DNA from: an uncultured SAR86 cluster bacterium
GTDB lineage: Bacteria > Pseudomonadota > Gammaproteobacteria > Magnimaribacterales > D2472
Direction of reading: 5' to 3'
DNA: 64,000 nt
Assembly (NCBI GenBank): GCA_902513515.1
Contig: CABXNE010000002.1
Coordinates: forward strand, 5,023-69,022
Shown: positions 1 to 64,000 of the stretch, piece by piece
How positions within the stretch are numbered: position 1 is the first letter of the stretch
Layout of the letters: the number at the start of each line of letters is the position of its first letter
Program-made: the position numbers and the translations under genes
Notes under the pieces: generated by a model
The model's database searches: none
The model's input: the letters and a program-made list of their open reading frames with translations, nothing else
Told to the model about the DNA's origin: nothing

Positions 1-267
1 GGTGGAGAAGAATTTTTGGCAATCCTTTATCTTGATCCTGATCAAGCAAAGGAATTTTGTACCAAATTAATTAAAAAAATTAATAATAATGTTGTTAATT
101 TTGAGGGTACAGACATCAAGATAAGTTCAAGTGGCGGCGTTGCCTTTTCAACAGAAACTGAAACCTCTGCTGATTTGACCAACAAAGCTGATGAAAGGCT
201 TTATGAAGCTAAAAAGGATGGTAGAAATAGATTTAAATTAATTGATAGTGAGTTAGTAGGAGACTAA
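1..267 (+). CDS. GGDEF-domain diguanylate cyclase, C-terminal fragment (5' end outside the window)
   Basis: The window opens in-frame on codons for GGEEF (ggtggagaagaattt), the diguanylate cyclase active-site motif. RLYEAKKDGRNRF downstream is the usual end of a GGDEF domain. The ORF track starts it only at an internal Met (16). Confidence 0.85.
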   Translation, partial: GGEEFLAILYLDPDQAKEFCTKLIKKINNNVVNFEGTDIKISSSGGVAFSTETETSADLTNKADERLYEAKKDGRNRFKLIDSELVGD

Positions 268-271
268 TAAA

Positions 272-637
272 ATGGCAAAATTACTATATGTTGAAGACAA
301 TGAAATGAATCGAGATATGTTATCTCGAAGGCTTTCACGAAGAGGCTATGAAATTATTATGGCATTCGACGGTCAAGCGGGTCTTGATATGATGAGGAGC
401 GAAGCTCCTGATCTTGTTCTCATGGATATGGGTTTGCCTGTTTTGGATGGTTGGGAAGCGACAATCCAGGCTAAAGCTGATGAATCTATTAGTTCTATTC
501 CAATTATTGCCTTAACTGCTCATGCTTTAGAATCTGATAAGCAAAAAGCATTAGAGTGTGGAGCAGATGATTTTGATACCAAGCCTGTAGATTTTAAAAG
601 ATTGCTCGGTAAAATTGAGGCGCTTGTAGGTTCTTAG
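272..637 (+). CDS. single-domain response regulator (CheY-like receiver)
   Basis: 121 aa with receiver hallmarks: N-terminal acidic VEDN, phospho-acceptor context DLVLMDMGLPVLDG, ALTAHA, and the conserved Lys in DTKP. There is no output domain. Confidence 0.9.
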   Translation: MAKLLYVEDNEMNRDMLSRRLSRRGYEIIMAFDGQAGLDMMRSEAPDLVLMDMGLPVLDGWEATIQAKADESISSIPIIALTAHALESDKQKALECGADDFDTKPVDFKRLLGKIEALVGS

Positions 638-3612
638 TTATTTATAATTCCTTGGATCATTTGTGAAAGTTTATCCATAGACACATCGTCTTTTTTAACT
701 AGACCGATAACTCTCTCTTTTAGAAGATCTTCCTGTACATCGGTTAAATCCTTTCCAGAAAAAACAAGCACTGGCGCTCTTTTTTCTTCGGGTACATCTT
801 TAATGTATTGATCTAAAAACTCAAATCCATCCATTCTAGGCATTTCTAAATCTAAGATTATTAATGCAGGTTCATCCTTGGTTCGTTCAAGACCCTCTTT
901 GCCATCTCTTGCATCTATTGGTCTATATCCAGCATCCTTTAGCAACCTTGTAAGAAGTTCTCTTACATCTTTATCGTCATCTATTACTAGTACTTTTTGA
1001 TTTTGATTGTCAGTCCCTAATATTCTTTTCAATGTATTAATAAAGTGTGTTCGATCGATTGGCTTGGTTAGATAATCATTTGCACCAAGAGAGGAGGCGA
1101 GATTTGACTGGTTGAGTTGGCTAATCATAATTACTGGAATGTCCTTTAGCTCTTGATCAGTCTTACATTCTTTGAGCAGAGACCATCCATCACGCCCAGG
1201 CATCAAGACATCAAGCAAGATAAGTTTTGGTTTAACTTCTCGAATAAGCTCCATTCCTTTTTCACTATTTGTAGCCCCAAGCAATGTTAGGTTTAATTTA
1301 GAAATAGTCCTTTTGATTAAATCATGCATGGCTACATCATCATCAACCAATACAACAAGATTATCTTGATCATCTAGATTAATTACGCTGCCTTCAACTT
1401 CATCCTCATTATATTCAGGGCACTCTCGTGGAACCGACATAGTAAATACTGAGCCCACACCTTCTTCGCTGGTTACTATCACGTCTCCACCCATGATCTC
1501 TGCAAATTTCTTTGATATTGGAAGCCCCAAGCCTGTACCACCATAATTTGCTGATGTTGATCGTTCTGCTTGAGTATATTCCTCAAATACTTTAGCAACA
1601 CCCTCAGGACTCATACCAGCACCAGTGTCAATAACTGCAAAATCAACAAACTCTATATCATCAACAATTCTAGCTTTTACATCCAGGGTAACTGTTCCAT
1701 TTTTAGTAAATTTAAAACCATTGCTTAAAAAATTGGTTAAACACTGTCTCAATTTTGTTTCATCTTGTGACATGGAACCCATAGCGCCATCCAGATTAAT
1801 CACAAAGCCATTATCATTTTTTGCTGCTAGCGGCTCAGAAACATCTTTGATTGTTTGAATCATATTTTCAATCTCAAAGCTGGTAACAAAAAGTTCCATT
1901 TTTCCTGCTTCGATTTTTGAAAGATCTAAAATATTGTTAATTAAAGATAAAAGGTGAGTTCCTGATGAAGTGATTTTTTTAAGATCTGGAAGAAGGTCAT
2001 CATATCCTAGGTCTTCACAGTCTTCATAAAGCATTTCTCCATAACCAAGAATTGCATTTAATGGAGTTCTTAACTCATGACTCATATTTGCAAAGAATTT
2101 TGTTTTTTGATCACTGGCATCTCTAGCCTCATCTCGAGCAGTCTCCATTTCACTGGTTCTAGCATCTATCAGACCATTAACCTCATCAGACATTCTTGAG
2201 AAAGCAACCAACATTAACTCAACGGATGCTTCTTCACTGGAATTTTTATCAGAACTATTTGCAAGCTCATTCATTTTTTTAATATCATTGAGAATGAGGG
2301 TTCTTGCACTTCCATCAAGTTGATCGGCTAGTGCTGACATTTTTTCAATGATTACCTCATCTCGCTCATGTCTTCGTTTTGCCTGTTCTTCTCTGATAGA
2401 TTCCATTTCAACCAAATGAGACTTGTAAGTTCCTAGTGCGGCTGAGAGTTGACCAACCTCATCAGTTTCTGATGCAAGCATTCCTTTTCTTACAGGCATT
2501 TCTTGGGTATGGTCACCTTTGGTAAGTCCTTCAAGCACCTCAATGGCCTTGGTAATACCGCCAAAGGTACGAGTTGTAATAAAGGCTATAAGAGAAATAA
2601 TGAATATTACAAATGATATGGCAGCTATGTAAGTTAGATTTAGTACATTAGCTGCTCTTAGTATATTTTCTCTTTCATCTTTAAAAATAAATAGTTGAGC
2701 TTCATCTGCAGATAGAAATGTGCTTAAAGGAAGAAGTGTAACCGAGGTTCCAAGCTCTGTATCTTTCTCAGAGTGACGAGAACCATTTATCTCTTTAAAT
2801 GAAAAAGCTTTATCAGTTAATTTATTGAAGTTCTCAATGTCAAAAAGATTATCATCTGTATCACCAAATTGTTGATAGTAATCATTGAGAGATATTAAAC
2901 CAGAGTCAGTGCTAATAGCAGTTCTAACCTCAAACTCATCTTCAAAAACTTCCAACCCTTTTCTTATATCTACGCCCAAAGCAATAACAGCTAAAGTCTG
3001 ACCTTCAACTTTGATTGGAAAGCTAAGCGCTTGATTTAAAGTGGATGCTTGTTCACCATTCTTATCTTTAATTTTAACAATTGATTGTCTGGGTCTGGTA
3101 GAAGAATCTTTAAGAAAGGAATCTAGGTAACTAAAAAAATCTGGACGAGCTGCGGGGGAGCATGGATCAACACCCAATAGATCTAAGGCGCTTCCGCAAT
3201 AAATTCTTTCACCAGAAGGGAAATAGGCCATGACATAACTTAAATTTCCATAATCAAGCTCTTCTTCAAAAAATAGTTCAATCAAATATTGAGCATCACC
3301 AATTCTATCAGCGCTAATAGTGTCTAGAAGAGGGTTAGTAAATATATTGCTGGAATCTACTTCATCTAAGAAAATTTCAGAATCGGGGTCCCAAAAAGAA
3401 GCATTCTCTCCAGTTACTGGAAGCCACTTTGACATAACATCGAAAGATTTATTGTAGGTTTGGTACCATGCAGACTCGTAGAGAGTTAACAGGGATTCAT
3501 TTGATGAGTCCTCTTGAATATTTTCTCTATATCCAAAAGAAAATATGAATATAGCCGCAACAAGAACATTACCAATTACCCCAAATAAAAGTAACTGGAG
3601 TCTTATAGGCAT
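634..3612 (-). CDS. hybrid sensor histidine kinase (TM - ~300-aa periplasmic domain - TM - HAMP - HisKA - HATPase - REC - REC)
   Basis: N-terminal hydrophobic segment and a second one near residue 330. H-box SHELRTPLNAILGY; ATPase G-boxes DTGAGM and GGTGLGL. Two receiver domains (LILLDVLMPGRDGW and LIILDLEMPRMDGF). The stop overlaps the stop of the REC gene by 4 nt (convergent). Confidence 0.9.
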   Translation of the reverse strand: MPIRLQLLLFGVIGNVLVAAIFIFSFGYRENIQEDSSNESLLTLYESAWYQTYNKSFDVMSKWLPVTGENASFWDPDSEIFLDEVDSSNIFTNPLLDTISADRIGDAQYLIELFFEEELDYGNLSYVMAYFPSGERIYCGSALDLLGVDPCSPAARPDFFSYLDSFLKDSSTRPRQSIVKIKDKNGEQASTLNQALSFPIKVEGQTLAVIALGVDIRKGLEVFEDEFEVRTAISTDSGLISLNDYYQQFGDTDDNLFDIENFNKLTDKAFSFKEINGSRHSEKDTELGTSVTLLPLSTFLSADEAQLFIFKDERENILRAANVLNLTYIAAISFVIFIISLIAFITTRTFGGITKAIEVLEGLTKGDHTQEMPVRKGMLASETDEVGQLSAALGTYKSHLVEMESIREEQAKRRHERDEVIIEKMSALADQLDGSARTLILNDIKKMNELANSSDKNSSEEASVELMLVAFSRMSDEVNGLIDARTSEMETARDEARDASDQKTKFFANMSHELRTPLNAILGYGEMLYEDCEDLGYDDLLPDLKKITSSGTHLLSLINNILDLSKIEAGKMELFVTSFEIENMIQTIKDVSEPLAAKNDNGFVINLDGAMGSMSQDETKLRQCLTNFLSNGFKFTKNGTVTLDVKARIVDDIEFVDFAVIDTGAGMSPEGVAKVFEEYTQAERSTSANYGGTGLGLPISKKFAEIMGGDVIVTSEEGVGSVFTMSVPRECPEYNEDEVEGSVINLDDQDNLVVLVDDDVAMHDLIKRTISKLNLTLLGATNSEKGMELIREVKPKLILLDVLMPGRDGWSLLKECKTDQELKDIPVIMISQLNQSNLASSLGANDYLTKPIDRTHFINTLKRILGTDNQNQKVLVIDDDKDVRELLTRLLKDAGYRPIDARDGKEGLERTKDEPALIILDLEMPRMDGFEFLDQYIKDVPEEKRAPVLVFSGKDLTDVQEDLLKERVIGLVKKDDVSMDKLSQMIQGIINN

Positions 3613-3642
3613 ATTATCCTTCGTCTATATTTAAACTAAGAG

Positions 3643-4017
3643 TTAGTTAGCAAGTCTAAAAGTTAAATCAATTTGAACATTGTTAACTTTTACTGACGTT
3701 CCATTGTAAGTAGGAGGTTGATATAAGAATTTTCTTACAGCCTTGATTGCCGCTCTATCAAATACCCCAGCTGGACTACTTTCTACAACATATGGATCTA
3801 AAACAGAGCCATCTGTATCTACGTCAAACTCTAATCTAACCTGTCCCTCGACGCCTAATCTTATAGCTCTTCTTGGATATTCGGGTGAAGGGCTAGAAAC
3901 TCGGGTTACTTCGATTTCCGTACCTTCTTCTCCAACATATCCTTTATCACCACCAAAGACAGGTAAAACAAGCAAAAATGCAAAAACAAAAACTGAGAGG
4001 TAATTTAAATATTTCAT
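3643..4017 (-). CDS. TonB C-terminal-domain protein (short, signal/anchor sequence, no Pro-rich spacer)
   Basis: N-terminal hydrophobic leader. PEYPRRAIRLGVEGQVRLEFDVDTDGSV and the following YQPP resemble the TonB_C fold signature. Confidence 0.7.
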   Translation of the reverse strand: MKYLNYLSVFVFAFLLVLPVFGGDKGYVGEEGTEIEVTRVSSPSPEYPRRAIRLGVEGQVRLEFDVDTDGSVLDPYVVESSPAGVFDRAAIKAVRKFLYQPPTYNGTSVKVNNVQIDLTFRLAN

Positions 4018-4155
4018 ATTGGTTTTATGTTGTTATAGTTATATAAGTAATAGTTAAAAGTGCTTTATTGTACCTTTATAATACCAAGAAATCAGTTGGG
4101 GTGTTAATATCTTTAGCAGAATTGTTACACAGCTACCGCATATCTAAGTAAAAAC

Positions 4156-4557
4156 ATGAAAAAAGTAAAAGATCATTTAAATGAGCAGAAATATTGGGAC
4201 ATATTTACTATCCGAGAAGATGCAAATTTATTTGATGCTGCAGCTTTAATGAATAAAAATAAGATCGGAGCTTTGATGATTAGCGAAAATGGTTCAGAGG
4301 ATCATCTTTCTAAATCATCTGTTGTCGGTATTTTAACTGAAAGAGATCTTGTTTATGCTTTGTCTGGAGGACCTAAGACACTGGAATCGAAAACTGTAAA
4401 AGATGTAATGACAAGGAAGTTAATTTTTACTTGCCCTGACACCTCTAATTCAGAAGCTAAAAAACTTATGCTTGAGAATCAAATTAGACATTTACCAGTC
4501 TTCTCAGGCGAGCACCTTGTTGGCATTATTTCAATGAGAGACGTTTTTAAAGCTTAG
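4156..4557 (+). CDS. CBS-domain pair protein
   Basis: 133 aa with two CBS-like repeats (GALMISE...GILTERDLV and IRHLPVF...GIISMRDV). Confidence 0.8.
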   Translation: MKKVKDHLNEQKYWDIFTIREDANLFDAAALMNKNKIGALMISENGSEDHLSKSSVVGILTERDLVYALSGGPKTLESKTVKDVMTRKLIFTCPDTSNSEAKKLMLENQIRHLPVFSGEHLVGIISMRDVFKA

Positions 4558-4571
4558 ATCTCTATAACTAT

Positions 4572-5912
4572 ATGAATTTATTTCAGCGGTTTTCATATAC
4601 TGCATTGAATCTTCCTACATCTGCTGCTGGAATGCCGATGTTTATTTTTATATTACCTTTCTACGCAGATGACATGGGTCTAGGTTTGTCTTTGGTGGGT
4701 ATTATTTTTTTCTTTGGTCGATTTATAGATATCTTAACTGACCCAGTGATGGGGGTATTAATTGATAAATTTCCATCAAGATGGGGTAAACACAAACTCT
4801 GGATTTTTTTATCAGCGCCGATATTCATGCTTGCAACATATGTGATATTTCTTCCACCCATAGAACAGCCTACAGGATTGTATTTTTTTGGTGGATTATT
4901 TCTTATATATTCTGCTTTTACTTTAAGTAGTATTACCCAGTTATCTTGGGCATCTTTTCTTGCTCCAAACTATGATGATAGAACCAAGCTATTAACTCTT
5001 AGAGAACTTATGGCTCTAATAGGAATGTTCTCAGTTATTGCTATACCTGCAATTGTAGAAATTAATGATCCATCACTTCAAGCAAAGGTAAATGCAATTG
5101 GCATTTTTGTTTTAATTTGTATACCAGTGATAACTCTTAATGCTCTCAAGCATGTACCTGATTCTATGGAGACTATTTCTAAAGAAAATTTAAATAATCC
5201 CTTTAAAGAATTTAGAAGCTTATTGAGTAATAAAATGCTTAATAAAGTGGTTTCTGCAGCAGTGCTCATAGCTTTCTGCATGAGTTTGAATGGAGCATTA
5301 TATTTAATTTGGATGGAGGTAGTTATTGAGCTGCCTGAATATTCATCAAGATTAATGCTGGCTTATTATATTGTAAGTGTTTTTGGCCTGTTGATTTGGA
5401 GAAACTTGGGTATAAAAACTTCAAAACATTATGCCGCAGGCGTAGCTTGCATATATGCAATTGTGGTCTTACTAATAGGTTTTGCTGGATATTGGTATAT
5501 AAAAGATTTAGAAGATTTACCAAAATTAATTGGTGTAGGATCTTTTATTGTTTTGTATGGATTTGCTTTTTCTGGACCATTGCCATTGATCAACGCAATT
5601 ACTGCAGATATTTCAGACAAGTTAAATCTTGAAGGGGGTAAAAATATCTCAGGAACAGTTTTTTCCTATTTAACCACATTAACAAAAGTTGGATTTGCGC
5701 TTGCTGCTGTTGTGCCGTATGTAGTTCTGGAAATGCTTTGGGGTTTTGATATTAGTTTAGGTATGGAAAATAGCAGCTCTTCTAAAATGGCAATTTTTTA
5801 TATCTATACTTTTGTACCAATTATTAGTTATTCTATTGCGGCATATTTATTATTTTCTCACTCATTGAGTAGAGAAGAGCATGCAAAAATAAAAGCAAGT
5901 TTACAAAACTAA
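4572..5912 (+). CDS. MFS transporter, glycoside-pentoside-hexuronide (GPH/MFS_2)-like
   Basis: Polytopic 446-aa protein. [29 protein letters not shown] matches the GPH loop 2-3 signature (R-x-D-x-x-x-DP-x-x-G...G-[KR]-x-[KR]-x-W). Confidence 0.7.
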
Positions 5913-5914
5913 TT

Positions 5915-6085
5915 ATGAATTTTAAAAAATATGAATGTGTTATTTGTGGATATATCTATGATGAAGAATTAGGAGATCCAGATGACGGCATTCCCGCTGG
6001 AACAAAATGGGAAGATATTCCTGATGATTGGATTTGCCCAGAATGTGGTGTAAGTAAGTTTGATTTTGAGCCCCTTGATTCATAG
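5915..6085 (+). CDS. rubredoxin (56 aa; absent from the supplied ORF track because it is under 60 aa)
   Basis: My translation: [56 protein letters not shown]. It has the two CxxCG knuckles (CVICG, CPECG) and the rubredoxin core GxxPGTxFxxLPxxWxCPxCG. The ATG is 2 nt after the transporter stop. Confidence 0.9.
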
Positions 6086-6115
6086 AGCTTTTATATTTTA
6101 TAGCCTAAATATTAT

Positions 6116-7081
6116 CTACTTTGTTTGATCAGCATAGAAAGTTGCAAAATGCTTTCTAAATTTAGCAATTGGACCATCTGAATCGCATAGGACAGGTTTG
6201 GATGCATATTTCTTATTTTCCCAAACCGGTATATCTTCTTTAACTTGCTTATTTATGTCGGCAATAATTGCAGCACCAACTCCACCAGTTGGAACCTCTC
6301 CATTAACTTTCTTTTGAAGAAAAGAGAATCTTGTAATAACTTCTTCATTTTCAGTAGGAGTTGTTGAGCCTAAAAGCAAAGTGTCACATATACCTTCAAA
6401 CTTTGTAAAATTATCACCTGGACCATTTGAAGCTCCTGATATTTTTCCTTTAACAGTGCCTTTTGGTGTAATCATGTCAGCTTTTTGGTAAAAAAATCTT
6501 TTTTGATCTTTATAAGTAACTTCAAATTCTGGATATGAAGCGACTCCATGAACATACATAAAATGAGCAGCATCAACAGCATTTTCTGCCATATCCTGTA
6601 TATGGCATTTGATGCGATATTCAAACTTTTCAAATTTATCACCCCACTCAGGATCATTAATTTCTGGATAAGTTTCTACCTCATAATGAGGCTCTTCACC
6701 ATTTGGATGATACCAAGCATATATTAAGTTATTCCGCTCAATAGTTGGATATGTAAATATTTTAGTTTCTTTAGCTTTTGGGGGAATATTTTTTGCATAG
6801 GGTATTTCTCCAATTTTTCCATCTGTCTTCCATCTCCATGCATGAAAGGGACACTCAATACATTCACCATCTACAATACCCCCATGACCAAGGTGAGCTC
6901 CTAAATGAGGGCAGTATGCATCTAACATACTCACCTGACCTGATTCAGTCCTAAATAGGACTTGATCTTGAGCGAAATAGCGCACTGCTTTAACATCACC
7001 TGGTTTGAGCTCATCTGAATAATCAACAGCGTACCAACCGAATGGAATTTGTAACATTGAATATCTTTGTTTTTCACTCAT
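6116..7081 (-). CDS. Rieske [2Fe-2S] non-haem-iron oxygenase, alpha-subunit type (KshA/phthalate-family-like)
   Basis: Rieske motif CPHLGAHLGHGG...CPFHAWRW. Mononuclear iron motif E-x3-D-x2-H-x4-H in ENAVDAAHFMYVH. No beta subunit or reductase is adjacent. Confidence 0.85.
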   Translation of the reverse strand: MSEKQRYSMLQIPFGWYAVDYSDELKPGDVKAVRYFAQDQVLFRTESGQVSMLDAYCPHLGAHLGHGGIVDGECIECPFHAWRWKTDGKIGEIPYAKNIPPKAKETKIFTYPTIERNNLIYAWYHPNGEEPHYEVETYPEINDPEWGDKFEKFEYRIKCHIQDMAENAVDAAHFMYVHGVASYPEFEVTYKDQKRFFYQKADMITPKGTVKGKISGASNGPGDNFTKFEGICDTLLLGSTTPTENEEVITRFSFLQKKVNGEVPTGGVGAAIIADINKQVKEDIPVWENKKYASKPVLCDSDGPIAKFRKHFATFYADQTK

Positions 7082-7106
7082 AGCTTGTGGTATTTTTTAT
7101 GATTAA

Positions 7107-7982
7107 TTATATCTCTAATTTAAGGACCCTTTTTGCATTCTCTCCCAAAAATAATGGCCATACATCTTCGTTAAAAGGAACATCATTCATTTCGTTGAAA
7201 ATTTTATCTAAGGATAAGCCCATTGGGAAATATCCCGCATACATAATTTTGTTTTTCCCGCGCGTATTTGCAAAATTAATAATGTCTTCGGGATAATGTT
7301 TTGGTGAGAATGCACTAGTTGAATAATACAAATTTGGATATTTGAGCATTAATTTGCATGCTAGAGCTGTCCAAGGCTCCGCTCCATGACGCATAACAAA
7401 TTTTAATTCTGGAAAATACCAGCAAACCTCATCTATTAACTCAACTTTTTGAGGTGCCATTGGAATTCTTGGGCCAGGAACACCAACACAACAGAAAAAT
7501 GGTAAGTCTAACTCAACACACATCTCGTATATTGGATGCCACTTTTGGTCGTTGATTGCAACCTGAGGATACATGCCAGACGGGAATGCGCTCACAGCTT
7601 TTATGCCATAAGTTTCATAATGCCTTTTAATATTTTCAGCTTCATTTTCAATATTAGGATTTACGGGGAGATCAAAAAAGAATCTATCTGTGTGATTTTT
7701 TGCAGCCTCAATTTTAACTTCTGATTTCTCATGAAACCCTATCATTGCTTGATTGATATAAAATTTATCCATTTGTTCAATTGTGAATTGGATAAAGTCA
7801 TCGTGAGATCCTGTTTCAGGTATATCTTTAAACATATACTGAGCGGGCATCTTAAACATGGATCTAGACTCTTCATCGCGAAGCAATGGTTCCATGAACT
7901 TATACCAATCTGATCTATCTTCTTGCTCAGGAATACCAAGCATGAGGTCGACAGTATGAAAGTCTTTATTAATCGCCATCAT
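7107..7982 (-). CDS. amidohydrolase-2 (ACMSD/metal-dependent hydrolase or decarboxylase) family protein
   Basis: 291 aa with overall TIM-barrel amidohydrolase_2-like pattern (FVMRHGAEPW, YAGYFP). The call is from general resemblance only. Confidence 0.5.
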   Translation of the reverse strand: MMAINKDFHTVDLMLGIPEQEDRSDWYKFMEPLLRDEESRSMFKMPAQYMFKDIPETGSHDDFIQFTIEQMDKFYINQAMIGFHEKSEVKIEAAKNHTDRFFFDLPVNPNIENEAENIKRHYETYGIKAVSAFPSGMYPQVAINDQKWHPIYEMCVELDLPFFCCVGVPGPRIPMAPQKVELIDEVCWYFPELKFVMRHGAEPWTALACKLMLKYPNLYYSTSAFSPKHYPEDIINFANTRGKNKIMYAGYFPMGLSLDKIFNEMNDVPFNEDVWPLFLGENAKRVLKLEI

Positions 7983-8079
7983 TAGATTTTAAACAATAAT
8001 CATGTAGAAATTCTTATTTTTAAAAAAAATGATGAATACTTTTATTTAACTTGACGAATAAATATCATTTGATACTCAT

Positions 8080-8856
8080 CTAGGTCATAAATTCTCCACC
8101 ATTTACATCTAAATTAGCACCAGTAATAACTTTTGCGAGATCAGAGATTAAGAATAAAGCTGCATTAGCACAATCACTATCATCAGGAATGATTCCCAAT
8201 GGAATATCTTTAGTAACGCCGTCTATTATATCTTTAGGTTCTACACCCATAGATTCAGCTGTAAAGTTTACATACATTTCAACAGGTGGACCCCACATCC
8301 ATCCCATGTAGACTGAATTAACCCTGATTCCTTTTGGTCCAAGCTCCTTTGCAAGAATTTTAGTTGCTGTAGCAAGTGCGCCTTTCGATGCTGCATAGCC
8401 ACCTTGGGTTGGCAGTGGCTTTTTAGTGATAAGGCTATTGATCATCACTATTGCCCCAGATTTATTTGGCGTCATCTCCTTGACCGCAGCCATGGTTAAA
8501 TTCATAGTTCCAAAAAAATTTGTATTCATCGTTTCTTGCCAATCAATAAAATCAGAATCTTCAATTTCCTTGAAATCACCAGCTCGGTAAGCGCTGTTAA
8601 TCAACCCATCAAGCTTCCCATATTTTTTTATTGTTTCTTGAACTAAATTTTCACAATCTTTTGGGTTCGTAATATCACAGGGGATTGCTATCACTTCTGA
8701 TTTTTTACCAATTTCATCTTTGAGTTTATTTAACAGATCAGTTGATCGGGCTGCAATGGCAATTTTCGCTCCTTCTCTGGCAGCACCATATGCAAGTTCT
8801 TGACCTAACCCTGGTCCAATACCAGAAACAATTACCACTTTATCTTTTAATAACAT
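8080..8856 (-). CDS. short-chain dehydrogenase/reductase (SDR)
   Basis: Rossmann motif VSGIGPGLG, NSAY, and catalytic YAASKGA (YxxxK). Confidence 0.9.
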   Translation of the reverse strand: MLLKDKVVIVSGIGPGLGQELAYGAAREGAKIAIAARSTDLLNKLKDEIGKKSEVIAIPCDITNPKDCENLVQETIKKYGKLDGLINSAYRAGDFKEIEDSDFIDWQETMNTNFFGTMNLTMAAVKEMTPNKSGAIVMINSLITKKPLPTQGGYAASKGALATATKILAKELGPKGIRVNSVYMGWMWGPPVEMYVNFTAESMGVEPKDIIDGVTKDIPLGIIPDDSDCANAALFLISDLAKVITGANLDVNGGEFMT

Positions 8857-8864
8857 CTTAATTC

Positions 8865-10004
8865 CTATTTTATATATTGATTTATGTATTCACTGAAGTG
8901 ACTATCAATGAATGATCCTTCTAATCCAAATTCTTCGAGTGAGTATTGATGAGCTCCCATTTCGTGTTGATTTTCTTCCTTCCAGGCCTTCATAGCATTC
9001 TCTGCTCGATCTGTAAAATCCTCACCAATAAAGTTATAAACTTCGTTCATTTCAAGAATAGGATCTTTGATCATTTTATTGAACTCAAGGTTAAGAAAAT
9101 TATCCTTATTCGAATTGCTAACTTCCATACAGTGATTTAATACTTTGGCTAATTTATGAGCCCAATGATGACCAATTTCATTTTTATCATATGAATTTGT
9201 TAAGGGTTCAAATAAATTTGCACACATTGAGCAAAATGATGGAACCGTTTTTAAAGGATCCCTGTGAGTTTGTATAACTCTTGAGTCTGGAAATACCTTT
9301 AAAAGCTTATCAATAAAGCCTAAATGATGAGGAGACTTTAAAACCCATCTTTTCTTTTCTCTTCCTGGGTTCTGCCATTGAAGGTATTGAAGCATTTTTT
9401 TTAGTTGAGCATATGCGTGAATATGATCTTGGGATTCAACCCACTGAGAATAAGAGGGAAGTCTCATAAATGATTCTGGAACTGTACTAAAAAATGTATG
9501 TTCTAAAAGTAATATTTCTTCATCTGCACCCTTATAATCCCAAGGATGAATGGTTAGAGCTTCTGGCGAAGCCTGCATAACCGCCTCAACTTCTGCCTTT
9601 CCCATCTCCATTCGTTCTTCTGGATGGCCACGAACTTCATCTTTTAGCATTGCTGGATATCTTCCTTCCCACCAAAGCATCGCTGTGTGCCTTGGATCTG
9701 ATGCAAGAAGTCTATGGGTCATTGTACTTCCTGTTCTTGGAAGCCCAACAATCACAACAGGAGAATTAATTTCTTCACTGAGTATTTCAGGACTTTGAAT
9801 ACACGCATCTTCAATTTTAAGCAAGTTAGCTAATACACCTGTTAATCTATGTTTTTGCGCTTCCATTCCAATATCATTTAAATCAGCTTCTTTATTTATT
9901 GATTGAACAAGACTTTCAAATCCATCTAAAAATAAAGGATTACCAAAATACTCTAAATTTGTTTGATTTTTTGCATCACTAATTATTTTTGTAGAATCAA
10001 GCAT
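8865..10004 (-). CDS. sulfotransferase-family protein
   Basis: PAPS 5'-phosphosulfate-binding loop-like GLPRTGSTMTHRLL and a 3'-phosphate motif-like THRDPLKTVPS. The start overlaps the upstream stop (TAATG). Confidence 0.6.
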   Translation of the reverse strand: MLDSTKIISDAKNQTNLEYFGNPLFLDGFESLVQSINKEADLNDIGMEAQKHRLTGVLANLLKIEDACIQSPEILSEEINSPVVIVGLPRTGSTMTHRLLASDPRHTAMLWWEGRYPAMLKDEVRGHPEERMEMGKAEVEAVMQASPEALTIHPWDYKGADEEILLLEHTFFSTVPESFMRLPSYSQWVESQDHIHAYAQLKKMLQYLQWQNPGREKKRWVLKSPHHLGFIDKLLKVFPDSRVIQTHRDPLKTVPSFCSMCANLFEPLTNSYDKNEIGHHWAHKLAKVLNHCMEVSNSNKDNFLNLEFNKMIKDPILEMNEVYNFIGEDFTDRAENAMKAWKEENQHEMGAHQYSLEEFGLEGSFIDSHFSEYINQYIK

Positions 10005-11086
10005 TAGCCATTCTCCAAGGTAGTAAGTTTTTTAATTTCAACATTTGGTATTGGATGCGTTGTTGCTCCAATCCACCTCAGGAGCATAGCTCCGTTATTG
10101 CGACCTTCAGTTATAAGGTTATTTTTTAAATTAACAGGTAAATGACTAACATTAATAGTGATGGTTTTATCACTATTGAGACTGGCAGAAGATTCATTAA
10201 TGTGAATAGGGTAATGTCGATAGTCTAGTGACTCCATCCAATAATTTTCTAATTGAAAATTCCAATACTCACAATCAGGTATGTCGGTTGTGATTTCCAT
10301 AAACTCATTTTCATCAAAGTCATAATAACCATGAAGGTAGCAAATTTTTGGATCACCGCCAGCCGCTTGAAAAAAAGTTTGATCACCTAATGGTAATTGA
10401 TTTCTATGATTATCTTTAAATTCATGAACCCACTTCAAGAAAGTTGATGCGGTTCCACTGACAAAAGCAAGAGACTGATTTAACTGACTTTCAAGTTTTA
10501 TTGGTGTTAAAAGTTCCGGACTCGCAATTGAGTTGGTAGTTTTTATATTAATTGTTGCATGAGTTTGAGAGATTCTATTTTTATAGGTTTGCCTAACAAT
10601 TAACATATTTGCATTTTCAGGAAGCGATAAAAAATTTTTAGAATTAGTTTCCCCACCAAGATATAAAATAAAATCTCCTGAACTATCAACCGTCATATCC
10701 CTCATATCAATCTCTCCTAGAGAGACCATCGTTCCATCTTTGCTGTATCTATTTTCTTTCAACCCAAAGCTTAAATAGTCTGACTGACCAATATTGCCAT
10801 ACACCTCATAGGTTTGATTTCCATCTATGTTTGCATTTAAGTAAATATTATCTGGGTTATCTGCACCAATTTTTGCTGTTTCATGAGAGAGATTGTAAAA
10901 AGAGGGCGTAGAAGGATTCGAATGCTCCATATTCATCTCCAAAGATAAGCGCATCAACCGCAATAGGTACCTATATCCTTCAGCTTGGTCTGTTTCGCTC
11001 AGAGTAGATTCAGCTTCAATAATTGATCCAACCTCCTTTAGGTTTTCACAAAAAGCATCCCATTTTTCTTTAAATAAATCAGCCAT
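10004..11086 (-). CDS. conserved hypothetical protein (weak, unverified resemblance to DUF1214-type proteins)
   Basis: Long uninterrupted 360-aa ORF with no clashing ORF, translationally coupled to the sulfotransferase. GADNPDNIYL...YEVYG reminded me of DUF1214 proteins, but I cannot verify this. Confidence 0.45.
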   Translation of the reverse strand: MADLFKEKWDAFCENLKEVGSIIEAESTLSETDQAEGYRYLLRLMRLSLEMNMEHSNPSTPSFYNLSHETAKIGADNPDNIYLNANIDGNQTYEVYGNIGQSDYLSFGLKENRYSKDGTMVSLGEIDMRDMTVDSSGDFILYLGGETNSKNFLSLPENANMLIVRQTYKNRISQTHATINIKTTNSIASPELLTPIKLESQLNQSLAFVSGTASTFLKWVHEFKDNHRNQLPLGDQTFFQAAGGDPKICYLHGYYDFDENEFMEITTDIPDCEYWNFQLENYWMESLDYRHYPIHINESSASLNSDKTITINVSHLPVNLKNNLITEGRNNGAMLLRWIGATTHPIPNVEIKKLTTLENG

Positions 11087-11153
11087 ATTTTTTCTTTTTA
11101 ATTGATTAAATTTATATTAAGGTTGATGTTTAATCAATGAATAGACAAATACA

Positions 11154-12224
11154 ATGCCAAAGCCACAAGAGAGAGATTTAGAGCAAACTAAGGTTGTTTT
11201 TACCACTTGGCTTGAGACGCAATTAGATGAGGCTACTAACCTAAAAGTTGAATTGTTAGGAGGTCCTGAGAATACAGGCTTCTCAAATGAGACATTAAGT
11301 TTTAATGTTTCCTATATTTTAGATGACGTTAATATTAAAACTGGGATGGTTCTTAGATTCTATCCAGAAGGTTTCTTTGTATTTCCTGATTACGATATTC
11401 ACAAACAATTTTTGATTATGCAAAAACTTGCTGGTCATGATATTAAAGTTCCTAAAGTTTTATGGTACGAGCCTAGCGAAGAAATTTTTGGCACGTCATT
11501 TTATGTGATGGAAATGGCCAGCGGAGATGCTCCTTCTGATAATCCTCCATTTCATCAAGAGGGATGGGTTGCTGATTCCCCCGAAGATGTTAGAGAGAGA
11601 ATATGGTGGGGCTGGGTTGAGCAGATGGCTAAAATTCATCAAGTTGACACATCGAACGGAGATTTTGAATTTCTTGACAGACCAAAACTTGCAGAAGACT
11701 ATCTTGATCAAGAATTAAATTATTACTTTAATTTTCATGATTGGGCCATGGATGGCGAAGCTCATCCTGTTGCCGATCAAGCACGTGAATGGCTCAAGGC
11801 GAATAAACCAAAACCAGCTCAATCTTCTATTCTTTGGGGAGATTGTAGGTGTGCAAATATTATGTATGACCCTGATGGAAAAGTTTCAGCTGTTTTAGAT
11901 TGGGAGATGGCGGCACTTGGAGATCCTTGTATGGATCTTGCTTGGGGGATAGCTATTGATGATTGCAATTCAAAAGGCGTTAATGTGGAAAGGTTAAGTG
12001 GATTTCCTGGACCGGTAGCGACTATTGCTAAATGGGAGGCTCTAACTGGATTTAGCGCAGATGATTTTGATTACTATTATATTTTGGCGTTATATAAATT
12101 TACCGTAATCATGGTTAAAGTTGTTAGAAAACTGGAACATTACGAAATCATGCCTATGGGGATGAATGCCCACATCAATAATCATGTAACACCCATGCTT
12201 GAGGCAAAGCTTAAGGAACTATAA
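11154..12224 (+). CDS. phosphotransferase-family (APH/choline-kinase-like) protein
   Basis: Kinase-like catalytic region LWGDCRCANIMYD and DWEMAALGDPCMDLAW (Brenner/APH motifs). This family often accompanies acyl-CoA dehydrogenase clusters. Confidence 0.75.
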   Translation: MPKPQERDLEQTKVVFTTWLETQLDEATNLKVELLGGPENTGFSNETLSFNVSYILDDVNIKTGMVLRFYPEGFFVFPDYDIHKQFLIMQKLAGHDIKVPKVLWYEPSEEIFGTSFYVMEMASGDAPSDNPPFHQEGWVADSPEDVRERIWWGWVEQMAKIHQVDTSNGDFEFLDRPKLAEDYLDQELNYYFNFHDWAMDGEAHPVADQAREWLKANKPKPAQSSILWGDCRCANIMYDPDGKVSAVLDWEMAALGDPCMDLAWGIAIDDCNSKGVNVERLSGFPGPVATIAKWEALTGFSADDFDYYYILALYKFTVIMVKVVRKLEHYEIMPMGMNAHINNHVTPMLEAKLKEL

Positions 12225-12226
12225 AA

Positions 12227-13753
12227 ATGGCTATTTTTTCTATCTCTCATTCTGATACTGGTAAAAAAATATTAAGTTTAAACAGTCCTGTTGATCTTTC
12301 TCACATTGACACTTATGAATGCACATCTCCTGAAGAGATTGCAACCATAATGACCCAAGCTAAAGTTGCTCAAAGTGAATGGAAGAAAACAACCTTAAAA
12401 GAAAGAGTTGAATTAATGCACAGAGTTGCTGATGTTGTAATGCAACAACAAGATAGAATCATGGATGTGGTTATGAGAGAAACTGGCAAACCAGAACAAG
12501 AAGCCATGTCTATGGAGGTCTTTTCAGCGATAGATTCCTTGGTGTTTTACGCTAAGAGAGCTCATAAGTGGCTAGCAGATAAAAAAATTAAGATGCATGG
12601 TCCTATGCAGTTTCTTAAAAAAACAATAATCACATACAAGCCAAGAGGGGTAGTAGCTGTAATCACTCCTTGGAATGGCCCATTTATACTTTCCATCAAC
12701 CCAGTCATTCAAGCCATTCTTTGTGGAAACAGCGTAGTGGTAAAGCCATCTGAGGTTACGCCTATGTCTGGAGCATTGGTCCAGGAGATTTTTGCATTAG
12801 CAGAAGCTCCCCAACATTTAATTCAGACTGTGATTGGAGATGGAGAGACGGGCGCTGAATTAATTGATCAGGGCCCAGATAAAGTGTCCTTTACAGGCAG
12901 TGTTGCTACCGGAAAGAAGATTGCTGCAAAGTGTGGTGAAATGCTCATTCCTTATAGCCTCGAATTGGGGGGCAAAGATGCCATGATTGTTTGCTCTGAT
13001 GCAGACATTAAAGATGCTGCAAGTGGAGCAGTTGTTGGTTCATGTATGAATGCTGGCCAGTATTGCTGTGGCACTGAGAGAATTTATGTCATGGATGATG
13101 TTTATGATGAGTTCGTTGATGAAGTTGTCAGCATCACTCAGTCACTCATTCAATCAAATGATTGTAAAGGTGATGTGGGCGCTACATTTTGGGATAAGCA
13201 AATAAACATAATCGAGGATCATGTTAATGATGCTGTTGCTAAAGGAGCCAAGGTATTGGTTGGAGGCAAGAGAAATCCAAATTTTAAAGGTTTATATTTC
13301 GAACCAACAGTTCTTGTTGAAGTTACACATGAAATGAAAATCATGAAAGATGAAACTTTTGGACCAATTATTTCCATTATGAAAGTTCAATCAGAGGATG
13401 AGGCATTAATTTTAGCTAACCAATCTCATTATGGTTTAAATGGAAATGTTTGGACCAAGGATTTAAAAAAAGGTCAAAGATTAGCGAAATCAATTGATAC
13501 AGGAGCCTGTTCTGTTAATGACATGGCAATGAGCTACGGAGTAAATGAAGTCCCATTTGGTGGTGTAAAAGAAAGCGGCTTGGGCGTGGTTAATGGAAAG
13601 GAGGGCTTATTAGCATATGCCCATCCAATGCCAATCATTATTGGTAAGAAATCTGCCTCTGCTTACCCCTATACAGATAAATCATTTGAGCAACTTAAAG
13701 GTGCTTTAAAAATATTTTGGGGTAATAGGCTAGTAAGAAAATTATTTGGTTAA
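12227..13753 (+). CDS. NAD(P)+-dependent aldehyde dehydrogenase
   Basis: FTGSVATGKKI, catalytic-Glu motif LELGGKDA, catalytic Cys context GQYCCGTERIYV, and EETFGP-like DETFGP. Confidence 0.9.
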   Translation: MAIFSISHSDTGKKILSLNSPVDLSHIDTYECTSPEEIATIMTQAKVAQSEWKKTTLKERVELMHRVADVVMQQQDRIMDVVMRETGKPEQEAMSMEVFSAIDSLVFYAKRAHKWLADKKIKMHGPMQFLKKTIITYKPRGVVAVITPWNGPFILSINPVIQAILCGNSVVVKPSEVTPMSGALVQEIFALAEAPQHLIQTVIGDGETGAELIDQGPDKVSFTGSVATGKKIAAKCGEMLIPYSLELGGKDAMIVCSDADIKDAASGAVVGSCMNAGQYCCGTERIYVMDDVYDEFVDEVVSITQSLIQSNDCKGDVGATFWDKQINIIEDHVNDAVAKGAKVLVGGKRNPNFKGLYFEPTVLVEVTHEMKIMKDETFGPIISIMKVQSEDEALILANQSHYGLNGNVWTKDLKKGQRLAKSIDTGACSVNDMAMSYGVNEVPFGGVKESGLGVVNGKEGLLAYAHPMPIIIGKKSASAYPYTDKSFEQLKGALKIFWGNRLVRKLFG

Positions 13754-13755
13754 GC

Positions 13756-14520
13756 TTACTTAGGTTTAGCAACCTCTAAGTAACTAGGTTTTTCACCACC
13801 ACCATGTACTTCAAGGGCTGCACCAGTAATCCAATTCGCTAAATCTGAAGCAAAAAACATGCAAGCATTTGCAATATCTTCAGGTTTTCCCATTCTTTTC
13901 ATTGGAATGGTTTTAGCAACTTTATTTATTTCTTTTTTACTCCCGTAATGCACTATCGAATTTTCTGTTTCTATGTAACCTACAATTATAGAATTCACTT
14001 TAATTTTTGGAGCCCATTCAACTGCCAAGGTCTTCGTTAGATTTACAAGACCACCTTTGGCTGCACCATAAGCGGCACTTCCCGGCGTTGGTCTGGTTGC
14101 TGTAACGCTAGATATATTAATAATGTTTGAAACTGTCTTTTGTTTCATCATAATTCTTGCAAATCTTTGACTTACGTTTAGTGGAGCAGATAAATTAAAA
14201 TCGATGATGGCTTCATGAAATTTATTGGATACGTTTAAGGCATTGGCCATTGGAGCCCCACCAGCATTATTAATTAGAACATCTATTGATTTTGAGAGAT
14301 TCTTAATTTCTTTTGTTGCATTGTCTAGAGAATCAATGTTTCTAATATCACATTCAATAAAAACAGCTTTATTACCTTTCGCTTGGATAATTCTTTTCGG
14401 TTTTTGTCTTGCAAGGATATAGACATTAGTATTTTGTTTTAAAAAAGATTTTACAATCTCTATACCTATGCCTTTTGTGCCGCCGGTTACCACAATTGAT
14501 TTATTTTTTAAATTTATCAT
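13756..14520 (-). CDS. short-chain dehydrogenase/reductase (SDR)
   Basis: VTGGTKGIG, NNAG, and YGAAKGG (YxxxK). Confidence 0.9.
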   Translation of the reverse strand: MINLKNKSIVVTGGTKGIGIEIVKSFLKQNTNVYILARQKPKRIIQAKGNKAVFIECDIRNIDSLDNATKEIKNLSKSIDVLINNAGGAPMANALNVSNKFHEAIIDFNLSAPLNVSQRFARIMMKQKTVSNIINISSVTATRPTPGSAAYGAAKGGLVNLTKTLAVEWAPKIKVNSIIVGYIETENSIVHYGSKKEINKVAKTIPMKRMGKPEDIANACMFFASDLANWITGAALEVHGGGEKPSYLEVAKPK

Positions 14521-14663
14521 TTTTAGTACTTTTTCAAATTTAGTCTATTTAATTATAGAGTATGTATGATTGATTTATATTGACAAATTTATTCTTACAG
14601 TTACCCATTGATTGGTTGCTGAATTTGTATAATATTTATTACATATTATTCGGGAGGTATTGA

Positions 14664-15296
14664 ATGAAGATAGCTATTCTGGGCGGGACAGGGTCTTTGG
14701 GTAAAGGATTGGGTTCAAGATGGATTAAAGCGGGTCATGAAGTTTTTATTGGGAGTCGTGACTTATTAAAAGCTAAAGATATTGCTGTGCAATTAGGTCT
14801 TGATAGCTCATCTGGAATGCTAAACATTGATGCGGCTAAATCTTGTGAACTTGCATGTTTAACAGTGCCATTTGCTCATCAAGAATCAACTCTTTTAAGC
14901 ATTGAGAACGCTTTGCATAACAAAATTATGGTTGATGCAACTGTTCCCCTTATGCCTCCAAAAGTAATGAGGGTTCAATTACCTGAAGCGGGCTCAGCAG
15001 CATTAAATGCCCAATCAATTCTGGGTGAACATACTACTGTAATATCAGCCTTTCAAAATATTTCTGCTGAATTGCTTCAAACTGATGCAAACATTGATTG
15101 TGATGTATTGGTTGCTGGAGATCTTGTTGATGCAAGAAATACGGTTATTGGCTTAGCATCTGATGCTGGTCTTACTGGATGGCATGCTGGACCACTCTGT
15201 AATTCTGTTGCAGCAGAAGCATTAACCTCAATACTTATTGCAATTAATAAAAAACACTCACTTGCCCATTCAGGTATTAAGATCACAGGCCACTAA
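14664..15296 (+). CDS. fno: NADPH-dependent F420 reductase (F420H2:NADP+ oxidoreductase, Fno/NpdG family)
   Basis: 210 aa. The N-terminal MKIAILGGTGSLGKGLGSRWIKAGHEVFIGSRD is the characteristic Fno/NpdG dinucleotide fold. A strong SD (gggagg) precedes the ATG. It is the first gene of the cof cluster. Confidence 0.8.
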   Translation: MKIAILGGTGSLGKGLGSRWIKAGHEVFIGSRDLLKAKDIAVQLGLDSSSGMLNIDAAKSCELACLTVPFAHQESTLLSIENALHNKIMVDATVPLMPPKVMRVQLPEAGSAALNAQSILGEHTTVISAFQNISAELLQTDANIDCDVLVAGDLVDARNTVIGLASDAGLTGWHAGPLCNSVAAEALTSILIAINKKHSLAHSGIKITGH

Positions 15297-15311
15297 AAAA
15301 AGAGAAATATC

Positions 15312-16073
15312 ATTAGTTCTATAGACCTCATAGCATTAGAGACATTACCCCTTATCCAACCTGGACAAGATTTGTCTAAAGAAATTATTAATGGGATAGA
15401 ATCTGAATCAATTAAAATTGATGATGGAGATGTAATAGCAGTTGCACAAAAAATTATTTCTAAGTCAGAAAATAGATATCTAGATATTTCACAGCTTAGC
15501 CCTTCAGAGGAGGCATTAACTTTATCAAGAATAATTGATAAAGATCCAAAGTTTATTCAAGCAATCCTAAATGAATCAAAGAAGGTAGTTCGCTACAGAA
15601 TGGGAGTATTAATAGTTGAGCACAAGTTAGGATTTATTCATGCGAACGCTGGAATTGACAGGTCTAATACAGATCAAGAAAAAGACATCGTATTATTATT
15701 GCCAGAAAATCCAGACAATTCAGCAAAGATGATTTCAGAATCTTTATCTCAACATTTTCAAAAAAATATATCTGTAATTATTACCGATACCATGGGAAGG
15801 CCTTTTAGAAATGGAATAGTGGGTTTTACTATAGGCAGCCATAATATTGAATGCCTATTGGATGAACGTGGAAAAAATGATCTATTTGGTAATAAACTTA
15901 AAGTTACCCAAATTGGTATTGCTGATGAGTTAGCAGCTGCCGCATCATTGTTAATGGGTCAAGCTGCTCAAAAAAAACCTGTTGTGTTGATCAAAGGTTA
16001 TAAATTTAATCAAAATAATCTTAGTGACTCTCAATCATTAATTCGTAGCGAAGAAGAGGATCTATTCAGATGA
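15312..16073 (+). CDS. cofE: F420-0:gamma-glutamyl ligase CofE (single-domain form); start codon uncertain
   Basis: HANAGIDRSN and ITDTMGRPFRNG are CofE/F420-ligase signatures. The conserved N-terminal strand-loop (IDLIALETLPLIQPGQDL) lies upstream of the track's TTG (15372). That region has no ATG/GTG/TTG, so the ATT at 15312 (or ATC at 15309) is used provisionally. Confidence 0.85.
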   Translation: MSSIDLIALETLPLIQPGQDLSKEIINGIESESIKIDDGDVIAVAQKIISKSENRYLDISQLSPSEEALTLSRIIDKDPKFIQAILNESKKVVRYRMGVLIVEHKLGFIHANAGIDRSNTDQEKDIVLLLPENPDNSAKMISESLSQHFQKNISVIITDTMGRPFRNGIVGFTIGSHNIECLLDERGKNDLFGNKLKVTQIGIADELAAAASLLMGQAAQKKPVVLIKGYKFNQNNLSDSQSLIRSEEEDLFR

Positions 16074-16999
16074 AAAATTATCTTTTACTATGTGGAGGAG
16101 TTGGAGGAGCTAAACTTGCGTTAGGATTTAAAAATTCAATCGATGCAGATAACTTAACCATTGCTGTCAATACTGGAGATGATTTTACTCATCTTGACCT
16201 TAAAATTTGTCCCGATCTTGATACTGTGATGTATACCCTTGCTGGTGAATCAGATCTATCTAAGGGTTGGGGTAGAAAAGATGAATCATGGAATATGCTT
16301 TCAGCATTAGGCGCCATGAAGGGGGAAACTTGGTTTCAACTTGGAGACAAAGATTTAGCAACTCATATCCAAAGAACAAATTTAATTAAATCTGGCCAAT
16401 CTTTAACTCAAGCAACTCATAATTTATGTGAGTCATTTAATCTTCCAAAGTATATTTTTCCAATGAGCAATCAACCTGTTGAGACCTATATTCAAACAAA
16501 AAATAGGTTGATTTCATTTCAAGAGTATTTTGTAAAATTGAAATGCGAGCCACCAGTAACTGATTTTGTTTTTAAGGGGCTTGATAAAGCTGAATTTAAT
16601 CAAGATATAGATTTATCAAATTTTGATGAAATTATTGTCTGCCCATCTAATCCTTATGTAAGTATAAACCCAATGCTTCAGTTATCGTCTCTGAAAAATT
16701 ATTTACAGGATTTTCCAGAAAAAGTTAGTGTTATAAGTCCTATCGTTAATGCACAATCATTGAAAGGTCCGACTGCAAAAATGATGAATGAGCTTGGTTA
16801 TGAAGTAAGTGTTATTACAATTGCTAAGTTTTATAAAACTTATTCTAAAAGAATTTTTATAGATTCATTAGATTTGAATGAGTCTAGTAAGTTAAATGAA
16901 TTAGGATATGAAGTGCATAATAATAATTTAATCATGAATAGCACTAACTCAAAAAATGCACTCGCCAAGGCAATAATTCACCAGCTTGAATCAAAATAA
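16070..16999 (+). CDS. cofD: 2-phospho-L-lactate (LPPG):FO transferase CofD
   Basis: N-terminal LCGGVGGAKLALG plus NTGDDF...LDLKICPDLDTVMYTLAG match the CofD family. ATGA overlap with cofE. Confidence 0.9.
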   Translation: MKNYLLLCGGVGGAKLALGFKNSIDADNLTIAVNTGDDFTHLDLKICPDLDTVMYTLAGESDLSKGWGRKDESWNMLSALGAMKGETWFQLGDKDLATHIQRTNLIKSGQSLTQATHNLCESFNLPKYIFPMSNQPVETYIQTKNRLISFQEYFVKLKCEPPVTDFVFKGLDKAEFNQDIDLSNFDEIIVCPSNPYVSINPMLQLSSLKNYLQDFPEKVSVISPIVNAQSLKGPTAKMMNELGYEVSVITIAKFYKTYSKRIFIDSLDLNESSKLNELGYEVHNNNLIMNSTNSKNALAKAIIHQLESK

Positions 17000-17575
17000 A
17001 TGAATGTATCTGCATTTATACCGATTAAAAAATTTTCAACTTCAAAGAAGCGACTATCAAATATTGTTAGTTCATCTGAGCGAGAGAATCTAGCTGTCTT
17101 AATGGCAACGAAAACAATAGATACTTTATTTAATTCTAAGATATGCAACTCAATAACAGTTGTTACAAATGATAAAAATTTACATTTAAATAATTCAAAG
17201 TCATATTTTACAAAATCATTATTGAATGAAGGTTTAAATGAGGCTATAAATTCTCATGCTAAAAATGACATTATTTTAATCATGCATGCCGATCTTCCGA
17301 GAATTAATGAATTAGATCTTCAGGAGCTAACAAAAATTTTTGATGTCAAAAAAGTTAGCATTATTTCAGATCTTTTAAAGCAAGGAACAAATTGCTTAAT
17401 GTTTAATTCGTCGGTCAATTTCAAGCTTAAATTTGGTATAGATAGCTACAATCTTTTTATAAATGAATTCAAAAATAATGAAATAAATTATCAAGATGTT
17501 TGCATAGAAAGCCTTCAGGATGACCTTGACTCCGAGGAAGATTACTTCAAACTAATTAAATATATTGAGAGTTAG
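17000..17575 (+). CDS. cofC: phospho-lactate/phosphoenolpyruvate guanylyltransferase CofC/FbiD
   Basis: N-terminal AFIPIKKFSTSKKRLS (family pattern iPvK...aKsRL), about 190 aa, positioned between cofD and fbiC. Confidence 0.7.
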   Translation: MNVSAFIPIKKFSTSKKRLSNIVSSSERENLAVLMATKTIDTLFNSKICNSITVVTNDKNLHLNNSKSYFTKSLLNEGLNEAINSHAKNDIILIMHADLPRINELDLQELTKIFDVKKVSIISDLLKQGTNCLMFNSSVNFKLKFGIDSYNLFINEFKNNEINYQDVCIESLQDDLDSEEDYFKLIKYIES

Positions 17576-19994
17576 CTCGTTGAAGATTCAAGAACAATCA
17601 AATTATACTTTGCAGCAGTTAATTGCTACTGGATCTATAGATTTTTCTGCATTAACCTCTTTGGCTAATATTTGTTTATCTGATGCTCTAATTAAAGCAT
17701 CCCATGAGAAGAAAAAAGCGCATTTTAAAAATTTATTAACCTACTCGCCAAAGGTTTTCATCCCTTTAACATTTTTATGTCGCGATGTTTGTCATTACTG
17801 TACTTTTGCTCAAACCCCTAAAAAAGTTGAATCTCCATACTTATCAATTGATCAAGTTGTTTCAATTGCAAAAGAGGGTGAGGTTAATGGTTGTTATGAA
17901 GCTTTATTTACACTTGGTGATAAACCCGAATTAAGATACAAAGCTGCTAGAGATTGGCTTTCAATGAATGGCTTCAAAACAACAAATGATTACCTGGCTG
18001 CTTGCGCAGAAGCTGTATTGAATGAGACCTCTTTAATCCCTCATTTAAATCCAGGTTGCTTAACTTCTGATGAAATCAAAAAACTCAAGCCTTTAAGCGG
18101 CTCAATGGGTCTAATGGTTGAATCTCTCTCATCACGGCTTACTGAAAAAGGCCAGCCGCACTATGGATCTCCTGATAAGGATCCTATATTTAGAATGCAG
18201 ACCTTAGAAGAGGCTGGAAGACAAAAAGTTCCATTTACCACTGGAATATTAATTGGAATAGGTGAAACGAGGTTAGAACGTTTAGAGTCATTACACAAAA
18301 TAGCTGAATTACATAATACCTATAATCATATCCAAGAAGTTATAGTTCAAAACTTTAGAGCAAAGCCTAATACATTGATGGCAAATGCAATCGAGCCATC
18401 ATTTGATGAGCTTATGTGGACAATAGCTATGGCTAGATTAATTCTGCCTGGCGACATTAGCTTACAAGTTCCACCCAATCTAAACGCAGAGAATATTAAA
18501 CAATTAACTTTGTCTGGGATAAATGATTTTGGAGGAATATCTCCAGTTACCAAGGATTATGTTAATCCAGAAGCACCTTGGCCTGAAATAGAAAGATTAA
18601 ATAAAATAGCCTCATTCTCAAATCAATCATTAAAACCAAGGGCAACATTGTATCCTAGATATTTTTCCGACCTGAAGACCTTCTCAACACATGAAATATC
18701 CTCCAAGCTTCTTCAAATAACAGATTCTCAGTCACTTATAAGGTCTGACCATTGGAGATCAGGAATTAGTAAAAATATACCTTCATACCCAGAATCTATT
18801 TTTAATTCTAATATACGCCAGTCGATCCATGATGTTGAGAACAATCCATCTATTGAGAATATCCAAGAGCTATTAGAGGTGTCTGATAATGATTTTAAAT
18901 ATATTACTGAATATGCCAATGATGTTAAATCACAAATACATGGATCTGATATTAGTTTTGTTGTGAATAGAAATATCAACTATACAAACATATGCTCTTT
19001 TAAATGTAATTTTTGTGCATTCTCAAAAGGTAGGGGGCATGATGATTTAAGAGGCAAGCCATATAACATTTCTCATGAAGAGATCATTCGAAGAACAAAT
19101 GAAGCTATTGATAGAGGTGCGACAGAAGTCTGTTTGCAGGGCGGTATTCATCCAAAATATTCTGGTGAAACTTATCTCGAAATTGTAAGGGCAATTAGAT
19201 CTGCTTCTCGATCAGTGCATATTCATGCTTTTTCCCCTCTAGAAATTGATCACGGTAGAAAAACTTTAAATATTTCTGCTAAAGAATTTCTTATAGAGCT
19301 TAAAAACGCAGGTCTTAATTCACTTCCCGGAACAGCCGCTGAGATTCTGCATGATGATATTAGATCAATTATTTGCCCTGATAAACTCACAAGCAAAAAG
19401 TGGATTGAGATTATCAAAACTGCTCATTCTGTAGGGTTGCCTACTACATCTACCATGATGTTTGGTCATATCGAGAGCACTCATCATATCGCCCACCATT
19501 TAATGAAGCTTTTAACCCTCCAGATGAGCACGAACGGGTTAACTGAATTCGTTCCCCTACCTTTTGTTGCTGATGAAGCGCCTATTTTTAGAAGAGGTCA
19601 AGCAAGGCCTGGGCCTACTTTCAAGGAGACAATTTTAGTGCACTCCGTTGCGAGGATTCTTTTTAATGGAAGCATAAATAACATTCAAGGCTCGTGGGTT
19701 AAAATGGGATTACCAGGTCTAAAATATCTTTTATCTTCTGGAATTAATGACATTGGGGGTGTTTTGATGAATGAATCTATAACAAGGTCAGCTGGGGCTT
19801 CATTTGGCCAGGAGCTTAATTTGGATGATGTTGTATGTATTGCAGAAGAGCTAGACTTAAATTTAAAACAAAGAAATACTCTTTATGACCCCTTAAAAAA
19901 TGATCTTCAAAACTTAATTAATTTACAATCAATTTCATTGATCCCAATAATTAATGAATATAATCAACCTAAACAAATAATAAATACCTTATGA
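17565..19994 (+). CDS. fbiC: FO synthase, fused CofG+CofH (FbiC)
   Basis: 809 aa with two radical-SAM CxxxCxxC motifs (CRDVCHYCTF near residue 72; CSFKCNFCAF near residue 477), the architecture of fused FbiC. Confidence 0.95.
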   Translation: MRVSSLKIQEQSNYTLQQLIATGSIDFSALTSLANICLSDALIKASHEKKKAHFKNLLTYSPKVFIPLTFLCRDVCHYCTFAQTPKKVESPYLSIDQVVSIAKEGEVNGCYEALFTLGDKPELRYKAARDWLSMNGFKTTNDYLAACAEAVLNETSLIPHLNPGCLTSDEIKKLKPLSGSMGLMVESLSSRLTEKGQPHYGSPDKDPIFRMQTLEEAGRQKVPFTTGILIGIGETRLERLESLHKIAELHNTYNHIQEVIVQNFRAKPNTLMANAIEPSFDELMWTIAMARLILPGDISLQVPPNLNAENIKQLTLSGINDFGGISPVTKDYVNPEAPWPEIERLNKIASFSNQSLKPRATLYPRYFSDLKTFSTHEISSKLLQITDSQSLIRSDHWRSGISKNIPSYPESIFNSNIRQSIHDVENNPSIENIQELLEVSDNDFKYITEYANDVKSQIHGSDISFVVNRNINYTNICSFKCNFCAFSKGRGHDDLRGKPYNISHEEIIRRTNEAIDRGATEVCLQGGIHPKYSGETYLEIVRAIRSASRSVHIHAFSPLEIDHGRKTLNISAKEFLIELKNAGLNSLPGTAAEILHDDIRSIICPDKLTSKKWIEIIKTAHSVGLPTTSTMMFGHIESTHHIAHHLMKLLTLQMSTNGLTEFVPLPFVADEAPIFRRGQARPGPTFKETILVHSVARILFNGSINNIQGSWVKMGLPGLKYLLSSGINDIGGVLMNESITRSAGASFGQELNLDDVVCIAEELDLNLKQRNTLYDPLKNDLQNLINLQSISLIPIINEYNQPKQIINTL

Positions 19995-20872
19995 GCAAAA
20001 AACTTAAACACCTTTCAGTTATTTTTATTGGTTACATAGCATGTATTTATTCCATGCAACTTACTTGGAATTCCTTTCCAGAGTCATCCTTGGTACTTAA
20101 AGTTTTAATATGTCATATTGAGGCCACAATTTTTATTTACCTGTTAAGTGTTATTTTCAATAATTCAAGTTGGTATGATGCCTTTTGGTCAGTCATACCA
20201 GTTGTTTTAACTATAATGTGTTGGGCAGATATCTCTGCTGGTGGAGATGTTCAAAGAGCATTTTTGATGCATGCATGTTTATTATTTTGGGCTATTAGAT
20301 TAACTTATAACTGGATGAGATCTTGGGATGGTTTTTCCCATGAAGATTGGCGATACATCATGATGAAGGGAAAAACATATAATAAATTTCAATACTTCAC
20401 AGTAGATTTTGGTTCCATACACCTTATTCCAACTCTTTGTGTTTATATGGCACTGCTGCCAATGATTTACGCTCTTGCTTACCCCGGTGATGAATTAAAT
20501 AATTTAGATATGCTGGCTACTTTTTTGGCTATTTCGGCAGTGATAATTCAGATTATCTCAGATCAGCAAATGTATAATTTTAGAAAAAATCTTACTGAAC
20601 CTAAAACTATGAAATCTGGTTTATGGTATTACTCACGTCATCCAAACTACTTTGGAGAAATATTATTCTGGTTCAGCCTATTTGTTTTTGCTTTAGCATC
20701 AAATCTATCATTTGCTTGGTTATTGATTGGCTCTGTCATCATGTATGCTTTAATAGCTTTTGCATCAGTTTCAATGATGGATAAACGATCATTGGAAAGA
20801 CGTTCAGATTTTAAGGAATACATGGATTCAACCCCAGCAATTTTCATTAATATTTTTAAAAAGGTTAGATAA
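19991..20872 (+). CDS. DUF1295 / steroid 5-alpha-reductase-like polytopic membrane protein
   Basis: Multi-TM 293-aa protein with the family C-terminal signature YYSRHPNYFGEILFW. Its ATG overlaps the fbiC stop (ATGA). Confidence 0.8.
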   Translation: MSKKLKHLSVIFIGYIACIYSMQLTWNSFPESSLVLKVLICHIEATIFIYLLSVIFNNSSWYDAFWSVIPVVLTIMCWADISAGGDVQRAFLMHACLLFWAIRLTYNWMRSWDGFSHEDWRYIMMKGKTYNKFQYFTVDFGSIHLIPTLCVYMALLPMIYALAYPGDELNNLDMLATFLAISAVIIQIISDQQMYNFRKNLTEPKTMKSGLWYYSRHPNYFGEILFWFSLFVFALASNLSFAWLLIGSVIMYALIAFASVSMMDKRSLERRSDFKEYMDSTPAIFINIFKKVR

Positions 20873-22173
20873 TGAGAAAGTTATATATATTAATCGCTTT
20901 TATGATAGTAATAGCTCCTATTTCAGCAGATGATTTAAAAAACCAGTTAGACAGAGATCTTCAGGCAGTGATGACAAAAGTTACTGATTGGAGGCATCAT
21001 TTTCATGAATATCCTGAGCTCTCAAACAGGGAATACAAAACACAAGAATCTATAGTTGAAGCATTAACTGAGATGGGTCTTGAGCCTAATACAGAATTTG
21101 GTATCACAGGAGTAACGGCATTTATTAGAGGTCAAAATCCAGGCCCTCTAATTGCTCTTAGGGCTGACATTGATGGATTGCCAGTTACTGAGAAACTTAA
21201 TCTACCTTTTTCTTCAAAAGTCAAAACTACATATCAGGGTAATGAAGTTGGTGTTATGCATGCATGCGGTCATGATGCTCATATAGCAGTGTTGCTTGGG
21301 GTCGCTAGCTTCCTTTCAAGAAATACTGAAAAGTTAAATGGCGATATTTTATTAATATTTCAACCTGCTGAAGAAGGCGCTCCTGAAGGAGAAGACGGTG
21401 GCGCTGAATTAATGCTTAAACAGGGTCTTTTTGAGGCTGAAAAACCAGATGCTATTTTTGGAATGCACGTATCAAATTTTAAAAATGGTCAAATATGGAC
21501 TAAACCTGGACCTATTATGGCTTCGGCAGAAGCTTTTAGAATAATTGTTCAAGGTCAGCAAACTCATGGTTCAAGACCTTGGAGTGGAGTTGATCCTATT
21601 ATTGCAGCATCAGATATCGCTACAACTTTACAAACAATTGTAAGCAGAAGATTAAATCTTTTAGATAGTCAGGCAGTAGTCACTGTTGGAATTATGAAAG
21701 CTGGAACAAGAAATAACATCATACCTGCCTCAGCAATGTTAGAGGGTACTATAAGAACTTTTAAAAACTCTTATGCAGATCAAATACGAGATGAAATTAA
21801 ACTTATTGCTGAAAATGTAGCCGCTGCTCATCATGCTACTGCTGTGGCTGAATTTAAAGTTTATGGAGGCTATCCAGTAACTTTTAATGATGAAAATCTT
21901 GCTAAAAAATACTCCTCTTCATTAATAGAAGCCACCAATGGAGATTATTTTGAAGCAAAAGTTCCAAGGACCGGTGCTGAGGATTTTTCTTTTTATGCTC
22001 AACAAGTTCCAGGTTTATTCTTTTTTCTTGGAGTAAATGCTCCAGGTAACGATGACAGTCCGACCAATCATTCACCTTATTTTTATGTTGATGATTCGGC
22101 GCTAGGTAATGGCGTTAAAGCATTTATCAATCTTGTCGAGGATTTCTCCGAGGATTATAATAAAAGCAATTAA
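20872..22173 (+). CDS. secreted M20-family amidohydrolase (M20D aminoacylase/hippurate-hydrolase-like)
   Basis: N-terminal signal-like MRKLYILIAFMIVIAPISA. Metal-binding MHACGHDAH; QPAEEG; C-terminal HSPYF. The start overlaps the DUF1295 stop (TAATG). Confidence 0.85.
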   Translation: MRKLYILIAFMIVIAPISADDLKNQLDRDLQAVMTKVTDWRHHFHEYPELSNREYKTQESIVEALTEMGLEPNTEFGITGVTAFIRGQNPGPLIALRADIDGLPVTEKLNLPFSSKVKTTYQGNEVGVMHACGHDAHIAVLLGVASFLSRNTEKLNGDILLIFQPAEEGAPEGEDGGAELMLKQGLFEAEKPDAIFGMHVSNFKNGQIWTKPGPIMASAEAFRIIVQGQQTHGSRPWSGVDPIIAASDIATTLQTIVSRRLNLLDSQAVVTVGIMKAGTRNNIIPASAMLEGTIRTFKNSYADQIRDEIKLIAENVAAAHHATAVAEFKVYGGYPVTFNDENLAKKYSSSLIEATNGDYFEAKVPRTGAEDFSFYAQQVPGLFFFLGVNAPGNDDSPTNHSPYFYVDDSALGNGVKAFINLVEDFSEDYNKSN

Positions 22174-22208
22174 AATTTTTTAATTTCTATTAAAAAAAGT
22201 ATTTTATT

Positions 22209-22559
22209 ATGAAAATTTATCTGCTGTCATTTTTACTTCTTAATATTTCAGTTGATTTATTCAGTCAAGAAATTTATAAAAAAAAATGCATCTCACAATC
22301 TGGTAAATCTATTTACGAAATTGCTCTTCTAGCAAAAAAAGAGGGCATGGGAGAGATTAGGCTTGAATTTAATGGCGAAGTTAATCTTTACTCTGCAAAA
22401 GTGCTTATTATAAATACTAATAATATTGTAGGTGTTGCAAAATTTAAATCCTCATTAACTGGACAAATCGAAGGCTCGCCTTGGGTATTCACATATTACT
22501 TTGATACCGACAAATTTATTGATGATGGTCGTCTTGAAGCTAACTGCTCTGAAATTTAG
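22209..22559 (+). CDS. hypothetical secreted protein
   Basis: 116 aa with a signal-like N-terminus (MKIYLLSFLLLNISVDLFS) and Cys near each end. No family recognised. Confidence 0.45.
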   Translation: MKIYLLSFLLLNISVDLFSQEIYKKKCISQSGKSIYEIALLAKKEGMGEIRLEFNGEVNLYSAKVLIINTNNIVGVAKFKSSLTGQIEGSPWVFTYYFDTDKFIDDGRLEANCSEI

Positions 22560-22561
22560 GT

Positions 22562-22744
22562 TTAGTTATAAACTGAGATTACAATAGATAATATAGTAAA
22601 AAATAATACTCCTAACAATAATGGATATTGCCCAAGTTTATTCGAAATACCTTTAGGTAATATTAACAATCCAATTATTGTAAAAGAAATTATAGAGAGT
22701 CCCCAGAGTAGATCCTCTAGCTCAGAAAAAAGAGTCTCTAGCAT
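22562..22744 (-). CDS. hypothetical small membrane protein (2 TM)
   Basis: 60 aa with two hydrophobic stretches. It exactly fills the gap downstream of the NMO-like gene. No family recognised. Confidence 0.35.
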   Translation of the reverse strand: MLETLFSELEDLLWGLSIISFTIIGLLILPKGISNKLGQYPLLLGVLFFTILSIVISVYN

Positions 22745-22752
22745 TTAACCCT

Positions 22753-23883
22753 TTATTCTTCTGGAAGCAATGAATTTAATCGCTCAACTGAATCAAGATA
22801 TTCATTAATAATTCTATAAATTACATCTTTTACTGATTCAATTTGTTTTACTTGACCGATAACTTGTCCAGCAGCATTAAACGATACATCTTGTGTATTT
22901 CCAGAACCAGCATATATAGAAGTTCGTCTCATTGCATCAAAAGTAATCATGCCTTGAAGTGGCATTGGTAATGGATCTGGGTTTTCAGGATTTTCCCATG
23001 CTTCTGTCCATTTATTTTTTAACATTCGAGCAGGTTTTCCCGTCCAAGCCTTGCTTCTGATCGTATCTTCGCTTGTTGCATTTAAATAAGAGTCTTTTTC
23101 AGCAGGCTGAGCTGCAGCTTCTTCAACGGCAAGCCACAATGAACCACACCAAACTCCTTGAGCTCCTGTGGACATAGCTGCAGCCATTTGTCGGCCATTT
23201 CCGATTCCGCCAGCAGCAAGGACCGGCAAGCCATCTACAGCATCAACAATTTGAGGCCACAAAACAATACTTCCTATTTCACCAGTATGACCGCCACCTT
23301 CACCACCTTGTGCAATGATAAAATCAAGTCCTGCTTCTTTATGAGCTAAAGCCTGCTTAATTTTTCCGCATAAAGCACCAATTAAAACACCTTTATCTTG
23401 AATTTTTTTAATCATATCGGCAGGAGGAGTACCTAATGCGTTAGCAATTAATTTTACATTTGGGTGTTTTAAAGCTTCCTTTATTTGAGGTTCAGCTGTT
23501 GCCTCTGTCCATCCCAAGAGCCCTCCTTTTGGACCATTAGTTTCCGGTGCTTCTGGGACACCATTATCAGACAAGAGACCCTCAACAAATTCTCTATGAC
23601 CTTCAGGTATCATTTTTTGTAATGATTGTAATAATTTCTCAGGGTCTGTCTCATCCATACCTTCATATTTTTGTGGAATCACCGTATCTACGCCATACGG
23701 ATAATCTCCAATATGTTCATCGATCCAATCTAGCTCTTCTTTCAACTGCTCTGGTGAAAACCCAACAGCACCAAGCACGCCAATTCCACCAGCTTTACTA
23801 ACCGCAACAACAACATCTCTGCAATGAGTAAAAGCAAAAATAGGATATTCAATACCAAGTTTTTTACAAATATCAGTTTTCAT
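22753..23883 (-). CDS. nitronate monooxygenase / 2-nitropropane dioxygenase-like FMN oxidoreductase (NMO family)
   Basis: YPIFAFTHCRDV, GGIGVLGA, and IAQGGEGGGHTG are typical of the NMO/FabK-like TIM-barrel family. Confidence 0.85.
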   Translation of the reverse strand: MKTDICKKLGIEYPIFAFTHCRDVVVAVSKAGGIGVLGAVGFSPEQLKEELDWIDEHIGDYPYGVDTVIPQKYEGMDETDPEKLLQSLQKMIPEGHREFVEGLLSDNGVPEAPETNGPKGGLLGWTEATAEPQIKEALKHPNVKLIANALGTPPADMIKKIQDKGVLIGALCGKIKQALAHKEAGLDFIIAQGGEGGGHTGEIGSIVLWPQIVDAVDGLPVLAAGGIGNGRQMAAAMSTGAQGVWCGSLWLAVEEAAAQPAEKDSYLNATSEDTIRSKAWTGKPARMLKNKWTEAWENPENPDPLPMPLQGMITFDAMRRTSIYAGSGNTQDVSFNAAGQVIGQVKQIESVKDVIYRIINEYLDSVERLNSLLPEE

Positions 23884-23897
23884 TTATTCATTCATTT

Positions 23898-23965
23898 TTT
23901 ACAAAATTAGATTATAGACATTAATGAAAATAATATGGGGGTATTAACTGCTAAAATTTTGTAAA
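23898..23965. promoter_or_regulatory. paired 11-bp inverted motif TTTACAAAATT / AATTTTGTAAA in the divergent NMO / KstD-like promoter region (candidate operator pair)
   Basis: Perfect 11-bp arms at 23898-23908 and 23955-23965. Read toward each divergent gene, the copies extend to TTTTGTAAAnAATGA. Function is unknown. Confidence 0.3.
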
Positions 23966-24055
23966 TAATGATAAAGATAGATAACAATTTTTTAAAAAAA
24001 TTCCCTATGGGTTATAGTGAATTAGTTAAAATTTAAAGAAAAATTTATAAATATT

Positions 24056-25765
24056 ATGAAATGGGATTATGAATTTGATGTAGTCGTAATTGGTTCTGGA
24101 AACGGAGCCTTAACATCTGCTTTATGTAGTCACGATGGTGGTGCAAAAACTTTGGTTATTGAAAAAAGCACTCAATTTGGTGGAACCTCTGCTACCTCTG
24201 GTGGAGGTGTATGGATTCCTAATAACAGGTATGCAAAAGCTGAAAATGTTGATGACTCTAATCAAGATGCGAGAGACTATATAAATAGCGTTTCACCTGA
24301 AGGAAAAATTAAAGATGAGCTAGTGGAAACTTATCTTTCTGAAGGCCCTAAAATGATTGATTATCTTCATGAAAATTCACAAGTTAAGTATAGAAATTTA
24401 GCTCATTATCCAGACTACTTTCCAGATAATCCTGGTGGAAAAGCAGGGAATAGGTCCATGGAACCTGAGCCAATCAAAGGAACTGAACTTGGAGACGATC
24501 TTCAGAAACTCAGGGAACAGCATCCGCAAACCGCATTTACTATGGGACCAATCAATATGAATTTTACTCAAGTAGAAGGCCAGTTATTGTTAGGCGCACT
24601 TCCAGGGTGGAAATCTCTCTTTGCAAAACTATTCACTAAATATATTTTAGATATATCCATGAGGGTTAAATGGGGTTGGAAAGATAGAAGGTTGACTATG
24701 GGCAATGCAGGTGTGGCTCGATTAATTTTATCCCTCAAAGATAGAAATGTAGTTTTATGGACTGAAACTACTATGACTGATCTCATCGATGAAAATGGCT
24801 CAGTAATTGGTATTAAAGCTACTAAAAATAATATTGAGATAAACATTAAAGCAAATAAAGGTGTCATTCTTGCTTCTGGTGGATTTGAAAAAGATCAAAG
24901 TTTGAGAGAAAAATATTTACCTCAGCCTACTAATATAGAGTGGAGTGCTGCCAATATTTATAATACAGGCGATGCATTAAAAGCTGCTTTAAAATTAGGA
25001 GCTGATACTCATCAAATGGATACAGGTTGGTGGTCTACTGTTATGAAAGTACCAGGACAAGATAAAGGTTGGCTATCAATGGTAGATAAATCAATGCCTG
25101 GAAATTTTACCGTCAATAAAAATGGTGAAAGATTTTCAAATGAATCCCAAAATTATGTCAGCTTTGTAAATGATATGTTTGATAAGTATGCGGAGGGAAA
25201 TCCCTGTGCTCCATGTTATATGATTTTTGATAGCACATTTAGAAAAAATCGACCATGCGGACCTCTTCTTCAAGCATCTATGCAGCCTGATTCATCTGTT
25301 CCTAAGGATTGGTGGACACCATCTTTTTTATCAAAGGGTGAGACATTAGAGGAACTAGCTGAAGTTGCTGGCATTGATGTTGAAGGTCTTTTAGCAACAC
25401 AGGCAAAAGTTAATGAATATGCTGCATCAGGCAAAGACCTTGATCTTCAACGTGGTGATAGTGTTTATGATAGGTATTACGGCGATCCATCAGTTACACC
25501 AAATCCATGTCTTGCTCCTATAGAAACTGGACCCTTTTATTGTATGGTTCTATATCCTGGTGAAATGGGTACTGCGGGCGGTCTAGTAATAGATTCAAAT
25601 GCAAGAGTCATAAACAAAGAAGGTAAAGCGATACCAGGACTTTATGCGTGTGGAAATTGCTCAACAGCGTTGTTACCTACATATCCTGGCCCTGGCTCAA
25701 CTCTTGGTCCAGCCATGACTTTTGGTTACTTGGCTGCAAAACACATTACTGGTTCAAATTTTTAA
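24056..25765 (+). CDS. FAD-dependent 3-oxosteroid 1-dehydrogenase (KstD)-like flavoprotein (FAD_binding_2 family)
   Basis: N-terminal FDVVVIGSGNGALTSA...GGTSATSGG dinucleotide fold and C-terminal GLYACGNCS...YPGPGSTLGPAMTFGY, as in KstD/fumarate-reductase-type flavoproteins. Confidence 0.75.
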   Translation: MKWDYEFDVVVIGSGNGALTSALCSHDGGAKTLVIEKSTQFGGTSATSGGGVWIPNNRYAKAENVDDSNQDARDYINSVSPEGKIKDELVETYLSEGPKMIDYLHENSQVKYRNLAHYPDYFPDNPGGKAGNRSMEPEPIKGTELGDDLQKLREQHPQTAFTMGPINMNFTQVEGQLLLGALPGWKSLFAKLFTKYILDISMRVKWGWKDRRLTMGNAGVARLILSLKDRNVVLWTETTMTDLIDENGSVIGIKATKNNIEINIKANKGVILASGGFEKDQSLREKYLPQPTNIEWSAANIYNTGDALKAALKLGADTHQMDTGWWSTVMKVPGQDKGWLSMVDKSMPGNFTVNKNGERFSNESQNYVSFVNDMFDKYAEGNPCAPCYMIFDSTFRKNRPCGPLLQASMQPDSSVPKDWWTPSFLSKGETLEELAEVAGIDVEGLLATQAKVNEYAASGKDLDLQRGDSVYDRYYGDPSVTPNPCLAPIETGPFYCMVLYPGEMGTAGGLVIDSNARVINKEGKAIPGLYACGNCSTALLPTYPGPGSTLGPAMTFGYLAAKHITGSNF

Positions 25766-25767
25766 CT

Positions 25768-26520
25768 ATGGATTTCTCTAATAAAACAGCATTAATTACA
25801 GGCTCCGGACAAGGTGTTGGAGAGGGTATTGCTCGAGCGATTGCTTCATATGGAGGAAACGTGAGCTTGGTTGGTAGAACTCTTTCAAAAGTTGAATCGG
25901 TTGCTGATCAAATAAATCATGACGGTGGGTCAGCCATAGCTATTGAATGCGATGTTAAATGTAATGAATCAATTAACAAATCTATTAAAGCCACACTATC
26001 AAAGTTTAATTCTTTAAATATTTTGGTAAACAATGCTCAAGAAGTTCCATTAGGAAATATTTTAGATGTAACAGACGAATCATTTATAAATGGATGGGAT
26101 TCTGGGCCTCTGGCAACATTTCGCTTCATGAAGGCTTGTCACCCTTATCTAAAAGGAGGTGGAAAAGTGATTAATCTAGCAAGCTCCTCTGCTTTAAGAC
26201 CTGATTCAAAATCTTACGGTGCTTATGCAGCTGTAAAAGAGTCAATTCGCTCTTTATCGAGGGCAGCTGCAGTCGAGTGGGGGCCGGACAATATTTTAGT
26301 AAATTGTATAATGCCTCTCGCCAAGTCAACCGGAATGGACTGGTGGATGAATGAGCATCCAGATGAAGCTAACGAATTTCTTAAAACCATCCCATTAGGC
26401 AGGGTGGGTGAATGCAAAGATGATATTGGGGAGGCCGTTTGTCATATTCTATCTGATGGCATGAATTACATTACCGGATCAACTATCATGCTTGATGGGG
26501 GTCAAGCATATCTAAGATAA
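25768..26520 (+). CDS. short-chain dehydrogenase/reductase (SDR)
   Basis: MDFSNKTALITGSGQGVGEG Rossmann start, NNAQ, and YAAVKES (YxxxK). The track's upstream extension from 25648 overlaps the KstD-like gene and looks spurious. Confidence 0.9.
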   Translation: MDFSNKTALITGSGQGVGEGIARAIASYGGNVSLVGRTLSKVESVADQINHDGGSAIAIECDVKCNESINKSIKATLSKFNSLNILVNNAQEVPLGNILDVTDESFINGWDSGPLATFRFMKACHPYLKGGGKVINLASSSALRPDSKSYGAYAAVKESIRSLSRAAAVEWGPDNILVNCIMPLAKSTGMDWWMNEHPDEANEFLKTIPLGRVGECKDDIGEAVCHILSDGMNYITGSTIMLDGGQAYLR

Positions 26521-26525
26521 CTAGC

Positions 26526-27011
26526 ATGGATAAACTGCAAAAATTAATTGATATAGAAGAGATTAAAAATCTCAAGCATAGATATTTTAGGGCGATAGAT
26601 ATGGCTGATTTTGATTTACTCGATAATGTATTTTCACAAGATATAACAATTGATTATCGAGGTGGTACCTATAGATGGGAATCTGAGGGCAAAGAGACTA
26701 TCAAAGAAAGCTTAATTCATGCATTTCATAATCAGACTGCTGCCATGCATACTGCCCATCATCCAGAAATTGAAATTCTTTCAGAGACTGAGGCTACTGG
26801 GAAATGGTATCTTCAAGATATTTTCTACAATTTTGATTTAGCTACCGTTACTCAAGGCACGGCATTATATGAAGATAGGTACATTAAAACTAATGATCAA
26901 TGGTTAATTAAGCATTCTGAATACGATCGTATATGGGAACAAGTATCGCCCATTAATCCCGATGACAAATTTACTAAAATTCTTTTAAAAGACAAGGGAA
27001 TTAAAAAATAG
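26526..27011 (+). CDS. NTF2-fold SnoaL_4-like protein
   Basis: 161 aa. LIDIEEIKNLKHRYFRAIDMADFDLLDNVFSQD is typical of the SnoaL_4/BaiE-like NTF2 subfamily. Confidence 0.65.
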   Translation: MDKLQKLIDIEEIKNLKHRYFRAIDMADFDLLDNVFSQDITIDYRGGTYRWESEGKETIKESLIHAFHNQTAAMHTAHHPEIEILSETEATGKWYLQDIFYNFDLATVTQGTALYEDRYIKTNDQWLIKHSEYDRIWEQVSPINPDDKFTKILLKDKGIKK

Positions 27012-27019
27012 GAATAACT

Positions 27020-27448
27020 ATGAAAGAAATGGTTCAATCAGCGCTAGATAATTATGTCTTAGCATACAAAAATAATGATAAAGCTTTATTCAGAAGCCTT
27101 TGGGATGATAAGGCTGTATTTGAAGATCCTGTAGGTGCAGAGCCTTGTAATGGAATTGAAGCGATATGTGCTTTTTGGGATTTTGGACATAGTGATGGAA
27201 TGGAGATAAACCCTACAAATGTTGAAACAGTGATTTGTTCTAATGAAGGTATCCTAAAAGCTGTTATGGAGGTTAGAAATATTAATGATAATTCTGGAAT
27301 GGATATTTCAATTGTAGATCACTTTATTATTAACGAAAGTGGAAAAATTACGAGTGGTCGAGCTTTTTGGAATGAATCGTCTATTTCACAGCCTGATGAT
27401 GTTAGCTTAATTGATATCAATGTTGATGATTTTAAAGATAGGGGTTAA
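27020..27448 (+). CDS. NTF2-fold ketosteroid-isomerase-like protein
   Basis: 142 aa. YVLAYKNNDKALFRSLWDDKAVFEDPVG follows the ketosteroid-isomerase-related/SnoaL N-terminal pattern. Confidence 0.6.
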   Translation: MKEMVQSALDNYVLAYKNNDKALFRSLWDDKAVFEDPVGAEPCNGIEAICAFWDFGHSDGMEINPTNVETVICSNEGILKAVMEVRNINDNSGMDISIVDHFIINESGKITSGRAFWNESSISQPDDVSLIDINVDDFKDRG

Positions 27449-27462
27449 TTCTCTGTTTTTGT

Positions 27463-28218
27463 ATGAAACTTAGCGTCAATCTTAATAAAATTGCTTTAAT
27501 TAGAAATTCTCGGGGTAATGATTCTCCCTCACTAATTAATTATGCTAAAAAGTGTATTGATCTTGGTGTTGATGGTCTCACTCTACATCCAAGACCAGAT
27601 CATCGTCATGCCACTTCAGAAGATGCAATTGATATCTCTAAAATCTGCAAAGATCATGGTATTGAATTTAATTTAGAGGGCAATCCATTCTCCCTTCCTC
27701 AAGGAAAATTTATTGGTTTTCAAGAATTATGTACTAATACAAAACCTGATCAGGTTACCTTAGTACCAGATGACCTTCAGCAAATTACCTCAGATCATGG
27801 GTGGCAACCAGGCTTTTTAGATGATCAATTAAAAGATTTTATTGATTCACTCAAAGATTCTAATGTAAGAACAAGTTTATTTATTGATGCTGATACTAAT
27901 TCAGTTGAATATGCAGCAGGCATTGGCTTTGATCGAGTTGAAATTTACACAGGCCCATTTGCAAATTTTTTAGCAGATGAAGATTTTACAAATTTTGATT
28001 TATGTAAAAGTGAAATTGCTGAATGTATAGCTGCTGCAAATAAATCTATGATTGGAATTAATGCTGGCCATGATTTAAATCTAGATAATCTACCCCATTT
28101 AATTAAATGCGGAAGAGTGGATGAGGTATCAATTGGTCATGCAATTATCACAGATGCGTTGAAATTTGGTTTTAAGGACACCATAATAAAATATATCGAA
28201 TCTGTAAGGAAGAATTAA
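27463..28218 (+). CDS. pdxJ: pyridoxine 5'-phosphate synthase
   Basis: LSVNLNKIALIRNSRG, LHPRPDHRH, VTLVPD and INAGHDLN correspond to conserved PdxJ blocks. Confidence 0.9.
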   Translation: MKLSVNLNKIALIRNSRGNDSPSLINYAKKCIDLGVDGLTLHPRPDHRHATSEDAIDISKICKDHGIEFNLEGNPFSLPQGKFIGFQELCTNTKPDQVTLVPDDLQQITSDHGWQPGFLDDQLKDFIDSLKDSNVRTSLFIDADTNSVEYAAGIGFDRVEIYTGPFANFLADEDFTNFDLCKSEIAECIAAANKSMIGINAGHDLNLDNLPHLIKCGRVDEVSIGHAIITDALKFGFKDTIIKYIESVRKN

Positions 28219-28532
28219 TGTCGATTGAAGATAAAATAAAAGATCAAATTAAAGAGAATAAGATTTTAATATATATGAAAGGCTCTCCTTACGAACCCAA
28301 GTGTGGATTTTCTGCAAAAACAGTCCAAGCATTGATTGATTGCGGTGCTGAATTTTCTTATGTTGATATCTTAGAGAATCAAGATATAAGAAAGACTCTT
28401 CCAAGCATTTCAGATTGGCCAACTTTCCCTCAGGTTTTTGTCAGCAACGAGCTAATAGGTGGCTGCGATATTATAACTGAGATGCATGAGGCTGGAGAGC
28501 TTCAGACAATCATCAAAGAAGCTACCTCTTAA
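28218..28532 (+). CDS. grxD: monothiol glutaredoxin (Grx4/GrxD type)
   Basis: The CGFS active site in MKGSPYEPKCGFS, WPTFPQ, and GGCDI. Confidence 0.9.
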   Translation: MSIEDKIKDQIKENKILIYMKGSPYEPKCGFSAKTVQALIDCGAEFSYVDILENQDIRKTLPSISDWPTFPQVFVSNELIGGCDIITEMHEAGELQTIIKEATS

Positions 28533-28535
28533 TTG

Positions 28536-28976
28536 TTAACCAAAGTCTTTTAACATAGCTTTCAGCTCAAGAGTATGTTGTTCTTCCTCTCCAATCATGC
28601 TTCTAGCGTATTCTTCTAAATAGACTGAAGCATCTGCAACACTTGATAGTAATTTTTTGTATAGACCTAACGCATGCAATTCATGCTCTAGACCTTCTTC
28701 TAAGATATCTTTGATTGAATGCCTATGAGTTTCTTTAATTTTTGCAACTTTAAGGCTTGGGTGACCATCAAGTCCGACCAGTAATTCACCAGCTTGTTGT
28801 GCATGAAGCATGGATTCAGCCGCCTGATCTTTTAAAAACGTAACTATCGGTAATCTATATGGCCCAGAAACCATTAAGGAGGAGTGCGTGTACCTAACAA
28901 CACCTGCTAATTCATATTCCATTATTTCGTTCAATATATCGCATACTTCATCTGAATTAATTTTTTTCATTTCCAT
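28536..28976 (-). CDS. ferritin-like superfamily protein (Dps/bacterioferritin-like)
   Basis: 146-aa four-helix-type pattern with acidic/His metal ligands (NEIMEYELAG, ESMLHAQQAGE, EHELHAL, EEEQHTLEL). I could not resolve the subfamily by eye. Confidence 0.65.
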   Translation of the reverse strand: MEMKKINSDEVCDILNEIMEYELAGVVRYTHSSLMVSGPYRLPIVTFLKDQAAESMLHAQQAGELLVGLDGHPSLKVAKIKETHRHSIKDILEEGLEHELHALGLYKKLLSSVADASVYLEEYARSMIGEEEQHTLELKAMLKDFG

Positions 28977-29054
28977 ATTTATTCCTATTTATATAATTTG
29001 ATATCACTTTATTACTCTTTTTATTTCTTGTAAAGAACTGATTTAAGGTATTTT

Positions 29055-29073
29055 TTTAATGATAATCATTATC
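29055..29073. promoter_or_regulatory. Fur box (ferric uptake regulator operator)
   Basis: TTTAATGATAATCATTATC matches the classical 19-bp consensus GATAATGATAATCATTATC at 17 of 19 positions. It lies in the 135-bp divergent intergenic region, 39 bp upstream of the ATG at 29112 and 79 bp upstream of the ferritin-like start at 28976. Confidence 0.75.
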
Positions 29074-29111
29074 ACTATGGTATTTATTCTCATTTATGAA
29101 ATTATAGATAT

Positions 29112-29837
29112 ATGCAAATTATTAGAGGAGATGATTACCAGTCATGGGTTTATTCCAATGAAGGGGATTTGGTTGTTGTTGACCCTTGGCTAACGAAAAA
29201 ACAGGTTTTTCCAGGTTTAAATTGGTTGTTGCACAGAAGCGCATCAGGTGAGTCTTATTTAATAAAAAATAACTTAGTTAATCAAGTTACCCATATAATT
29301 ATTACTGCTCATTTCTCTGATCATTTAGATTTGGACTCTTTAAATCTATTTAGGAAAGATATAGAGATTTTTACAACGCACGAAGCTTCAAAAGTTTTAA
29401 TTAAGAATGGATTTGAGAATATAACTGTTGTTCAAATAAATAAGTCGTATGAACTAGGATCACTTAGATTAACAATTTATCAAGCTGGAAGACCATACCA
29501 TACGACTACATTTGCCTATTCTTTAGAAGATGGAAAATCAAAGCTTTTTCACGAATCACATATGTTTAATATGAATACTAAAATTGAAGAGGTTGAAGCC
29601 TGTATTATGACTGTGGATAGGGTAAAGGTTTTTGGTCTTGTTCAAGTTTCAATGGATTTAGAGCAAGCAAAATCAGCACAGTCCACTTTAAAAGCAAAGT
29701 ATTTTATTTCAACAGGTATTGCGCCAAGTAGAACAAAAGGACTAATTAGCTACATACTTAGCGTTAAAGAATCTTATTTACAGACTGAACTCTTATCATC
29801 TGTTTGCAGGGAAGCAGGAGACTCACTCAGTATTTAA
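29112..29837 (+). CDS. MBL-fold (metallo-beta-lactamase-like) protein with a degenerate metal motif
   Basis: IIITAHFSDHLD resembles but does not satisfy HxHxDH. The overall beta-lactamase_B_3-like pattern is a weak call. Confidence 0.4.
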   Translation: MQIIRGDDYQSWVYSNEGDLVVVDPWLTKKQVFPGLNWLLHRSASGESYLIKNNLVNQVTHIIITAHFSDHLDLDSLNLFRKDIEIFTTHEASKVLIKNGFENITVVQINKSYELGSLRLTIYQAGRPYHTTTFAYSLEDGKSKLFHESHMFNMNTKIEEVEACIMTVDRVKVFGLVQVSMDLEQAKSAQSTLKAKYFISTGIAPSRTKGLISYILSVKESYLQTELLSSVCREAGDSLSI

Positions 29838-30430
29838 ATACCATTGAAAGAATCATAGTCATTGATGATTTTACAAAAAACCTCTCCTGTAACCCTTGCA
29901 TCATATGCTGCGCTATGAGCTTCATCATTGTCATAAGTTATGTCTAACTCTTTGCATATTCTTGCTAGAACAGTTTGTTTTGTTGCTAAAACACCTAAGC
30001 TAACTGTATCAATTAGCGAAAAAGGGTGGAAGGGAGATTTTTTAATATTATTTCTATCACATGCTTCTAATAGAAAGCTGTGATCAAAAAATGCATTATG
30101 ACCAACTAGAATTGCTCTAGAGCAATCATATTTTGATTTTTGTGTATTTATAATTTTAAAAAATTCTTTTAGGGCATATTCTTCCTCAACGGCAGTTCTT
30201 AATGGATGATTCAAATCTAACCTAAGAAATTCTAAGGCTTCTTTTTCTACTTCAAGCCCTTCAAATGGTTTTATATGATACCTATAGGAATCTCCCAAAA
30301 TTAACTTTGAGCTTTCTTGATCAATTAATTGAATAGCTATTTCTAATATTGCATTTTTTTTTGAGTCAAAACCTCCAGTTTCAAGGTCTACAATAACTGG
30401 AAGGAATTTTCTAAATCTATCTTTTAACAT
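29834..30430 (-). CDS. rnt: ribonuclease T (DEDDh 3'-5' exoribonuclease)
   Basis: FLPVIVDLETGGFDSKKNAILEIA (ExoI), GHNAFFDHSFL (ExoII), and HSAAYDARVTGEVF (ExoIII, DEDDh). Confidence 0.85.
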   Translation of the reverse strand: MLKDRFRKFLPVIVDLETGGFDSKKNAILEIAIQLIDQESSKLILGDSYRYHIKPFEGLEVEKEALEFLRLDLNHPLRTAVEEEYALKEFFKIINTQKSKYDCSRAILVGHNAFFDHSFLLEACDRNNIKKSPFHPFSLIDTVSLGVLATKQTVLARICKELDITYDNDEAHSAAYDARVTGEVFCKIINDYDSFNGI

Positions 30431-30480
30431 TTAAGCCACTTATCATGCACGTATAATATAAACGATAATCACATACAAAT

Positions 30481-31500
30481 ATGATTTTTAAAGATATAAC
30501 TGACTCAAACTTTAATGGCATAAAAATTTCCTCTTATCATGAGTTTGAGCATGAGAAAGTTTATTATTATGAAGATAGTAACATTGGTCTGAAATCCTTA
30601 GTAGCTATCCATGATTCTTCAAAAGGACCAGCAATTGGTGGTTGTAGATATAAGAAATATGATTCATTCGAAGATGGTTTAAATGATGTATTACGTTTGT
30701 CTCGTGGAATGACCCATAAGAATAATGTCGCTCAAATACCATTTGGAGGAGGGAAAGCCATAATTTTTAAGGAAGGAAATAAATCAAAGAATCTATTACA
30801 GTCATTTGCTGATTTCTTAAATTTATTAGAAGGGAAATATATATCTGCTGAAGATATAGGTATTTCATTAGAAGATATTAGATTTATTAAAAATCATACT
30901 GATCATGTTTTTGATAATATTGATCCCGGACCATATACAGCTAAAGGTATTTTTTACGCTATCGAAGAGTCAATCGATTTCTATTATTCAGAATCTTTAC
31001 TAAATAAAACAATTTCTATTCAAGGGGCTGGCAGCGTGGGTAAAAAATTAGCAGACCATTTATCTAATGCAGGTGCAAAGGTTTTTATTTCTGATATTGA
31101 TAAAGAAAAATTAGATCACATCAATGATCCTAATATTATCTGTGTAGATGACGCCTTTACCTTTCAATGTGATGTGTTTTCACCATGCGCTGTAGGAGCA
31201 ATATTTTCTAAATCATCTATAAAAAATTTAAATTGTAAAATAATTGCTGGCGGTGCAAATAATCAACTGCAGGATCTATCTGTTGCAAATGATTTATATG
31301 AAAATGGCATCATTTACATACCTGATATTTTAATTAATTCAGGTGGAGCTATTGGTTTAACCAAAGACATAATGCACAGAAATGAAGATGAGACAGAATT
31401 AGATTTAAGAAACATAGCTTCTAGAGTTAGAAAAGCTTTAATTAAATCTCAAAAACACTCTATAAGCCTTCAAGACGTATTAAAAGAATTACTTGTTTAA
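30481..31500 (+). CDS. leucine (Leu/Val/Phe) dehydrogenase
   Basis: GPAIGGCRY, the catalytic-Lys block IPFGGGKA, and Rossmann IQGAGSVGKKLA. Glu/Leu/Phe/Val dehydrogenase family, about 340 aa. Confidence 0.85.
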   Translation: MIFKDITDSNFNGIKISSYHEFEHEKVYYYEDSNIGLKSLVAIHDSSKGPAIGGCRYKKYDSFEDGLNDVLRLSRGMTHKNNVAQIPFGGGKAIIFKEGNKSKNLLQSFADFLNLLEGKYISAEDIGISLEDIRFIKNHTDHVFDNIDPGPYTAKGIFYAIEESIDFYYSESLLNKTISIQGAGSVGKKLADHLSNAGAKVFISDIDKEKLDHINDPNIICVDDAFTFQCDVFSPCAVGAIFSKSSIKNLNCKIIAGGANNQLQDLSVANDLYENGIIYIPDILINSGGAIGLTKDIMHRNEDETELDLRNIASRVRKALIKSQKHSISLQDVLKELLV

Positions 31501-31501
31501 A

Positions 31502-32545
31502 TTATTCCGCGACACCTAATTTTCTTTGTAATTTTGTATTTGAGGTTGTGTACCCAAAGGGAACTCTTTCTCCTGGAAAATTTCTTTGAAAAGCTTTTTG
31601 AACCGCTAGAGTTGTTTCATGAAAACCACATAGTATTAAATCTAATTTGCCAGGGTAGTCATTGATATCTCCGACAGCAAAAATACCATCTCGATTAGTT
31701 TGAAAATCTTCTGTATTAACAGCGATCTTTTTAGATGCTAGCTCTAGTTCCCATTCAAGAATTGGGCCTAACTTTTTGTTAAGACCAAATAGAAATAATA
31801 ATTCATCTGCATCATGACTAATGGATTCTTTTGTATCAAAGTTTTTTAACTTTACTCCTGTTACTTTTTTATCGCCTAGAATTTCTTCAATTTGAAAGGG
31901 CGTAAGTAGATTAATATCTCCATTTTTAACTAAATCCCGCATTTGAGCTTCAGTATGTTGAGCACCTCTGAATTCATCTCTTCGATGAATTAAATTTATT
32001 GATTTAGCTATTTTTGCTAACTCAACTGTCCAATCTAAAGCGGAGTCACCACCTCCAAAAATAAAAAGGTTTTTATCTTTGTATAGATCTTTAGATTTAA
32101 CGGCATAACTTACCCCATGATCCAAAAATTTATCTGGATCTTCTATGTTGGGCGGTCTTCTTGGTTCAAATGAACCAGCGCCGGCTGCAATAAAGATATT
32201 CTTAGTTAAGCATTCTATACCTTCATTTGTTTTGATCATCCACGTTGTTATATCATCTGTGACTGAATGAACTTGGATTGATTCTACTCTTTGAGAAAGA
32301 TGAAGGTCATAGTCGAATGGCTTAATCTGCTTCATCAAGGCATCAACATGTTCTTGGGCTGTTTGGATTGGTACCCCGGGAATATCGTAAATTGGTTTTT
32401 CAGGATAGAGTTCGGAGCATTGACCCCCAACTTTATCTAAATTATCAATTAATGTGCACTTAAGACCTAGCAAGCCAGCTTCAAATACAGTAAATAGCCC
32501 AACTGGACCAGCACCAATTACCAAAATGTCTGTTTCAATTTTCAT
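31502..32545 (-). CDS. ferredoxin-NADP+ reductase, thioredoxin-reductase-like type
   Basis: [40 protein letters not shown], and HRRDEFRG are typical of YumC/TrxR-type FNR. It lacks the CxxC redox motif of true TrxR. Confidence 0.85.
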
Positions 32546-34509
32546 TTAATTTTTTGTCCAGGTTGTGCTCCTGAATCAGGGGATAAAACAAAGATACCGC
32601 CATCTGAATCGCTTGCAGCCAAAATCATACCTTCAGATACTCCAAATTTCATTTTTCTAGGAGCTAGGTTATAGACCATTACAACTAATTTCCCTTCTAA
32701 TTGAGCAGGTTCATATGCTGATTTAATTCCAGCAAATACATTTTTTGTTCCTAGCTCGCCTAAGTCTAATTTAATAGAAAGCAGTTTATCTGCGCCTTCC
32801 ACATGAGAAGCTTCCTTTACTTTAGCAACTCTCAGATCAACTTTCATGAAGTCATCTATTTGAATAATATAATTATCTTCTTCGTTCATTTTTTCTTCCT
32901 TTTTATAAAAATCTTGAATATTTAATGGTTTAACTCTTGAGAGGATGGGTTTAAATTCACTTATCTCAAAATCAATTATTTCTGTTTCTAGATTTTCTAT
33001 GTTGAGATTATCAATATTCAGCATTAATAACATCTGTTTAGAGAGCTTGGGTGTTACAGGCGACAGCAATATACATAAGTTTTTAAAAACATTGAGGGCT
33101 GTTGTTGCTACGATCACTGCTTCAGCTTGATCTAGCTTCCAAGGAGCATTCTCATTAATATATTTATTAGTATCGTCAGCAATCTCCATTATTAATTTAA
33201 TAGCTTTAGAAAATTCTCTATCTTCATAGTTTTGCAATATTGTCTCTACACTCTGATTACAATTTAACAAATGCTCTTGATGAATTGTTTTGCTTAGGCA
33301 GTTATTATTTTTTGAAATGAATGGTGCTGAACGGCTAAAAATATTTGAAAATTTTCCAACCAAGTCTGAATTAATTTTTTGAGCCAAGTCTTCAAGATTT
33401 AGATCCAAGTCTTCAATCTTAGAATTTAATTTACTAGCAAAATAGTATCTTAATAACTCAGGATCACACACATCAGCAAATTGGTCAGCTGTAATAAATG
33501 TGCCCTTTGACTTAGACATTTTTTCTCCATTTACAGTCACAAAACCATGCACATGAATAGCATCAGGAAGCTTATATTTTGATTCCATCAATAATGCAGG
33601 CCAAAACAGCCCATGAAAATATGTAATATCCTTACCAATGAAATGATGAATCTCGTATTCTGAATCTTTGCCCCATAAATTCTCTAGCGATTGAGAGTTT
33701 TTATCAGTCCAATTGGTTGCTGATGCCATGTACCCAATAGGGGCATCAACCCACACATAAAAATATTTATCTTTTTCATCAGGTATCTTAAATCCAAAAT
33801 ATGGCGCATCTCTTGATATATCCCAACTTTTTAAATCACCATCAAGCCACTCTGATAACTTTCCAAGTATTGGTTTTTGAATTGATGATTTATCTAGAAA
33901 ATTAATAAGTTCATTTTTTGCTTTTTCTAGATCAAAGAATATGTGTTCAGAAGTTTTGGTTATTGGCGTAGTTTTTGACAAAGATGATTTAGGGTTGATA
34001 AGTTCTGTAGCAGAATAAGTTCCTCCACATTCCTCACATCCATCTCCATATTGATTTTTTGCTGAACACTTAGGACATTCGCCAAGAACATATCTGTCAG
34101 CTAAGAACATTTGTTTTTCTTCATCAAAAAATTGCTCAATTTCTTTTTTATATATATATCCAGAAGATTTTGCATCTAGATAGATTTCTGAAACCAAGGA
34201 TTCATTTTCTTTAGAATGTGTTGAATGGTAATTCGTGTATTGAATTCCAAACTTGGCTAATGATTCTATATGACTATTTTTTACCTCATCGATAAATTCA
34301 GTGGGTTTGATACCCATTTCATCTGCCTTCATCATTATTGGCGCTCCATGGGCATCATCTGCACAAAAAGTCAAAACTTCATTTTGAGTCAAACTCATAA
34401 AACGAGACCAAATATTTGTCTGGATATGCTCTAATATATGTCCAACATGGATGTCTCCATTTGCATATGGAAGGGCATTTGTTACGATTATTTTTCTTGA
34501 TTTATTAAT
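32542..34509 (-). CDS. metG: methionyl-tRNA synthetase with C-terminal tRNA-binding (Trbp111/EMAPII-like) domain; non-canonical start inferred
   Basis: KMSKS (EKMSKSKG), Zn knuckles CPKC...CEECG, and the C-terminal VDLRVAKV...GADKLL domain. The essential HIGH-region peptide [19 protein letters not shown] is encoded in-frame upstream of the track's ATG (34398). No ATG/GTG/TTG occurs before the in-frame TAG at 34533-34531, so the ATT at 34509 is proposed as the start. Confidence 0.95.
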
Positions 34510-34564
34510 TTCAGAGACCCAATTTAAGTGCTAATCGAGTATTATAAGTCAAAATATTATATCA

Positions 34565-35281
34565 ATGGGCATCAAACAAATAATTGCTATAGCTTCAGCA
34601 AAAGGTGGGGTTGGGAAATCAACTATTTGCGCACATTTAGCATCCCAATTTTCAAAAGACTTCAAGGTAGGCATTCTTGATGCCGATATATATGGGCCTA
34701 ATCAACATATTCTTTTTGATCTATTAGATTCTAAACCAGAAGTTCAGATTGAAGATGGCAAAAAATCATTTGTACCCATTAAAGTTAACAATATTTCATT
34801 GAATAGTATGGGTTTTGTCCTTGATAACGAAAAGGCTGCAATGTGGAGAGGTCCAATGTTGAGCGGAGCAATTAAGCAGCTTAAAGACTTAACTCAATGG
34901 GGCGATCTAGATTATTTATTTATAGATATGCCACCAGGAACAGGCGATGCATATTTAACAGTTGCATCTGAGATTAAACCTAATTATGTATTGCTAGTAA
35001 CTTCTCAAAGTAAATTGGCTGTTCAAGATACAATTAAATCAAAAGCAATGTTTGAGAGGTTGAAAATACCCATGATTGGTATAGTTGATAATATGTCATA
35101 TTCAATTTCACCAAACTCTGATGAGAAAATACCTGAGTTCACTCCAATTAATATAGAAAATGAAATTGGTTTAAAAGTTTTAGGCTCTATTCCTAGAACA
35201 AAACAATTAACAGATTTTAATCCAAACAAATCATCAATTTTTTTTAAGTCAATTTATAATGAAATTCTTAAGATAATATAA
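34565..35281 (+). CDS. Mrp/ApbC/NBP35-family P-loop ATPase, short form lacking the CxxC cluster-binding motif
   Basis: Deviant Walker A ASAKGGVGKST, DMPPGTGD, and GIVDNMS. Where ApbC has C-x-x-C after NMS, this protein reads SISPNS. It is divergent from metG, as E. coli mrp is. Confidence 0.8.
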   Translation: MGIKQIIAIASAKGGVGKSTICAHLASQFSKDFKVGILDADIYGPNQHILFDLLDSKPEVQIEDGKKSFVPIKVNNISLNSMGFVLDNEKAAMWRGPMLSGAIKQLKDLTQWGDLDYLFIDMPPGTGDAYLTVASEIKPNYVLLVTSQSKLAVQDTIKSKAMFERLKIPMIGIVDNMSYSISPNSDEKIPEFTPINIENEIGLKVLGSIPRTKQLTDFNPNKSSIFFKSIYNEILKII

Positions 35282-35985
35282 TGAACTTTAAAAAATTTAC
35301 CTCAATTTTTTTATTACTTTTTTTAAGCATCATCTCTCATGCTGAGGATGATCCCCTTGAAGAATACAACAGAAAAATTTGGGCTTTTAATGAATTTCTT
35401 GATGATAATTTTGCTAAACCAACTGCTGAAATTTATACATCTTTTACTCCTGATTTCATAGAAATTGGAATTAGCAATTTTTTTAGGAATTTAAATGAGC
35501 TTGATAATACTGCCAATCAACTCTTGCAAGGCAGGCCTATTCTGGCCATAAATGATTTTTCTCGTTTTCTTATAAACACAACTTTAGGTTTGGGGGGTTT
35601 TATAGATGTTGGATCAAAATTTGGTCTTGAAAAACACGACGAAGATTTTGGTCAAACATTAGGATCATGGGGTTTTAGCTCTGGACCATTTTTAATGATT
35701 CCAATATATGGACCCTCTACACCACGAGGATTAGCTGGGAGAAGTGTTAGTTCACTTCTCAGCGGTACATTCGCTATTGAAGAAACAGATGTTAGGATTG
35801 GAATAACAGCCCTTGATGCTCTTGAAACACGTGCAAGATATTTAGAAGTTGAAACGCTAATTATTGGTGATAGATACTCATTTATTAGAGATTCATATAT
35901 GCAATATCAAGAATTTGAATTAACTAATGGTGAAGATCAGCCCGATGATTTTGTTGATGACATGGATGATTTCTTGCTTGATTAG
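35281..35985 (+). CDS. mlaA: outer-membrane lipid asymmetry lipoprotein MlaA (VacJ)
   Basis: Signal-like N-terminus. DPLEEYNRKIWAFNEFLDDNFAKP and GGFIDV...EDFGQTLG are MlaA/VacJ signatures. Confidence 0.85.
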   Translation: MNFKKFTSIFLLLFLSIISHAEDDPLEEYNRKIWAFNEFLDDNFAKPTAEIYTSFTPDFIEIGISNFFRNLNELDNTANQLLQGRPILAINDFSRFLINTTLGLGGFIDVGSKFGLEKHDEDFGQTLGSWGFSSGPFLMIPIYGPSTPRGLAGRSVSSLLSGTFAIEETDVRIGITALDALETRARYLEVETLIIGDRYSFIRDSYMQYQEFELTNGEDQPDDFVDDMDDFLLD

Positions 35986-35988
35986 AAT

Positions 35989-36951
35989 TTAAACCATAGA
36001 TATTAAATCATCTTGCGTTATTTCTAAATTATTCTTTTGCATGGTTTCAAGAATCAATGACCTATACTTTTTAGCATTTTTTAATCCTCGATTTAAGCCA
36101 AAGACATGCTTTAGAGTTCTAGAAAGTGGATAGCCTGAATCATTTTGAACTAAACAGTATTGTAAATACTTTTTTAAAATAGATTTTCTGTCATTGCCAA
36201 GATCAGTTTCATTAAAAATTTTTGAATCAACATTGCTTACAATCATTGGATTGTCATATGGACTTCGCCCTAACATCACGCCATCAACTTTTTCTAAATG
36301 ATGAATTGATTCATCGACGCCCTTAATTCCACCATTAATTACTACCTCTAATTTAGGAAATTCTTTTTTAAGTTGGTATACGTTTTCATATTTTAATGGC
36401 GGGATTTGTCTGTTCTGTCTTGGGCTAAGGCCGCTCAGAATTGCCACTCTAGCATGGACAATAATAGTTTTTAGCTTGGGATTTAAAATTTTAGCTACAA
36501 ATTCGTTCAAAAAATTTATGTCATCTCTTTCATTTACACCTATCCTGCATTTAATAGTTATCGGTGTGGAGGTAACTTCTTGCATGGCTTCTATGCAATC
36601 TTTCACTAGCTCTGGATCTTCCATTAGGCACGCTCCAAAAGATCCTTTCTGAACTCTTTCAGAGGGACAACCGATATTTAAATTAATTTCATCATACCCA
36701 AGAGAAGAGCAGATTTTTGAACACTCAGCAAGGTCAGCAGGATCAGAGCCTCCAAGTTGAACTGCAATTGGCTGCTCAATCTCTTTATTAAAACTTAATT
36801 GCTCAAAGCACTTACCATGGATAATTGCTCCAGTAGTGACCATTTCTGTATATAAAAAAGCTCTTTTTGTTATAAGCCGGAATAAAAATCGATCATGGAT
36901 ATCTGTACATTGCATCATTGGAGCAATGCAGAATTTATGACTTAAAGGCAT
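35989..36951 (-). CDS. dusA: tRNA-dihydrouridine synthase A
   Basis: CIAPMMQCTDIHDRF, INLNIGCPS, and KCRIG are Dus-family catalytic blocks with the DusA-type N-terminus. Confidence 0.9.
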   Translation of the reverse strand: MPLSHKFCIAPMMQCTDIHDRFLFRLITKRAFLYTEMVTTGAIIHGKCFEQLSFNKEIEQPIAVQLGGSDPADLAECSKICSSLGYDEINLNIGCPSERVQKGSFGACLMEDPELVKDCIEAMQEVTSTPITIKCRIGVNERDDINFLNEFVAKILNPKLKTIIVHARVAILSGLSPRQNRQIPPLKYENVYQLKKEFPKLEVVINGGIKGVDESIHHLEKVDGVMLGRSPYDNPMIVSNVDSKIFNETDLGNDRKSILKKYLQYCLVQNDSGYPLSRTLKHVFGLNRGLKNAKKYRSLILETMQKNNLEITQDDLISMV

Positions 36952-36955
36952 CTAA

Positions 36956-38467
36956 TTATAGAAAATTAACTACTGATATAAATCCAACAACACTTAAGAC
37001 AATAGTATAAGGGAGTGCCATTACAACCATTCTCATGTAGGACAGATTTATTAACGGCGCCAAAGATGATGTTAATAGAAATAAAAAAGCCGCCTGACCA
37101 TTTGGTGTAGCTATGCTTGGAATATTTGTTCCAGTATTAATGGCTATAGCAAGTTTATCAAATTGATCTCTAGAAATAATATTCAAATCCAATGCATCTT
37201 TGATTTCATTTATATAAATTGTTGCAACGAATACATTGTCACTTATAGCTGATAAAAGACCATTGGCTATAAAGAATATTGGAGCTTGGTTGCTAGCTTC
37301 TTGTGCTAATACATATGAAATAATTGGTGTAAATAACTCTTGATCAGCAATTACACTTACCACACCAAAAAAAACAACTAATAGCGCAGTAAATGGGAGA
37401 GCCTCTTTAAATGCCTCACCAAGATTATGTTCATGCGTAATACCTTTAAATGAAGTTAATAGAATAATTACACCTAAACCAATGATTCCTACTGCAGCTA
37501 AGTGAAGAGCTAATGCTATTATTAAAAAAATACCAACTAGCATTTCTATATATAGCTCTAATTTAATTTGATTAGTTCTCTGTGAGATCTCATAAGCATT
37601 ATATTCATGAAAAATATTTTTAATTCTTAGGGGTAGGTGATTACCAAAACCAAAGATATGGAGTTTTTCGATCGCAAAACAAGTGATCATTCCTGCAATA
37701 AAAACTGGAAGAGTTATTGGAGCCATTATCACCATAAATTCAATAAATTCCCAGCCTGCAACATTAGCGATAAGAAGATTTTGCGGCTCTCCAACAATTG
37801 TACAGACGCCACCAAGCGCTGTGCCAACAACACCATGCATAATTAGATCTCGAAGAAAGGCTTTAAAATTTTCGATATCCTCGATACCAGCTTCGCTTAA
37901 AGATGAATCATCATGATAATCATGATTCGATGTAGAAAATTCTAGGCCTGAATTTGCTAAATGAAAGATTCGATAAAACCCTACTGCAACAGCTATTAAG
38001 ACCGCAGTAACAGTCAAAGCATCCAGGAAGGCAGATAGAAAAGCTGCAACAAAACAAAACATTAAGGATAGCTTTGTTTTTGAATGTATTGTAAGAAGTA
38101 ATTTTGTAAAAATTGTTAACATTAAATTTTTCATAAAATAAATACCAGCGACCATAAATACTAATAAAAGAATAACTTCTAGATTATTTTCAATTTCATG
38201 AAGCAGTGAGTAGGAGTCAGTTAATCCAAGAAAAAATGCTTGAATTGTAATCAATCCTCCTGGCTGAAGAGGATAGCATTTGAGCGCAAGTGCGAGTGTG
38301 AAGATAAACTCTAATAAAACCATCCATCCAACAATGAATGTTCCGTTTAAGCCCATTGAATTTAAAATTAATAAAGTCATAGGATTAATTACTAAAAACG
38401 CTATGATGGTATTTTTGTACCAATCAGGTGAGTTACCTAGAAACATTTTGTATAAGTTATTGATCAT
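36956..38467 (-). CDS. nhaB: Na+/H+ antiporter NhaB
   Basis: 503-aa polytopic protein. The N-terminus [21 protein letters not shown] parallels E. coli NhaB (FLGQSPDWYK...). Confidence 0.9.
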
Positions 38468-38485
38468 ATTTAAATTTTAATCCAT

Positions 38486-39313
38486 ATGAAATTAATAAGA
38501 GAACTCCACGAAACAATAAAAGAAGATTCTAAACTAATTATATTTTCCGATAACAAGATTTTATACGATCAGAAAGAAAATACTTATAGTTTTGAAATAA
38601 AAGATTTAAATCCAATTGAGCAATCTGATCCGTATTTAGCAATAGCTATAATTGATAATTACTATATCTATGTTTTAAATGTGGATTCAGATAAAAATAT
38701 ATTAGGCATCTTTATGGACCCTGATTCTACAGATTTTGTAGATTTAAGGCAGATTTTAGGATTTTTAGATAAATCTAGTTTTTTATTAACATCACGTGCA
38801 TCAATCCTTAATACATGGGCAGCTAATAATTATTATTGTAGTATTTGCGGCAATAGTCATTCATTTAACATAAAAGAAGGTGCTTTTGAATGTAGATGTA
38901 ATAGTACTCCAAAATATCCATCGATATCTCCTTGTATTATTACTTTGATACATGATGAAGATAAAATCTTACTTGGAAGAAGCAAATTCTTCCCACCCAA
39001 CATGTTTAGCACCCTTGCTGGTTTTATTGAGGCTGGTGAAAGTGCTGAAGAAGCTTTAATAAGAGAGGTTAAGGAAGAAGTAAATCTTCATGTTTCGGAT
39101 ATTAAATATTTCTCTTCTCAATCATGGCCATTTCCAGCTCAATTGATGTTAGGTTATTTCTGTAAATATAAAACTGGAGATATCCTTTTGAATGATGCGG
39201 AGCTTGAAGACGCGAGGTGGTTTAATATTAATGACTTACCTATTATTCCACCTGATGCATCAATTTCTGGCCAACTTATTCGCTCTTATATCGAGGGTCG
39301 TTTAAAGCTCTAG
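38486..39313 (+). CDS. nudC: NADH pyrophosphatase (Nudix hydrolase NudC)
   Basis: Zn-ribbon CSICG...CRC followed by the Nudix box GFIEAGESAEEALIREVKEEVNL and SQSWPFP. Confidence 0.85.
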   Translation: MKLIRELHETIKEDSKLIIFSDNKILYDQKENTYSFEIKDLNPIEQSDPYLAIAIIDNYYIYVLNVDSDKNILGIFMDPDSTDFVDLRQILGFLDKSSFLLTSRASILNTWAANNYYCSICGNSHSFNIKEGAFECRCNSTPKYPSISPCIITLIHDEDKILLGRSKFFPPNMFSTLAGFIEAGESAEEALIREVKEEVNLHVSDIKYFSSQSWPFPAQLMLGYFCKYKTGDILLNDAELEDARWFNINDLPIIPPDASISGQLIRSYIEGRLKL

Positions 39314-41321
39314 TAGGCTTTGGTCCAGGTGTTGGAGCCGGCGTAGGCGCAGGAGTTGGACCTGGCGTAGGCGCAGGAGGAGCTATCACAGGCTTCGATT
39401 TAACAACAGACTTATTACCATCTTTATCTTCCAATGGTTTTGAAGTTTTATTTAATTCAGCATCTTTCTTATTTGCTTGAGCGATTTTTTTTGGCGGTAT
39501 AACAACTGGTTTATCAGTCTTTTTATTTGGAACCTTTTTCGAATTAGAAGGTTTAGTTTTATTATTCTGCCCTCTGTTACGATTATATTGATTTTTATCA
39601 CTTCTAGTATTTTTGTTAACTCTTGGTTGACTTTTTTTATAGTTTCTATTTCTTTTCTTTCTAGTATTTTTCTTCTTTTTAGATTTGAAGATTGAAAGAG
39701 TAAGAATAGATTTTATAAATTGAAAAAATCCTGTTTTATTTTTTCTCTTTGGCATCCTTGGTGGCACAGATACTTTAACCAATGGCTTCAAAGATTTCTT
39801 ATTAGAGTTAGCATCACGCCAGTCCATTGATGGTTCCGGACTATTAGGCGTCATATCGTATGAAAATGGTTTTTTTCCAGCAACAGCTTTTACTCTTGCA
39901 ACTTTATAATAAGGCCTGGATTTATAAGGATCAGCAATGATAAGAATATTAACTTGATAGCTATTTTCTATAGCAATAATGTCTCTTCGTTTCTCATTTA
40001 ATAAATAGCTTGAAACATCAGCTGGAACATAAACATGGATTTCACCTGTATTTTCCTTTGCGGCATCTTCGCTAATAATTCTTAATATAGATTGGCCTAA
40101 AGAACGAGCACCACGCACTTGGACATGCTGGATATCATATGTCTCTTCTAAGGAGGGTCTTAATCTTTGCCTAGACAGTTCTAATAATCCAAATCTAGAT
40201 ATTCCTGCAATCTGGATTCTCGCTCTATCAGACTGAACGGCAGATCTAAAAGTATTTTCAACTTTTTGTTGATGTTTCTCATCTTGCATGTCAATGAAAT
40301 CAATTACTATAAGGCCACCTAAATCTCTTAATCTAAGCTGTCGAGCAACTTCTTTAGCTGCTTCCATGTTTGTTGCAAAGGCTGTTGATTCAATGTCTTT
40401 GCCTTTAGTAGAGCGTGCTGAGTTAACATCAATAGACACCATAGCCTCTGTAGGATCTATAACTATTGATCCGCCTGAAGGTAATGAGATTTCTCTCTGA
40501 AAAGCTAATTCAATTTGGCTTTCAATCTGATATCTATTGAATAAAGGAATATCTTCATTGTAGTAAATAACCTTATCAGCATGATCTGGAATCACTGATT
40601 TTGCAAAATCTAAGGCTTCAGCATGAACAGCTTCATCATCGATAAGAATTTCTTCTATGTCATCTCTAAAATAATCTCTAAATACTCTTAAGATTAATTT
40701 ATCATCTTTATAAATAAGGCTTGGGCTTGGCGCATCGGTAACGGTAGATTTTATTTGCTCCCAAAGATTCATGAGATAATCTAAATCCCACTTCAATTCA
40801 TCTGTTGATCTGCCTAATCCCGCTGTTCTTACAATTACGCTCATACCCTCAGGGATTTGTAATGCATCTAATGCAGTTTTAATCTCATCCCTTTCATCGC
40901 CTGATATTCTTCTAGATACACCACCAGATTTTTCAGAATTTGGAATTAAGACTATAAATCTTCCGGCAAGTGATATTTGATTTGATAGGGCAGCACCCTT
41001 AGTTCCACGTTCTTCTTTTAGAACTTGAATAAGGATCTTATCTCCTTCTTTGAGTGTGCATTTTTTTTTGCCGTCTGCATCCTTTGTAAAATGCTCATTT
41101 GTTAATTCTTTTAATGGTAAAAAACCATGCTTTTCACTTCCAAAATTTATAAATGCTGCATCCAAGCTTGTTTCAACTCTTGAAACAGTAGCCTTAAATA
41201 TACTTCCTTTGAGAAGTGATTGCGCATTAAATTCATTATCTAAGTCAAATAGCTTGGCCCCATCAACTAAAGCAACACGAAGCTCATCAGAATATGAGCA
41301 ATTAATTAAAATTCTTTTCAT
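39276..41321 (-). CDS. rne: ribonuclease E (short C-terminal half)
   Basis: MKRILINCSYSDELRVALVDG parallels E. coli MKRMLINATQQEELRVALVDG; S1 and catalytic DNase-I-like regions (VIDFIDM). An amphipathic segment GFFQFIKSILTLSIF is followed by a Lys/Arg/Asn-rich stretch and a PT-rich tail. It is divergent from rluC. The track's 11-codon upstream extension is not supported. Confidence 0.9.
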   Translation of the reverse strand: MKRILINCSYSDELRVALVDGAKLFDLDNEFNAQSLLKGSIFKATVSRVETSLDAAFINFGSEKHGFLPLKELTNEHFTKDADGKKKCTLKEGDKILIQVLKEERGTKGAALSNQISLAGRFIVLIPNSEKSGGVSRRISGDERDEIKTALDALQIPEGMSVIVRTAGLGRSTDELKWDLDYLMNLWEQIKSTVTDAPSPSLIYKDDKLILRVFRDYFRDDIEEILIDDEAVHAEALDFAKSVIPDHADKVIYYNEDIPLFNRYQIESQIELAFQREISLPSGGSIVIDPTEAMVSIDVNSARSTKGKDIESTAFATNMEAAKEVARQLRLRDLGGLIVIDFIDMQDEKHQQKVENTFRSAVQSDRARIQIAGISRFGLLELSRQRLRPSLEETYDIQHVQVRGARSLGQSILRIISEDAAKENTGEIHVYVPADVSSYLLNEKRRDIIAIENSYQVNILIIADPYKSRPYYKVARVKAVAGKKPFSYDMTPNSPEPSMDWRDANSNKKSLKPLVKVSVPPRMPKRKNKTGFFQFIKSILTLSIFKSKKKKNTRKKRNRNYKKSQPRVNKNTRSDKNQYNRNRGQNNKTKPSNSKKVPNKKTDKPVVIPPKKIAQANKKDAELNKTSKPLEDKDGNKSVVKSKPVIAPPAPTPGPTPAPTPAPTPGPKPTRALNDPRYKSE
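39340..39379 (-). repeat. in-frame 24-nt tandem repeat (identical 16-nt cores GGCGTAGGCGCAGGAG at 39340 and 39364) encoding the PAPTPGPT-type tail of RNase E
   Basis: Direct reading shows two identical 16-mers 24 nt apart within a locally GC-rich patch. The translation is APPAPTPGPTPAPTPAPTPGPKPT. Confidence 0.7.
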
Positions 41322-41590
41322 TTTTTTCTCCGATACAGAGAAAGTGAATAGCACTAGTGCTTGTTGAGTTATCAGAGTCTTATCCCTTGGAGCTCTTTTA
41401 ACTTACCCCATTATTCTAAGTGGAGTTTTTAAAACTTGTTTTATTCTTTAAGCACCCTTGTGCTTTATTAACTTTCTCTTATGATGCTGCAATACAGCAT
41501 TCTTAAATTTGTACTTAAGGCTTTTTGCCATAAGCTTTTTAACTTGTAGCTTTATATCTATAAACTATCAATTTCGAGTATTCTACCTTA
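41322..41590 (-). promoter_or_regulatory. rne promoter and long structured 5' leader (candidate autoregulatory region)
   Basis: This 269-bp gap is the longest non-coding gap in the window. It contains perfect small hairpins (AAGCAC-CCTT-GTGCTT at 41450-41465; ATGCTG-CAATA-CAGCAT at 41484-41500). E. coli rne has a long structured autoregulatory leader in the same rne/rluC divergent arrangement. Confidence 0.4.
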
Positions 41591-42532
41591 ATGAGTGGTA
41601 AAAACCTAAAAATAGACAAAGATCACGCTGGAAGACGAATAGATAACTATTTATTTAATATCTACAAATCTCTTCCTAAATCAAAAATTTATAGCATGAT
41701 TCGAAAAGGCGAGGTAAGAGTTAACTCTGGTCGAATAAAGCCAACACATAAATTATCATTGCACGATGAGATAAGAATTCCGCCATATTTAATTGATTTC
41801 AAAAATAAGAAATCAGATCTAAAGATACCGACTTCGAGAATTCAAGCATTTGAATCTTCCATTATTCATCAAAATGATGATTTCATTTTGGTAAATAAAG
41901 ATCCTGAATTAAGCGTTCACTCTGGAACCAATAACCTATTTGGCCTTATAGATATTGCGAGAGTTAAATTTCCATCACTGGAAATTGATCTTTGCCATCG
42001 TATAGATAAATCAACTTCTGGATGCGTCTTGCTATCGAAAAATAAATTTTTTTTAAGACACTTTCACAAACAACTAAAAGCAAATAGAGTTTTAAAAAAA
42101 TATGAAGCTATTTTAGTAGGAGTTCTGAAAAAAGATATAAAGATAGAATCAAATATCGATATCTCAACAAAAGAGCATCATCACAAGGTAAAAGAATCAA
42201 AAGATGGAAAAAGGGCAGTTTCGATATTTAAAATTATTAAAAAATATAACTTATTTACACATGCTGAGATTCAAATAACTACCGGCAGGATGCATCAAAT
42301 AAGAGTTCAAAGCTCCAATCTTAATCATCCAATAGTTAACGATACAAAATATGGATTATTTAGTTTAAATAAATATATAGCTAGCGAAACATCAGTAAGT
42401 CGTCTCGCACTGCATGCTTCATCAATCTCTTTTGAGGATATGAATGGCTTTGATGTAAGTTATGAGGCTCCTAAAAATAACGAATTTGATATACTACTGT
42501 CACAGCTGGATTATTTAACTATTAAATCTTAA
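41591..42532 (+). CDS. rluC: 23S rRNA pseudouridine synthase RluC (RluA family with S4 domain)
   Basis: N-terminal S4-like region (RIDNYL...MIRKGEVRVN), the catalytic HRIDKSTSGCVLL, and GRMHQIRV. Conserved position divergent from rne. Confidence 0.85.
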   Translation: MSGKNLKIDKDHAGRRIDNYLFNIYKSLPKSKIYSMIRKGEVRVNSGRIKPTHKLSLHDEIRIPPYLIDFKNKKSDLKIPTSRIQAFESSIIHQNDDFILVNKDPELSVHSGTNNLFGLIDIARVKFPSLEIDLCHRIDKSTSGCVLLSKNKFFLRHFHKQLKANRVLKKYEAILVGVLKKDIKIESNIDISTKEHHHKVKESKDGKRAVSIFKIIKKYNLFTHAEIQITTGRMHQIRVQSSNLNHPIVNDTKYGLFSLNKYIASETSVSRLALHASSISFEDMNGFDVSYEAPKNNEFDILLSQLDYLTIKS

Positions 42533-42567
42533 TTTAATCTGATAGTATGCATTTTTTTTAAAATATT

Positions 42568-42780
42568 ATGGCAGTACAAAAAAGTAAAAAAACTAGATCA
42601 AAGCGAGGAATGATAAGATCTCACGATCATCTATCTGATCTTACGCTTTCGACTGATCCCGTTTCTGGAGAGAGGCATCTTCGTCATCAAATGACAGCAG
42701 ACGGTTTCTATAAAGGTCGATTAATTAAAGATCTTAGAAAACCAATTAAAGAAGTAGAGGACAACGAAGCTCAAGACTAA
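42568..42780 (+). CDS. rpmF: 50S ribosomal protein L32 (with C-terminal acidic extension)
   Basis: [20 protein letters not shown]...[18 protein letters not shown] closely parallels E. coli L32. Confidence 0.95.
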
Positions 42781-42782
42781 CC

Positions 42783-43721
42783 ATGTCTTCTTCTGCTTTT
42801 TTAGCCTTCCCCGGTCAGGGCTCCCAACATCTATCTATGCTTTCTAAGGGTGGTATCTTGGATATAGCTCTTTCGAGTAAATATTCGCAAGCTCTTGAAT
42901 GCTGTAGTGAATTAATATCACACGATGTCTTAAAGTTAATTGAAGAGGGCCCAGAAGATTTAATTAATAAAACCTCCATAACTCAACCTCTTTTAGTCCT
43001 TTGCTCATATCTTCATTACAACAAATTAGTTAATTCTATTGATATTTCTCCAACATATATGGCTGGCCATTCATTAGGTGAATATTCCGCTTTGGTTGCA
43101 GCAAATTCAATATCAATTACTGAAGCTCTTCAATTAGTTAGAAAAAGAGGCGAGTTGATGGAATTAGCCCCAACAGGCTCAATGTCCGCAATTATGGGTT
43201 TAGAGCAAGCTATTATTTCTGAAATCTGTTTAATCGCTTCACATGGAAATAACTCCCATGTTCAATGTGCAAACCTAAATTCTCCTAATCAAACTGTCAT
43301 TTCCGGCCATGATGATGCGGTTGAAAGAGCACAAGACCTATGCATATCTGAGGGCGCTAAACGATCAATAAAACTTAAGGTTAGCATCGCATCGCATAGC
43401 AAGCTTATGGTAGAGGCAGCAGATGAATTTAAAAATACCCTCAATACTGTTGAATTTAATATGCCAGATACCAAAATTATTCATAATGTGTCTGTGGATT
43501 CAGTATCTTTGCCTGAAGATATCCCATCACTGCTTATCTCTCAGCTGCACTCACCCGTAAGATGGGTTGAAACATGCCATTTTATTTCAACTTTGAATCT
43601 ACCGATAATTGAATGTGGACCAGGAAAAGTTTTATCAGGATTATTCAAAGCAAATAAACTTGAAAACTATTTTTCCTCTTCCGATGAAGATTTTTATGAG
43701 AAGATAAATAATTATGGATAA
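42783..43721 (+). CDS. fabD: malonyl-CoA:ACP transacylase
   Basis: FPGQGSQ and the active-site GHSLGEYSAL. Confidence 0.95.
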   Translation: MSSSAFLAFPGQGSQHLSMLSKGGILDIALSSKYSQALECCSELISHDVLKLIEEGPEDLINKTSITQPLLVLCSYLHYNKLVNSIDISPTYMAGHSLGEYSALVAANSISITEALQLVRKRGELMELAPTGSMSAIMGLEQAIISEICLIASHGNNSHVQCANLNSPNQTVISGHDDAVERAQDLCISEGAKRSIKLKVSIASHSKLMVEAADEFKNTLNTVEFNMPDTKIIHNVSVDSVSLPEDIPSLLISQLHSPVRWVETCHFISTLNLPIIECGPGKVLSGLFKANKLENYFSSSDEDFYEKINNYG

Positions 43722-44436
43722 AAAAATAGTTTTTATTACTGGTGTATCAAGAGGTATTGGATTAGAAATAGCTAAATGTTTTTTAAATGATGGTTATTTT
43801 GTTATTGGAACGTCAAGATCAGAATTTAATCTTCATGAAGCATTGGGTTCTGATGAGTGCCTACATATTCCATTAGATGTTACTGATAGAAAGCAAGTTT
43901 CTTCATGTTTAGGGGATTTGAAAGATCAAGATAGAGTCCCAAGTGTTTTAATAAATAATGCAGGCATTACTAAGGATCAACTTTTTCTTAGAATGAAGGA
44001 TCAAGATTGGGATGATGTTATTGATTCTAATCTCACTAGTGTTTTTAATATGACTAAATTGTTTATTAAATCCATGGTAAAGAATCGGTCTGGAAGAATT
44101 ATCAACATATCTAGTGTTGCTGGTTTAATGGGAAATCCTGGCCAGGTTAATTATTCAGCAAGTAAAGCTGGTCTTGGTGGTTTTACAAGAGCATTAGCCA
44201 AAGAAGTGGCAGCTAGAAATATAACTGTGAATTGTATTGCTCCTGGGTTCATAGAAACTGACATGACCACTCATTTCAAAGATGAAGAATTTAAAAATAT
44301 TTTAAATCAAATCCCAGCTAATAAAATGGGCAATTCTCAGCATATAGCTGATTTAGCTCTATTTTTGGCTTCACCTAAGGGCGATTATATTACTGGTCAA
44401 ACCATCTCTGTTGACGGTGGTTTATATATGAGCTGA
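43714..44436 (+). CDS. fabG: 3-oxoacyl-ACP reductase
   Basis: ITGVSRGIG, NNAGIT, YSASKAG, and its position between fabD and acpP. Confidence 0.95.
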   Translation: MDKKIVFITGVSRGIGLEIAKCFLNDGYFVIGTSRSEFNLHEALGSDECLHIPLDVTDRKQVSSCLGDLKDQDRVPSVLINNAGITKDQLFLRMKDQDWDDVIDSNLTSVFNMTKLFIKSMVKNRSGRIINISSVAGLMGNPGQVNYSASKAGLGGFTRALAKEVAARNITVNCIAPGFIETDMTTHFKDEEFKNILNQIPANKMGNSQHIADLALFLASPKGDYITGQTISVDGGLYMS

Positions 44437-44498
44437 TGATTTTATTTGTTTTTGCTAGAAATGTTGTAGAATAGATTTCTTTAAATGGAGGATGCCCT

Positions 44499-44729
44499 GT
44501 GAGTATCGAAGAAAGAGTAAGAAAAATTGTTTGTGAGCAACTCGGTGTTGGTGAGGATGAGGTGAAAAATGATTCTTCATTTGTTGATGACCTAGGCGCC
44601 GATTCACTTGATACAGTAGAACTAGTCATGGCTCTTGAAGAAGAGTTCGAACTTGAAATTGCTGACGAAGAAGCTGAAAAAATTTCAACCGTTCAAGAAG
44701 CTGTAAATTACATAAATTCAAACAGTTAA
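44499..44729 (+). CDS. acpP: acyl carrier protein
   Basis: The phosphopantetheine site [23 protein letters not shown] start preceded by GGAGGA. Confidence 0.97.
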
Positions 44730-44740
44730 AAATTTCTTAA

Positions 44741-45973
44741 ATGAAGCAACTACACAGAAGAGTTGTAGTTACTGGTTTAGGTATCCTTTCACCAATAGGT
44801 AATACAGTTAATGATGCTTGGCATTCATGTGTAGAAGGCAAATCAGGCATTACTAAGGTTGATATAGGGTTAGAGAATAATCCAGTAAAAATTGGCGGTC
44901 GCTTAAAAAATTTTAATTCAGAAGATTTCCTAGATTCTAAAGAAGTCAGACGCATTGATCCATTTATTCAATATGGAATTATTGCTGCGAACCAATCTAT
45001 TGAAAATTCTGGAATTCTTGAATCAAATATTGATCTAACAAAAGTCGGTGTTAATTTCGGAGCTGGAATTGGTGGGATAGATACAATAGAAAAAAATAAA
45101 GTTCTGTTAGAGGAAAGGGGTTACAAAAAGGTTTCTCCATTTTTTGTGCCTGGATCAATTGTTAATATGATATCTGGACTAGTTTCTATTAAACACGGAT
45201 TTATGGGACCAAATACTTCTGTTGTAACAGCTTGCTCAACCGGTAATCATTGTATTGGAACAGCCGCAAGATCTATAGCATGTGGTGAAGCAGATGTAAT
45301 GATAGCTGGAGGTGCAGAAATGGCTTCGACGCCTCTTTCAATTGCTGGATTTATATCCGCTAGAGCCCTTTCTATGAATTCAGATCCCGAAGCGGCTAGC
45401 AGACCATGGGATAAAGATAGGGATGGATTTGTTCTTTCAGATGGAGCTGGATCTTTGGTTCTTGAAGAATTTGATCATGCTAAAGCTCGAGGAGCAATAA
45501 TTCATGCAGAAATTATTGGATTTGGTGCCAGCTCAGATGCTCATCATATGACGGCTCCGCCTGATGATGGAAGAGGGGCAGCACTTTCTATGTCTAATGC
45601 TATAGATGATGCTGAAATCAATCTATCTGACGTAGACTATATTAATGCTCATGGGACATCTACACCTCTTGGAGATATTGCAGAAACTATCGCTCTTAAA
45701 AAAGTATTTGGCGATTCTGTACCACAAATTAGCTCAACAAAATCTATGACCGGTCATACGCTTGGGGCAGCTGGCGCAATAGAATCTATCTTTTGTATTC
45801 AAGCTATCAATGAAGGAATTATTCCTCCAACCATTAACTTAGATAATCCTGACTCTCTTTGTGATTTGAATTACACACCACTTGTTTCAACTGAGAAAGA
45901 GGTCAATATAGCTATAAATAACTCTTTTGGATTTGGAGGTACTAACTCTACTCTTGTCTTCAAAAAAATCTAA
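44741..45973 (+). CDS. fabF: 3-oxoacyl-ACP synthase II
   Basis: Cys-His-His triad contexts VVTACSTG, NAHGTSTPLGD and GHTLGAAG. Confidence 0.95.
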   Translation: MKQLHRRVVVTGLGILSPIGNTVNDAWHSCVEGKSGITKVDIGLENNPVKIGGRLKNFNSEDFLDSKEVRRIDPFIQYGIIAANQSIENSGILESNIDLTKVGVNFGAGIGGIDTIEKNKVLLEERGYKKVSPFFVPGSIVNMISGLVSIKHGFMGPNTSVVTACSTGNHCIGTAARSIACGEADVMIAGGAEMASTPLSIAGFISARALSMNSDPEAASRPWDKDRDGFVLSDGAGSLVLEEFDHAKARGAIIHAEIIGFGASSDAHHMTAPPDDGRGAALSMSNAIDDAEINLSDVDYINAHGTSTPLGDIAETIALKKVFGDSVPQISSTKSMTGHTLGAAGAIESIFCIQAINEGIIPPTINLDNPDSLCDLNYTPLVSTEKEVNIAINNSFGFGGTNSTLVFKKI

Positions 45974-46919
45974 ATTATCTATACTGTTTTGTTCAGCAAC
46001 TATTTTTATATTAGTTTTAGTAGGATCGTCTGAATCATTTTCACACACAAGAGTTGACGATAGCATTGAATTTTATAATGTTAAAAAAGGCACATCTTTT
46101 AATTCAATACTAGATGATTTTATTTTGAAGCCTTCTCAAAAGCTTCTATTAAAAATTTATTTAAAAAAAAATGATATTAAGATTGCTCAAGCTGGCCATT
46201 ATTATCTTAAAAATAAATCATGGAGAGAGTTTATAATCTCCGTATCAAAGGGTGACGTTGTTATATTTAAGTTAGAAATTCCAGCTGGAAAGAATTTATT
46301 TGAAGTTAAAAAAATTCTTCTAGAATCAAATCTAGCAGATGATTGTAAAGATTTTAATTGTCTAGACGATCGTTTGAATTTTATAGAGGGAACTTTAAAG
46401 CCAGATACGTATTTTTATAAACATTCTTCGTCATTAGCTGACATCCTTAAACAATCGCAAAGTGAATTCTTTGACCAATCACTCAATTTATGGTCAGGTA
46501 AAAATATAAGCTCCCCTTTAAAAACATTTTCAGATGCAATAATTCTTGCTTCAATTGTAGAGAAAGAGGCGGGTAATGATGAAGAGAAGCCAATCATCGC
46601 TGGAGTCTTTTTACATAGATTAGCTATTGGCATGAGGTTACAAGCTGACCCAACAATTATCTATGGTTTAATGCCGAATTTTAATGGGAATATTACAAAA
46701 GCAAATTTAAGAGACAAGACTAATCCATATAATACTTATCAAATTTCAGGGCTACCGCCAACTCCAATATCTACAATTAGCCAATCATCTTTGGAAGCAG
46801 TAATATTGGGGATGCAAAATGATTATTTGTACTTTGTAGCTAGAGGTGATGGAACCCACAAGTTTTCAAAAACTTACAAAGAACACCTTGATGCAGTAAA
46901 AAAATATCAGCTGAATTGA
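45954..46919 (+). CDS. mltG: endolytic murein transglycosylase MltG (YceG)
   Basis: ASIVEKEAG (catalytic Glu), RLQADPTIIYG, and NTYQISGLPPTPI. The TTG at 45954 gives MSSKKSKL followed by a TM, a plausible N-terminus. The track's TTG at 45927 is also possible. Either start overlaps the fabF 3' end. Confidence 0.85.
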   Translation: MSSKKSKLSILFCSATIFILVLVGSSESFSHTRVDDSIEFYNVKKGTSFNSILDDFILKPSQKLLLKIYLKKNDIKIAQAGHYYLKNKSWREFIISVSKGDVVIFKLEIPAGKNLFEVKKILLESNLADDCKDFNCLDDRLNFIEGTLKPDTYFYKHSSSLADILKQSQSEFFDQSLNLWSGKNISSPLKTFSDAIILASIVEKEAGNDEEKPIIAGVFLHRLAIGMRLQADPTIIYGLMPNFNGNITKANLRDKTNPYNTYQISGLPPTPISTISQSSLEAVILGMQNDYLYFVARGDGTHKFSKTYKEHLDAVKKYQLN

Positions 46920-46922
46920 ACC

Positions 46923-47516
46923 ATGAAATTAATAACATTTGAGGGAATAGAGGGAGTAGGGAAGTCCACTCAAATAAATCTAATCTCAGAATGGCTTAAA
47001 GAAAAAGGTCTATCAACTAAGCTCCTCAGGGAACCTGGATCAACTGATTTTGGTGAAAAAATAAGAGAATTACTTTTATCAAAGGAATCTAGTATATCGA
47101 CACACTCAGAATTATTATTAATGTTTGCAGCAAGGTCTGAAATGATTGCTGAACATTTCATTGACTCTAGAGATGATTTCATTTTATGCGATAGATATTA
47201 CCATGCATCTATTGCTTATCAAGGACATGGAAGAATGCTTTCGCTTGATTTAATTGATAATCTAATCAAAGGCATTAATTGCCCGATTCCTGACTTAACA
47301 ATAGTTTATGATTTAGACGTGAAAGTTGGTTTTGAAAGAAAAGCTAATGATGATATTGATAGAATTGAATCTTCCGGAATTGATTTTTTTGAAAATGTAA
47401 GAAAAGGCTATCAGCAGCTGGCTAATGATAGGGAAGAAGTTAAGATTCTTGATGCATCCCAGCCTATTGAAATACTGAGCCAGCAAACTAAAGATTTGAT
47501 AGAGCGATTGTTTTAA
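46923..47516 (+). CDS. tmk: thymidylate kinase
   Basis: P-loop ITFEGIEGVGKSTQ and DRY motif (CDRYYHAS). Confidence 0.95.
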   Translation: MKLITFEGIEGVGKSTQINLISEWLKEKGLSTKLLREPGSTDFGEKIRELLLSKESSISTHSELLLMFAARSEMIAEHFIDSRDDFILCDRYYHASIAYQGHGRMLSLDLIDNLIKGINCPIPDLTIVYDLDVKVGFERKANDDIDRIESSGIDFFENVRKGYQQLANDREEVKILDASQPIEILSQQTKDLIERLF

Positions 47517-48509
47517 ATGAGTATTCAGCGATTTCCATGGTTAAAAGCTGCCATAGATGCTCATAGTAATATTGCTTTTCCATCGTCAGTGATTATTGAA
47601 GGACAATCTGGTTTAGCCAAGAAACAACTAGCAAGATATTTTGCTCAAAAATTACTATGTTCAGATCACTCTGCACCCTGCAAAGAATGTAATTCGTGCA
47701 ATTATTTTTTAGCTGAATCACACCCAGATTATTGTTTTCTTGACCATGACTCATGTTCTAGCGTTTTACACACTTATTCTAAGGCCAAGAAAGAAGCATT
47801 AAATTCAAAAAAAATTGAGGGGGCAAGAGCTCTCCATGAATTCATCGGCATGACCAATTCGGTATCTGAACAAAGGGTCGCTATTATATTTGACGCTCAT
47901 TTAATGAATGTTAATGCACAAAACGCACTTCTTAAAACCTTAGAGGAATTACCTGATAATAAACATGTAATTCTTATTTCAAATCAACGTAAATATTTTT
48001 TACCAACCATTTATAGTCGCTCAAGCTTAATTTCAATAAAAAACCCTGATTCAGTGGCCATTAATCAATGGATTGTAGATCAGGGTTATATTGATTTTTC
48101 GATATTAAATTTTGCTCCCGATTCCACCCCCTTAGAAATTGAAAAACTTATTAAGAGTGATATGGCGGGACAATACATAGAGATTTCTCAAAACCTTAAT
48201 TCTTATTGTCTTGGTAAAAAAACTACACCTGATCTTTTAAAATTTTATAAGGAAATTAATATCTCATTTGAAGATAAAATTGATTCTATTATTCTTTTTC
48301 TAAAAACATGTTTAGGTATAAATCAAGATTTTTATAAAGCTCACCCATCTTTCACATCCATAGACAATAAAGAATTGGATACAAGACAAGCATCAGATTT
48401 AATTGAAGAACTGATTAATTATAAATATCAGCTTAATAAAGTTCCTTCATTAAATGAGCAAATCGGACTAAATAATTTTTTTTATAAAATTAAAAATCTT
48501 TTTAATTAA
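47517..48509 (+). CDS. holB: DNA polymerase III delta-prime subunit
   Basis: Degenerate P-loop region GQSGLAKKQLA, Zn-module CKECNSCNYF, NALLKTLEE, and its position after tmk. Confidence 0.85.
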   Translation: MSIQRFPWLKAAIDAHSNIAFPSSVIIEGQSGLAKKQLARYFAQKLLCSDHSAPCKECNSCNYFLAESHPDYCFLDHDSCSSVLHTYSKAKKEALNSKKIEGARALHEFIGMTNSVSEQRVAIIFDAHLMNVNAQNALLKTLEELPDNKHVILISNQRKYFLPTIYSRSSLISIKNPDSVAINQWIVDQGYIDFSILNFAPDSTPLEIEKLIKSDMAGQYIEISQNLNSYCLGKKTTPDLLKFYKEINISFEDKIDSIILFLKTCLGINQDFYKAHPSFTSIDNKELDTRQASDLIEELINYKYQLNKVPSLNEQIGLNNFFYKIKNLFN

Positions 48510-49270
48510 GCTGTCGCACCACCATCAACGATAATTGTTTGACCGTTTATGTATTTTCCTGCATCTGACGCAAGCATTATTGCAGCACCAGCAACTTCAT
48601 CTGGTTCACCAATTCTTTTCATGGGATGAGTGCTTGTATACCGCTCAAGAATATCAGGGTTTTCCCATAAACCTTTAGCGAAATCAGTTCGAATAAGCCC
48701 TGGGGCAATGCTATTGGCTCTTATGTTGTGATGTCCATATCCTACAGCAATATTTTTTACCATTTGAATGTCAGCTGCCTTGCTTAGATTATATGTACCT
48801 ATAAGGTTATTGCCTCTCGTGCCACCAACACTTGAAATAATAATTATGACGCCATCTTTACGTTCAATCATTTGGGGCGTGACTAAATTGGTTAATATGT
48901 GATTTGCTTTAATGTTGTTATTCATAACCTTATCAAAAGCATCAGACGGAATATCAGCCATTGATCCCATGAATGGATTTGTTGCAGCATTACAAATTAG
49001 CACATCAATCTTACCTAATAATTTATTGGTTTCATTTACAAGATTTACAAGGTCTGATTCATGAGCAATATTTCCTGCAATAGGAAAAGCTAGTTCGGAA
49101 CCAACTTGATCATTTATCTCCTTTGCCGTTTCTATGCAAGCATCAATTTTTCTGCTTGAAATGATAACTTTTGCTCCATGAGATGCCGCATGAAATGCAA
49201 TTGATTTACCAATACCTTTTGAAGAACCAGTTATCAAAAATGATTTATTTTTTAAATTAAATAATGACAT
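48506..49270 (-). CDS. short-chain dehydrogenase/reductase (SDR)
   Basis: ITGSSKGIGKSIA, CNAA, and YNLSKAA (YxxxK). Confidence 0.9.
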   Translation of the reverse strand: MSLFNLKNKSFLITGSSKGIGKSIAFHAASHGAKVIISSRKIDACIETAKEINDQVGSELAFPIAGNIAHESDLVNLVNETNKLLGKIDVLICNAATNPFMGSMADIPSDAFDKVMNNNIKANHILTNLVTPQMIERKDGVIIIISSVGGTRGNNLIGTYNLSKAADIQMVKNIAVGYGHHNIRANSIAPGLIRTDFAKGLWENPDILERYTSTHPMKRIGEPDEVAGAAIMLASDAGKYINGQTIIVDGGATA

Positions 49271-49285
49271 TTAGCTTATAATCCC

Positions 49286-49519
49286 ATGATGTTAAAAAAT
49301 GTAGAAATATATTCTAAATCAAATTGTGTCTTTTGTGATAAAGCAAAACATTACTTTGTACAAAATGATATTCCCTATGTTGAACACAATGCAGAGTCTC
49401 CAGAAGTATTTGATGTTCTTATGAACAGAAACCCTAATGCAAGAACAATGCCTCAAATCTTTATCAATGATGAATTGATTGGTGGATATACTGATTTAAT
49501 GGAATGGGTTAATAATTAA
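49286..49519 (+). CDS. glutaredoxin-family protein (CVFC active site)
   Basis: 77 aa. The dithiol motif SNCVFCDKAK, TMPQIFI, and GGYTDL fit the glutaredoxin fold pattern. Confidence 0.8.
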   Translation: MMLKNVEIYSKSNCVFCDKAKHYFVQNDIPYVEHNAESPEVFDVLMNRNPNARTMPQIFINDELIGGYTDLMEWVNN

Positions 49520-49528
49520 GGAGTAGTT

Positions 49529-51193
49529 ATGGTTGCCTTTAATGATTTTTTATTACTTTTAGATGGCTATCTTAGTGGTTCATGGTGGTTCCCTGCATTT
49601 CTTATAGGTATAGGAATATTTTTTACTGCTTATTTAGGATTTCCGCAGTTTAAATTTTTTGCTCATGGCTGGAGAATCGTTACAGGTAAATATGCAAAAG
49701 ATGAGGTTGAAGGAGAGACGACTCCCTTTGAGGCTTTAACAACAGCTATGTCAGGCGCTGTAGGCACTGGAAATATTGGAGGTGTTGCTTTAGCAATATG
49801 GATTGGTGGTCCTGCTGCAATTTTTTGGATGTGGATAACTGCAATTTTTGGTATGACTACTAAATTTGTTGAAGTAACAATGGCTCATAAATACAGAACA
49901 ACATTATCTGATGGTTCAATTTCTGGTGGACCTATGTATTACATTGAAAAAAGTTTTAATAAACGCTGGGCCGGAGTTCTATTTGCTGCTTTGATGATGA
50001 TATGTGCCATTGGTTCAGGGAACATGCCTCAAATAAATAATATTGCAAGCGTGCTTGATTCAACCTTTACTGTTCCAAAACTTGCTACTGGTTTAATTCT
50101 AGGTTCAATGTTGTGGTTAATCATCTCAGGTGGCATCAAAAGGATTGCTAAAATTGCCAGTAAGTTAGTTCCAATTATGGCTGTAATCTATTTCGGTGGA
50201 GCCTTAGTTGTTGTAATTGAGAATTATCAAAATATCATCCCTTCATTTCATTCAATATTTTCACAAGTTTTTTCTGGTTCTGCTGCTGCAGGTGGTTTTT
50301 TGGGTGCTAGTTTTGCAATGAGTTTAAAGCTTGGTGTTGCTAGAGGCCTCTATTCAAATGAAGCTGGACAAGGCTCATCACCAATAGCACATGCATCAGC
50401 AAAAACTGAACATTCAGTAGAACAGGGCATGGTTTCAATTTTAGAGCCTTTTATTGACACGATTGTTGTTTGTAGTGTTACCGCAATTGTTATTTTATCT
50501 AGCGGAGCTTGGATTCAGAAATACGAAAATACTTTTGAGAGATCTTCTATGGCAATTTTTGCAGGTGAATACAGTGAATCAAATTCAAAAGATGTTGAAG
50601 AGCTTAGTAAATATATTCTCGATGCCAGAAAATTCACTAGCAATACAACGGCAGTAAAGAATTTTTCTGGAAATTTAACTATTGTAGAAGGTGACCTTCA
50701 ACAGGATGGAATAACAATATTTCATAATAACTCTATCGCTGAAGATGTTACTTTTTATAAAAATGGCGAAATCTTTGATGGGTCCTTGGAAATTCTTAAT
50801 GGAGATATAAAAGACTCATCAATTATCGTAGTAGGTAAATCCTTGATTCATTCAGCTGAATTAACTTCCAAAGCATTTGGCTCAGGTGTGCTGGGAAAAT
50901 ATGGTGAATATATTGTTGCCATTGGTCTGCTTCTATTTGCATTTTCTACTGCTATTGCTTGGTCCTATTATGGAGATAGATCTACAGCTTACATCTTTGG
51001 TGAAAATGCAGTCCCATGGTATCGAATGATCTATGTTCTTTGCTTTATTGCTGCGGCTATAATCGACACAACAGTTGTTTGGAATATTGCTTATGTGGTA
51101 GTCGCACTTGTAACAATACCAAATTTATTTGCCTTATTTATTCTTCGAAAAGAAATGAAAGACCAAGTATCAAATTATGTTATTGAAAAGTAG
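49529..51193 (+). CDS. alanine/glycine:cation symporter (AGCS family) with a ~110-aa extramembrane insertion
   Basis: FEALTTAMSGAVGTGNIGGVA, GLYSNEAGQGSSP, and FAFSTAIAWSYYG are AGCS signatures. At 554 aa it appears longer than I expect for the family. Confidence 0.9.
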   Translation: MVAFNDFLLLLDGYLSGSWWFPAFLIGIGIFFTAYLGFPQFKFFAHGWRIVTGKYAKDEVEGETTPFEALTTAMSGAVGTGNIGGVALAIWIGGPAAIFWMWITAIFGMTTKFVEVTMAHKYRTTLSDGSISGGPMYYIEKSFNKRWAGVLFAALMMICAIGSGNMPQINNIASVLDSTFTVPKLATGLILGSMLWLIISGGIKRIAKIASKLVPIMAVIYFGGALVVVIENYQNIIPSFHSIFSQVFSGSAAAGGFLGASFAMSLKLGVARGLYSNEAGQGSSPIAHASAKTEHSVEQGMVSILEPFIDTIVVCSVTAIVILSSGAWIQKYENTFERSSMAIFAGEYSESNSKDVEELSKYILDARKFTSNTTAVKNFSGNLTIVEGDLQQDGITIFHNNSIAEDVTFYKNGEIFDGSLEILNGDIKDSSIIVVGKSLIHSAELTSKAFGSGVLGKYGEYIVAIGLLLFAFSTAIAWSYYGDRSTAYIFGENAVPWYRMIYVLCFIAAAIIDTTVVWNIAYVVVALVTIPNLFALFILRKEMKDQVSNYVIEK

Positions 51194-51489
51194 TATTTTT
51201 TAGCTACTGCCATTTCATAGTATTGTGTGCCTTTCATCTTTTTTAATGCAGTTAAATATCCATTATTAGACTCTTTCATTAAAAATCTTTGCACTCTAGT
51301 AATAGTTGTTGTTGAAACAGAAAGTTTTTCTGCAATTTCTCTATATGTTAATTCTTTTTTATAGAGCAATTTTGCAATAGCCCATCTTTCTTCGATTGCT
51401 TTAATCTCTCCAGGAGTCATCAAATCTTTTAAGAAATTTTCAATTTCTTTATTTGTTTCTAATTTTAATATTGCTGTAGTTAATTTCAT
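51175..51489 (-). CDS. TrpR-related YerC/YecD-family DNA-binding protein
   Basis: FLKDLMTPGEIKAIEERWAIAKLL...TYREIAEKLSVSTTTITRV matches the YerC/YecD (Trp-repressor-like) pattern. The 3' end overlaps the AGCS gene by 19 nt (convergent). Confidence 0.75.
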   Translation of the reverse strand: MKLTTAILKLETNKEIENFLKDLMTPGEIKAIEERWAIAKLLYKKELTYREIAEKLSVSTTTITRVQRFLMKESNNGYLTALKKMKGTQYYEMAVAKKYYFSIT

Positions 51490-51579
51490 TGCAAGATTTT
51501 ATCTGTTCTATTCTGATAATAAAAATATAAATAAAAAAATTATAGAATTAAGTTAAAATTTAAATTAAAAGTTCTGCAT

Positions 51580-52056
51580 ATGACTATTTCAATAAATGAT
51601 AAATTTCCAAATCAAGAATTAAGAGTCTTAATTAATGGAGAGATTCAAAATATAAACTCAGATGAATATTTCTCAGGCAAGAAAATCGTTTTGGTTGGAG
51701 TACCTGGTGCATTTACTCCAACATGCCATTCATCACATTTACCAGGATATATAGAAAATATTCAAAGTTTTAAAGATAAAGATTATTCCATTACATTTTT
51801 AGCTGTTAATGACCCATTTGTAATGAAATCTTGGTCAGAAGCATCTAATGCTGATGGTATAGATATGTTAGCTGATGGTAATTGTGATTTAACCAATGAA
51901 CTTGGCCTAGCAATGGATGGTTCAAGCTTTGGTTTGGGTAACAGATGCAAAAGATTTGCTATGGTTGTAGATAATGGCATAGTCCAATCCATTGACATAG
52001 AAGAACCAGGAGCTATGGACGTATCATCCGCCGAATCACAACTTGCCAAAATCTAA
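51580..52056 (+). CDS. peroxiredoxin, Prx5/type II subfamily
   Basis: The peroxidatic Cys context VPGAFTPTCHSSHLPGY. 158 aa. Confidence 0.9.
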   Translation: MTISINDKFPNQELRVLINGEIQNINSDEYFSGKKIVLVGVPGAFTPTCHSSHLPGYIENIQSFKDKDYSITFLAVNDPFVMKSWSEASNADGIDMLADGNCDLTNELGLAMDGSSFGLGNRCKRFAMVVDNGIVQSIDIEEPGAMDVSSAESQLAKI

Positions 52057-52924
52057 GAAAAAATACTTATTTGTTGGTCTAGGTACCATGGGTTATCCCA
52101 TGGCTGGCCATCTCTCACAAAATAAAGATCTTGAGATATTTGTTTACAATAGATCTCCTCAAGTAACAAAAAAATGGTTGAAAGAATACAAAGGTAATAA
52201 ATTTGATATCACAAACCCTATTGATATTAAGTTTGATGGTTTAATTACATGTTTAAAAGATGATGCAGCCATTATTGATGTGTTACTAAATAAGAATTTA
52301 GTTTTAGCTCTTAAAAAAAATTCTTTTATTATTGATCATTCAACCACCTCATTAGATCTAATCGAAACAATTACATCTAACGAAGCAATGATCAATAAAA
52401 ATATTTATTTTTATGATTCGCCAGTAAGTGGAGGAGAGGCAGGAGCGATAAACGGCTCTTTGTCTGTAATGTTTGGCGGACCAAATAAAAAAATTGTAAC
52501 CATTAAAAAATTAATGAAATCTTATTCAAAATCTATAGTACATATTGGACCAAATGGTCATGGTCAACTAACAAAAATGGTTAATCAATTATGTATAGCT
52601 GGGCTTATTCAGGGATTGTCTGAAGGGATTGCACTTGGTATGTCCTCAGGTCTAAATATGGATAAAGTTTTTGATGCCATTTCTAATGGTGCCGCTCAGT
52701 CATGGCAAATGGATAATAGATTTAAAACAATGATAAAGGGTAAATTTAATTTTGGATTTGCAGTAGATTTAATGATAAAGGACTTGAAAATTTCTCTAAA
52801 GGAGTCAAGGTCAAAGAACCTTGACTTGACGGTAACTAGAAAAGTTTTAAGAAAATATCAAAACATTTCAGCTCAAGGTGATGGAAAGTTAGATACATCA
52901 AGTTTAATTAAGCTCATTAAATAA
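52043..52924 (+). CDS. NAD(P)-dependent 3-hydroxyisobutyrate/6-phosphogluconate-dehydrogenase-like oxidoreductase
   Basis: FVGLGTMGYPMAGHL Rossmann start, DSPVSGG, and GHGQLTKMVNQ are typical of the HIBADH family. Confidence 0.85.
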   Translation: MPKSKKKYLFVGLGTMGYPMAGHLSQNKDLEIFVYNRSPQVTKKWLKEYKGNKFDITNPIDIKFDGLITCLKDDAAIIDVLLNKNLVLALKKNSFIIDHSTTSLDLIETITSNEAMINKNIYFYDSPVSGGEAGAINGSLSVMFGGPNKKIVTIKKLMKSYSKSIVHIGPNGHGQLTKMVNQLCIAGLIQGLSEGIALGMSSGLNMDKVFDAISNGAAQSWQMDNRFKTMIKGKFNFGFAVDLMIKDLKISLKESRSKNLDLTVTRKVLRKYQNISAQGDGKLDTSSLIKLIK

Positions 52925-52948
52925 AAAGCCCGCTTTCTAACGGGCTTT
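52925..52948. terminator. bidirectional rho-independent terminator hairpin between convergent genes
   Basis: AAAGCCCG-cttctaa-type loop-CGGGCTTT: an 8-bp perfect stem (52925-52932 with 52941-52948) and an 8-nt loop. A T-run follows on the minus strand (CGGGCTTTTTAT) and a shorter TTT on the plus strand. It is the only clear GC-rich hairpin I saw at a gene end. Confidence 0.6.
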
Positions 52949-52966
52949 GAAAGGATTAAAATTAAA

Positions 52967-53398
52967 TTATTTCTTTCCCCACATTGGTAAAACTTGCATA
53001 ATCGTAATTGCAATTATGAATAAACCCTGAGGAAGTGAAGGTATTAAATTAAATGGTGCGCCAGGATTATTACTAGCAATTAATTCAGAACCGTAAGGTG
53101 AGATTAGTTCGCCAGATGCCTCTAATACTGCCATTCCATTAGCAACACCATTTGCATTCCATTCTGAAGCCCCAAAATTAATTAACCATCCATAGGCTAT
53201 AAAAAGAGAGAAAGTAGTACCAGCTATTTTCATTAGCAAAGGAGTATCAACATTGTTATAAATATTCTGACCAATTCTTAGGCCCACCCAGGATAGAAAT
53301 CCTAATGCTAAAAACCATGAAGCTTGACCACCTGAAGCCATCCATAGATGATCCCAAAGCTCTAATTCCGTGTAATTAACTGTCGCTGAAGATTCCAT
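52967..53398 (-). CDS. hypothetical 3-TM membrane protein, paralogue B of a tandem pair
   Basis: 143 aa with three hydrophobic segments. It shares ELELW, PLLMKI, GWLI, SGELISP, NPG and the C-terminal LPMWGKK with the upstream gene's ELEMW, PVLMKV, GWMV, SGTELSP, NPG and LPLWLKGEK. ATGA-type overlap at 53398. Confidence 0.6.
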   Translation of the reverse strand: MESSATVNYTELELWDHLWMASGGQASWFLALGFLSWVGLRIGQNIYNNVDTPLLMKIAGTTFSLFIAYGWLINFGASEWNANGVANGMAVLEASGELISPYGSELIASNNPGAPFNLIPSLPQGLFIIAITIMQVLPMWGKK

Positions 53399-53811
53399 TA
53401 TTTTTCTCCTTTAAGCCATAAGGGCAATATTGCAATCAATAGTCCTGAAATTAAATAGGCCATTCCAATCAGACCAGGATTTGACATGAATTCACCGCCA
53501 TACATTTCAACAAATTGACTTGCTAATGGGCTTAACTCAGTTCCAGATTCTTTTAGATCTGATAATGCAGTCGCTTGAACAACCCAGCTATTTAATGCTC
53601 TGGTTATTACCATCCAACCAAAAGCAAAACCTGATATAGCAAATACAGAAATAATTACTTTCATCAGCACAGGCGCATCATTTTCTCTAGCAACACTAGC
53701 AAATCTTGCTGCTATCCATATGCCTATGGTTACAGATAGAATCATTGTTGCGTTTGCGCCTCTGGAGTTTTGAAAAATATTCCACATTTCTAATTCCATA
53801 ATTTTCTCCAA
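53398..53811 (-). CDS. hypothetical 3-TM membrane protein, paralogue A of a tandem pair
   Basis: 137 aa, same architecture and motifs as the downstream paralogue. GGAG precedes the ATG. Confidence 0.6.
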   Translation of the reverse strand: MEKIMELEMWNIFQNSRGANATMILSVTIGIWIAARFASVARENDAPVLMKVIISVFAISGFAFGWMVITRALNSWVVQATALSDLKESGTELSPLASQFVEMYGGEFMSNPGLIGMAYLISGLLIAILPLWLKGEK

Positions 53812-53912
53812 AAAATTTATACCCCTTTATTGAGATATAAATTGATAATATCATAAATGAGAATAATTCTTATTTAATTAGATGCATGAAAAAATGGATT
53901 TTATTGGTAAAT

Positions 53913-54335
53913 TTAAATTGGTTCAAAAAAATAACTTATATATGAATTGCCATCTTGATCTTTTCTACCTAAAGCATCTTTAAATACTACTTTTACCCTC
54001 ATATCAAAAGATAAATTTTCAGGATTAGGTTCAACATTAATTAAATTACCTTTGATAGTTCCTCCATTATCTAGATCAACTATTGCTGATACATATGGGA
54101 CTTTAATGCCAGGGAATGATCTATGAACAATTGAATATGAATACAACTTTCCAGTATTAGATAGTCTAATGTCAGAAATACTATTAACTTCAAAACATTT
54201 AGCACAAGTCAGTCGTTTATCTATAAAAATTGCCGAACAAACATTGCACTTTTTACCAGACAAATAGTAATCACCTTGCTCATCTTTATTAATAAAAGAT
54301 GTGGCTCCATAAAAGTCAGTATTCTGATTGGACAT
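53913..54335 (-). CDS. DUF35 (Zn-ribbon + OB-fold) acyl-CoA-associated protein
   Basis: The four-Cys ribbon CNVCSAIFIDKRLTCAKC is followed by an OB-fold-like C-terminus (YSYSIVH...VSAIVDLD). 140 aa. Confidence 0.8.
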   Translation of the reverse strand: MSNQNTDFYGATSFINKDEQGDYYLSGKKCNVCSAIFIDKRLTCAKCFEVNSISDIRLSNTGKLYSYSIVHRSFPGIKVPYVSAIVDLDNGGTIKGNLINVEPNPENLSFDMRVKVVFKDALGRKDQDGNSYISYFFEPI

Positions 54336-54404
54336 ATTTGTTTTTATGAATAAGAATTAAGTATTAGTTAATTTTATGATAACTAATTAAAAGGGGGGCA
54401 ACAA

Positions 54405-54695
54405 ATGAAAGGTTATGTGCTTGGTTTGTTATACATGGACAATTGGGATTGGTATGAAAAATATTTTCCTGCGACTGCAAAATTAATTGAAGAACATGGC
54501 GGAAAATATCTTGCTTCAGGTGTAAAGCCAGAAATGAGAGAAGGCAATGAACAACCTTCAGCATATGTGCTTTTAGAATTTCCAGATCTTTTATCTGCTC
54601 AAAAATGGTATGAAGATCCAAAATATAAGCCTTTGATTGATTTGAGGAATTCAGGCGGAAGATCAGAAATTTTTATTATTCCTGGAGGTTTGTAA
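54405..54695 (+). CDS. DUF1330-domain protein
   Basis: 96 aa. The pattern MKGYVLG...YEKYFPATAKLIEEHGGKYLA...LEFPDLLSAQKWYEDPKYKPL is the DUF1330 signature arrangement. Confidence 0.8.
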   Translation: MKGYVLGLLYMDNWDWYEKYFPATAKLIEEHGGKYLASGVKPEMREGNEQPSAYVLLEFPDLLSAQKWYEDPKYKPLIDLRNSGGRSEIFIIPGGL

Positions 54696-54700
54696 AGCTT

Positions 54701-56314
54701 ATGGCTAAACCTAATAAAAATTTATCAGAATGGATAGATGTTCTAGATAACTCTGAATCTATGTCTATAACCCTTGGCGAACTTATAGAGACTACTGCGA
54801 AAAAATTTCCTGAGACTGAGGCATTAGTTTACTCAAATCAACCCGGAGTTGATGATATAAGGTGGACTTATAAAGATTTAGATGAAATGTCTACTAATCT
54901 AGCAAAAGCCTTTCTTGATGTTGGATTTAGTCCTGGTGATACTGTTGGTGTTTGGGGTCCGAATCATCCTGAGTGGATTCTTGCTGAATATGCATTGGCG
55001 AAGGCTGGTCTAAGAATTGTTACATTAAATCCCTTATATAAAGAACAAGAATTAATTTTTGCTTTAAATACAGTATCAGCTGTGGCTATAGTTCATGCTG
55101 AAGTAATTGGAGGAGTGAACAGTTCAGATTTGATTAATGTTATAAAGAATGAAATTCCATCTCTTAAATATAACTATACTTTTGATGAAGGCTTAAAAGA
55201 TCTTATTAAACAGGGTAAACAATCAAACTCTTTTTTACCAAAAGTAGATCCGAATGATATTTTTATGATCCAGTATACTTCTGGAACTACCGGTGTTCCA
55301 AAAGCCGCTCAGATGACTCATCAATCTTTAATCACATCCTCCAAAAATAGTCATGTTCGTTGGCAAATAACTGAAAATCAGAGAGTTTGCCATGGTTTTC
55401 CTTTGTTTCACATTGGTGGTTCAGCTTGTATGACGCTCGGGGCTGCAGCAACAGGGGCTGTTTCTTTGCCCTTATACATATTTAAACCAGATGTAACTTT
55501 AGATATTTTACAAAATGAAAATTGTTCTGTGTTCATAGGTGCACCTGTCTTATTAACAGCGATGCTAGAGGTTCCTCATTTCAAAGAATATGATTTGAGT
55601 TCACTGAAATGTTTAATAGTAGGAGGATCTAATCCACCACTTGAGCTTTTGAAGAAATTTTCAGAAGAGTTTGATGCAGATGTTATAAATGGCTATGGCA
55701 TGACAGAAACCTGCGGATTAACTTCTACAGCACTTCCGACTGACCCGCCCGAATTAAAAGCTATTGCAGGACTTGCTTTACCTGGAGTTTCCTTAAAAGT
55801 TGTAAATAAGAAAAATGAAGTTGTGAAAAATGATACTCCTGGTGAATTACTATATAAAGGCCCAGGACTCATGAAAGGCTATGGCAATTTACCTGATGGA
55901 AGCTCAGGAATAAATTCCGATGGTTGGTTTCCAACTGGAGATCTAGCTACTATGAATCAAGATGGATATATCAATATTGTTGGTAGAGCAAAAGAGATGA
56001 TCATAAGGGGCGGTGAAAATCTCTATCCAATAGAAATTGAAAATTACTTGCTTGAACACCCTGGGGTCTTAGAGGTAGCAGTGATTGGTCTGCCTGATAA
56101 AAAATATGATGAAGAATGTTGTGCAGTTGCTAGGGTTGATTCATCAGAGCTAAATAGTCCTGATGAATTAAAAGATTGGTGCAAAGAGAGAATATCGAGA
56201 TGGAAAGTTCCAAGATACATTTTCTTTGTCGACTCTTTTCCAGTAACTCCTTCAGGAAAAATTCAAAAATATAAATTACAAGAAAAATATATTCTTGACT
56301 TAAACCTAAATTAG
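54701..56314 (+). CDS. AMP-dependent acyl-CoA synthetase/ligase
   Basis: AMP-binding motif YTSGTTGVPKA, GYGMTE, TGDLA, and the C-terminal PSGKIQK. Confidence 0.9.
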   Translation: MAKPNKNLSEWIDVLDNSESMSITLGELIETTAKKFPETEALVYSNQPGVDDIRWTYKDLDEMSTNLAKAFLDVGFSPGDTVGVWGPNHPEWILAEYALAKAGLRIVTLNPLYKEQELIFALNTVSAVAIVHAEVIGGVNSSDLINVIKNEIPSLKYNYTFDEGLKDLIKQGKQSNSFLPKVDPNDIFMIQYTSGTTGVPKAAQMTHQSLITSSKNSHVRWQITENQRVCHGFPLFHIGGSACMTLGAAATGAVSLPLYIFKPDVTLDILQNENCSVFIGAPVLLTAMLEVPHFKEYDLSSLKCLIVGGSNPPLELLKKFSEEFDADVINGYGMTETCGLTSTALPTDPPELKAIAGLALPGVSLKVVNKKNEVVKNDTPGELLYKGPGLMKGYGNLPDGSSGINSDGWFPTGDLATMNQDGYINIVGRAKEMIIRGGENLYPIEIENYLLEHPGVLEVAVIGLPDKKYDEECCAVARVDSSELNSPDELKDWCKERISRWKVPRYIFFVDSFPVTPSGKIQKYKLQEKYILDLNLN

Positions 56315-56346
56315 TATTTTTTAACAAGCTGTTTATAATAAATTTT

Positions 56347-57141
56347 ATGGATTATTCAAAATATAAAGAACTCAAAGTAACTAAAGAAAATAGAATTTTA
56401 ACTATTACTATCAATCGTCCTGATGATATGAATGCTGTTAATGAACAGCTACATGCAGATTTTTCAACTATCTTTATTGATGCTGAATATGACGATGAAG
56501 TTGATATAGTGATTTTAACTGGGGCAGGTAAATCATTTTGTGCGGGTGGCGATTTAAAATGGTTGCTAGGAGTGCATGGTGACCCTGTAGCAACTGCATA
56601 TCATATAAACCATGATAGAAAGATTCAAAATGCTATGTTGGATATGGAAAAACCAATTATCGCAAAAGTAAACGGTCCTGCTGTTGGTTTAGGATGTTCT
56701 TTGGCTCTTTTTTGTGATTTTGTATACGCCACTCCAAGATCAAAATTTGCAGATCCTCATGTTTCTGTTGGACTAGTTGCTGGTGATGGTGGTTGTGTTA
56801 TTTGGCCTCAACTTATAGGTTTCGCACGAGCTAAGAAATATCTTCTAACAGGTGAAATGATCAAAGCAGATGATGCTCTTAATATGGGCTTGATAGCAGA
56901 AGTATTTGAAGAAGATAAAATTGACCAAGAGGTCCAAGCTTTGGCTGAAAAACTACGTGATGGAGCTAAATATTCTATTCGCTGGACCAAAACCTCAATA
57001 AATGCAGGTTTGAAAGTTATGGCTAATTCTATAATTGACCGAGCAGCAGCTTTTGAAAATGTTACTCAGTTAATGGAAGATCATAAAATTGCTCTTGAAG
57101 CTTTTGCAAAAAAAGAAACCCCTAAATTTAAACAAAAGTAG
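56347..57141 (+). CDS. enoyl-CoA hydratase/isomerase (crotonase family)
   Basis: ITINRPDDMNA, the oxyanion-hole context GAGKSFCAGGDL, and NGPAVGLGCSLAL. Confidence 0.9.
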   Translation: MDYSKYKELKVTKENRILTITINRPDDMNAVNEQLHADFSTIFIDAEYDDEVDIVILTGAGKSFCAGGDLKWLLGVHGDPVATAYHINHDRKIQNAMLDMEKPIIAKVNGPAVGLGCSLALFCDFVYATPRSKFADPHVSVGLVAGDGGCVIWPQLIGFARAKKYLLTGEMIKADDALNMGLIAEVFEEDKIDQEVQALAEKLRDGAKYSIRWTKTSINAGLKVMANSIIDRAAAFENVTQLMEDHKIALEAFAKKETPKFKQK

Positions 57142-57154
57142 TTAAGGAGACTTC

Positions 57155-57859
57155 TTGAAAAAATTTCTAATTATTACCGGTGGCAGTAGCGGAATAGGCT
57201 TTGCCGCTGCAAAACTTTTTCAAGACAATGGATTTAATATTATTAATCTTTCAAGATCAAAAATTAATCTTGATGATGCTGTTCATATTGAGGTTGATTT
57301 ATCTAGATCCAATTGGCAAGAATCTTTAGAATCAATATTTCAAGAAACATTATCCTCCGCTGATCAAATTTGCTTGGTTCACAATGCTAGTAAAATGCAA
57401 AGTGATAATGTTGAATCGACTGATCCAGATAGTTTAAGAGAGGTTTTAGAGGTAAATTTAGTAGGACCCTCTATCCTTAATAAGATCACTATTCCTTATA
57501 TGAAAAAAGGTTCGTCTATCTTGTATGTTGGCTCAACTCTTTCTGAAAAAGCTGTTCCACAAATGTCATCCTATGTTATGACTAAACACGGAATGATAGG
57601 TTTAATGAGAAGCACATGCCAAGATTTATTTGGAAGATTTATTCATACTGCTTGTATATGCCCAGGCGCAACAGAAACTGAAATGTTGGTCGAATATGTT
57701 CAAGGTAATCAAGAAGCTTTAAAAATAATGGCTTCAACATTAAGTGAAAATAGATTAATTTCATCAGAAGAAATAGCTTCAACCATATTCTTTTGTGCTA
57801 ATAATTCTGTTATCAATGGTTCAGTAATACATGCAAATCTAGGCATTCAAGAATTATGA
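57155..57859 (+). CDS. short-chain dehydrogenase/reductase (SDR)
   Basis: ITGGSSGIG and YVMTKHG (YxxxK). TTG start preceded by AAGGAG. Confidence 0.85.
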   Translation: MKKFLIITGGSSGIGFAAAKLFQDNGFNIINLSRSKINLDDAVHIEVDLSRSNWQESLESIFQETLSSADQICLVHNASKMQSDNVESTDPDSLREVLEVNLVGPSILNKITIPYMKKGSSILYVGSTLSEKAVPQMSSYVMTKHGMIGLMRSTCQDLFGRFIHTACICPGATETEMLVEYVQGNQEALKIMASTLSENRLISSEEIASTIFFCANNSVINGSVIHANLGIQEL

Positions 57860-59022
57860 ATGCATTTCAAGAACCTGAGCATGTATCAATGTTAAGAAAT
57901 ACTCTTAGGCAATTTATTGATAAAGAAATGCCTAGAGAAAAAGTTAATCAATGGGACAAAGATGATCATTTTCCAAGAGATGTTTTCGATAAATTATGTA
58001 AATTAGGGGTAACCTCTCTAACTGTTCCTGTTGAGTACGGTGGCTCTGGAAGAGATATGATGGCAACTATTGCAACTATAGAGGAACTTTGCACCAGGAG
58101 CCTTGGTATAGCGTCTGGCTATATTTTTTGTGCATGTTATGCAGGCTTAAATTTATCTGAAGTTGCAAGCGAGGAACAAAAGAAAAAATTTCTTCCTGAA
58201 GTTGCGAATGGAAATCTTTTATTTTCATATGGAATAAGTGAACCAGACGTTGGAGCAGATGTTGCTAGTGTTAAAACCAAAGCTATACGTGATGGTGATG
58301 AGCTAATAATTAATGGCACCAAACGTTGGTGTTCTGGACCCAATATCACAGATTATATTTATACAATTGTCAGATCAGGTCCTGAGGAAGATCGATATAG
58401 AAATTTATCTTTAGTTCTAATACCACCAACAGCAGATGGAATAATAATAGAACCACAGCAAACTCTTGGTCAAAAAGGCGTAGGAGGAACATGTGATGTA
58501 ACTTTTAACGATGTAAGAATTCCTTTTGAGAATGTAATTGGGGGTGAAGATGGTTGGAATGATGGTTGGAGTAAAATTGTAAGTACTGGCTTGGATGTTG
58601 AAAAAATTGAGGTCTCAGCCATGGCTTTAGGTATAGCAAGAGCCGCAGTTGATGATGCTTGGCAATATTCACAAGAAAGAATTCAATTTGGTAAACCTAT
58701 TTGTCACAATCAATCCATAAGGCATATGCTTGCGGAGGTTAAAACTAAGCTAGAAGCTTGTAGATTAATGACTTATCAAGGAGCATGGTTAGCAGATCAG
58801 AATGTAATAGCAACTGTAGAAATGTCTATGTCAAAATTATTTGTTACTGAAACTGCTCTAGATATAGTTTTAACATGTCAGAGAATTTTAGGGGCTTATG
58901 GGTATGTCAGGGAATTTGATATGGAAAGATATGTTCGTGACATGCTAGCTATGCCTATATTAGGTGGGTCCTCTGCAATCCAAAAAAATAATATTGCCAA
59001 TAGGTTAAATTTACCTAAATAG
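57856..59022 (+). CDS. acyl-CoA dehydrogenase
   Basis: ACAD N/M/C-domain pattern (GISEPDVGADVAS, KRWCSG). The usual MCAD-type YEG catalytic Glu position reads LGG. A Glu sits at the IVD/LCAD-type position (GLDVEK). Confidence 0.9.
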   Translation: MNAFQEPEHVSMLRNTLRQFIDKEMPREKVNQWDKDDHFPRDVFDKLCKLGVTSLTVPVEYGGSGRDMMATIATIEELCTRSLGIASGYIFCACYAGLNLSEVASEEQKKKFLPEVANGNLLFSYGISEPDVGADVASVKTKAIRDGDELIINGTKRWCSGPNITDYIYTIVRSGPEEDRYRNLSLVLIPPTADGIIIEPQQTLGQKGVGGTCDVTFNDVRIPFENVIGGEDGWNDGWSKIVSTGLDVEKIEVSAMALGIARAAVDDAWQYSQERIQFGKPICHNQSIRHMLAEVKTKLEACRLMTYQGAWLADQNVIATVEMSMSKLFVTETALDIVLTCQRILGAYGYVREFDMERYVRDMLAMPILGGSSAIQKNNIANRLNLPK

Positions 59023-59028
59023 TTATCT

Positions 59029-60177
59029 ATGCTGAAAGATAAAACAGCAATTGTAGGGATAGGCCAAACAGAATTTTCAAAATCAATTGATTCAACTGAG
59101 CTCAACCTAGCATGCAAAGCTATAAAAAATGCCTTAGATGATGCTGGTATTAGTCCTGACCAAGTTGATGCATTAGGCAGCTTTACTTACGAAGAAACCC
59201 CTGAATTTGAAATTGCTAGAAATTTAGGTTTTGGTAATTTAACTTATTGGAGTCAGGCACCATATGGAGGAGGGGCAAGTTGTGCAGCAATTGGGCAAGT
59301 TGCTATGGCTATTGCATCAGGAATAGCAAATGTAGGAGTTGTATGGAGATCCCGCAAAAGGGGAGATCCAAGCTCTAGGATGTGGTCTCATACTGATGAA
59401 AGAATTTTTGATCATTGGAAATGGTCTAGACCATCGGGTTTAGTTAGGCCTGTTGATGAATCTTCCATGCTTATTCGTCGTTATATGCATCAGTATGATT
59501 ATTCTAGAGAGAGCCTGGGAGCTGTTGCTATCTCTTTAAGAAAATATGCTAATTCAAACGATGAGGCACTTATGCAACATAAATCCTTAAATTTAGACGA
59601 TTACATGGAAGCACGTATGATTTCTGATCCCTTGTGTTTATTTGATAATTGTTTAGAAAGTGATGGCGCTATTGCAATTATTATTACTAATATGGATATA
59701 GCAAAAAAACTACAGAACAAACCAGCAATTATTCATGCATATTCACAAGGAATGAACAAAGAACATCAATTAATGACCCATTATCATGGAGCTGATCCTC
59801 TCGAAAGCTCTTCTTATGTAACAGCTACAAATTTATGGAATTTATCTGATCATTCACCGAAGGAAATTGATGTTGCACAAATATATGATGCATTCTCCCC
59901 AATGATTCCATTTTCACTTGAGGCTTATAATTTTTGTTCAAAGGGAGAGGCTTTAAAATTAATTAATGAAGGGCTAATTAATATTGATGGCGAACTTCCA
60001 GTTAATACATCTGGAGGGAGCCTTTCTGAGGTCTATTTACATGGAATGAATTTGGTTACAGAAGCAGTTAGACAAATTCGTGGCTCAGCAACCTCGCAGG
60101 TAAATAATGCAAAATTAGCACTTGTTACAACCTGTGATGCTACACCTAACGCTGCTATATTATTAAAAGGTGAATAA
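59029..60177 (+). CDS. thiolase-like lipid-transfer protein (SCP-x/Ltp type)
   Basis: MLKDKTAIVGIGQTEFSK start, and the C-terminal NTSGGSLSEVYLHGMN...VRQIRG typical of Ltp/SCP-x thiolase-like proteins. A DUF35 gene follows immediately. Confidence 0.85.
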   Translation: MLKDKTAIVGIGQTEFSKSIDSTELNLACKAIKNALDDAGISPDQVDALGSFTYEETPEFEIARNLGFGNLTYWSQAPYGGGASCAAIGQVAMAIASGIANVGVVWRSRKRGDPSSRMWSHTDERIFDHWKWSRPSGLVRPVDESSMLIRRYMHQYDYSRESLGAVAISLRKYANSNDEALMQHKSLNLDDYMEARMISDPLCLFDNCLESDGAIAIIITNMDIAKKLQNKPAIIHAYSQGMNKEHQLMTHYHGADPLESSSYVTATNLWNLSDHSPKEIDVAQIYDAFSPMIPFSLEAYNFCSKGEALKLINEGLINIDGELPVNTSGGSLSEVYLHGMNLVTEAVRQIRGSATSQVNNAKLALVTTCDATPNAAILLKGE

Positions 60178-60594
60178 ATGATTGAAACTATACCAATTCC
60201 TGGCATTGAAGATTTTGATAAAGTTTATTGGGAAAATTGTTCTAAAAATAAATTAACCATTCAGCATTGTGGTGATTGCAATGAACCTCGATTTCCACCT
60301 CGACATATGTGTCCTATCTGCCAATCTATCTCTCATGATTGGAAAGAGGACTCAGGAGATGCGGTGTTATGGTCTTTTGTTATACCCAGACCTCCATTGC
60401 TACCTGTATTTGAAAAACAATCTCCTTATGCAGTAGGTTTAGTAGAGCTTGTAGAATATAAAAATATAAGAATTATTGGTCAAATTCAAACAAATTCAAA
60501 CTTAGATTCAATTAAGATAGGTGATAAATTAAAAATTGATTTTAAAAAAATTAATAATAAAATATCTTTACCTTATTGGGTAAAAAATAATTAA
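60178..60594 (+). CDS. DUF35 (Zn-ribbon + OB-fold) protein, partner of the Ltp-type thiolase-like protein
   Basis: CGDCNEPRFPPRHMCPIC ribbon plus OB-fold (YAVGLVEL). The ATG abuts the ltp-like stop (TAAATG). Confidence 0.85.
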   Translation: MIETIPIPGIEDFDKVYWENCSKNKLTIQHCGDCNEPRFPPRHMCPICQSISHDWKEDSGDAVLWSFVIPRPPLLPVFEKQSPYAVGLVELVEYKNIRIIGQIQTNSNLDSIKIGDKLKIDFKKINNKISLPYWVKNN

Positions 60595-60624
60595 TATTTA
60601 TTAACATCAAAGGGGAGAGATGAT

Positions 60625-61818
60625 ATGAAAATTAATTACAATCCTTATTCTCAAGACTTTTGGGATAATTCTTGGTCTATTTATAAAGACCTTAGAGACA
60701 ATGATCCAGTTCATTGCATGGAAGATTTTGGAGGTGCATGGGCATTAAGCAGATTTGAAGATATATGGAATGCCCATCTAGGGTCTTACAAAGATTACAC
60801 ATCTGTTGAAGGAACATCGCCACCTCCTTTATTGCTAGGTGATGATTCGGGTCCGGGTCATATTTCCATTCCAACAAATGATGGTAGAGATCATCGGGAT
60901 TACAGAAATACAATTTCTGACAGATACACACAATCTTCTATTTCAGAATTAGAAGAAAAAATTCGCCAACTAACTATTGACGAGCTAAAGCCATATTTAA
61001 AAAAGGGTAAGGTAGATGTTCATGAGATAGCTAGAAAAGTTTCTTTATTCACAATCACTGACATGATTGGTCTGGATAGAGAGGTTGCTCTAAAAGCACG
61101 GGAGCTTATAGATATATTTTATGAAAGAGATCCAGATATAATGGGCGCAACTCCAAGAGGTCAAGAAGCTTTTGGTCAATGCATGGGACTGATGCTTCAA
61201 TTGGCTTCAGAATGGAGGAAAGACACACCTCCCTCTCCTACACACATAAACACATGGATAACAAAACAAGTAAGAGAAGGCTTGTGGATGTCAGATGAGC
61301 AAATTATGGGCAACACAAGTATGTTGATAATTACTGGCGCTGATACGGTTCCTTATACGATTGCAAACTTGTTTTATTATCTTGATCAAAATCCAGATCA
61401 ACAAGAGATTTTAAAAAATGATCTCTCATTAATACCTGCAGCTTTTGAAGAGACAGTTAGGTTTGATCATCCTACTAACATTTTAGGTAGAAAACTAAAT
61501 AAAGATATGGAATTACATGGTAAAAAGATGAAAAAAGGTGATTCTGTAATTTATTTGTATCAATCGGCTGGAAGAGATGAGAGAGAATTCGATAATCCTG
61601 ATAAATTTAATATTACCAGACCCACTCCCAAGCGAACCATCAGCTTTGGGCATGGTCCACATAAATGTTTAGGTCAGCACTTAGCAAGATTAGAAGGTAG
61701 GGTCATTTTAGAAGAAATTTTTAAAGCCATTCCTGAATACTCACTACAACATAATGAAATGGTAAGAACATTTGGTGAATTTTTACAGGGCTATAGAAAT
61801 ATGCCGATTAAGTTTTAA
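60625..61818 (+). CDS. cytochrome P450
   Basis: Haem-thiolate loop FGHGPHKCLGQHLA, ExxR (EETVRF), and I-helix-like ITGADTV. Confidence 0.95.
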   Translation: MKINYNPYSQDFWDNSWSIYKDLRDNDPVHCMEDFGGAWALSRFEDIWNAHLGSYKDYTSVEGTSPPPLLLGDDSGPGHISIPTNDGRDHRDYRNTISDRYTQSSISELEEKIRQLTIDELKPYLKKGKVDVHEIARKVSLFTITDMIGLDREVALKARELIDIFYERDPDIMGATPRGQEAFGQCMGLMLQLASEWRKDTPPSPTHINTWITKQVREGLWMSDEQIMGNTSMLIITGADTVPYTIANLFYYLDQNPDQQEILKNDLSLIPAAFEETVRFDHPTNILGRKLNKDMELHGKKMKKGDSVIYLYQSAGRDEREFDNPDKFNITRPTPKRTISFGHGPHKCLGQHLARLEGRVILEEIFKAIPEYSLQHNEMVRTFGEFLQGYRNMPIKF

Positions 61819-61832
61819 AGAAGTGGTATCAA

Positions 61833-62318
61833 CTAAGATTTGTCGGTTGTCACTTCATCTATGTAAGATTTCCATTTTTTAGAATCTATCTTCCATGGAG
61901 AATTTATTTTTTTTTCAGTTAAATTAACTCCTGCAATAATTTTTGCAGATGAAACAATTTGATCAGATATTTTTATATCTAAATTGATATTTAAGAATGA
62001 TAATTCATCTGAAACCTTATCTTCACTAATTACATATCCATGGAATTCTAATGTTTCGTTTGGACATATAGGTTTTTTAATCTTGAAACTAACTTTGCCA
62101 ATCCTTGTAGCATCTCCATAAAGATCAGTAACATACTTTATTACCAAACCATTTAATGTGTAATTATTCATAATTATGTTTGGTAAATTGCCTTTATTAA
62201 TAGCCCAGTCTTGATCTGAATGAAGCGGGGCCCAATCCCGACTATAAATAGCACCAGCTTGTATATTTTTTACTGATGTAACAAATTTACTAATAGGTAA
62301 AGCAATTTTAGAACTCAT
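61833..62318 (-). CDS. MaoC-like (R)-hydratase hotdog-fold protein (ChsH1-like partner)
   Basis: YSRDWAPLHSDQDWA is the MaoC dehydratase D-x-N/A-P-x-H-x-D motif context. 161 aa, with a 4-nt overlap with the upstream hotdog gene. Confidence 0.8.
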   Translation of the reverse strand: MSSKIALPISKFVTSVKNIQAGAIYSRDWAPLHSDQDWAINKGNLPNIIMNNYTLNGLVIKYVTDLYGDATRIGKVSFKIKKPICPNETLEFHGYVISEDKVSDELSFLNINLDIKISDQIVSSAKIIAGVNLTEKKINSPWKIDSKKWKSYIDEVTTDKS

Positions 62319-62818
62319 TTTTTATAACCTAAAAAATGCATATTTTGTTTTCCAACAATAATTTCCTTTTGATTAAAATAGGTAACTTCTATAACCCAAT
62401 ATCTTCCATTTCCAAGTTTAGTTGTTACTGGGTCAGTAATACTTAATAATTTTTGATTAGAACTAATTTCATCACCATTTTTAATAGGCTCATAGTATTC
62501 GATTTCAACTTCTGTAACTATTCCAAGTGGTAAATTTAAAACTTCTTTTAAATGAAAATGAAGTTGCATAGGCAGGACTTTTTTTCGATTAGGATGCCAT
62601 TCAAAATCATGAACCCATGAAGGCAGTAATGCTGGGTGGGCTATTAACTCGTCAGTATGTTTAATGGCTTCTGATTCATTCCAATAAATAGGATTACTAT
62701 CTTCAATAGCTGAACAAAAGTTCTGCCAAAGCCCTTTTTGAACCAAAATAGGGCTCGAATCTTCAAATGATATTTTGCCAATTAGTTTTGTTATTTCTTT
62801 AGGCAATTCAGCTTGCAT
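62315..62818 (-). CDS. MaoC N-terminal-type hotdog-fold protein (ChsH2-like core, no DUF35 domain)
   Basis: FCSAIEDSNPIYWNESEA resembles the FAS1-DH/MaoC-N-terminal family. 167 aa, directly between an ACAD and the MaoC-like gene. Confidence 0.7.
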   Translation of the reverse strand: MQAELPKEITKLIGKISFEDSSPILVQKGLWQNFCSAIEDSNPIYWNESEAIKHTDELIAHPALLPSWVHDFEWHPNRKKVLPMQLHFHLKEVLNLPLGIVTEVEIEYYEPIKNGDEISSNQKLLSITDPVTTKLGNGRYWVIEVTYFNQKEIIVGKQNMHFLGYKK

Positions 62819-62824
62819 AATTAT

Positions 62825-64000
62825 TTACAAAGGAAGATTTAAAGATTTTTTAGCTATCGTATTTTTTTGAATTTCTGTTGTTCCAGCTCCAATAGTATCT
62901 ACCAATGTACTTCGATATGACCATTCCCATTTTCCATTAGCATGTGAATCTTGACACTCCTTTCTAAAAAGACCTTCTCTACCCAATATATCCATTGCCT
63001 CATTAGCTAATTTCTGATGAAGTTTTGTACTGAATAGTTTAAAAACAGCTGCTTCTGTTTGAGGCACTTCATCTTGAATGGCAACAGATAGAACTTTTCT
63101 TTGGAGAACTTTGGCTTTTTGGACATCTGCATAAAGATATATAATTTTCTTGCGTATTTCAGGGATTTTATTCAATGGAGTTCCATCTCTTGATAATTGA
63201 CTGATAAGTTCAACCAGCTCTTTAAATTTTTGCTCTAAAGGTGCAATGGTATAGAAAGTAAATCTTTCGTAATTTAATGCTTCACAAATATATTTCCAAC
63301 CGTTATTAATATCTCCAATAACATATTCATCAGCAATGAAAACATCAGTTAAAAAAACACTATTTGTTGCATGCTCTCCAACAGTCTCAATTGGATGTAC
63401 TTCAATACCTGGATCATCCATTTTGACTAAAAACACACTTATTCCTTTATGCTTAGGGGCTTCTGGATCAGTTCTTGCGGCCAACCAATACCAATCTGCG
63501 ACATGAGCAGATGAAGTCCAAATTTTTTGACCATTAATCAACCAGCCTCCATATTTTTTTTCAGCTTTTAATTTTAAAGAGGCTAAATCTGACCCAGCAC
63601 TTGGTTCGCTATACCCTAATGCAAAATCAATTTCACCAGCTAAAATTTGAGGTAAAAATTCATCTTTTATTTTATTAGATCCATGATGAATTATTGTTTG
63701 TCCTATTGATCCAACACCTTTACCTGGAGAAGGCGCGCCAACTCTGCATAATTCTTCATTTAAAATATAATCATAAATTCCAGGCTTTTCTTGACCGCCA
63801 TATTCTTTTGGCCATGACATGCCTAGATACCCTTTTGATGAAAGTATTTTCATAAATTCTCTTCTAGCAGGGCTGTCTATTTTGGTTTGAGCATCTGCTT
63901 CTCTATTTGGAGCAAATACATCGTCTGCATTAGATTTCTTCTTTTCTTCTTTGATGAAGTCTTTAACTTCTTCAATAAACAATTCTTCTTCTTTAGTAAA
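62825..64000 (-). CDS. acyl-CoA dehydrogenase (5' end probably just beyond the window edge)
   Basis: ACAD pattern (GYSEPSAGSDLAS, QKIWTS, GAGTTEIQKN). The frame stays open to position 64000 (..FTKEEEELFIEEV), so the Met at 63982 may be internal. A Glu sits at the IVD/LCAD-type position (LNYER). Confidence 0.9.
   Translation of the reverse strand, partial: FTKEEELFIEEVKDFIKEEKKKSNADDVFAPNREADAQTKIDSPARREFMKILSSKGYLGMSWPKEYGGQEKPGIYDYILNEELCRVGAPSPGKGVGSIGQTIIHHGSNKIKDEFLPQILAGEIDFALGYSEPSAGSDLASLKLKAEKKYGGWLINGQKIWTSSAHVADWYWLAARTDPEAPKHKGISVFLVKMDDPGIEVHPIETVGEHATNSVFLTDVFIADEYVIGDINNGWKYICEALNYERFTFYTIAPLEQKFKELVELISQLSRDGTPLNKIPEIRKKIIYLYADVQKAKVLQRKVLSVAIQDEVPQTEAAVFKLFSTKLHQKLANEAMDILGREGLFRKECQDSHANGKWEWSYRSTLVDTIGAGTTEIQKNTIAKKSLNLPL

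Follow-up and report, generated by a model that had tools for sequence, protein, structure and literature searches.

Among the closest described counterparts of the locus presented here are the proteobacterial coenzyme F420 clusters of Paracoccus denitrificans and Oligotropha carboxidovorans (Ney et al., 2017, summarised in PMC8498797), which likewise gather the F420 genes of an aerobic heterotroph in one cluster and encode a fused FbiC, a stand-alone CofE without nitroreductase domain, CofC and CofD, with Fno to reduce F420. In this context, the main text of a 2021 review names Alpha- and Betaproteobacteria only (PMC8498797). Mycobacteria, which use FbiA, FbiB, FbiC and FbiD (PEP route, via dehydro-F420-0), also have a fused FbiC, but their F420 genes are dispersed rather than united in one operon. 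A third point of comparison is the 3PG-F420 cluster of Mycetohabitans (Paraburkholderia) rhizoxinica (Braga et al., 2019; Hasan et al., 2022, PMC8764529), which resembles the present locus in being proteobacterial, with a stand-alone CofE, Fno as the sole known F420 reductase and no recognisable F420-dependent enzymes nearby.

The locus described here lies within a 64-kb stretch of DNA (the whole stretch analysed, hereafter the window). It differs from the Paracoccus and Oligotropha clusters in its host, a gammaproteobacterium whose streamlined genome is ~1.2 Mb in size rather than a soil alpha- or betaproteobacterium, in having no LLHT, FDOR or Fgd nearby, in the DUF1295 and M20 genes at its 3′ end, and in a probable non-canonical cofE start. 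The streamlined gammaproteobacterial backbone, claimed in an earlier note on this DNA, is borne out by the identity of the window genes to those called on contig CABXOF010000008.1 (public single-cell genome, assembly GCA_902513705.1), and by the nearest named genomes, all of them “SAR86 cluster bacterium” assemblies in which the synteny is the same. SAR86 bacteria are uncultured, and are among the most abundant bacterial groups of the ocean.

Seven abutting genes, all on the + strand of the ORF list, occupy positions 14664-22173 in the order fno-cofE-cofD-cofC-fbiC-DUF1295-M20. Profile searches against curated models agree with the five F420 genes claimed previously, i.e., Fno, CofE, CofD, CofC and a fused CofG/CofH (FbiC). 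Specifically, fno (npdG, 14664..15296, +) encodes a 210-aa NADPH-dependent F420 reductase (TIGR01915, 176.3 bits, cut-off 149.8; PF03807), cofD (16070..16999, +) a 309-aa 2-phospho-L-lactate (or EPPG) transferase (TIGR01819, 268.4 bits, cut-off 257.45), and fbiC (17580..19994, +) an 804-aa fused CofG-CofH FO synthase with a TTG start and two CxxxCxxC motifs (CofG TIGR03550, 480.4 bits, cut-off 213.35; CofH TIGR03551, 493.7-493.8 bits, cut-off 374.1). The ORF positions given in the earlier note were reproduced for all seven genes (only the ends having been given for cofE, 16073, and fbiC, 19994), and the motifs it quoted are all present in the translations: GGTGSLG in Fno, HANAGIDRSN in CofE, LCGGVGGAKLALG in CofD, IPIKKFSTSKKRL in CofC, and CRDVCHYC and CSFKCNFC in FbiC. 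Four of its five junctions are exact as well (ATGA overlap of cofE and cofD, TAA-ATG abutment of cofD and cofC, ATGA overlap of fbiC and DUF1295, TAATG between DUF1295 and M20), whereas the fifth, an 11-nt overlap of cofC and fbiC, depends on a start at TTG 17565 (809 aa). More probably, fbiC starts at TTG 17580, which leaves a 4-nt gap after cofC, has a GAGAG motif upstream, is used by the public gene call, and yields the +4 TTG junction that is commonest among relatives (12 of 23 distinct). Broadly, the spacing at every junction falls mostly between −4 and +5 nt across the SAR86 clade, with the −4 overlap (ATGA) of cofE and cofD retained in 17 of 19 distinct relatives. Upstream, the divergent intergenic region between a minus-strand SDR gene and fno (14521..14663, +), read directly from the sequence, includes, 7 nt ahead of the fno ATG, a strong Shine-Dalgarno (GGGAGG, 14651-14656), and presumably holds the operon promoter; a promoter scan returned sites no more numerous than in shuffled sequence.

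We consider it highly probable that this is a vertically inherited SAR86-clade operon that would make coenzyme F420 and keep it reduced. Based on family membership, FbiC would build the deazaflavin FO from tyrosine and a riboflavin precursor, CofC would use GTP to activate a three-carbon phospho-acid (2-phospholactate or PEP rather than 3-phosphoglycerate), CofD would couple this activated phospho-acid to FO, the stand-alone CofE would add the gamma-glutamyl tail, and Fno would transfer hydride from NADPH to F420, so as to supply F420H2-dependent reductases whose genes lie elsewhere in the genome. In SAR86, this five-gene cassette would be transcriptionally fused to DUF1295 (steroid-reductase fold) and to an exported M20D amidohydrolase.

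The linker substrate was examined through cofC (17000..17575, +), which encodes a 191-aa guanylyltransferase and evolves faster than the other genes of the set (37-78% CofC identity within the clade). Its product scores 104.1 bits against TIGR03552, 0.9 under the equivalog cut-off of 105, and 59.1 bits against PF01983 (cut-off 22), and aligns with CofC of M. mazei (2I5E) and with FbiD of M. tuberculosis (6BWG). Its FGIDS motif has a Gly where the M. tuberculosis enzyme has G163, which makes it compatible with PEP or 2-PL, whereas 3-PG enzymes have a Ser there (the diagnostic Ser162 of M. rhizoxinica CofC). This suggests a CofC of 2-phospholactate/PEP type rather than 3-phosphoglycerate type, and ordinary F420 or DF420, not 3PG-F420, is thus predicted for SAR86. 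A PEP-using CofC, as in mycobacteria, also needs a dehydro-F420 reductase, either FbiB's C-terminal domain or FbiE (PMC8498797). Here the FbiB model NF009810 matches CofE over positions 11-243 of 449 only, so that CofE lacks, at its C-terminus, the FMN-dependent nitroreductase domain by which mycobacteria reduce dehydro-F420, and neither this domain nor a stand-alone FbiE was found in the 64-kb window. With PEP as the substrate, what is encoded here would fall short of a complete pathway, and the sufficiency of the five functions, claimed earlier, is not assured.

As to the use of the cofactor, a Pfam search of all ORFs of at least 110 aa in the 64 kb gave no match to luciferase-like, FDOR/PPOX-like, Fgd, nitroreductase-like or photolyase families, and the earlier note had likewise recognised no F420-dependent enzyme family. 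Could the cluster make FO only, to serve a DNA photolyase as its light-harvesting antenna, with the F420-specific genes vestigial? SAR86 inhabits the photic zone, an algal-type FO synthase of Chromera is among the best non-bacterial matches to FbiC, and FO-type photolyases require only FbiC (PMC8498797). However, the window holds no photolyase, cofC, cofD, cofE and fno each remain intact, with purifying selection acting on them throughout the clade, and one locus (L141) has lost fbiC yet kept cofC and cofD, which is the opposite of what an antenna function predicts and leaves this explanation barely credible.

The sixth junction, fno/cofE, was absent from the earlier note, and spans 75 nt if only canonical start codons are allowed. 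The sole such cofE start, TTG 15372, gives a truncated 233-aa product that scores 249.5 bits against TIGR01916 (cut-off 180.65) with a profile match beginning only at position 23, and no ATG, GTG or TTG lies ahead of the conserved N-terminus. The CofE obtained by standard ORF finding, and that of public gene calls, is accordingly 233 aa long and without its first beta-strand, as would be seen if the operon were decaying, with cofE truncated at its 5′ end and the pathway ending at F420-0 or non-functional. However, adding the upstream 20-25 codons raises the score by 14 bits, to 263.9, and extends the match back to position 2, i.e., the conserved N-terminus is encoded inside the 75-nt gap, so that the real fno/cofE spacing is ~15 nt, with a non-canonical start. 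These 20 “missing” codons are in frame, and 27 distinct lineages conserve the encoded residues while showing many synonymous changes. The proposed ATT start at 15312 (cofE, 15312..16073, +, a stand-alone F420-0:gamma-glutamyl ligase of ~253 aa) lies 6 nt downstream of a Shine-Dalgarno-like AAGAGA (15300..15305, +), and an AAGAGA, GAGAGA or GGAG motif is conserved at the same place in 27 distinct SAR86-clade junctions. ATT/ATC is invariant at the aligned start position in the 24 main-clade junctions, the three most divergent junctions have an equivalent ATT downstream of a GGAG motif, and in two loci (L123, L117) in-frame stops at aligned codons 2-3 bracket the start. Neither these codons nor an invariant ATY at a fixed distance from such a motif would survive decay, which we regard as extremely improbable. 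Instead, this ATT/ATC is likely the cofE start throughout the clade, with translation most likely initiated at AUU/AUC 12-15 nt past the fno stop, a proximity at which termination-reinitiation may contribute.

AUU-initiated genes are known from bacteria, with infC and pcnB of E. coli as examples. cofE resembles these in its near-cognate AUU/AUC, its proper Shine-Dalgarno spacing and the conservation of both over evolutionary time, but differs in that its start codon closely follows the stop of the preceding gene within an operon, and in that initiation is read from comparative sequence. Such a start would be expected to hold CofE output well below Fno output.

Beyond the window, the seven-gene unit was found in two named SAR86 species genomes (52-92% protein identity) and in metagenome contigs whose five F420 proteins are just 37-58% identical, with the tight junctions recurring; Fno is 61-99% identical in SAR86-clade loci. 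Marine metagenome loci were anchored on the neighbouring gene NMO and counted only with a flank of at least 9 kb for the seven genes, or at least 2.5 kb for DUF1295 and M20. All seven genes were present in 24 of 27 such loci, and DUF1295 and M20 in 50 of 57. That the unit as a whole is under purifying conservation in SAR86 lineages that diverged deeply backs the earlier claim of real use. In some SAR86 lineages the whole unit is missing at the locus and core genes adjoin NMO instead, which marks it as non-essential for the clade.

The closest operons outside SAR86 (L170 and L171, both uncultured marine) have an identical fno-cofE-cofD-cofC-fbiC order and orientation, with FbiC 47-51%, Fno 49-51% and CofE 41-43% identical to the SAR86 proteins. 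L171 belongs to a Halieaceae/OM60 relative (Halieaceae by TrpD, 75-78% identical to Luminiphilus) and has a CofC::FbiC fusion of 1011 aa, while L170 (GC 63%) has an adjacent luciferase-like gene, a candidate F420-dependent enzyme with no equivalent beside the SAR86 operon. Unlike SAR86, both have a normal cofE ATG start with GGAG, a much higher GC, and neither DUF1295 nor M20. Judging from these sequences, the same ordered five-gene cassette occurs in other marine gammaproteobacteria, and nesting with actinobacterial or chloroflexal clades, a possible outcome raised in the earlier note, was not observed. A recent horizontal transfer into SAR86, on a mobile island from Actinobacteria, Chloroflexi or Archaea, is in line with the absence of the whole region from some SAR86 lineages, and with Dehalococcoidia and Nitrosopumilaceae FbiC (41-45% identity) coming directly after the SAR86 matches in a pattern-limited genome scan. 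It is nevertheless very unlikely given the closer relatives in same-order cassettes, one of them Halieaceae, the GC of the operon (0.31-0.36, equal to that of the window, which argues against recent import), its occurrence between conserved flanks in SAR86 subclades whose CofE identity goes down to 56%, and the lack of any visible integrase, transposase, tRNA or repeat boundary.

Of the two tail genes, DUF1295 (19991..20872, +) encodes a 293-aa integral membrane protein (PF06966, 147.6 bits; weak PF02544), and M20 (20872..22173, +), which overlaps it by 1 nt, a 433-aa M20D-family amidohydrolase/aminoacylase (TIGR01891, 326.9 bits; PF01546, 135.8 bits; PF07687). The AlphaFold model of DUF1295 (pLDDT 95.3; best PDB folds 7BW1, 4QUV, 5V7P and 7C83) suggests the multi-helix fold of the steroid 5-alpha-reductase / delta14-sterol reductase / ICMT superfamily (Foldseek probability 0.94-1.0), albeit with TM-scores of just 0.35-0.54 and 11-18% sequence identity. 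The C-terminal RHPNY-G-E cofactor-site motif of this superfamily is shared, and RHPNYFGE is invariant in 49 DUF1295 homologues. M20 has an N-terminal signal peptide, read from the translation (MRKLYILIAFMIVIAPISA, followed by DD), which makes it probably periplasmic; its closest solved relatives are YxeP, an ILR1-like hydrolase and an N-acyl-glutamine aminoacylase.

Because the closest non-SAR86 operons lack both genes, the conserved functional cassette is the five genes, and DUF1295 and M20 are an attachment specific to SAR86, with an unproven link to F420; they appear to be co-transcribed neighbours in SAR86 only, outside the F420 cassette of other hosts. It could still be asked if DUF1295, perhaps along with M20, takes an active part in the F420 system instead of being a passenger. 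As a putative membrane hydride-transfer reductase, DUF1295 could take over the reduction of the enolpyruvyl C=C in dehydro-F420-0 from the absent FbiB C-terminal domain or FbiE, or could be a new membrane-bound reductase using F420H2 from Fno, and exported M20 could trim or salvage glutamylated deazaflavins or a DUF1295 substrate. Such roles would fit an operon with a 2-PL/PEP-type CofC and no nitroreductase-type DF420 reductase, and a fold and invariant motif that match NADPH-dependent C=C reductases. The linkage is also tight: DUF1295 adjoins fbiC in all SAR86-clade loci examined, with every orthologue checked, down to 53% identity, directly 3′ of it, overlaps its stop (ATGA) in 23 of 33 distinct junctions with M20 within −4 to +5 nt, and directly follows cofC in L141 despite the fbiC loss, and loci carry both tail genes plus F420 genes, or none. 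However, the flanking APH, aldehyde dehydrogenase, NMO and KstD-like genes are equally syntenic, so that inherited gene order may by itself account for the linkage, and unit-less loci also lack the entire left flank, such that co-variation cannot separate the two readings. Outside SAR86, a DUF1295 or M20 homologue lies within 10 kb in none of 78 FbiC/CofH loci, and the nearest DUF1295 beyond the clade (L089, 44% identity) has no F420 context. DF420-0 is furthermore a soluble cytoplasmic metabolite while the known substrates of the DUF1295 superfamily are lipids, M20 carries a signal peptide, and no DUF1295-F420 link was found in the published literature. A part for the tail genes in F420 metabolism is thus unlikely, and we retain the five-gene cassette with a SAR86-specific attachment.

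Overall, this type of cluster was already known, and what is new is its SAR86 host and a few details. Among these, the conserved near-cognate AUU/AUC would, by analogy with infC and pcnB, imply a deliberately low, IF3-sensitive translation of cofE.

Overall, the seven forward-strand open reading frames that the earlier note had placed at window positions 14664-22173 (fno-cofE-cofD-cofC-fbiC-DUF1295-M20) were found exactly there, and their translations contain every motif quoted for them, namely GGTGSLG in Fno, HANAGIDRSN in CofE, LCGGVGGAKLALG in CofD, IPIKKFSTSKKRL in CofC, and two CxxxCxxC radical-SAM motifs in FbiC (CRDVCHYC and CSFKCNFC). The profile-HMM check that the note had proposed assigned the first five genes to F420 families by curated models: Fno scored 176.3 bits (NCBIfam TIGR01915, cut-off 149.8), CofE read from TTG 15372 scored 249.5 bits (TIGR01916, cut-off 180.65), CofD 268.4 bits (TIGR01819, cut-off 257.45), and the CofG and CofH domains of FbiC 480.4 bits (TIGR03550, cut-off 213.35) and 493.7 bits (TIGR03551, cut-off 374.1), respectively. 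CofC fell 0.9 bit under its equivalog cut-off (TIGR03552, 104.1 bits vs. 105), but passed the Pfam model (PF01983, 59.1 bits, cut-off 22), aligned to the solved CofC structure 2I5E (E = 6e-7), and has a conserved place between cofD and fbiC. Against the full-length fused model NF006687, FbiC scored 978.1, below the cut-off of 1018. The sixth gene encodes a DUF1295 protein (PF06966, 147.6 bits, plus a weak steroid-dehydrogenase match, PF02544), and the seventh an amidohydrolase of the M20 peptidase family (Pfam).

Going by the family functions compiled in a review (PMC8498797), FbiC would make the deazaflavin FO, CofC and CofD would attach a three-carbon phospho-acid via a GTP-activated intermediate, CofE would append gamma-glutamates, and Fno would equilibrate F420 with NADPH. 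The nature of the phospho-acid can be approached through CofC, which aligns to Methanosarcina mazei CofC (2I5E) and to Mycobacterium tuberculosis FbiD (6BWG), its FGIDS facing FGPDS of the latter, with a Gly at the position of Mrhiz S162 (Mtb-FbiD G163). A Ser at the S162-equivalent position is diagnostic of 3-phosphoglycerate use in Mycetohabitans (PMC8764529); since the SAR86 residue is Gly, we predict that the product is ordinary F420 rather than 3PG-F420, with either 2-phospholactate or PEP as the linker substrate, two compounds that in-vitro assays do not tell apart (PMC8764529). If PEP is the substrate, a dehydro-F420 (DF420) reductase is required. The CofE of this operon is a stand-alone protein (the FbiB model NF009810 is matched over positions 11-243 of 449, i.e., its N-terminal half only), and no nitroreductase-fold DF420 reductase (PF00881-type), fused or stand-alone, was found among the window ORFs, which sets the operon apart from the actinobacterial-type PEP route (FbiB, or CofE plus FbiE). 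The earlier proposal that the five genes suffice for the pathway is thus plausible but not assured, because the PEP route needs a reductase that is missing from the window.

The organization of the seven genes points to a single expression unit. Most of the junctions described in the earlier note stood (ATGA at cofE/cofD, TAA-ATG at cofD/cofC, ATGA at fbiC/DUF1295 and TAATG at DUF1295/M20), but the 11-nt overlap between cofC and fbiC is not favored. In the fbiC start region (17565-17582), two TTG codons separated by 15 nt are in-frame candidates. The overlap presupposes a start at TTG 17565; the second, TTG 17580, leaves a 4-nt gap after cofC, lies downstream of a GAGAG, and is where the public annotation starts fbiC. 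This +4 spacing with a TTG is also the commonest cofC/fbiC arrangement among relatives (12 of 23 distinct junctions), and fbiC more probably starts at TTG 17580 than at TTG 17565. Among SAR86-clade relatives, tight spacing is conserved at all boundaries of the unit, for instance at fbiC/DUF1295, where 23 of 33 distinct junctions have the -4 overlap, and at DUF1295/M20, where the spacing is -4 to +5 nt in all relatives compared. Promoter and terminator consensus scans gave fewer matches than shuffled sequence; the terminator-like matches numbered four, with only two on the forward strand, both within genes. Neither an Rfam nor a tRNA scan of the window gave a match. From the shared strand, the tight conserved junctions and the lack of internal terminators, we predict that the seven genes form a co-transcribed and translationally coupled operon.

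The start of cofE deserves closer attention. The sole canonical start codon in its frame is TTG 15372, 75 nt downstream of fno, and the ORF read from there lacks the N-terminal strand of the family, with a TIGR01916 match that begins at profile position 23. Upstream of this TTG the frame has no stop before that of fno, and the codons in between are KKRNIISSIDLIALETLPLIQPGQD. When translation begins at 15297 or 15312, the TIGR01916 score is 263.8-263.9 bits instead of 249.5 and the match begins at profile position 2; the protein from 15312 covers positions 2-244, a full-length gamma-glutamyl ligase. We compared 27 distinct SAR86-clade fno/cofE junctions (CofE 56-100% identical), the loci with the start pattern of window 15297-15374 being L006, L007, L086 and L098-L166. 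Across these junctions the upstream segment shows protein-level conservation together with many synonymous changes, ATG, GTG and TTG are absent upstream of it in most lineages, and the start is bracketed by in-frame stops that two lineages have at aligned codons 2-3. All 24 main-clade junctions have ATT or ATC at one aligned codon (window 15312-15314), which lies 6-7 nt past an AAGAGA or GGAG and 12-15 nt past the stop of fno; in the three junctions that diverge most, an ATT in an equivalent place follows a GGAG motif by 6-7 nt. By comparison, cofE in the nearest operons outside SAR86 (L170 and L171) has an ordinary ATG with a GGAG.

A fusion of Fno to CofE by stop-codon readthrough was also considered. 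In the window and in some lineages cofE continues in the frame of the fno stop, but other lineages have this stop in the +1 frame, so that readthrough cannot be a conserved feature of the junction. Initiation of SAR86-clade cofE at AUU or AUC is the most likely reading of these alignments. The public cofE calls (233 and 240 aa) would then be truncated at the N-terminus because the start codon is non-canonical. Together with the TTG of fbiC, this would give at least two operon genes with weak start codons. A near-cognate start would make the ligase scarce relative to Fno, and it is tempting to speculate about a consequence for F420 tail length or flux.

The host assignment of the window is clear from its relatives. 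CofD and one more window protein have identical copies on contig CABXOF010000008.1 (assembly GCA_902513705.1), and the best FbiC matches listed, with one genome per species, came from two “uncultured SAR86 cluster bacterium” assemblies (86% and 69% identity), both of which have the entire neighborhood in common with the window. Marine metagenome contigs, some of them from Tara Oceans, carry other window genes, and the window has a GC content of 34%, the operon one of 31-36%. The streamlined gammaproteobacterium inferred in the earlier note is thus correct, as SAR86 relatives (one on a 1.19-Mb contig) have the same neighborhood.

Two named SAR86 genomes both carry the seven-gene unit, with proteins 52-92% identical, and the unit also occurs on metagenome contigs where DUF1295 is 53-58% and CofC 36-38% identical. 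To evaluate its distribution, metagenome loci were anchored on NMO, the highly conserved gene neighboring the unit, a scan which is biased towards relatives of the query. All seven genes were present in 24 of the 27 loci extending at least 9 kb past the anchor, and none in the other three; DUF1295 and M20 were both present in 50 of the 57 loci extending at least 2.5 kb, and neither in the other seven. In lineages without the unit, synteny stops exactly at NMO and continues with ClpA/ClpS, isocitrate dehydrogenase, MnmA, PurB and isocitrate lyase. Three such loci (L135, L136 after 11128, and L140) have these genes adjoining NMO, at a site occupied in the window by the F420 operon together with over 20 kb of catabolic and sensor genes. 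This points to a large variable region, or a rearrangement breakpoint, at window position ~22.7 kb, and the absence of the unit, being part of a larger variable region, is therefore uninformative on which of its genes belong together. For the same reason (the break at NMO), the F420-lacking SAR86 loci were uninformative when examined for DUF1295 or M20 left behind. No mobile-element genes or tRNAs were seen flanking the operon.

Outside SAR86, a peptide-pattern genome scan listed Dehalococcoidia and Nitrosopumilaceae FbiC as the next matches (41-45% identity). However, an exhaustive search with HMMER, over 1.84 billion cluster representatives, recovered closer FbiC relatives (49-53% identity), two of which could be placed in context and lie in operons of the same order, which overturned Thaumarchaeota and Dehalococcoidia as nearest outgroups and showed that impression to be a limitation of the peptide-pattern method. 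One of these operons (L170, GC 63%) reads fno-cofE-cofD-cofC-fbiC, followed by a convergent luciferase-like gene. Another (L171, GC 57%) has fno-cofE-cofD and a 1011-aa CofC::FbiC fusion at 9565-12600, and belongs to the Halieaceae (OM60/NOR5), its TrpD being 75-78% identical to Luminiphilus proteins. With such closer cassettes in the same gene order, the SAR86 genes are best read, from sequence relationships, as a diverged member of a five-gene cassette of marine bacteria, at least one of them gammaproteobacterial, and not as a recent import from Actinobacteria or Archaea. The top protein matches also included other FO synthases of about 980-1016 aa (P0121 and P0125), which may be fusions of the L171 type. 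The closest FbiC relatives also included the FO synthase of the alga-related eukaryote Chromera velia (P0126, 53% identity over matched stretches). This hints at a SAR86-type FbiC subfamily common to marine bacteria and plastid-bearing eukaryotes.

To look for a consumer of F420, all window ORFs of at least 110 aa were assigned to families, either by precomputed Pfam matches on identical public contigs or by hmmscan. The earlier statement that the 64 kb hold no F420-dependent family was borne out, as luciferase-like, FDOR/PNPOx-like and Fgd families were absent from these ORFs, and nitroreductase and photolyase families gave no match either. Four ORFs (360, 143, 137 and 116 aa; at 10004-11086 and 52967-53811 on the reverse strand and 22209-22559 on the forward strand) had no Pfam match at E up to 5, and a search of these for weak FDOR-like signal at the same E-value gave nothing relevant. 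The 360-aa ORF is conserved beside a sulfotransferase gene in SAR86 relatives (L086). The 116-aa ORF begins with a signal-peptide-like stretch, and just four related loci contained a match to it (49-84% identity).

The surroundings of the operon are rich in lipid- and steroid-type catabolic families, including a KshA-like Rieske oxygenase with rubredoxin, a KstD-like FAD enzyme, SnoaL-like proteins, several SDRs, acyl-CoA dehydrogenases, an acyl-CoA ligase, ChsH2-type OB-fold proteins, MaoC hydratases, a thiolase-like protein and a P450. Steroid/isoprenoid-like catabolic families at 6116-7081, 24056-27448 and 53913-63982 flank an operon that itself encodes a steroid-reductase-fold protein. This protein is DUF1295, whose AlphaFold model (pLDDT 95.3) matched human SRD5A2, a bacterial delta14-sterol reductase, ICMT and a bacterial steroid 5-alpha-reductase best among solved structures (Foldseek top matches including 7BW1, 4QUV and 7C83, with probabilities of 0.94-1.0 and TM-scores of 0.35-0.54). 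Across 49 homologues, the motif RHPNYFGE and a further 26 residues do not vary. The model thus suggests the multi-pass membrane fold and C-terminal motif of the steroid 5-alpha-reductase/sterol reductase superfamily, with a putative NADPH-dependent C=C reductase activity, although ICMT, which has the same fold, is a methyltransferase. The M20 protein is of the M20D aminoacylase type (closest solved relatives: YxeP, an ILR1-like hydrolase and an N-acyl-glutamine aminoacylase).

Are these two tail genes functionally linked to F420? Their constant attachment to the F420 genes within SAR86 is suggestive, and a DF420 reductase is missing from the operon. In addition, a SAR86-clade metagenome contig (L141, 6334-9473) has cofD-cofC followed after ~70 nt by DUF1295-M20, which thus stay beside cofC though fbiC is gone (in this lineage, fbiC may have been relocated or FO salvaged). 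However, the L170 and L171 sister cassettes contain neither DUF1295 nor M20, nor do 78 other FbiC/CofH loci, and the nearest DUF1295 outside the SAR86 clade has no F420 context. Within SAR86, unrelated flanking genes are just as syntenic, and M20 is predicted to be exported, with a clear N-terminal signal peptide in its translation. Several facts thus argue for inherited gene order as the source of the attachment, and a functional link of DUF1295 and M20 to F420 appears improbable. Similarly improbable is a role of DUF1295 as a new kind of F420-linked enzyme, be it the missing enoyl reductase for dehydro-F420-0 or a membrane enzyme, the first of the steroid-reductase fold, that takes hydride from F420H2. 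If true, the former would concern bacteria without the FbiB C-terminal domain and FbiE, and an F420-linked DUF1295 would be an F420 consumer in an abundant ocean heterotroph, with a possible tie to the surrounding sterol/lipid-like catabolism.

Alpha- and Betaproteobacteria are already known to have F420 clusters that combine a fused FbiC, a stand-alone CofE and Fno, and the abundance of F420 genes in marine metagenomes has been noted in bulk only, with Gammaproteobacteria unmentioned in the main text of the 2021 review (PMC8498797). A full-text search, with most subscription journals outside it, returned no paper tying F420 to SAR86, Halieaceae/OM60 or DUF1295, which is a weak negative. The machinery is thus standard, in an ecologically important host previously unremarked for F420; the features specific to SAR86 are the probable AUU/AUC start of cofE and the fused DUF1295-M20 tail. 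In the surface ocean, few heterotrophic bacterial groups are as abundant as SAR86, which is uncultured and has a very small genome. Part of the marine F420 gene abundance can now be assigned to SAR86 and Halieaceae, both Gammaproteobacteria, and the compact, AT-rich operon could be expressed for testing the linker substrate of a stand-alone-CofE bacterium. More broadly, a conserved investment of 5-7.5 kb in F420 implies low-potential hydride chemistry that is missing from current models of SAR86 metabolism, with the reduction of enones, quinones or xenobiotics as its likely uses.

Follow-up and report, generated by a model that had tools for sequence, protein, structure and literature searches.

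An F420 gene block of SAR86 bacteria ends in conserved, tightly packed genes for a DUF1295 membrane protein and a predicted exported M20D amidohydrolase

The window, by which we mean the whole 64-kb stretch of SAR86 DNA analysed here, contains an operon for synthesis of the redox cofactor F420, in the order npdG-cofE-cofD-cofC-fbiC-DUF1295-M20, with the DUF1295 and M20 genes as its last two members (Table 1). The CofE ligase stands alone, no nitroreductase domain being present on it, and in a weak alignment of CofC with Mtb FbiD the query residues K10/G146/S149 fall on K17/G163/S166, which, with residue roles taken from published work (PMC8764529), places Gly rather than Ser at the position deciding 3-phosphoglycerate use. 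Before npdG, an alignment of eight SAR86 lineages reveals an invariant TATAAT and a strong AGGAG ribosome-binding site, in a region that was not called by a consensus scan because its hexamer spacing lies outside 16-18 nt. An internal terminator or promoter, either of which the initial annotation had named as evidence against the linkage of the last genes, did not emerge: no terminator-like site was found between 19000 and 22173 (fbiC to the M20 stop), and before DUF1295 there is a single promoter-like match (19922-19951), which the lineages do not conserve, promoter-like matches as a whole being at or below chance (38 observed against a shuffle expectation of 44.2).

Table 1. Features of the seven-gene block, in window coordinates
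Feature	Position	Strand	Evidence and details
Promoter-like region and ribosome-binding site before npdG	14580..14657	+	alignment of eight SAR86 lineages; TTGACA 14580-14585, conserved box ACCCATTGATTGG 14603-14615, TATAAT 14628-14633, GGGAGG 14652-14657
npdG, NADPH-dependent F420 reductase (Fno), first gene	14664..15296	+	TIGR01915 176.3 bits (cut-off 149.8); PF03807
cofE, F420-0:gamma-glutamyl ligase	15372..16073	+	TIGR01916 249.5 bits (cut-off 180.65); PF01996
cofD, 2-phospho-L-lactate transferase	16070..16999	+	TIGR01819 268.4 bits (cut-off 257.45)
cofC, guanylyltransferase	17000..17575	+	PF01983; TIGR03552 104.1 bits (cut-off 105)
fbiC, fused CofG-CofH, bifunctional FO synthase	17565..19994	+	TIGR03550 480.4 bits; TIGR03551 493.7 bits
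ATGA stop/start overlap fbiC/DUF1295	19991..19994	+	ATG 19991-19993, in-frame fbiC stop TGA 19992-19994; -4 spacing also seen in most SAR86 lineages
DUF1295 membrane protein, 293 aa	19991..20872	+	PF06966 E 5e-43, 147.6 bits; invariant columns NSSWYD 20162-20179, FWAIRLTYNW 20285-20314, HEDWRY 20339-20356, SDQQMYNFRK 20558-20587, SRHPNYFGEILFW 20633-20671, MMDKRS 20774-20791
TAATG stop/start overlap DUF1295/M20	20870..20874	+	stop TAA 20870-20872, M20 ATG 20872-20874; purine-rich AAAGG ~9 nt upstream
M20D-type amidohydrolase/aminoacylase, 433 aa	20872..22173	+	TIGR01891 326.9 bits (cut-off 153.75); metal-site motifs HACGHD 21259-21276, QPAEEG 21361-21378, FGMHV 21457-21471, TNHSPYF 22063-22083
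Predicted Sec signal peptide of M20	20872..20928	+	MRKLYILIAFMIVIAPISA, cleavage before DD; pattern conserved, sequence variable, 14 lineages

Both stop/start overlaps that had been described for DUF1295 are present in the sequence, spanning 4 nt at fbiC and 1 nt at M20. Inspection of the sequence upstream of the DUF1295 start revealed no Shine-Dalgarno-like element, suggesting that the gene is probably translated by reinitiation after fbiC. Overlaps as such are nonetheless unremarkable in this genome: 15 of the 40 same-strand ORF neighbours in the window overlap (38%), among them unrelated genes such as pdxJ and glutaredoxin, 22 of the 40 have gaps of 5 nt or less, and coding density is ~94%. 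The overlaps are as described, but because overlap is the norm here, translational coupling says little about function. What exceeds chance is the conservation of junction geometry, with fbiC-DUF1295 spacings of -4 to +6 nt and DUF1295-M20 spacings of -4 to +3 nt across SAR86 lineages, retained at identities down to 56% for fbiC and 49% for DUF1295.

The assignment of the membrane protein to DUF1295 was correct: it matches PF06966 over its full length (profile positions 2-235 of 235) and contains all of the family's invariant NSSxYD, FWAxRLTxNW, EDxRY and SRHPNYxGE motifs, while its orthologue group differs as the only DUF1295 lineage seen in an F420 operon, followed by M20. Eight transmembrane helices are predicted, with both termini cytoplasmic by a positive-inside count and with the basic loops and conserved motifs on the cytoplasmic side; the AlphaFold model has a pLDDT of 95.8. 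Foldseek and profile searches brought up SRD5A2, delta14-sterol reductase and PbSRD5A, with SRD5A2 (7BW1), PbSRD5A (7C83) and MaSR1 (4QUV) as the top structural and profile matches. The protein resembles the steroid reductases, which have seven helices, marginally and in its final third alone (E 0.02-0.4; TM-score 0.34-0.49), and its match to PF02544 (Steroid_dh) is limited to residues 174-249 (25.0 bits, cut-off 22.6). Query residues D191, R198, N219 and E223 align with D164, R171, N193 and E197 in the C-terminal cofactor module of SRD5A2, residues reported to contact NADPH in 7BW1; for the SRD5A2 catalytic Glu/Tyr pair no counterpart was established in the query. The ICMT and PEMT methyltransferases belong to the same Pfam clan and have the RHPxY...GE motif in common with DUF1295, and ICMT (5VG9) is the fifth Foldseek match of the model; a Pfam ICMT score below cut-off (20.8 bits against 24, residues 192-241) and the absence of ICMT from PDB profile matches with E up to 10 make a SAM-dependent activity less likely. 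Our literature search found no characterised DUF1295 protein. The earlier proposal of a C=C reductase drawing on F420H2 is not supported: the superfamily also holds SAM methyltransferases, so that C=C reduction by this protein is something we infer, and no superfamily member is known to use F420H2.

The last gene of the block was likewise placed in the right family, its product having Peptidase_M20 and M20_dimer domains and a match to TIGR01891, named 'amidohydrolase'. With the M20D enzymes it shares the catalytic domain, the inserted dimerisation/lid domain and the HACGHD / PAEE / GxH / C-terminal His metal-site motifs; its best PDB matches are YxeP (1YSJ, B. subtilis; 1e-66), ILL2 (1XMB, Arabidopsis; 2e-59), 4EWT (S. 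aureus; 8e-59) and 6SLF, a Corynebacterium N-acyl-glutamine aminoacylase (1e-56). Sulfolobus CpsA is another M20D relative. The protein stays below every equivalog cut-off, scoring 351 against 500 for CpsA and 269 against 550 for DoeB2. Carboxypeptidase G2, to which the protein had been likened, has the M20 clan fold and likewise releases a C-terminal amino acid by amide hydrolysis, but belongs to a different subfamily, M20A; with the glutamate carboxypeptidase model NF004788 the protein reaches 24.3 bits where the cut-off is 349, and the PDB search, with its threshold of 1e-10, yielded no CPG2 chain. The signal-like N-terminus that had been noted has a Sec-type pattern conserved in 14 SAR86 lineages, whose first ~19-21 residues vary in sequence while keeping a basic start, a hydrophobic core of 12-15 residues and small residues at -3/-1, ahead of a highly conserved mature region. 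The solved cytoplasmic homologues lack this extension, aligning from query residue 24-39 on, and the enzyme is probably periplasmic. Predicted export rules against two of the roles suggested for it, since an exported enzyme could neither trim cytoplasmic F420 tails nor supply the pathway with glutamate.

As initially stated, both families lie outside the known F420 pathway; this agrees with a 2021 F420 review, in which 'peptidase' and 'hydrolyse' never occur and the sole dehydro-F420 reductase named is FbiB-C/FbiE. This enzyme (FbiB's C-terminal domain, or FbiE) performs the only known C=C reduction in F420 biosynthesis; it is a soluble FMN enzyme of the nitroreductase family, with a fold unrelated to DUF1295, and its gene often lies within or is fused to the F420 gene set (PMC8498797). 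Neither the SAR86 unit nor the 10 kb around it contains an FbiE/FbiB-C-type gene, and no nitroreductase-family gene lies within 10 kb at any SAR86 locus. An equivalence of DUF1295 with FbiE/FbiB-C is purely hypothetical.

Conservation of the linkage, the check initially suggested, was found across SAR86 but not elsewhere. Gene order and tight junctions are kept in every SAR86 lineage sampled, down to ~50% DUF1295 identity, and all operon-type DUF1295 loci with flanks present have fbiC upstream and M20 downstream. The block is intact where downstream synteny breaks in one lineage (L007) and upstream synteny changes in another (L008), both observed breakpoints thus falling outside it. At 55% and 66% identity to L008, DUF1295 and M20 have diverged no more than the F420 enzymes (cofD 54%, cofC 38%), which indicates that both are working genes. 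The entire 20-kb region, however, is syntenic across the same lineages (APH, Aldedh ... NMO, KstD-like, SDR, SnoaL, pdxJ), so that fbiC, DUF1295 and M20 stay together no more strictly than the genes around them. Beyond SAR86, not one of the 78 fbiC/CofH-like loci has a DUF1295 or M20 homologue within 10 kb. DUF1295 genes are common in organisms and loci that lack F420 genes: ~70 non-operon loci, SAR86-like paralogues included, have neither M20 nor F420 genes nearby, and two further DUF1295 types on SAR86-like contigs are not tied to the operon.

The close packing of the genes is genuine and is kept throughout SAR86, but nothing shows either enzyme acting on F420. We lean modestly towards a single seven-gene transcription unit in which DUF1295 and M20 are biochemically passengers rather than F420 enzymes. 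The differing predicted compartments, cytoplasm-facing cofactor motifs for one protein and a conserved signal peptide for the other, count for this reading; against it, shared function is classically, if imperfectly, predicted by membership of an operon that is conserved and tightly packed, and the breakpoints may lie outside the block because selection keeps it together. A direct action on deazaflavins seems to us clearly improbable. DUF1295 would then either stand in for the absent FbiE/FbiB-C by reducing dehydro-F420-0 at its enolpyruvyl C=C, or at the membrane transfer hydride between a deazaflavin or lipid substrate and either NAD(P)H or F420H2, while M20 would cut terminal glutamates from gamma-glutamyl-tailed deazaflavins outside the cytoplasm, hence in salvage. 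The conserved seven-gene block and its tight junctions fit such a role, as does the CofC Gly at the Mtb FbiD G163 position, which points to the 2-PL/PEP type rather than the 3-PG type, for which a reduction step is unnecessary; with CofE stand-alone and no nitroreductase-type dehydro-F420-0 reductase, a C=C reductase-like gene could fill a gap in the pathway. The nearest solved relatives of DUF1295 are NADPH-dependent C=C reductases, and in vivo the fungal membrane protein UsgR, which is DUF1295-like, works as an ene-reductase (PMC8597850). The substrates of M20D enzymes are N-acyl-L-amino acids, aminobenzoyl-glutamate relatives included, and F420-n ends in a glutamate that is chemically an N-acyl-L-glutamate, of that substrate class. 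Yet CofC assays cannot separate 2-PL from PEP use in vivo (PMC8764529), so that a reductase may be unneeded. A hydrophilic, anionic deazaflavin sits poorly with a membrane-embedded pocket, the predicted export of M20 with cytoplasmic F420 synthesis, and SAR86's own synthesis of FO and F420 with salvage; the linkage is absent from the other F420 producers sampled, DUF1295 is common away from F420 genes, and F420H2 use is known for none of its superfamily.

It is possible, though rather unlikely, that the pair is kept in the unit since all seven products are needed under one condition, with no common substrate. Breakdown of hydrophobic polycyclic compounds or lipids is one candidate, and steroid-catabolism-like genes abound in the window on both sides of the operon (KshA-like Rieske oxygenase, KstD-like flavoprotein, SnoaL proteins, P450, ChsH/Ltp2-like hydratase/thiolase/DUF35 sets, acyl-CoA dehydrogenases and CoA ligase), but this island's synteny could be simple inheritance, and the known F420-dependent oxidoreductase families (luciferase-like, FDOR) are absent from the 64 kb. 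Light or photo-oxidative stress in surface water is the other: FO is a photolyase antenna. DUF1295 genes elsewhere accompany DUF2177 and DegV near heliorhodopsins (bioRxiv 2021.02.16.431466), and a Chlamydomonas DUF1295 gene is induced by singlet oxygen (PMC4067076), associations that concern other DUF1295 subgroups. For either condition, one conserved promoter-like region precedes the whole block, but no regulator or operator was identified. Most improbable of all, the genes would be neighbours without shared expression, DUF1295 and M20 being driven mainly from a promoter inside the 3' end of fbiC and the overlaps being a by-product of genome compaction. The match before DUF1295 (TTTACA-18-AATAAT, 10/12) does lie 40 nt from its start, and the C-terminal tail of fbiC is poorly conserved; however, most other lineages have lost the -35-like hexamer, such matches are no commoner in this AT-rich DNA than in shuffles, and the lack of a ribosome-binding site fits reinitiation.

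If DUF1295 and M20 are indeed co-transcribed passengers, transcription would probably start at the conserved region before npdG, ribosomes terminating at the fbiC stop would probably restart at the overlapping ATG, and M20 would be translated from the TAATG overlap, aided by the weak purine-rich site. DUF1295 would most likely use NAD(P)H to reduce C=C in a substrate that is hydrophobic and membrane-soluble, and M20 would most likely hydrolyse N-acyl-L-amino acids or short blocked peptides in the periplasm. SAR86 is abundant in marine waters, and a periplasmic N-acyl-amino-acid hydrolase would suit a scavenging heterotroph.

The DUF1295 membrane protein gene and the M20 amidohydrolase gene extend the F420 operon of SAR86 in a way that is conserved in, and specific to, this lineage, an arrangement of ordinary genes that was previously unreported. 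In the window (G+C ~35%, coding ~94%), seven ORFs lie on the same strand between 14664 and 22173, and the first five of these (npdG, stand-alone cofE, cofD, cofC and fused fbiC; 14664-19994) make up a complete F420 operon that is widespread in SAR86: it was found on very many marine contigs, and the linked DUF1295 protein (P0027) is listed in 251 blocks of the collection. Full-text literature searches turned up no paper that connects SAR86 and the biosynthesis of F420. In a scan with one genome per species, the only close relatives of FbiC came from SAR86-cluster AG-447-M16 (86%) and FRAM18_bin297 (69%), and its nearest relatives outside SAR86, in Dehalococcoidia and Nitrosopumilaceae, share ~44% identity.

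Genes of the F420 unit and conserved blocks of the spacer that precedes it
Feature	Position	Strand	Remarks
TTGACA block	14580-14585	+	npdG spacer; conserved in 8 SAR86 lineages
ACCCATTGATTGG block	14603-14615	+	npdG spacer; conserved in 8 SAR86 lineages
TATAAT	14628-14633	+	npdG spacer; invariant in 8 SAR86 lineages; 42 nt past TTGACA
GGGAGG	14652-14657	+	npdG spacer; strong ribosome-binding site; 8 SAR86 lineages
npdG (NADPH-dependent F420 reductase)	14664-15296	+	TIGR01915 above cut-off
cofE	15372-16073	+	TIGR01916 above cut-off; stand-alone, without nitroreductase domain
cofD	16070-16999	+	TIGR01819 above cut-off
cofC	17000-17575	+	PF01983
fbiC (fused CofG/CofH)	17565-19994	+	TIGR03550 and TIGR03551
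DUF1295	19991-20872	+	PF06966, E 5e-43
M20 hydrolase	20872-22173	+	Peptidase_M20 and M20_dimer; TIGR01891 326.9 bits (curated cut-off 153.75)

The overlaps described in the initial annotation are both present in the sequence, as ATGA at 19991-19994 (fbiC/DUF1295) and TAATG at 20870-20874 (DUF1295/M20). Such stop/start overlap is by itself no more than chance, and conservation is the informative part: among the window's 40 pairs of neighbouring ORFs on one strand, 15 overlap and 22 have a gap of at most 5 nt, and overlap also occurs between functionally unrelated genes, for example pdxJ and the glutaredoxin gene. In keeping with the coupling proposed there, a scan of 19000-22173 found no terminator-like site, and comparison across lineages no conserved internal promoter, separating fbiC, DUF1295 and M20. 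Promoter-like matches were not commoner than in shuffled sequence. One of these, at 19922-19951 ahead of DUF1295, was set aside as unconserved, its -35-like hexamer being gone in most lineages. The only conserved promoter-like region of the unit precedes npdG, in a 143-nt spacer with blocks kept in eight SAR86 lineages; its middle block may serve as a -35 element or as an operator, and the consensus promoter scan missed this region (14580-14657) because of its spacing. The simplest reading is a single transcript that would run from npdG to M20. No ribosome-binding site was found for DUF1295, which may be translated through termination-reinitiation, and only AAAGG was found for M20.

A conserved linkage of fbiC with DUF1295 and M20 in relatives, as the initial annotation envisaged, does exist, within SAR86 only. 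DUF1295 homologues at 85%, 71%, 70%, 55%, 53% and 49% identity every one lie between fbiC and M20; the same arrangement recurs at all 14 operon-type loci from the metagenome scan and in both SAR86 genomes (L012 and L013) of the unbiased, fbiC-based sample, which comprises these two genomes only; and across SAR86 lineages the junction gaps range from -4 to +6 nt (fbiC/DUF1295) and from -4 to +3 nt (DUF1295/M20). The seven-gene block is also intact at a SAR86 locus where the region 3' of M20 is wholly changed (L007), and at another where the upstream divergent SDR gene is absent and the aldehyde dehydrogenase gene abuts npdG (L008), the two genes there sharing a strand and lying 6 nt apart. At L007 (5607-12184, on a 405-kb JGI contig) frameshifts split or shorten each of cofE, fbiC and M20 with synteny intact, for which sequencing error seems a likelier cause than gene decay. 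Within SAR86, synteny extends at equal depth over the entire 20-kb neighbourhood, so that the adjacency of fbiC, DUF1295 and M20 is conserved no better than its surroundings.

Beyond SAR86 the linkage disappears: at 78 non-SAR86 fbiC/CofH-like loci, no homologue of DUF1295 or of M20 lies within 10 kb. Linkage with cof/fbi genes thus does not recur in the independent F420-producing lineages sampled and is SAR86-confined. The homologue lists for M20 and cofC were dominated by near-identical SAR86 sequences (at least 83% identity for M20, at least 74% for cofC) and added no deeper F420-centred sampling. DUF1295 genes outside the operon-type group adjoin neither M20 nor F420 genes, be it at a Bacteroidota-like locus (L011), at loci of DUF1295-PsiE type (~30% G+C; L094 and about 40 others), at those of HSP20-SDR-DUF1295 type (L096-L098) or at about 20 high-G+C loci. 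SAR86-like low-G+C contigs (L094-L098, L107-L150) carry at least two more DUF1295 paralogue types, namely HSP20-SDR-DUF1295 and DUF1295-PsiE.

One contig, L093, has the order HSP20-SDR-DUF1295-M20, with SDR in place of fbiC, and might be taken as proof that the DUF1295-M20 pair moves without F420 genes; we rejected it as a mosaic. Identity profiles reveal a sharp breakpoint at about nt 2237 of this contig, within its DUF1295 gene (1576-2439) and in the region of the SRHPNYFGE motif: the 5' part, made up of HSP20-SDR and about two thirds of a DUF1295 paralogue, shares 85-95% identity with L096, where M20 is absent, and the 3' part, comprising an operon-type DUF1295 end and M20, is ~75% identical to the operon type of the window. 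No second contig with this arrangement was found among 89 relatives, and L093, a mosaic with no second witness, is therefore discounted as evidence; it would have arisen either as a chimera during assembly or through an isolated recombination between paralogues.

The family assignments made initially for both proteins stand. [quoted passage not shown] PF02544 scores 25.0 bits (cut-off 22.6), over residues 174-249 only (profile 43-120 of 150); PDB sequence matches have E values of 0.025-0.25; and the only family-profile PDB matches with E <1 are SRD5A2, delta14-sterol reductase and PbSRD5A, all NADPH-dependent reductases. In the family profile, residues of the cofactor motif align, D164, R171, N193 and E197 of SRD5A2 with D191, R198, N219 and E223 of DUF1295, whereas the catalytic Glu/Tyr pair with which SRD5A reduces 3-oxo-delta4 steroids cannot be mapped onto it. 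An AlphaFold model built with 53 homologues (pLDDT 95.8) has eight long helices, against seven in the SRD5A fold; its best Foldseek hits in the PDB (SRD5A2, a chloroplast complex subunit, delta14-sterol reductase, PbSRD5A and ICMT) are weak, with E values of 0.02-0.4 and TM-scores of 0.34-0.49. Lys and Arg are concentrated in the N-terminus, loops 112-131 and 200-217 and the C-terminal tail and are absent from the other loops, a distribution that suggests an N-in/C-in topology with the HEDWRY, SRHPNYFGE and MMDKRS motifs on the cytoplasmic face. Reductase chemistry is likely, though unproven, since the clan includes SAM methyltransferases and the ICMT Pfam profile falls just under threshold (20.8 bits, cut-off 24). 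We found no characterised DUF1295 protein in the literature; UsgR, a fungal DUF1295-like membrane protein, is an ene-reductase in vivo (PMC8597850).

The M20 protein is, judged by its profile and motif matches, an M20D aminoacylase-type enzyme. Its metal-site motifs (HACGHD 130-135, QPAEEG 164-169, FGMHV 196-200 and TNHSPYF 398-404) align with those of 1YSJ, 1XMB and 4EWT, the inserted dimerisation domain (PF07687) spans residues 222-319, and the closest solved structures are YxeP (1e-66), ILL2, S. aureus 4EWT and N-acyl-glutamine aminoacylase. It reaches no equivalog cut-off (CpsA model, 351.2 bits versus 500), and the glutamate carboxypeptidase model NF004788 (CPG2-type, M20A) gives 24.3 bits where 349 are needed; the carboxypeptidase G2 analogy drawn in the initial annotation is therefore one with the wrong subfamily. 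The signal-like N-terminus noted at the same time is upheld as a predicted feature: in 14 of 14 lineages the first 19-21 residues vary in sequence and keep the Sec pattern of a basic N-terminal region followed by a hydrophobic core, with small residues at -3/-1, an extension that cytoplasmic homologues lack. This segment is probably a Sec signal peptide and less probably an uncleaved membrane anchor. N-acyl-L-amino acids are substrates of M20D enzymes, and in chemical terms the terminal glutamate of F420-n belongs to this class; if M20 is exported as predicted, cytoplasmic F420 would be beyond its reach for editing. M20 and the DUF1295 cofactor site are thus predicted to lie in separate compartments.

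Around the operon, the window holds a dense set of steroid-catabolism-like genes (6116-8856, 22753-27448 and 53913-63982), encoding a KshA-like Rieske oxygenase, a KstD-like flavoprotein (526 bits with the model for 3-oxosteroid 1-dehydrogenase, under its cut-off), two SnoaL proteins, a CoA ligase, an enoyl-CoA hydratase, acyl-CoA dehydrogenases, thiolase-like and ChsH2/DUF35 proteins, a P450 and MaoC-like hydratases. An ORF of 116 aa that begins 35 nt past M20 (22209-22559) starts with a signal-like sequence and matches nothing in Pfam or NCBIfam; at the equivalent site of related SAR86 loci an ORF of ~60 aa is called on the opposite strand. Another ORF without such a match (360 aa; 10004-11086, minus strand) adjoins a sulfotransferase gene and, at 57-88% identity, is kept beside an APH-family gene at every SAR86 locus. 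Directly 5' of the operon lie the gene for this small-molecule kinase of the APH family and one for an aldehyde dehydrogenase (11154-13753; 2114-4698 at L008), syntenic in all SAR86 loci and found as a pair at no other fbiC locus. The archaeal F420 route needs the lactaldehyde dehydrogenase CofA and the lactate kinase CofB, the latter, to our knowledge, still unidentified. The upstream pair is at most a tentative candidate for CofB and CofA, the dehydrogenase not being specifically CofA-like (298 bits, cut-off 650).

CofC has Gly at the position of Mtb-FbiD G163, where Ser is needed for use of 3-phosphoglycerate (PMC8764529), which marks it as of the 2-PL/PEP and not the 3-PG type. Mycobacteria and Thermomicrobia use phosphoenolpyruvate for F420 (PMC8498797); should SAR86 do so, a C=C reductase for dehydro-F420-0 would be missing from the unit. 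CofE stands alone, no FbiE/FbiB-C reductase of the nitroreductase family is present in the operon or within 10 kb at the SAR86 loci compared (L001-L013), and a Pfam scan of window ORFs of at least 120 aa (all but three, those already identified from related loci) found neither a nitroreductase nor an F420-dependent enzyme of luciferase-like or FDOR type. DUF1295, which is C=C-reductase-like, overlaps fbiC and has NADPH-dependent C=C reductases as its nearest solved relatives, could therefore fill this step, as a non-orthologous dehydro-F420-0 (enolpyruvyl C=C) reductase or, more broadly, a membrane NAD(P)H:deazaflavin hydride-transfer enzyme. We consider this very improbable: the substrate is hydrophilic, no such gene accompanies fbiC in the other F420 producers sampled, and 2-PL and PEP use are indistinguishable in vivo by CofC assays (PMC8764529).

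More generally, the F420-related roles initially proposed, with the membrane protein drawing on F420H2 and the hydrolase trimming or salvaging deazaflavin tails, find no backing in location, subfamily or comparative evidence, and a direct deazaflavin role for DUF1295 or M20 seems distinctly unlikely. An indirect tie to the F420 unit through shared regulation is a possibility of somewhat greater weight, if still a tentative one; it would fit the position of the operon within an island of steroid-catabolism-like genes and the light and oxidative-stress associations of DUF1295 genes elsewhere, which are associated with DUF2177 and DegV near heliorhodopsins (bioRxiv 2021.02.16.431466) and, in Chlamydomonas, induced by singlet oxygen (PMC4067076). 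That the two genes are adjacent to fbiC but driven from an internal promoter is scarcely probable. On balance we lean towards DUF1295 and M20 being co-transcribed passengers that genome compaction and inheritance would have kept with the F420 genes, of which DUF1295 would be a membrane NAD(P)H-type reductase with a hydrophobic substrate and M20 a periplasmic N-acyl-amino-acid or peptide hydrolase.

If the two genes are passengers, they counsel caution: in streamlined marine genomes, overlap and conserved adjacency are background and alone insufficient to assign function. If the link is real, it would provide a first function for DUF1295, a large membrane-protein family that extends from bacteria to plants, and would close a gap in F420 side-chain completion in Gram-negatives with stand-alone CofE; reduction of dehydro-F420-0 or a deazaflavin by DUF1295 would be a new variant of an F420-biosynthesis step in a highly abundant ocean heterotroph. 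Either way, SAR86, dominant in the surface ocean, has a complete F420 operon that includes its own NADPH:F420 oxidoreductase.

Follow-up and report, generated by a model that had tools for sequence, protein, structure and literature searches.

Clusters of the edc type, as described for Novosphingobium (Caenibius) tardaugens, Sphingomonas sp. KC8 (cluster II) and Altererythrobacter/Croceicoccus estronivorus MH-B5, encode the estrogen 4,5-seco pathway, which acts on the A and B rings (PMC7793797). In N. tardaugens, the functions of EdcA, EdcB and EdcC have been shown by genetics and assays, and growth on cholate does not require the edc cluster (PMC7793797). In the aed pathway of Rhodococcus sp. 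B50, which is likewise opened by a P450 and an extradiol dioxygenase, the Ltp2-like AedK and its DUF35 partner act on the A/B-ring remnant in the final 'aldolytic beta-oxidation'; AedK takes off C1 and C10 to yield HIP, and its knockout accumulates a C15 acid (PMC8913865). Other relatives act on steroid side chains. [quoted passage not shown] In the Shy–Sal system, the proteobacterial hydratase/aldolase of the bile-acid C5 side chain (PDB 9myr), a thiolase-fold aldolase is likewise docked on DUF35.

The stretch of DNA analysed here (64,000 nucleotides, referred to as the window) has a GC content of approximately 34 %, and its proteins are 83–97 % identical to those of SAR86 SAGs and MAGs, which bears out its assignment to a streamlined marine gammaproteobacterium in an earlier sequence-only reading. 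Genes were assigned from ORF calls and Pfam, in some cases also from NCBIfam and PDB matches, and all twelve genes listed in that reading were recovered by ORF calls and Pfam. Positions 53913–64000 are the left two-thirds of a catabolic locus of approximately 31 kb that is conserved in SAR86. Syntenic loci are carried by seven SAR86 contigs, each spanning a different part, and their concordant gene order is SCPx–IOR–VOC–dioxygenase–ECH–ECH–ACAD3, followed as separate blocks by SnoaL–ACAD2–hotdog–hotdog, P450–DUF35–Ltp–ACAD1–SDR–ECH–ligase–DUF1330, and the second DUF35 gene (DUF35b). SAR86 contig L004 matches the terminal 2.2 kb of the window at 96 % DNA identity. [quoted passage not shown] None of the dioxygenase, VOC, IOR, ECHb/c, ACAD3 and SCPx genes lies within the window, and they are presumed to be present in this genome because they are syntenic in other SAR86 genomes.

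The SAR86 locus is probably a rearranged and slimmed-down proteobacterial edc/oec cluster, which would encode a streamlined form of the 4,5-seco pathway, acting on steroids with a phenolic A ring. Both share a P450, an extradiol dioxygenase, a small VOC protein, the IOR-family EdcC, Ltp, DUF35, an ACAD followed by two MaoC hotdogs, at least two crotonases, an SDR and a thiolase, and the SAR86 proteins are 31–64 % identical to the MH-B5, Spongiibacter and Dasania versions. In comparison with MH-B5 (JRQQ01000001.1, L010; its cluster is shown in PMC7793797, Fig. 2B), the identities amount to 62 % for Ltp, 55 % for IOR, 50 % for ECHb, 49 % for ACAD2, 41 % for the DUF35 protein encoded next to Ltp (DUF35a), 36 % for ACAD3 and 31 % for the MaoC_N hotdog (against a 180-aa hotdog), while in Spongiibacter/Dasania they reach 55 % for IOR, 46 % for the dioxygenase and 41–42 % for VOC. 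The link to the experimentally proven EdcA, EdcB/OecC and EdcC runs via MH-B5, which degrades estrogens but has a cluster known by annotation only. When Ltp and P450 were searched independently, the nearest relatives of each outside SAR86 were located in edc-type clusters holding an extradiol dioxygenase and an IOR, and relatives of the dioxygenase share contigs with those of Ltp. The gene order is reshuffled, the DUF35 gene following Ltp in SAR86 and a 155-aa MaoC gene in edc. This third MaoC is missing from the SAR86 locus, as are an HMGCS-like gene or HMGCS-like/DUF35 fusion, a CoA transferase, TetR and a TonB receptor, whereas DUF1330, the ligase, an ECH, ACAD1, SnoaL and a second DUF35 are additional to edc; no homologue of the ligase, DUF1330 or DUF35b was found in the reference edc loci.

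The sequence-only reading held that the substrate could not be determined, which now seems too pessimistic, since the locus context narrows the choice to steroid-like compounds whose A ring is phenolic or aromatic. A distinctly less probable proposal retains the same pathway logic but assumes as natural substrate a marine compound other than vertebrate estrogen; a phenolic terpenoid or a sterol with an aromatic A ring, in which alicyclic rings are fused to a phenolic one, would be examples. Very low estrogen levels are expected in the open ocean, and the cluster is widespread in marine gammaproteobacteria that are not known estrogen degraders (Spongiibacter, Dasania, Haliea, Halioglobus and SAR86). 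Moreover, conservation is lowest in the P450, the first enzyme, which determines specificity (42–47 % identity to its nearest non-SAR86 relatives), and SAR86 adds the ligase, ECH, ACAD1 and DUF1330 and drops several reference genes. However, the identities between SAR86 and the references appear similar in size to the divergence among verified estrogen degraders (52 % for EdcB/OecC and 62 % for EdcC/KC8_05315; PMC7793797), the 55–64 % of the core enzymes to an estrogen degrader falling in the range between proven estrogen clusters. In addition, EdcC is described in a review as specific to estrogen-degrading Pseudomonadota (PMC12507874), and no edc-type cluster is known to act on another substrate. 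With the phenolic-steroid pathway as the preferred reading, it becomes testable whether an abundant ocean bacterium uses steroids.

The Ltp2-type thiolase-fold protein (59029–60177, plus strand) passes the NCBIfam model PRK07855 'lipid-transfer protein' with 478.8 bits against a cut-off of 469, and its PDB match to Ltp2 (6ok1_A, 1e-79) exceeds those to Sal (9myr_A, 1e-26) and to archaeal and Bbs thiolases (3e-23 and 4e-19). It belongs to the clade of edc-type 'lipid-transfer proteins', with 62–64 % identity to those in Dasania, Spongiibacter and MH-B5, and in an NJ tree it lies in a clade separate from T. curvata Ltp2 (TcLtp2). GGG replaces the nucleophile Cys, both thiolase cysteines are missing, the motif reads YDAF as against HDCF in thiolases and YDHF in Ltp2, and the equivalents of TcLtp2 Tyr294 and Tyr344 are kept in 120 of 120 close homologues (residue roles from PMC12329534). 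Because of the Gly in place of the nucleophile, the YDAF motif and the conserved Tyr pair, Ltp is likely an aldolase, predicted to act in the retro-aldol direction, and not a thiolase; the SCPx thiolases of the same loci retain Cys, HDCF and GH. Sal differs from the SAR86 protein: its motif is YDCY, it uses a catalytic Cys, and Gln stands in for Tyr344. The predicted role of Ltp resembles the function described for AedK; DUF35 is fused to MaoC in the actinobacterial AedL and stands alone in SAR86, and in place of an IOR-type enzyme Actinobacteria rely on AedGHJ.

The DUF35a gene (60178–60594, plus strand; Pfam zf-ChsH2 and OB_ChsH2_C) begins with an ATG that directly abuts the Ltp stop, as the sequence-only reading had described for a DUF35 split off beside the ltp-like gene. 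The protein combines a Cys4 Zn ribbon (Cys3His in Shy) with an OB fold, scores equally well to ShyDUF35 (9myr_B, 3e-14) and ChsH2DUF35 (6ok1_B, 6e-14), shares 36–41 % identity with the separately encoded DUF35 in the MH-B5 and Spongiibacter clusters, and is the predicted docking partner of Ltp. The split, which had been taken as a distinguishing feature, also occurs in the latter two clusters, and a stand-alone DUF35 is normal in this clade; elsewhere DUF35 forms a fusion with either Ltp or an HMGCS-like protein. A non-steroid role in thiolysis or condensation, as in archaeal or Bbs-type thiolase–DUF35 systems, is very improbable, even though a stand-alone DUF35 beside a thiolase-fold protein is typical of such systems, weak PDB/NCBIfam matches to 6esq, 7pxp and BbsA/BbsB were obtained, and DUF35b could form such a pair with the Cys-bearing SCPx thiolase. 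For Ltp and DUF35a it is largely refuted by the missing nucleophile, and the far stronger match to Ltp2, the lack of an HMGCS-like gene and the neighbouring steroid-type ACADs and hotdogs likewise argue against it. The steroid link proposed earlier is upheld, the nearest relatives being estrogen systems and not archaeal or aromatic side-chain ones.

On the minus strand, ACAD2 (62825–64000), putatively the alpha-type subunit of a steroid-type acyl-CoA dehydrogenase, runs past the window edge, its true ATG lying 4 codons beyond base 64000. Its PDB matches include Tcur3483 (2e-69) and ChsE4 (2e-57), and it is 60–62 % identical to the ACAD adjoining TetR in the Spongiibacter and Dasania clusters. 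The Glu of its LNYER motif, singled out in the sequence-only reading, aligns with Glu247 of ChsE4 (PDB 4x28_A), which we take to be the catalytic base, and the MCAD-type Glu position is occupied by Ala/Gly in both ACAD1 and ACAD2, again as noted earlier. The two hotdog genes overlap by 4 nt. The MaoC hotdog (61833–62318, minus strand; Pfam MaoC_dehydratas), with a D-x4-H motif, matches to 4w78_B/4wnb_B (7e-7) and 34 % identity to Spongiibacter MaoC165, is predicted to be a ChsH1-like catalytic hydratase subunit, and the MaoC_N/FAS1_DH-type hotdog (62315–62818, minus strand; Pfam FAS1_DH_region, 6e-8; weak match to 4w78_A, 2e-3) its non-catalytic partner, resembling the ChsH2 N-domain without DUF35.

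These likenesses had led the sequence-only reading to an igr-like module that strips the C17 side chain of a sterol or bile acid of its final propionyl unit, in which the P450 would be a CYP125-like terminal oxidase and the ligase, ECH, SDR and ACAD1 would run earlier beta-oxidation cycles. The enzyme trio, its chemistry, the ACAD, ChsH2-like and ChsH1-like hotdog order and the Tyr/Tyr dyad with loss of thiolase cysteines do match igr-type systems; in its scores the P450 resembles CYP153 omega-hydroxylases and the CYP125 ancestor, the SAR86-specific ligase/ECH/SDR/ACAD1 set resembles a generic beta-oxidation cycle, and Freel et al. (2024) read SAR86 fadE26/27, cyp125 and baiB homologues as side-chain degradation. 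Nevertheless, Ltp, outside the canonical Ltp2 clade, is only 37 % identical to TcLtp2, whereas bona fide Ltp2 orthologues from genera as distant as Comamonas and Mycobacterium still share 61–64 % identity (PMC12502768). The hydratase lacks a fused DUF35, and the orthologues of Ltp, ACAD2, SDR, hotdogs, DUF35 and P450 lie in edc-type clusters, each nearest relative examined residing beside an extradiol dioxygenase and an IOR, which the SAR86 locus itself keeps; the context is one of A-ring cleavage, and the side-chain role is unlikely. Of the earlier proposal, the chemistry (dehydrogenation, ring-carbon hydration and Ltp2-type retro-aldol cleavage) is likely right.

From enzyme classes assigned by sequence, we infer the following substrate and steps for the preferred phenolic-steroid pathway. 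The P450 (60625–61818, plus strand; Pfam p450) would hydroxylate the phenolic A ring to a catechol; its PDB matches are generic only (CYP153-type and CYP125MRCA, approximately 1e-42), but it is 45 % identical to the Spongiibacter/Dasania cluster P450 and is a candidate counterpart of EdcA, the estrone 4-hydroxylase of such clusters. The extradiol dioxygenase encoded beyond the window would cleave the ring in meta position, and the EdcC-type IOR, also encoded there, would combine oxidative decarboxylation of the 2-oxoacid with CoA thioester formation in one step. The chain may then be shortened by ACADs, crotonases, the SDR and the Cys-bearing SCPx thiolase, and ring B opened by a crotonase-family hydrolase. 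Subsequently, ACAD2, probably with the divergently encoded ACAD3, would set a double bond adjoining the ring, the two-subunit MaoC hydratase would place a hydroxyl on the ring carbon, and Ltp–DUF35a would perform retro-aldol cleavage to acetyl-CoA and a ring ketone (HIP), so that the ChsE1E2/ChsH1H2/Ltp2 chemistry of igr would be applied to the A/B-ring remnant. No HIP-degradation genes were seen within the window, and fadD3, hsa, kshA and kstD occur only in a few SAR86 genera (Freel et al.).

The remaining genes, with the exception of the second DUF35, lie on the plus strand. The AMP-dependent acyl-CoA ligase (54701–56314; Pfam AMP-binding, 5e-83) scores 441 bits to PRK12583 and 313 bits to the FadD3 family, both below the NCBIfam cut-offs, and its identification as a FadD3 orthologue was rejected on the latter score; it is a candidate for (re)activating a free acid intermediate or a product such as HIP. 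The crotonase-family enoyl-CoA hydratase (56347–57141; Pfam ECH_1, 7e-51) is only approximately 28 % identical to ECHs of the reference clusters. The SDR (57155–57859; Pfam adh_short), 44–46 % identical to SDR236/237 of Spongiibacter and Dasania, is a putative orthologue of the SDR adjoining VOC and Ltp in edc-like clusters and a candidate hydroxyacyl-CoA dehydrogenase. ACAD1 (57856–59022; assigned by Pfam), a generic homotetramer-type acyl-CoA dehydrogenase with an LDVEK motif, has FadE3 (4iv6, 1e-65) as its best PDB match and is 29 % identical to MH-B5 ACAD385. The second DUF35 gene was found at 53913–54335 as reported earlier, and its strand, absent from that report, is minus; the 140-aa DUF35b (Pfam OB_ChsH2_C, 9e-17) has a four-Cys ribbon, an OB fold and a weak NCBIfam BbsA match, shows no BLAST similarity to DUF35a, is conserved in SAR86 contigs L002 and L004, and possibly partners the SCPx thiolase, whose gene lies at the opposite end of the locus. 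The DUF1330 gene (54405–54695; Pfam DUF1330, 9e-22), the first of the eight-gene plus-strand operon, is conserved in the SAR86 loci.

The ORF listing and Pfam searches recovered every gene that had been named from the sequence alone. Eight of them form a densely packed plus-strand operon with intergenic gaps of -4 to 32 nt, encoding a DUF1330 protein (54405-54695), an AMP-ligase (54701-56314), a crotonase (56347-57141), an SDR (57155-57859), ACAD1 (57856-59022), an Ltp-like thiolase-fold protein (59029-60177; hereafter Ltp), a DUF35 protein whose ATG abuts the Ltp stop codon (DUF35a, 60178-60594) and a P450 (60625-61818). Convergent with this operon, a minus-strand set encodes a MaoC hotdog protein of 161 aa (61833-62318), a MaoC_N-type hotdog protein of 167 aa (62315-62818), whose gene overlaps the preceding one by 4 nt, and ACAD2 (62825 onward). 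The latter gene is truncated by the window edge, its true start (MNFN...) lying four codons past base 64000, which explains why an exact-sequence look-up of ACAD2 found no match. A second DUF35 gene, DUF35b, lies on the minus strand at 53913-54335. Of the eight related loci that searches recovered, seven (contigs L001-L007) come from single-cell or metagenome-assembled genomes of the SAR86 cluster or of uncultured gammaproteobacteria. The ACAD2 versions on these seven contigs are 83-97 % identical to that of the window, which has a GC content of approximately 34 % and, as judged from its sequence, belongs to SAR86.

The Ltp protein scores above the NCBIfam PRK07855 'lipid-transfer protein' cut-off, and its top PDB match is the steroid aldolase Ltp2 of T. 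curvata (TcLtp2; 6ok1_A, 1e-79), as against 1e-26 for the bile-acid aldolase Sal (9myr_A), 3e-23 for an archaeal thiolase (6esq) and 4e-19 for BbsB (7pxp). In an alignment with TcLtp2 and the SCPx thiolases of the same loci, which retain the NxCATG nucleophile, HDCF and GH, the nucleophile position of Ltp is occupied by GGG, and the protein carries the motif YDAF and a tyrosine within an EVYLHG segment. The equivalents of TcLtp2 Tyr294 and Tyr344, whose roles have been described together with that of the oxyanion-hole residue His296 (PMC12329534), are therefore retained, whereas the nucleophile and acid/base cysteines of thiolases are both missing. The proposal of Ltp2-type aldolase chemistry probably holds. 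A biosynthetic complex of the thiolase/HMGCS type, which the pairing of a thiolase fold with DUF35a might evoke, was rejected because the catalytic cysteines of NxCATG and HDCF are both missing from Ltp. Assignment to the Sal/Shy-type aldolases was likewise rejected, as Ltp has neither YDCY with its catalytic Cys nor a Gln at the Tyr344 position, but YDAF and Tyr instead, and matches 9myr_A at only 1e-26. Alanine replaces the oxyanion-hole His296 in Ltp and in 120 of the 120 close homologues among the matches listed, all of which also carry YDAF. As a signature unique to the edc clade, the proteobacterial estrogen 4,5-seco type, YDAF was nevertheless rejected: among 116 diverse representatives it recurs in other clades, and the third residue of the motif is highly variable (A, H, C, N or G).

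The sequence-only reading had assigned the locus to side-chain degradation of the igr type, after the M. tuberculosis operon for removal of the C17 propionyl unit. In its favour, the two hotdog genes lie downstream of ACAD2, as in the igr-type order of the heteromeric MaoC hydratase, and the 161-aa hotdog aligns to ChsH1 with its D-x4-H motif kept (4w78/4wnb chain B, 7e-7). The 167-aa hotdog, which is ChsH2-like and has no DUF35, aligns only weakly to the ChsH2 N-domain (4w78 chain A, 2e-3). ACAD2 is closest to alpha-type steroid ACAD subunits (Tcur3483, 2e-69; ChsE4, 2e-57), and the glutamate of its LNYER motif aligns to ChsE4 Glu247. Nevertheless, the assignment proved wrong. Ltp is only 37 % identical to TcLtp2 (blastp), whereas the Comamonas and M. 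tuberculosis Ltp2 proteins share 61-64 % identity (PMC12502768), and it has YDAF rather than YDHF. A rough NJ tree grouped SAR86 Ltp with the protein of the MH-B5 (Altererythrobacter/Croceicoccus estronivorus) estrogen cluster, a Spongiibacter protein and the protein P0361, and placed TcLtp2 in a separate YDHF clade, the members of which are 57-70 % identical to TcLtp2. The surroundings of the SAR86 genes also differ from igr, since they comprise dioxygenase, VOC and IOR genes with orthologues in edc-type clusters. The connection to steroids itself stood, as the relatives occur in estrogen-degradation clusters.

Among the matches listed, the closest relatives of Ltp outside SAR86 (60-67 % identity) belong to sphingomonads and marine gammaproteobacteria, including Croceicoccus (Altererythrobacter) estronivorus and Spongiibacter marinus. 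The loci encoding them contain ECH(-ECH), a 155-aa MaoC, a stand-alone DUF35 of approximately 150 aa, an extradiol dioxygenase, Ltp, ACADs and two further hotdogs. The edc-type Ltp proteins form a tight group: a search of 1.84 billion representatives yielded one full-length representative at 59 % identity, and the next full-length ones at 43 % or less.

The half of the locus that encodes the dioxygenase and IOR lies outside the window and is known here from other SAR86 contigs. The DNA of contig L004 is 96 % identical to the last 2.2 kb of the window; there, a SnoaL_4 gene precedes ACAD2, and a divergent set encodes ACAD3, two crotonases, a dioxygenase, a VOC protein, IOR and an SCPx thiolase. 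The type I extradiol dioxygenase (330 aa; L004 5795-6787) has HsaC as its top PDB match (2zi8, 3e-48), although by NCBIfam it scores under the cut-offs for both HsaC and BphC. The VOC protein has 138 aa (L004 5401-5817). IOR, an indolepyruvate-ferredoxin-oxidoreductase-family protein of 1242 aa, was found in L002, L003, L004, L006 and L007 (NCBIfam PRK13030, 1545 bits versus a cut-off of 816), its gene adjoining that of the dioxygenase, while the Cys-bearing SCPx thiolase is encoded on the far side of the locus. Gene order is the same across the seven SAR86 contigs, each of which spans part of the locus, and relatives of the dioxygenase occur on the same contigs as relatives of Ltp. JGI annotation names the relatives of the SAR86 dioxygenase '3,4-dihydroxy-9,10-secoandrosta-1,3,5(10)-triene-9,17-dione 4,5-dioxygenase' (HsaC), and automated pathway calls would therefore file the locus under the 9,10-seco pathway. 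The Ltp2-, ChsH- and FadE26-like matches and the KEGG-style 'HsaC' names suggest catabolism of the cholesterol side chain or of the 9,10-seco type, an easy misannotation that is corrected by comparison of the whole locus, which points to a 4,5-seco estrogen-type route.

[quoted passage not shown] The MH-B5 cluster used here (contig L010; C. estronivorus, JRQQ01000001.1) is the estrogen-degradation cluster of Fig. 2B in Ibero et al. 2020 (PMC7793797). With the edc/oec clusters the SAR86 locus shares IOR, the type I extradiol dioxygenase with a small VOC protein, Ltp with DUF35, and an ACAD with two MaoC hotdogs. The MH-B5, Spongiibacter and Dasania versions stood in for the assayed Edc, Oec and Aed proteins in the tblastn comparison. 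The SAR86 proteins are identical to those of MH-B5 and of Spongiibacter/Dasania, respectively, at 62 and 62-64 % for Ltp, 49 and 60-62 % for ACAD2, 55 and 55 % for IOR, 50 and 51 % for ECHb, 36 and 41 % for ACAD3, and 41 and 36 % for DUF35a; the hotdogs reach 31 and 24 % against MH-B5 and 34 % against Spongiibacter/Dasania. For the remaining proteins values are available for Spongiibacter/Dasania, namely 46 % for the dioxygenase, 41-42 % for VOC, 42 % for ECHc, 44-46 % for SDR and 45 % for the P450. For comparison, proven estrogen degraders share 52 % (EdcB/OecC) and 62 % (EdcC/KC8_05315) identity among themselves (PMC7793797). N. tardaugens EdcA, EdcB and EdcC, KC8 OecC and Rhodococcus AedK do not appear by name among the 120 matches listed in the Ltp, P450 and dioxygenase searches. 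Of the edc accessory set (HMGCS-like protein, thiolase, CoA transferase, TetR and EdcT), the thiolase alone was detected in the SAR86 locus (SCPx, 33 %); homologues of the HMGCS-like protein, the CoA transferase and a third MaoC were absent from the window, L002 and L004, and the window itself showed neither TetR nor a TonB receptor.

Conservation of the P450 is only moderate. Its nearest relatives outside SAR86 among the matches listed (42-47 %) are found in edc-like clusters of Dasania marina and GCA_048268145, the same cluster type as that reached independently through Ltp. CYP153-type and ancestral CYP125 structures score equally (approximately 1e-42), which leaves the P450 without a specific family; membership of CYP125 is unsupported given this tie, and NCBIfam gave no match above cut-off. 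The ligase was rejected as FadD3 (NCBIfam, 313 bits versus a cut-off of 657). ACAD1 is an ACAD of generic type. For ACAD3, the candidate partner of ACAD2, the matches to Tcur3481 and ChsE5 do not surpass those to generic ACADs; in MH-B5, the ACAD2 and ACAD3 homologues are adjacent.

DUF35a (138 aa) consists of a Cys4 ribbon and an OB fold, and matches the DUF35 domains crystallized with Sal and with Ltp2 with equal scores (approximately 1e-14). In the igr/Ltp2 module, DUF35 is located on the ChsH2 C-terminus, whereas in SAR86 it is a separate gene. This separation had been regarded as a special feature of the locus, a view that did not hold, as DUF35 likewise stands alone in the clusters of MH-B5 and Spongiibacter. 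In those clusters its gene adjoins that of the 155-aa MaoC, which is missing from the SAR86 locus (lost or never present), where DUF35 sits behind Ltp instead. Fusions to other partners were also observed. In three Ltp-like proteins of 533-574 aa (P0371, P0372 and P0386), DUF35 is fused N-terminally to the thiolase fold, which represents a third architecture of the aldolase-DUF35 pair. The edc-like clusters of sphingomonads and Dasania encode an HMGCS-like protein with a C-terminal DUF35 (Zn ribbon and OB fold; L010 14749-17535, L011 1104-3865 and L012 3297-6045) that adjoins a Cys-bearing thiolase, a pair that recalls the archaeal thiolase/HMGCS/DUF35 complex and is missing from SAR86. Since DUF35 occurs both free and fused, and since a separately expressed DUF35 supports aldolase activity in Comamonas, the stand-alone DUF35 is one of several ordinary architectures. 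The flexibility of the aldolase-DUF35 pair, with DUF35 either free or fused to the hydratase, the aldolase itself or an HMGCS-like protein, offers an architectural range that may be helpful to engineers of steroid aldolases. For DUF35b, the reference clusters offer no counterpart, and similarity to DUF35a was not detected; the SCPx thiolase can be guessed at as its partner. Co-oriented with DUF35b, two paralogous small membrane proteins (143 and 137 aa), which share 28 % identity and match no Pfam family, are encoded on the minus strand at 52967-53811; the 137-aa protein is also found behind DUF35b in L002, while L004 has a cyclase gene at that place.

In the edc pathway, EdcA hydroxylates estrone at C4, EdcB catalyses meta-cleavage of the ring, and EdcC decarboxylates the 2-oxoacid to 4-norestrogen-5(10)-en-3-oyl-CoA (PMC7793797), after which beta-oxidation-like enzymes including an 'aldolase' lead to HIP, the end product of A/B-ring removal (PMC7793797; PMC12507874). 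In Rhodococcus B50, knockout of the Ltp2-like AedK results in accumulation of the C15 acid 2,3,4-trinorestrogenic acid; the enzyme splits off C1 and C10 through 'aldolytic beta-oxidation', giving HIP, and the neighbouring AedL combines MaoC and DUF35 in one protein (PMC8913865). From the enzyme families, active-site residues, orthology to edc-type clusters and synteny, we infer a substrate, an order of steps, complexes and a role for each SAR86-specific gene. By homology and context, the P450, dioxygenase and IOR would activate the ring, cleave it and form the CoA ester, and the final aldolytic step to HIP would fall to ACAD2 (together with ACAD3), the two hotdogs and Ltp with DUF35a. Intermediate steps would be catalysed by the crotonases, SDR, ACAD1 and the SCPx thiolase. 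HIP-catabolism genes were not seen in the window. We tentatively suggest, as a possibility that remains rather doubtful, that SAR86 keeps a conserved, streamlined edc-type pathway for phenolic (aromatic A-ring) steroid-like molecules, either trace estrogens or an unrecognized marine natural-product class, with a minimal aldolase composed of Ltp and a stand-alone DUF35 and with no tethered hydratase. Little estrogen is expected in open-ocean water, and what the pathway actually acts on may be some other phenolic polycyclic compound.

Bergstrand et al. 2016 predicted that SAR86 catabolizes steroids. Freel et al. 2024 interpreted SAR86 homologues of fadE26/27, fadE34, cyp125 and baiB as side-chain degradation genes, with separate entries for catechol 2,3-dioxygenases and for ferredoxin oxidoreductases. 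A literature search of incomplete coverage found no paper tying SAR86 or marine gammaproteobacteria to an edc-type pathway. If the proposal is true, the SAR86 'cyp125' and 'fadE26/27' booked in surveys, and perhaps the 'catechol 2,3-dioxygenase' and 'ferredoxin oxidoreductase', would belong to one pathway, and estrogen-like compounds would have a large biological sink in the open ocean. Moreover, if the function is confirmed, edcC-based markers of estrogen degradation would catch a very large marine population. SAR86 has a cultured representative, and the locus provides a testable substrate hypothesis together with a defined 20-gene set.

Elsewhere in the window, a second catabolic island (6116-27448) encodes a KshA_C-type Rieske oxygenase (6116-7081), an NMO-family protein (22753-23883), a KstD-family flavoprotein (24056-25765), amidohydrolase_2, SDRs, a sulfotransferase, an aldehyde dehydrogenase and DUF1295, and ends with SDR, SnoaL_4 and SnoaL_2 genes. 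A gene beside the MH-B5 estrogen cluster encodes a protein with 41 % identity to the KstD-family flavoprotein; identification of the latter as KstD was rejected, as it falls under the NCBIfam cut-off (526 versus 788). A complete-looking coenzyme F420 biosynthesis set is present in this SAR86 DNA at 14664-19994, comprising an F420-dependent NADP oxidoreductase, cofE, cofD, cofC and an 809-aa radical-SAM protein in which cofG and cofH are fused. Finally, relatedness to other SAR86 contigs is mosaic around the convergent P450/MaoC junction (approximately 61820-61835). The window and L004 are 96 % identical in DNA over 61834-64000 and only 83 % over 53913-61832, while in comparison with L005, Ltp and the P450 are 96-97 % identical and the hotdogs only 61-66 %, which suggests that recombination has occurred between the two operons, with its breakpoint at this junction.
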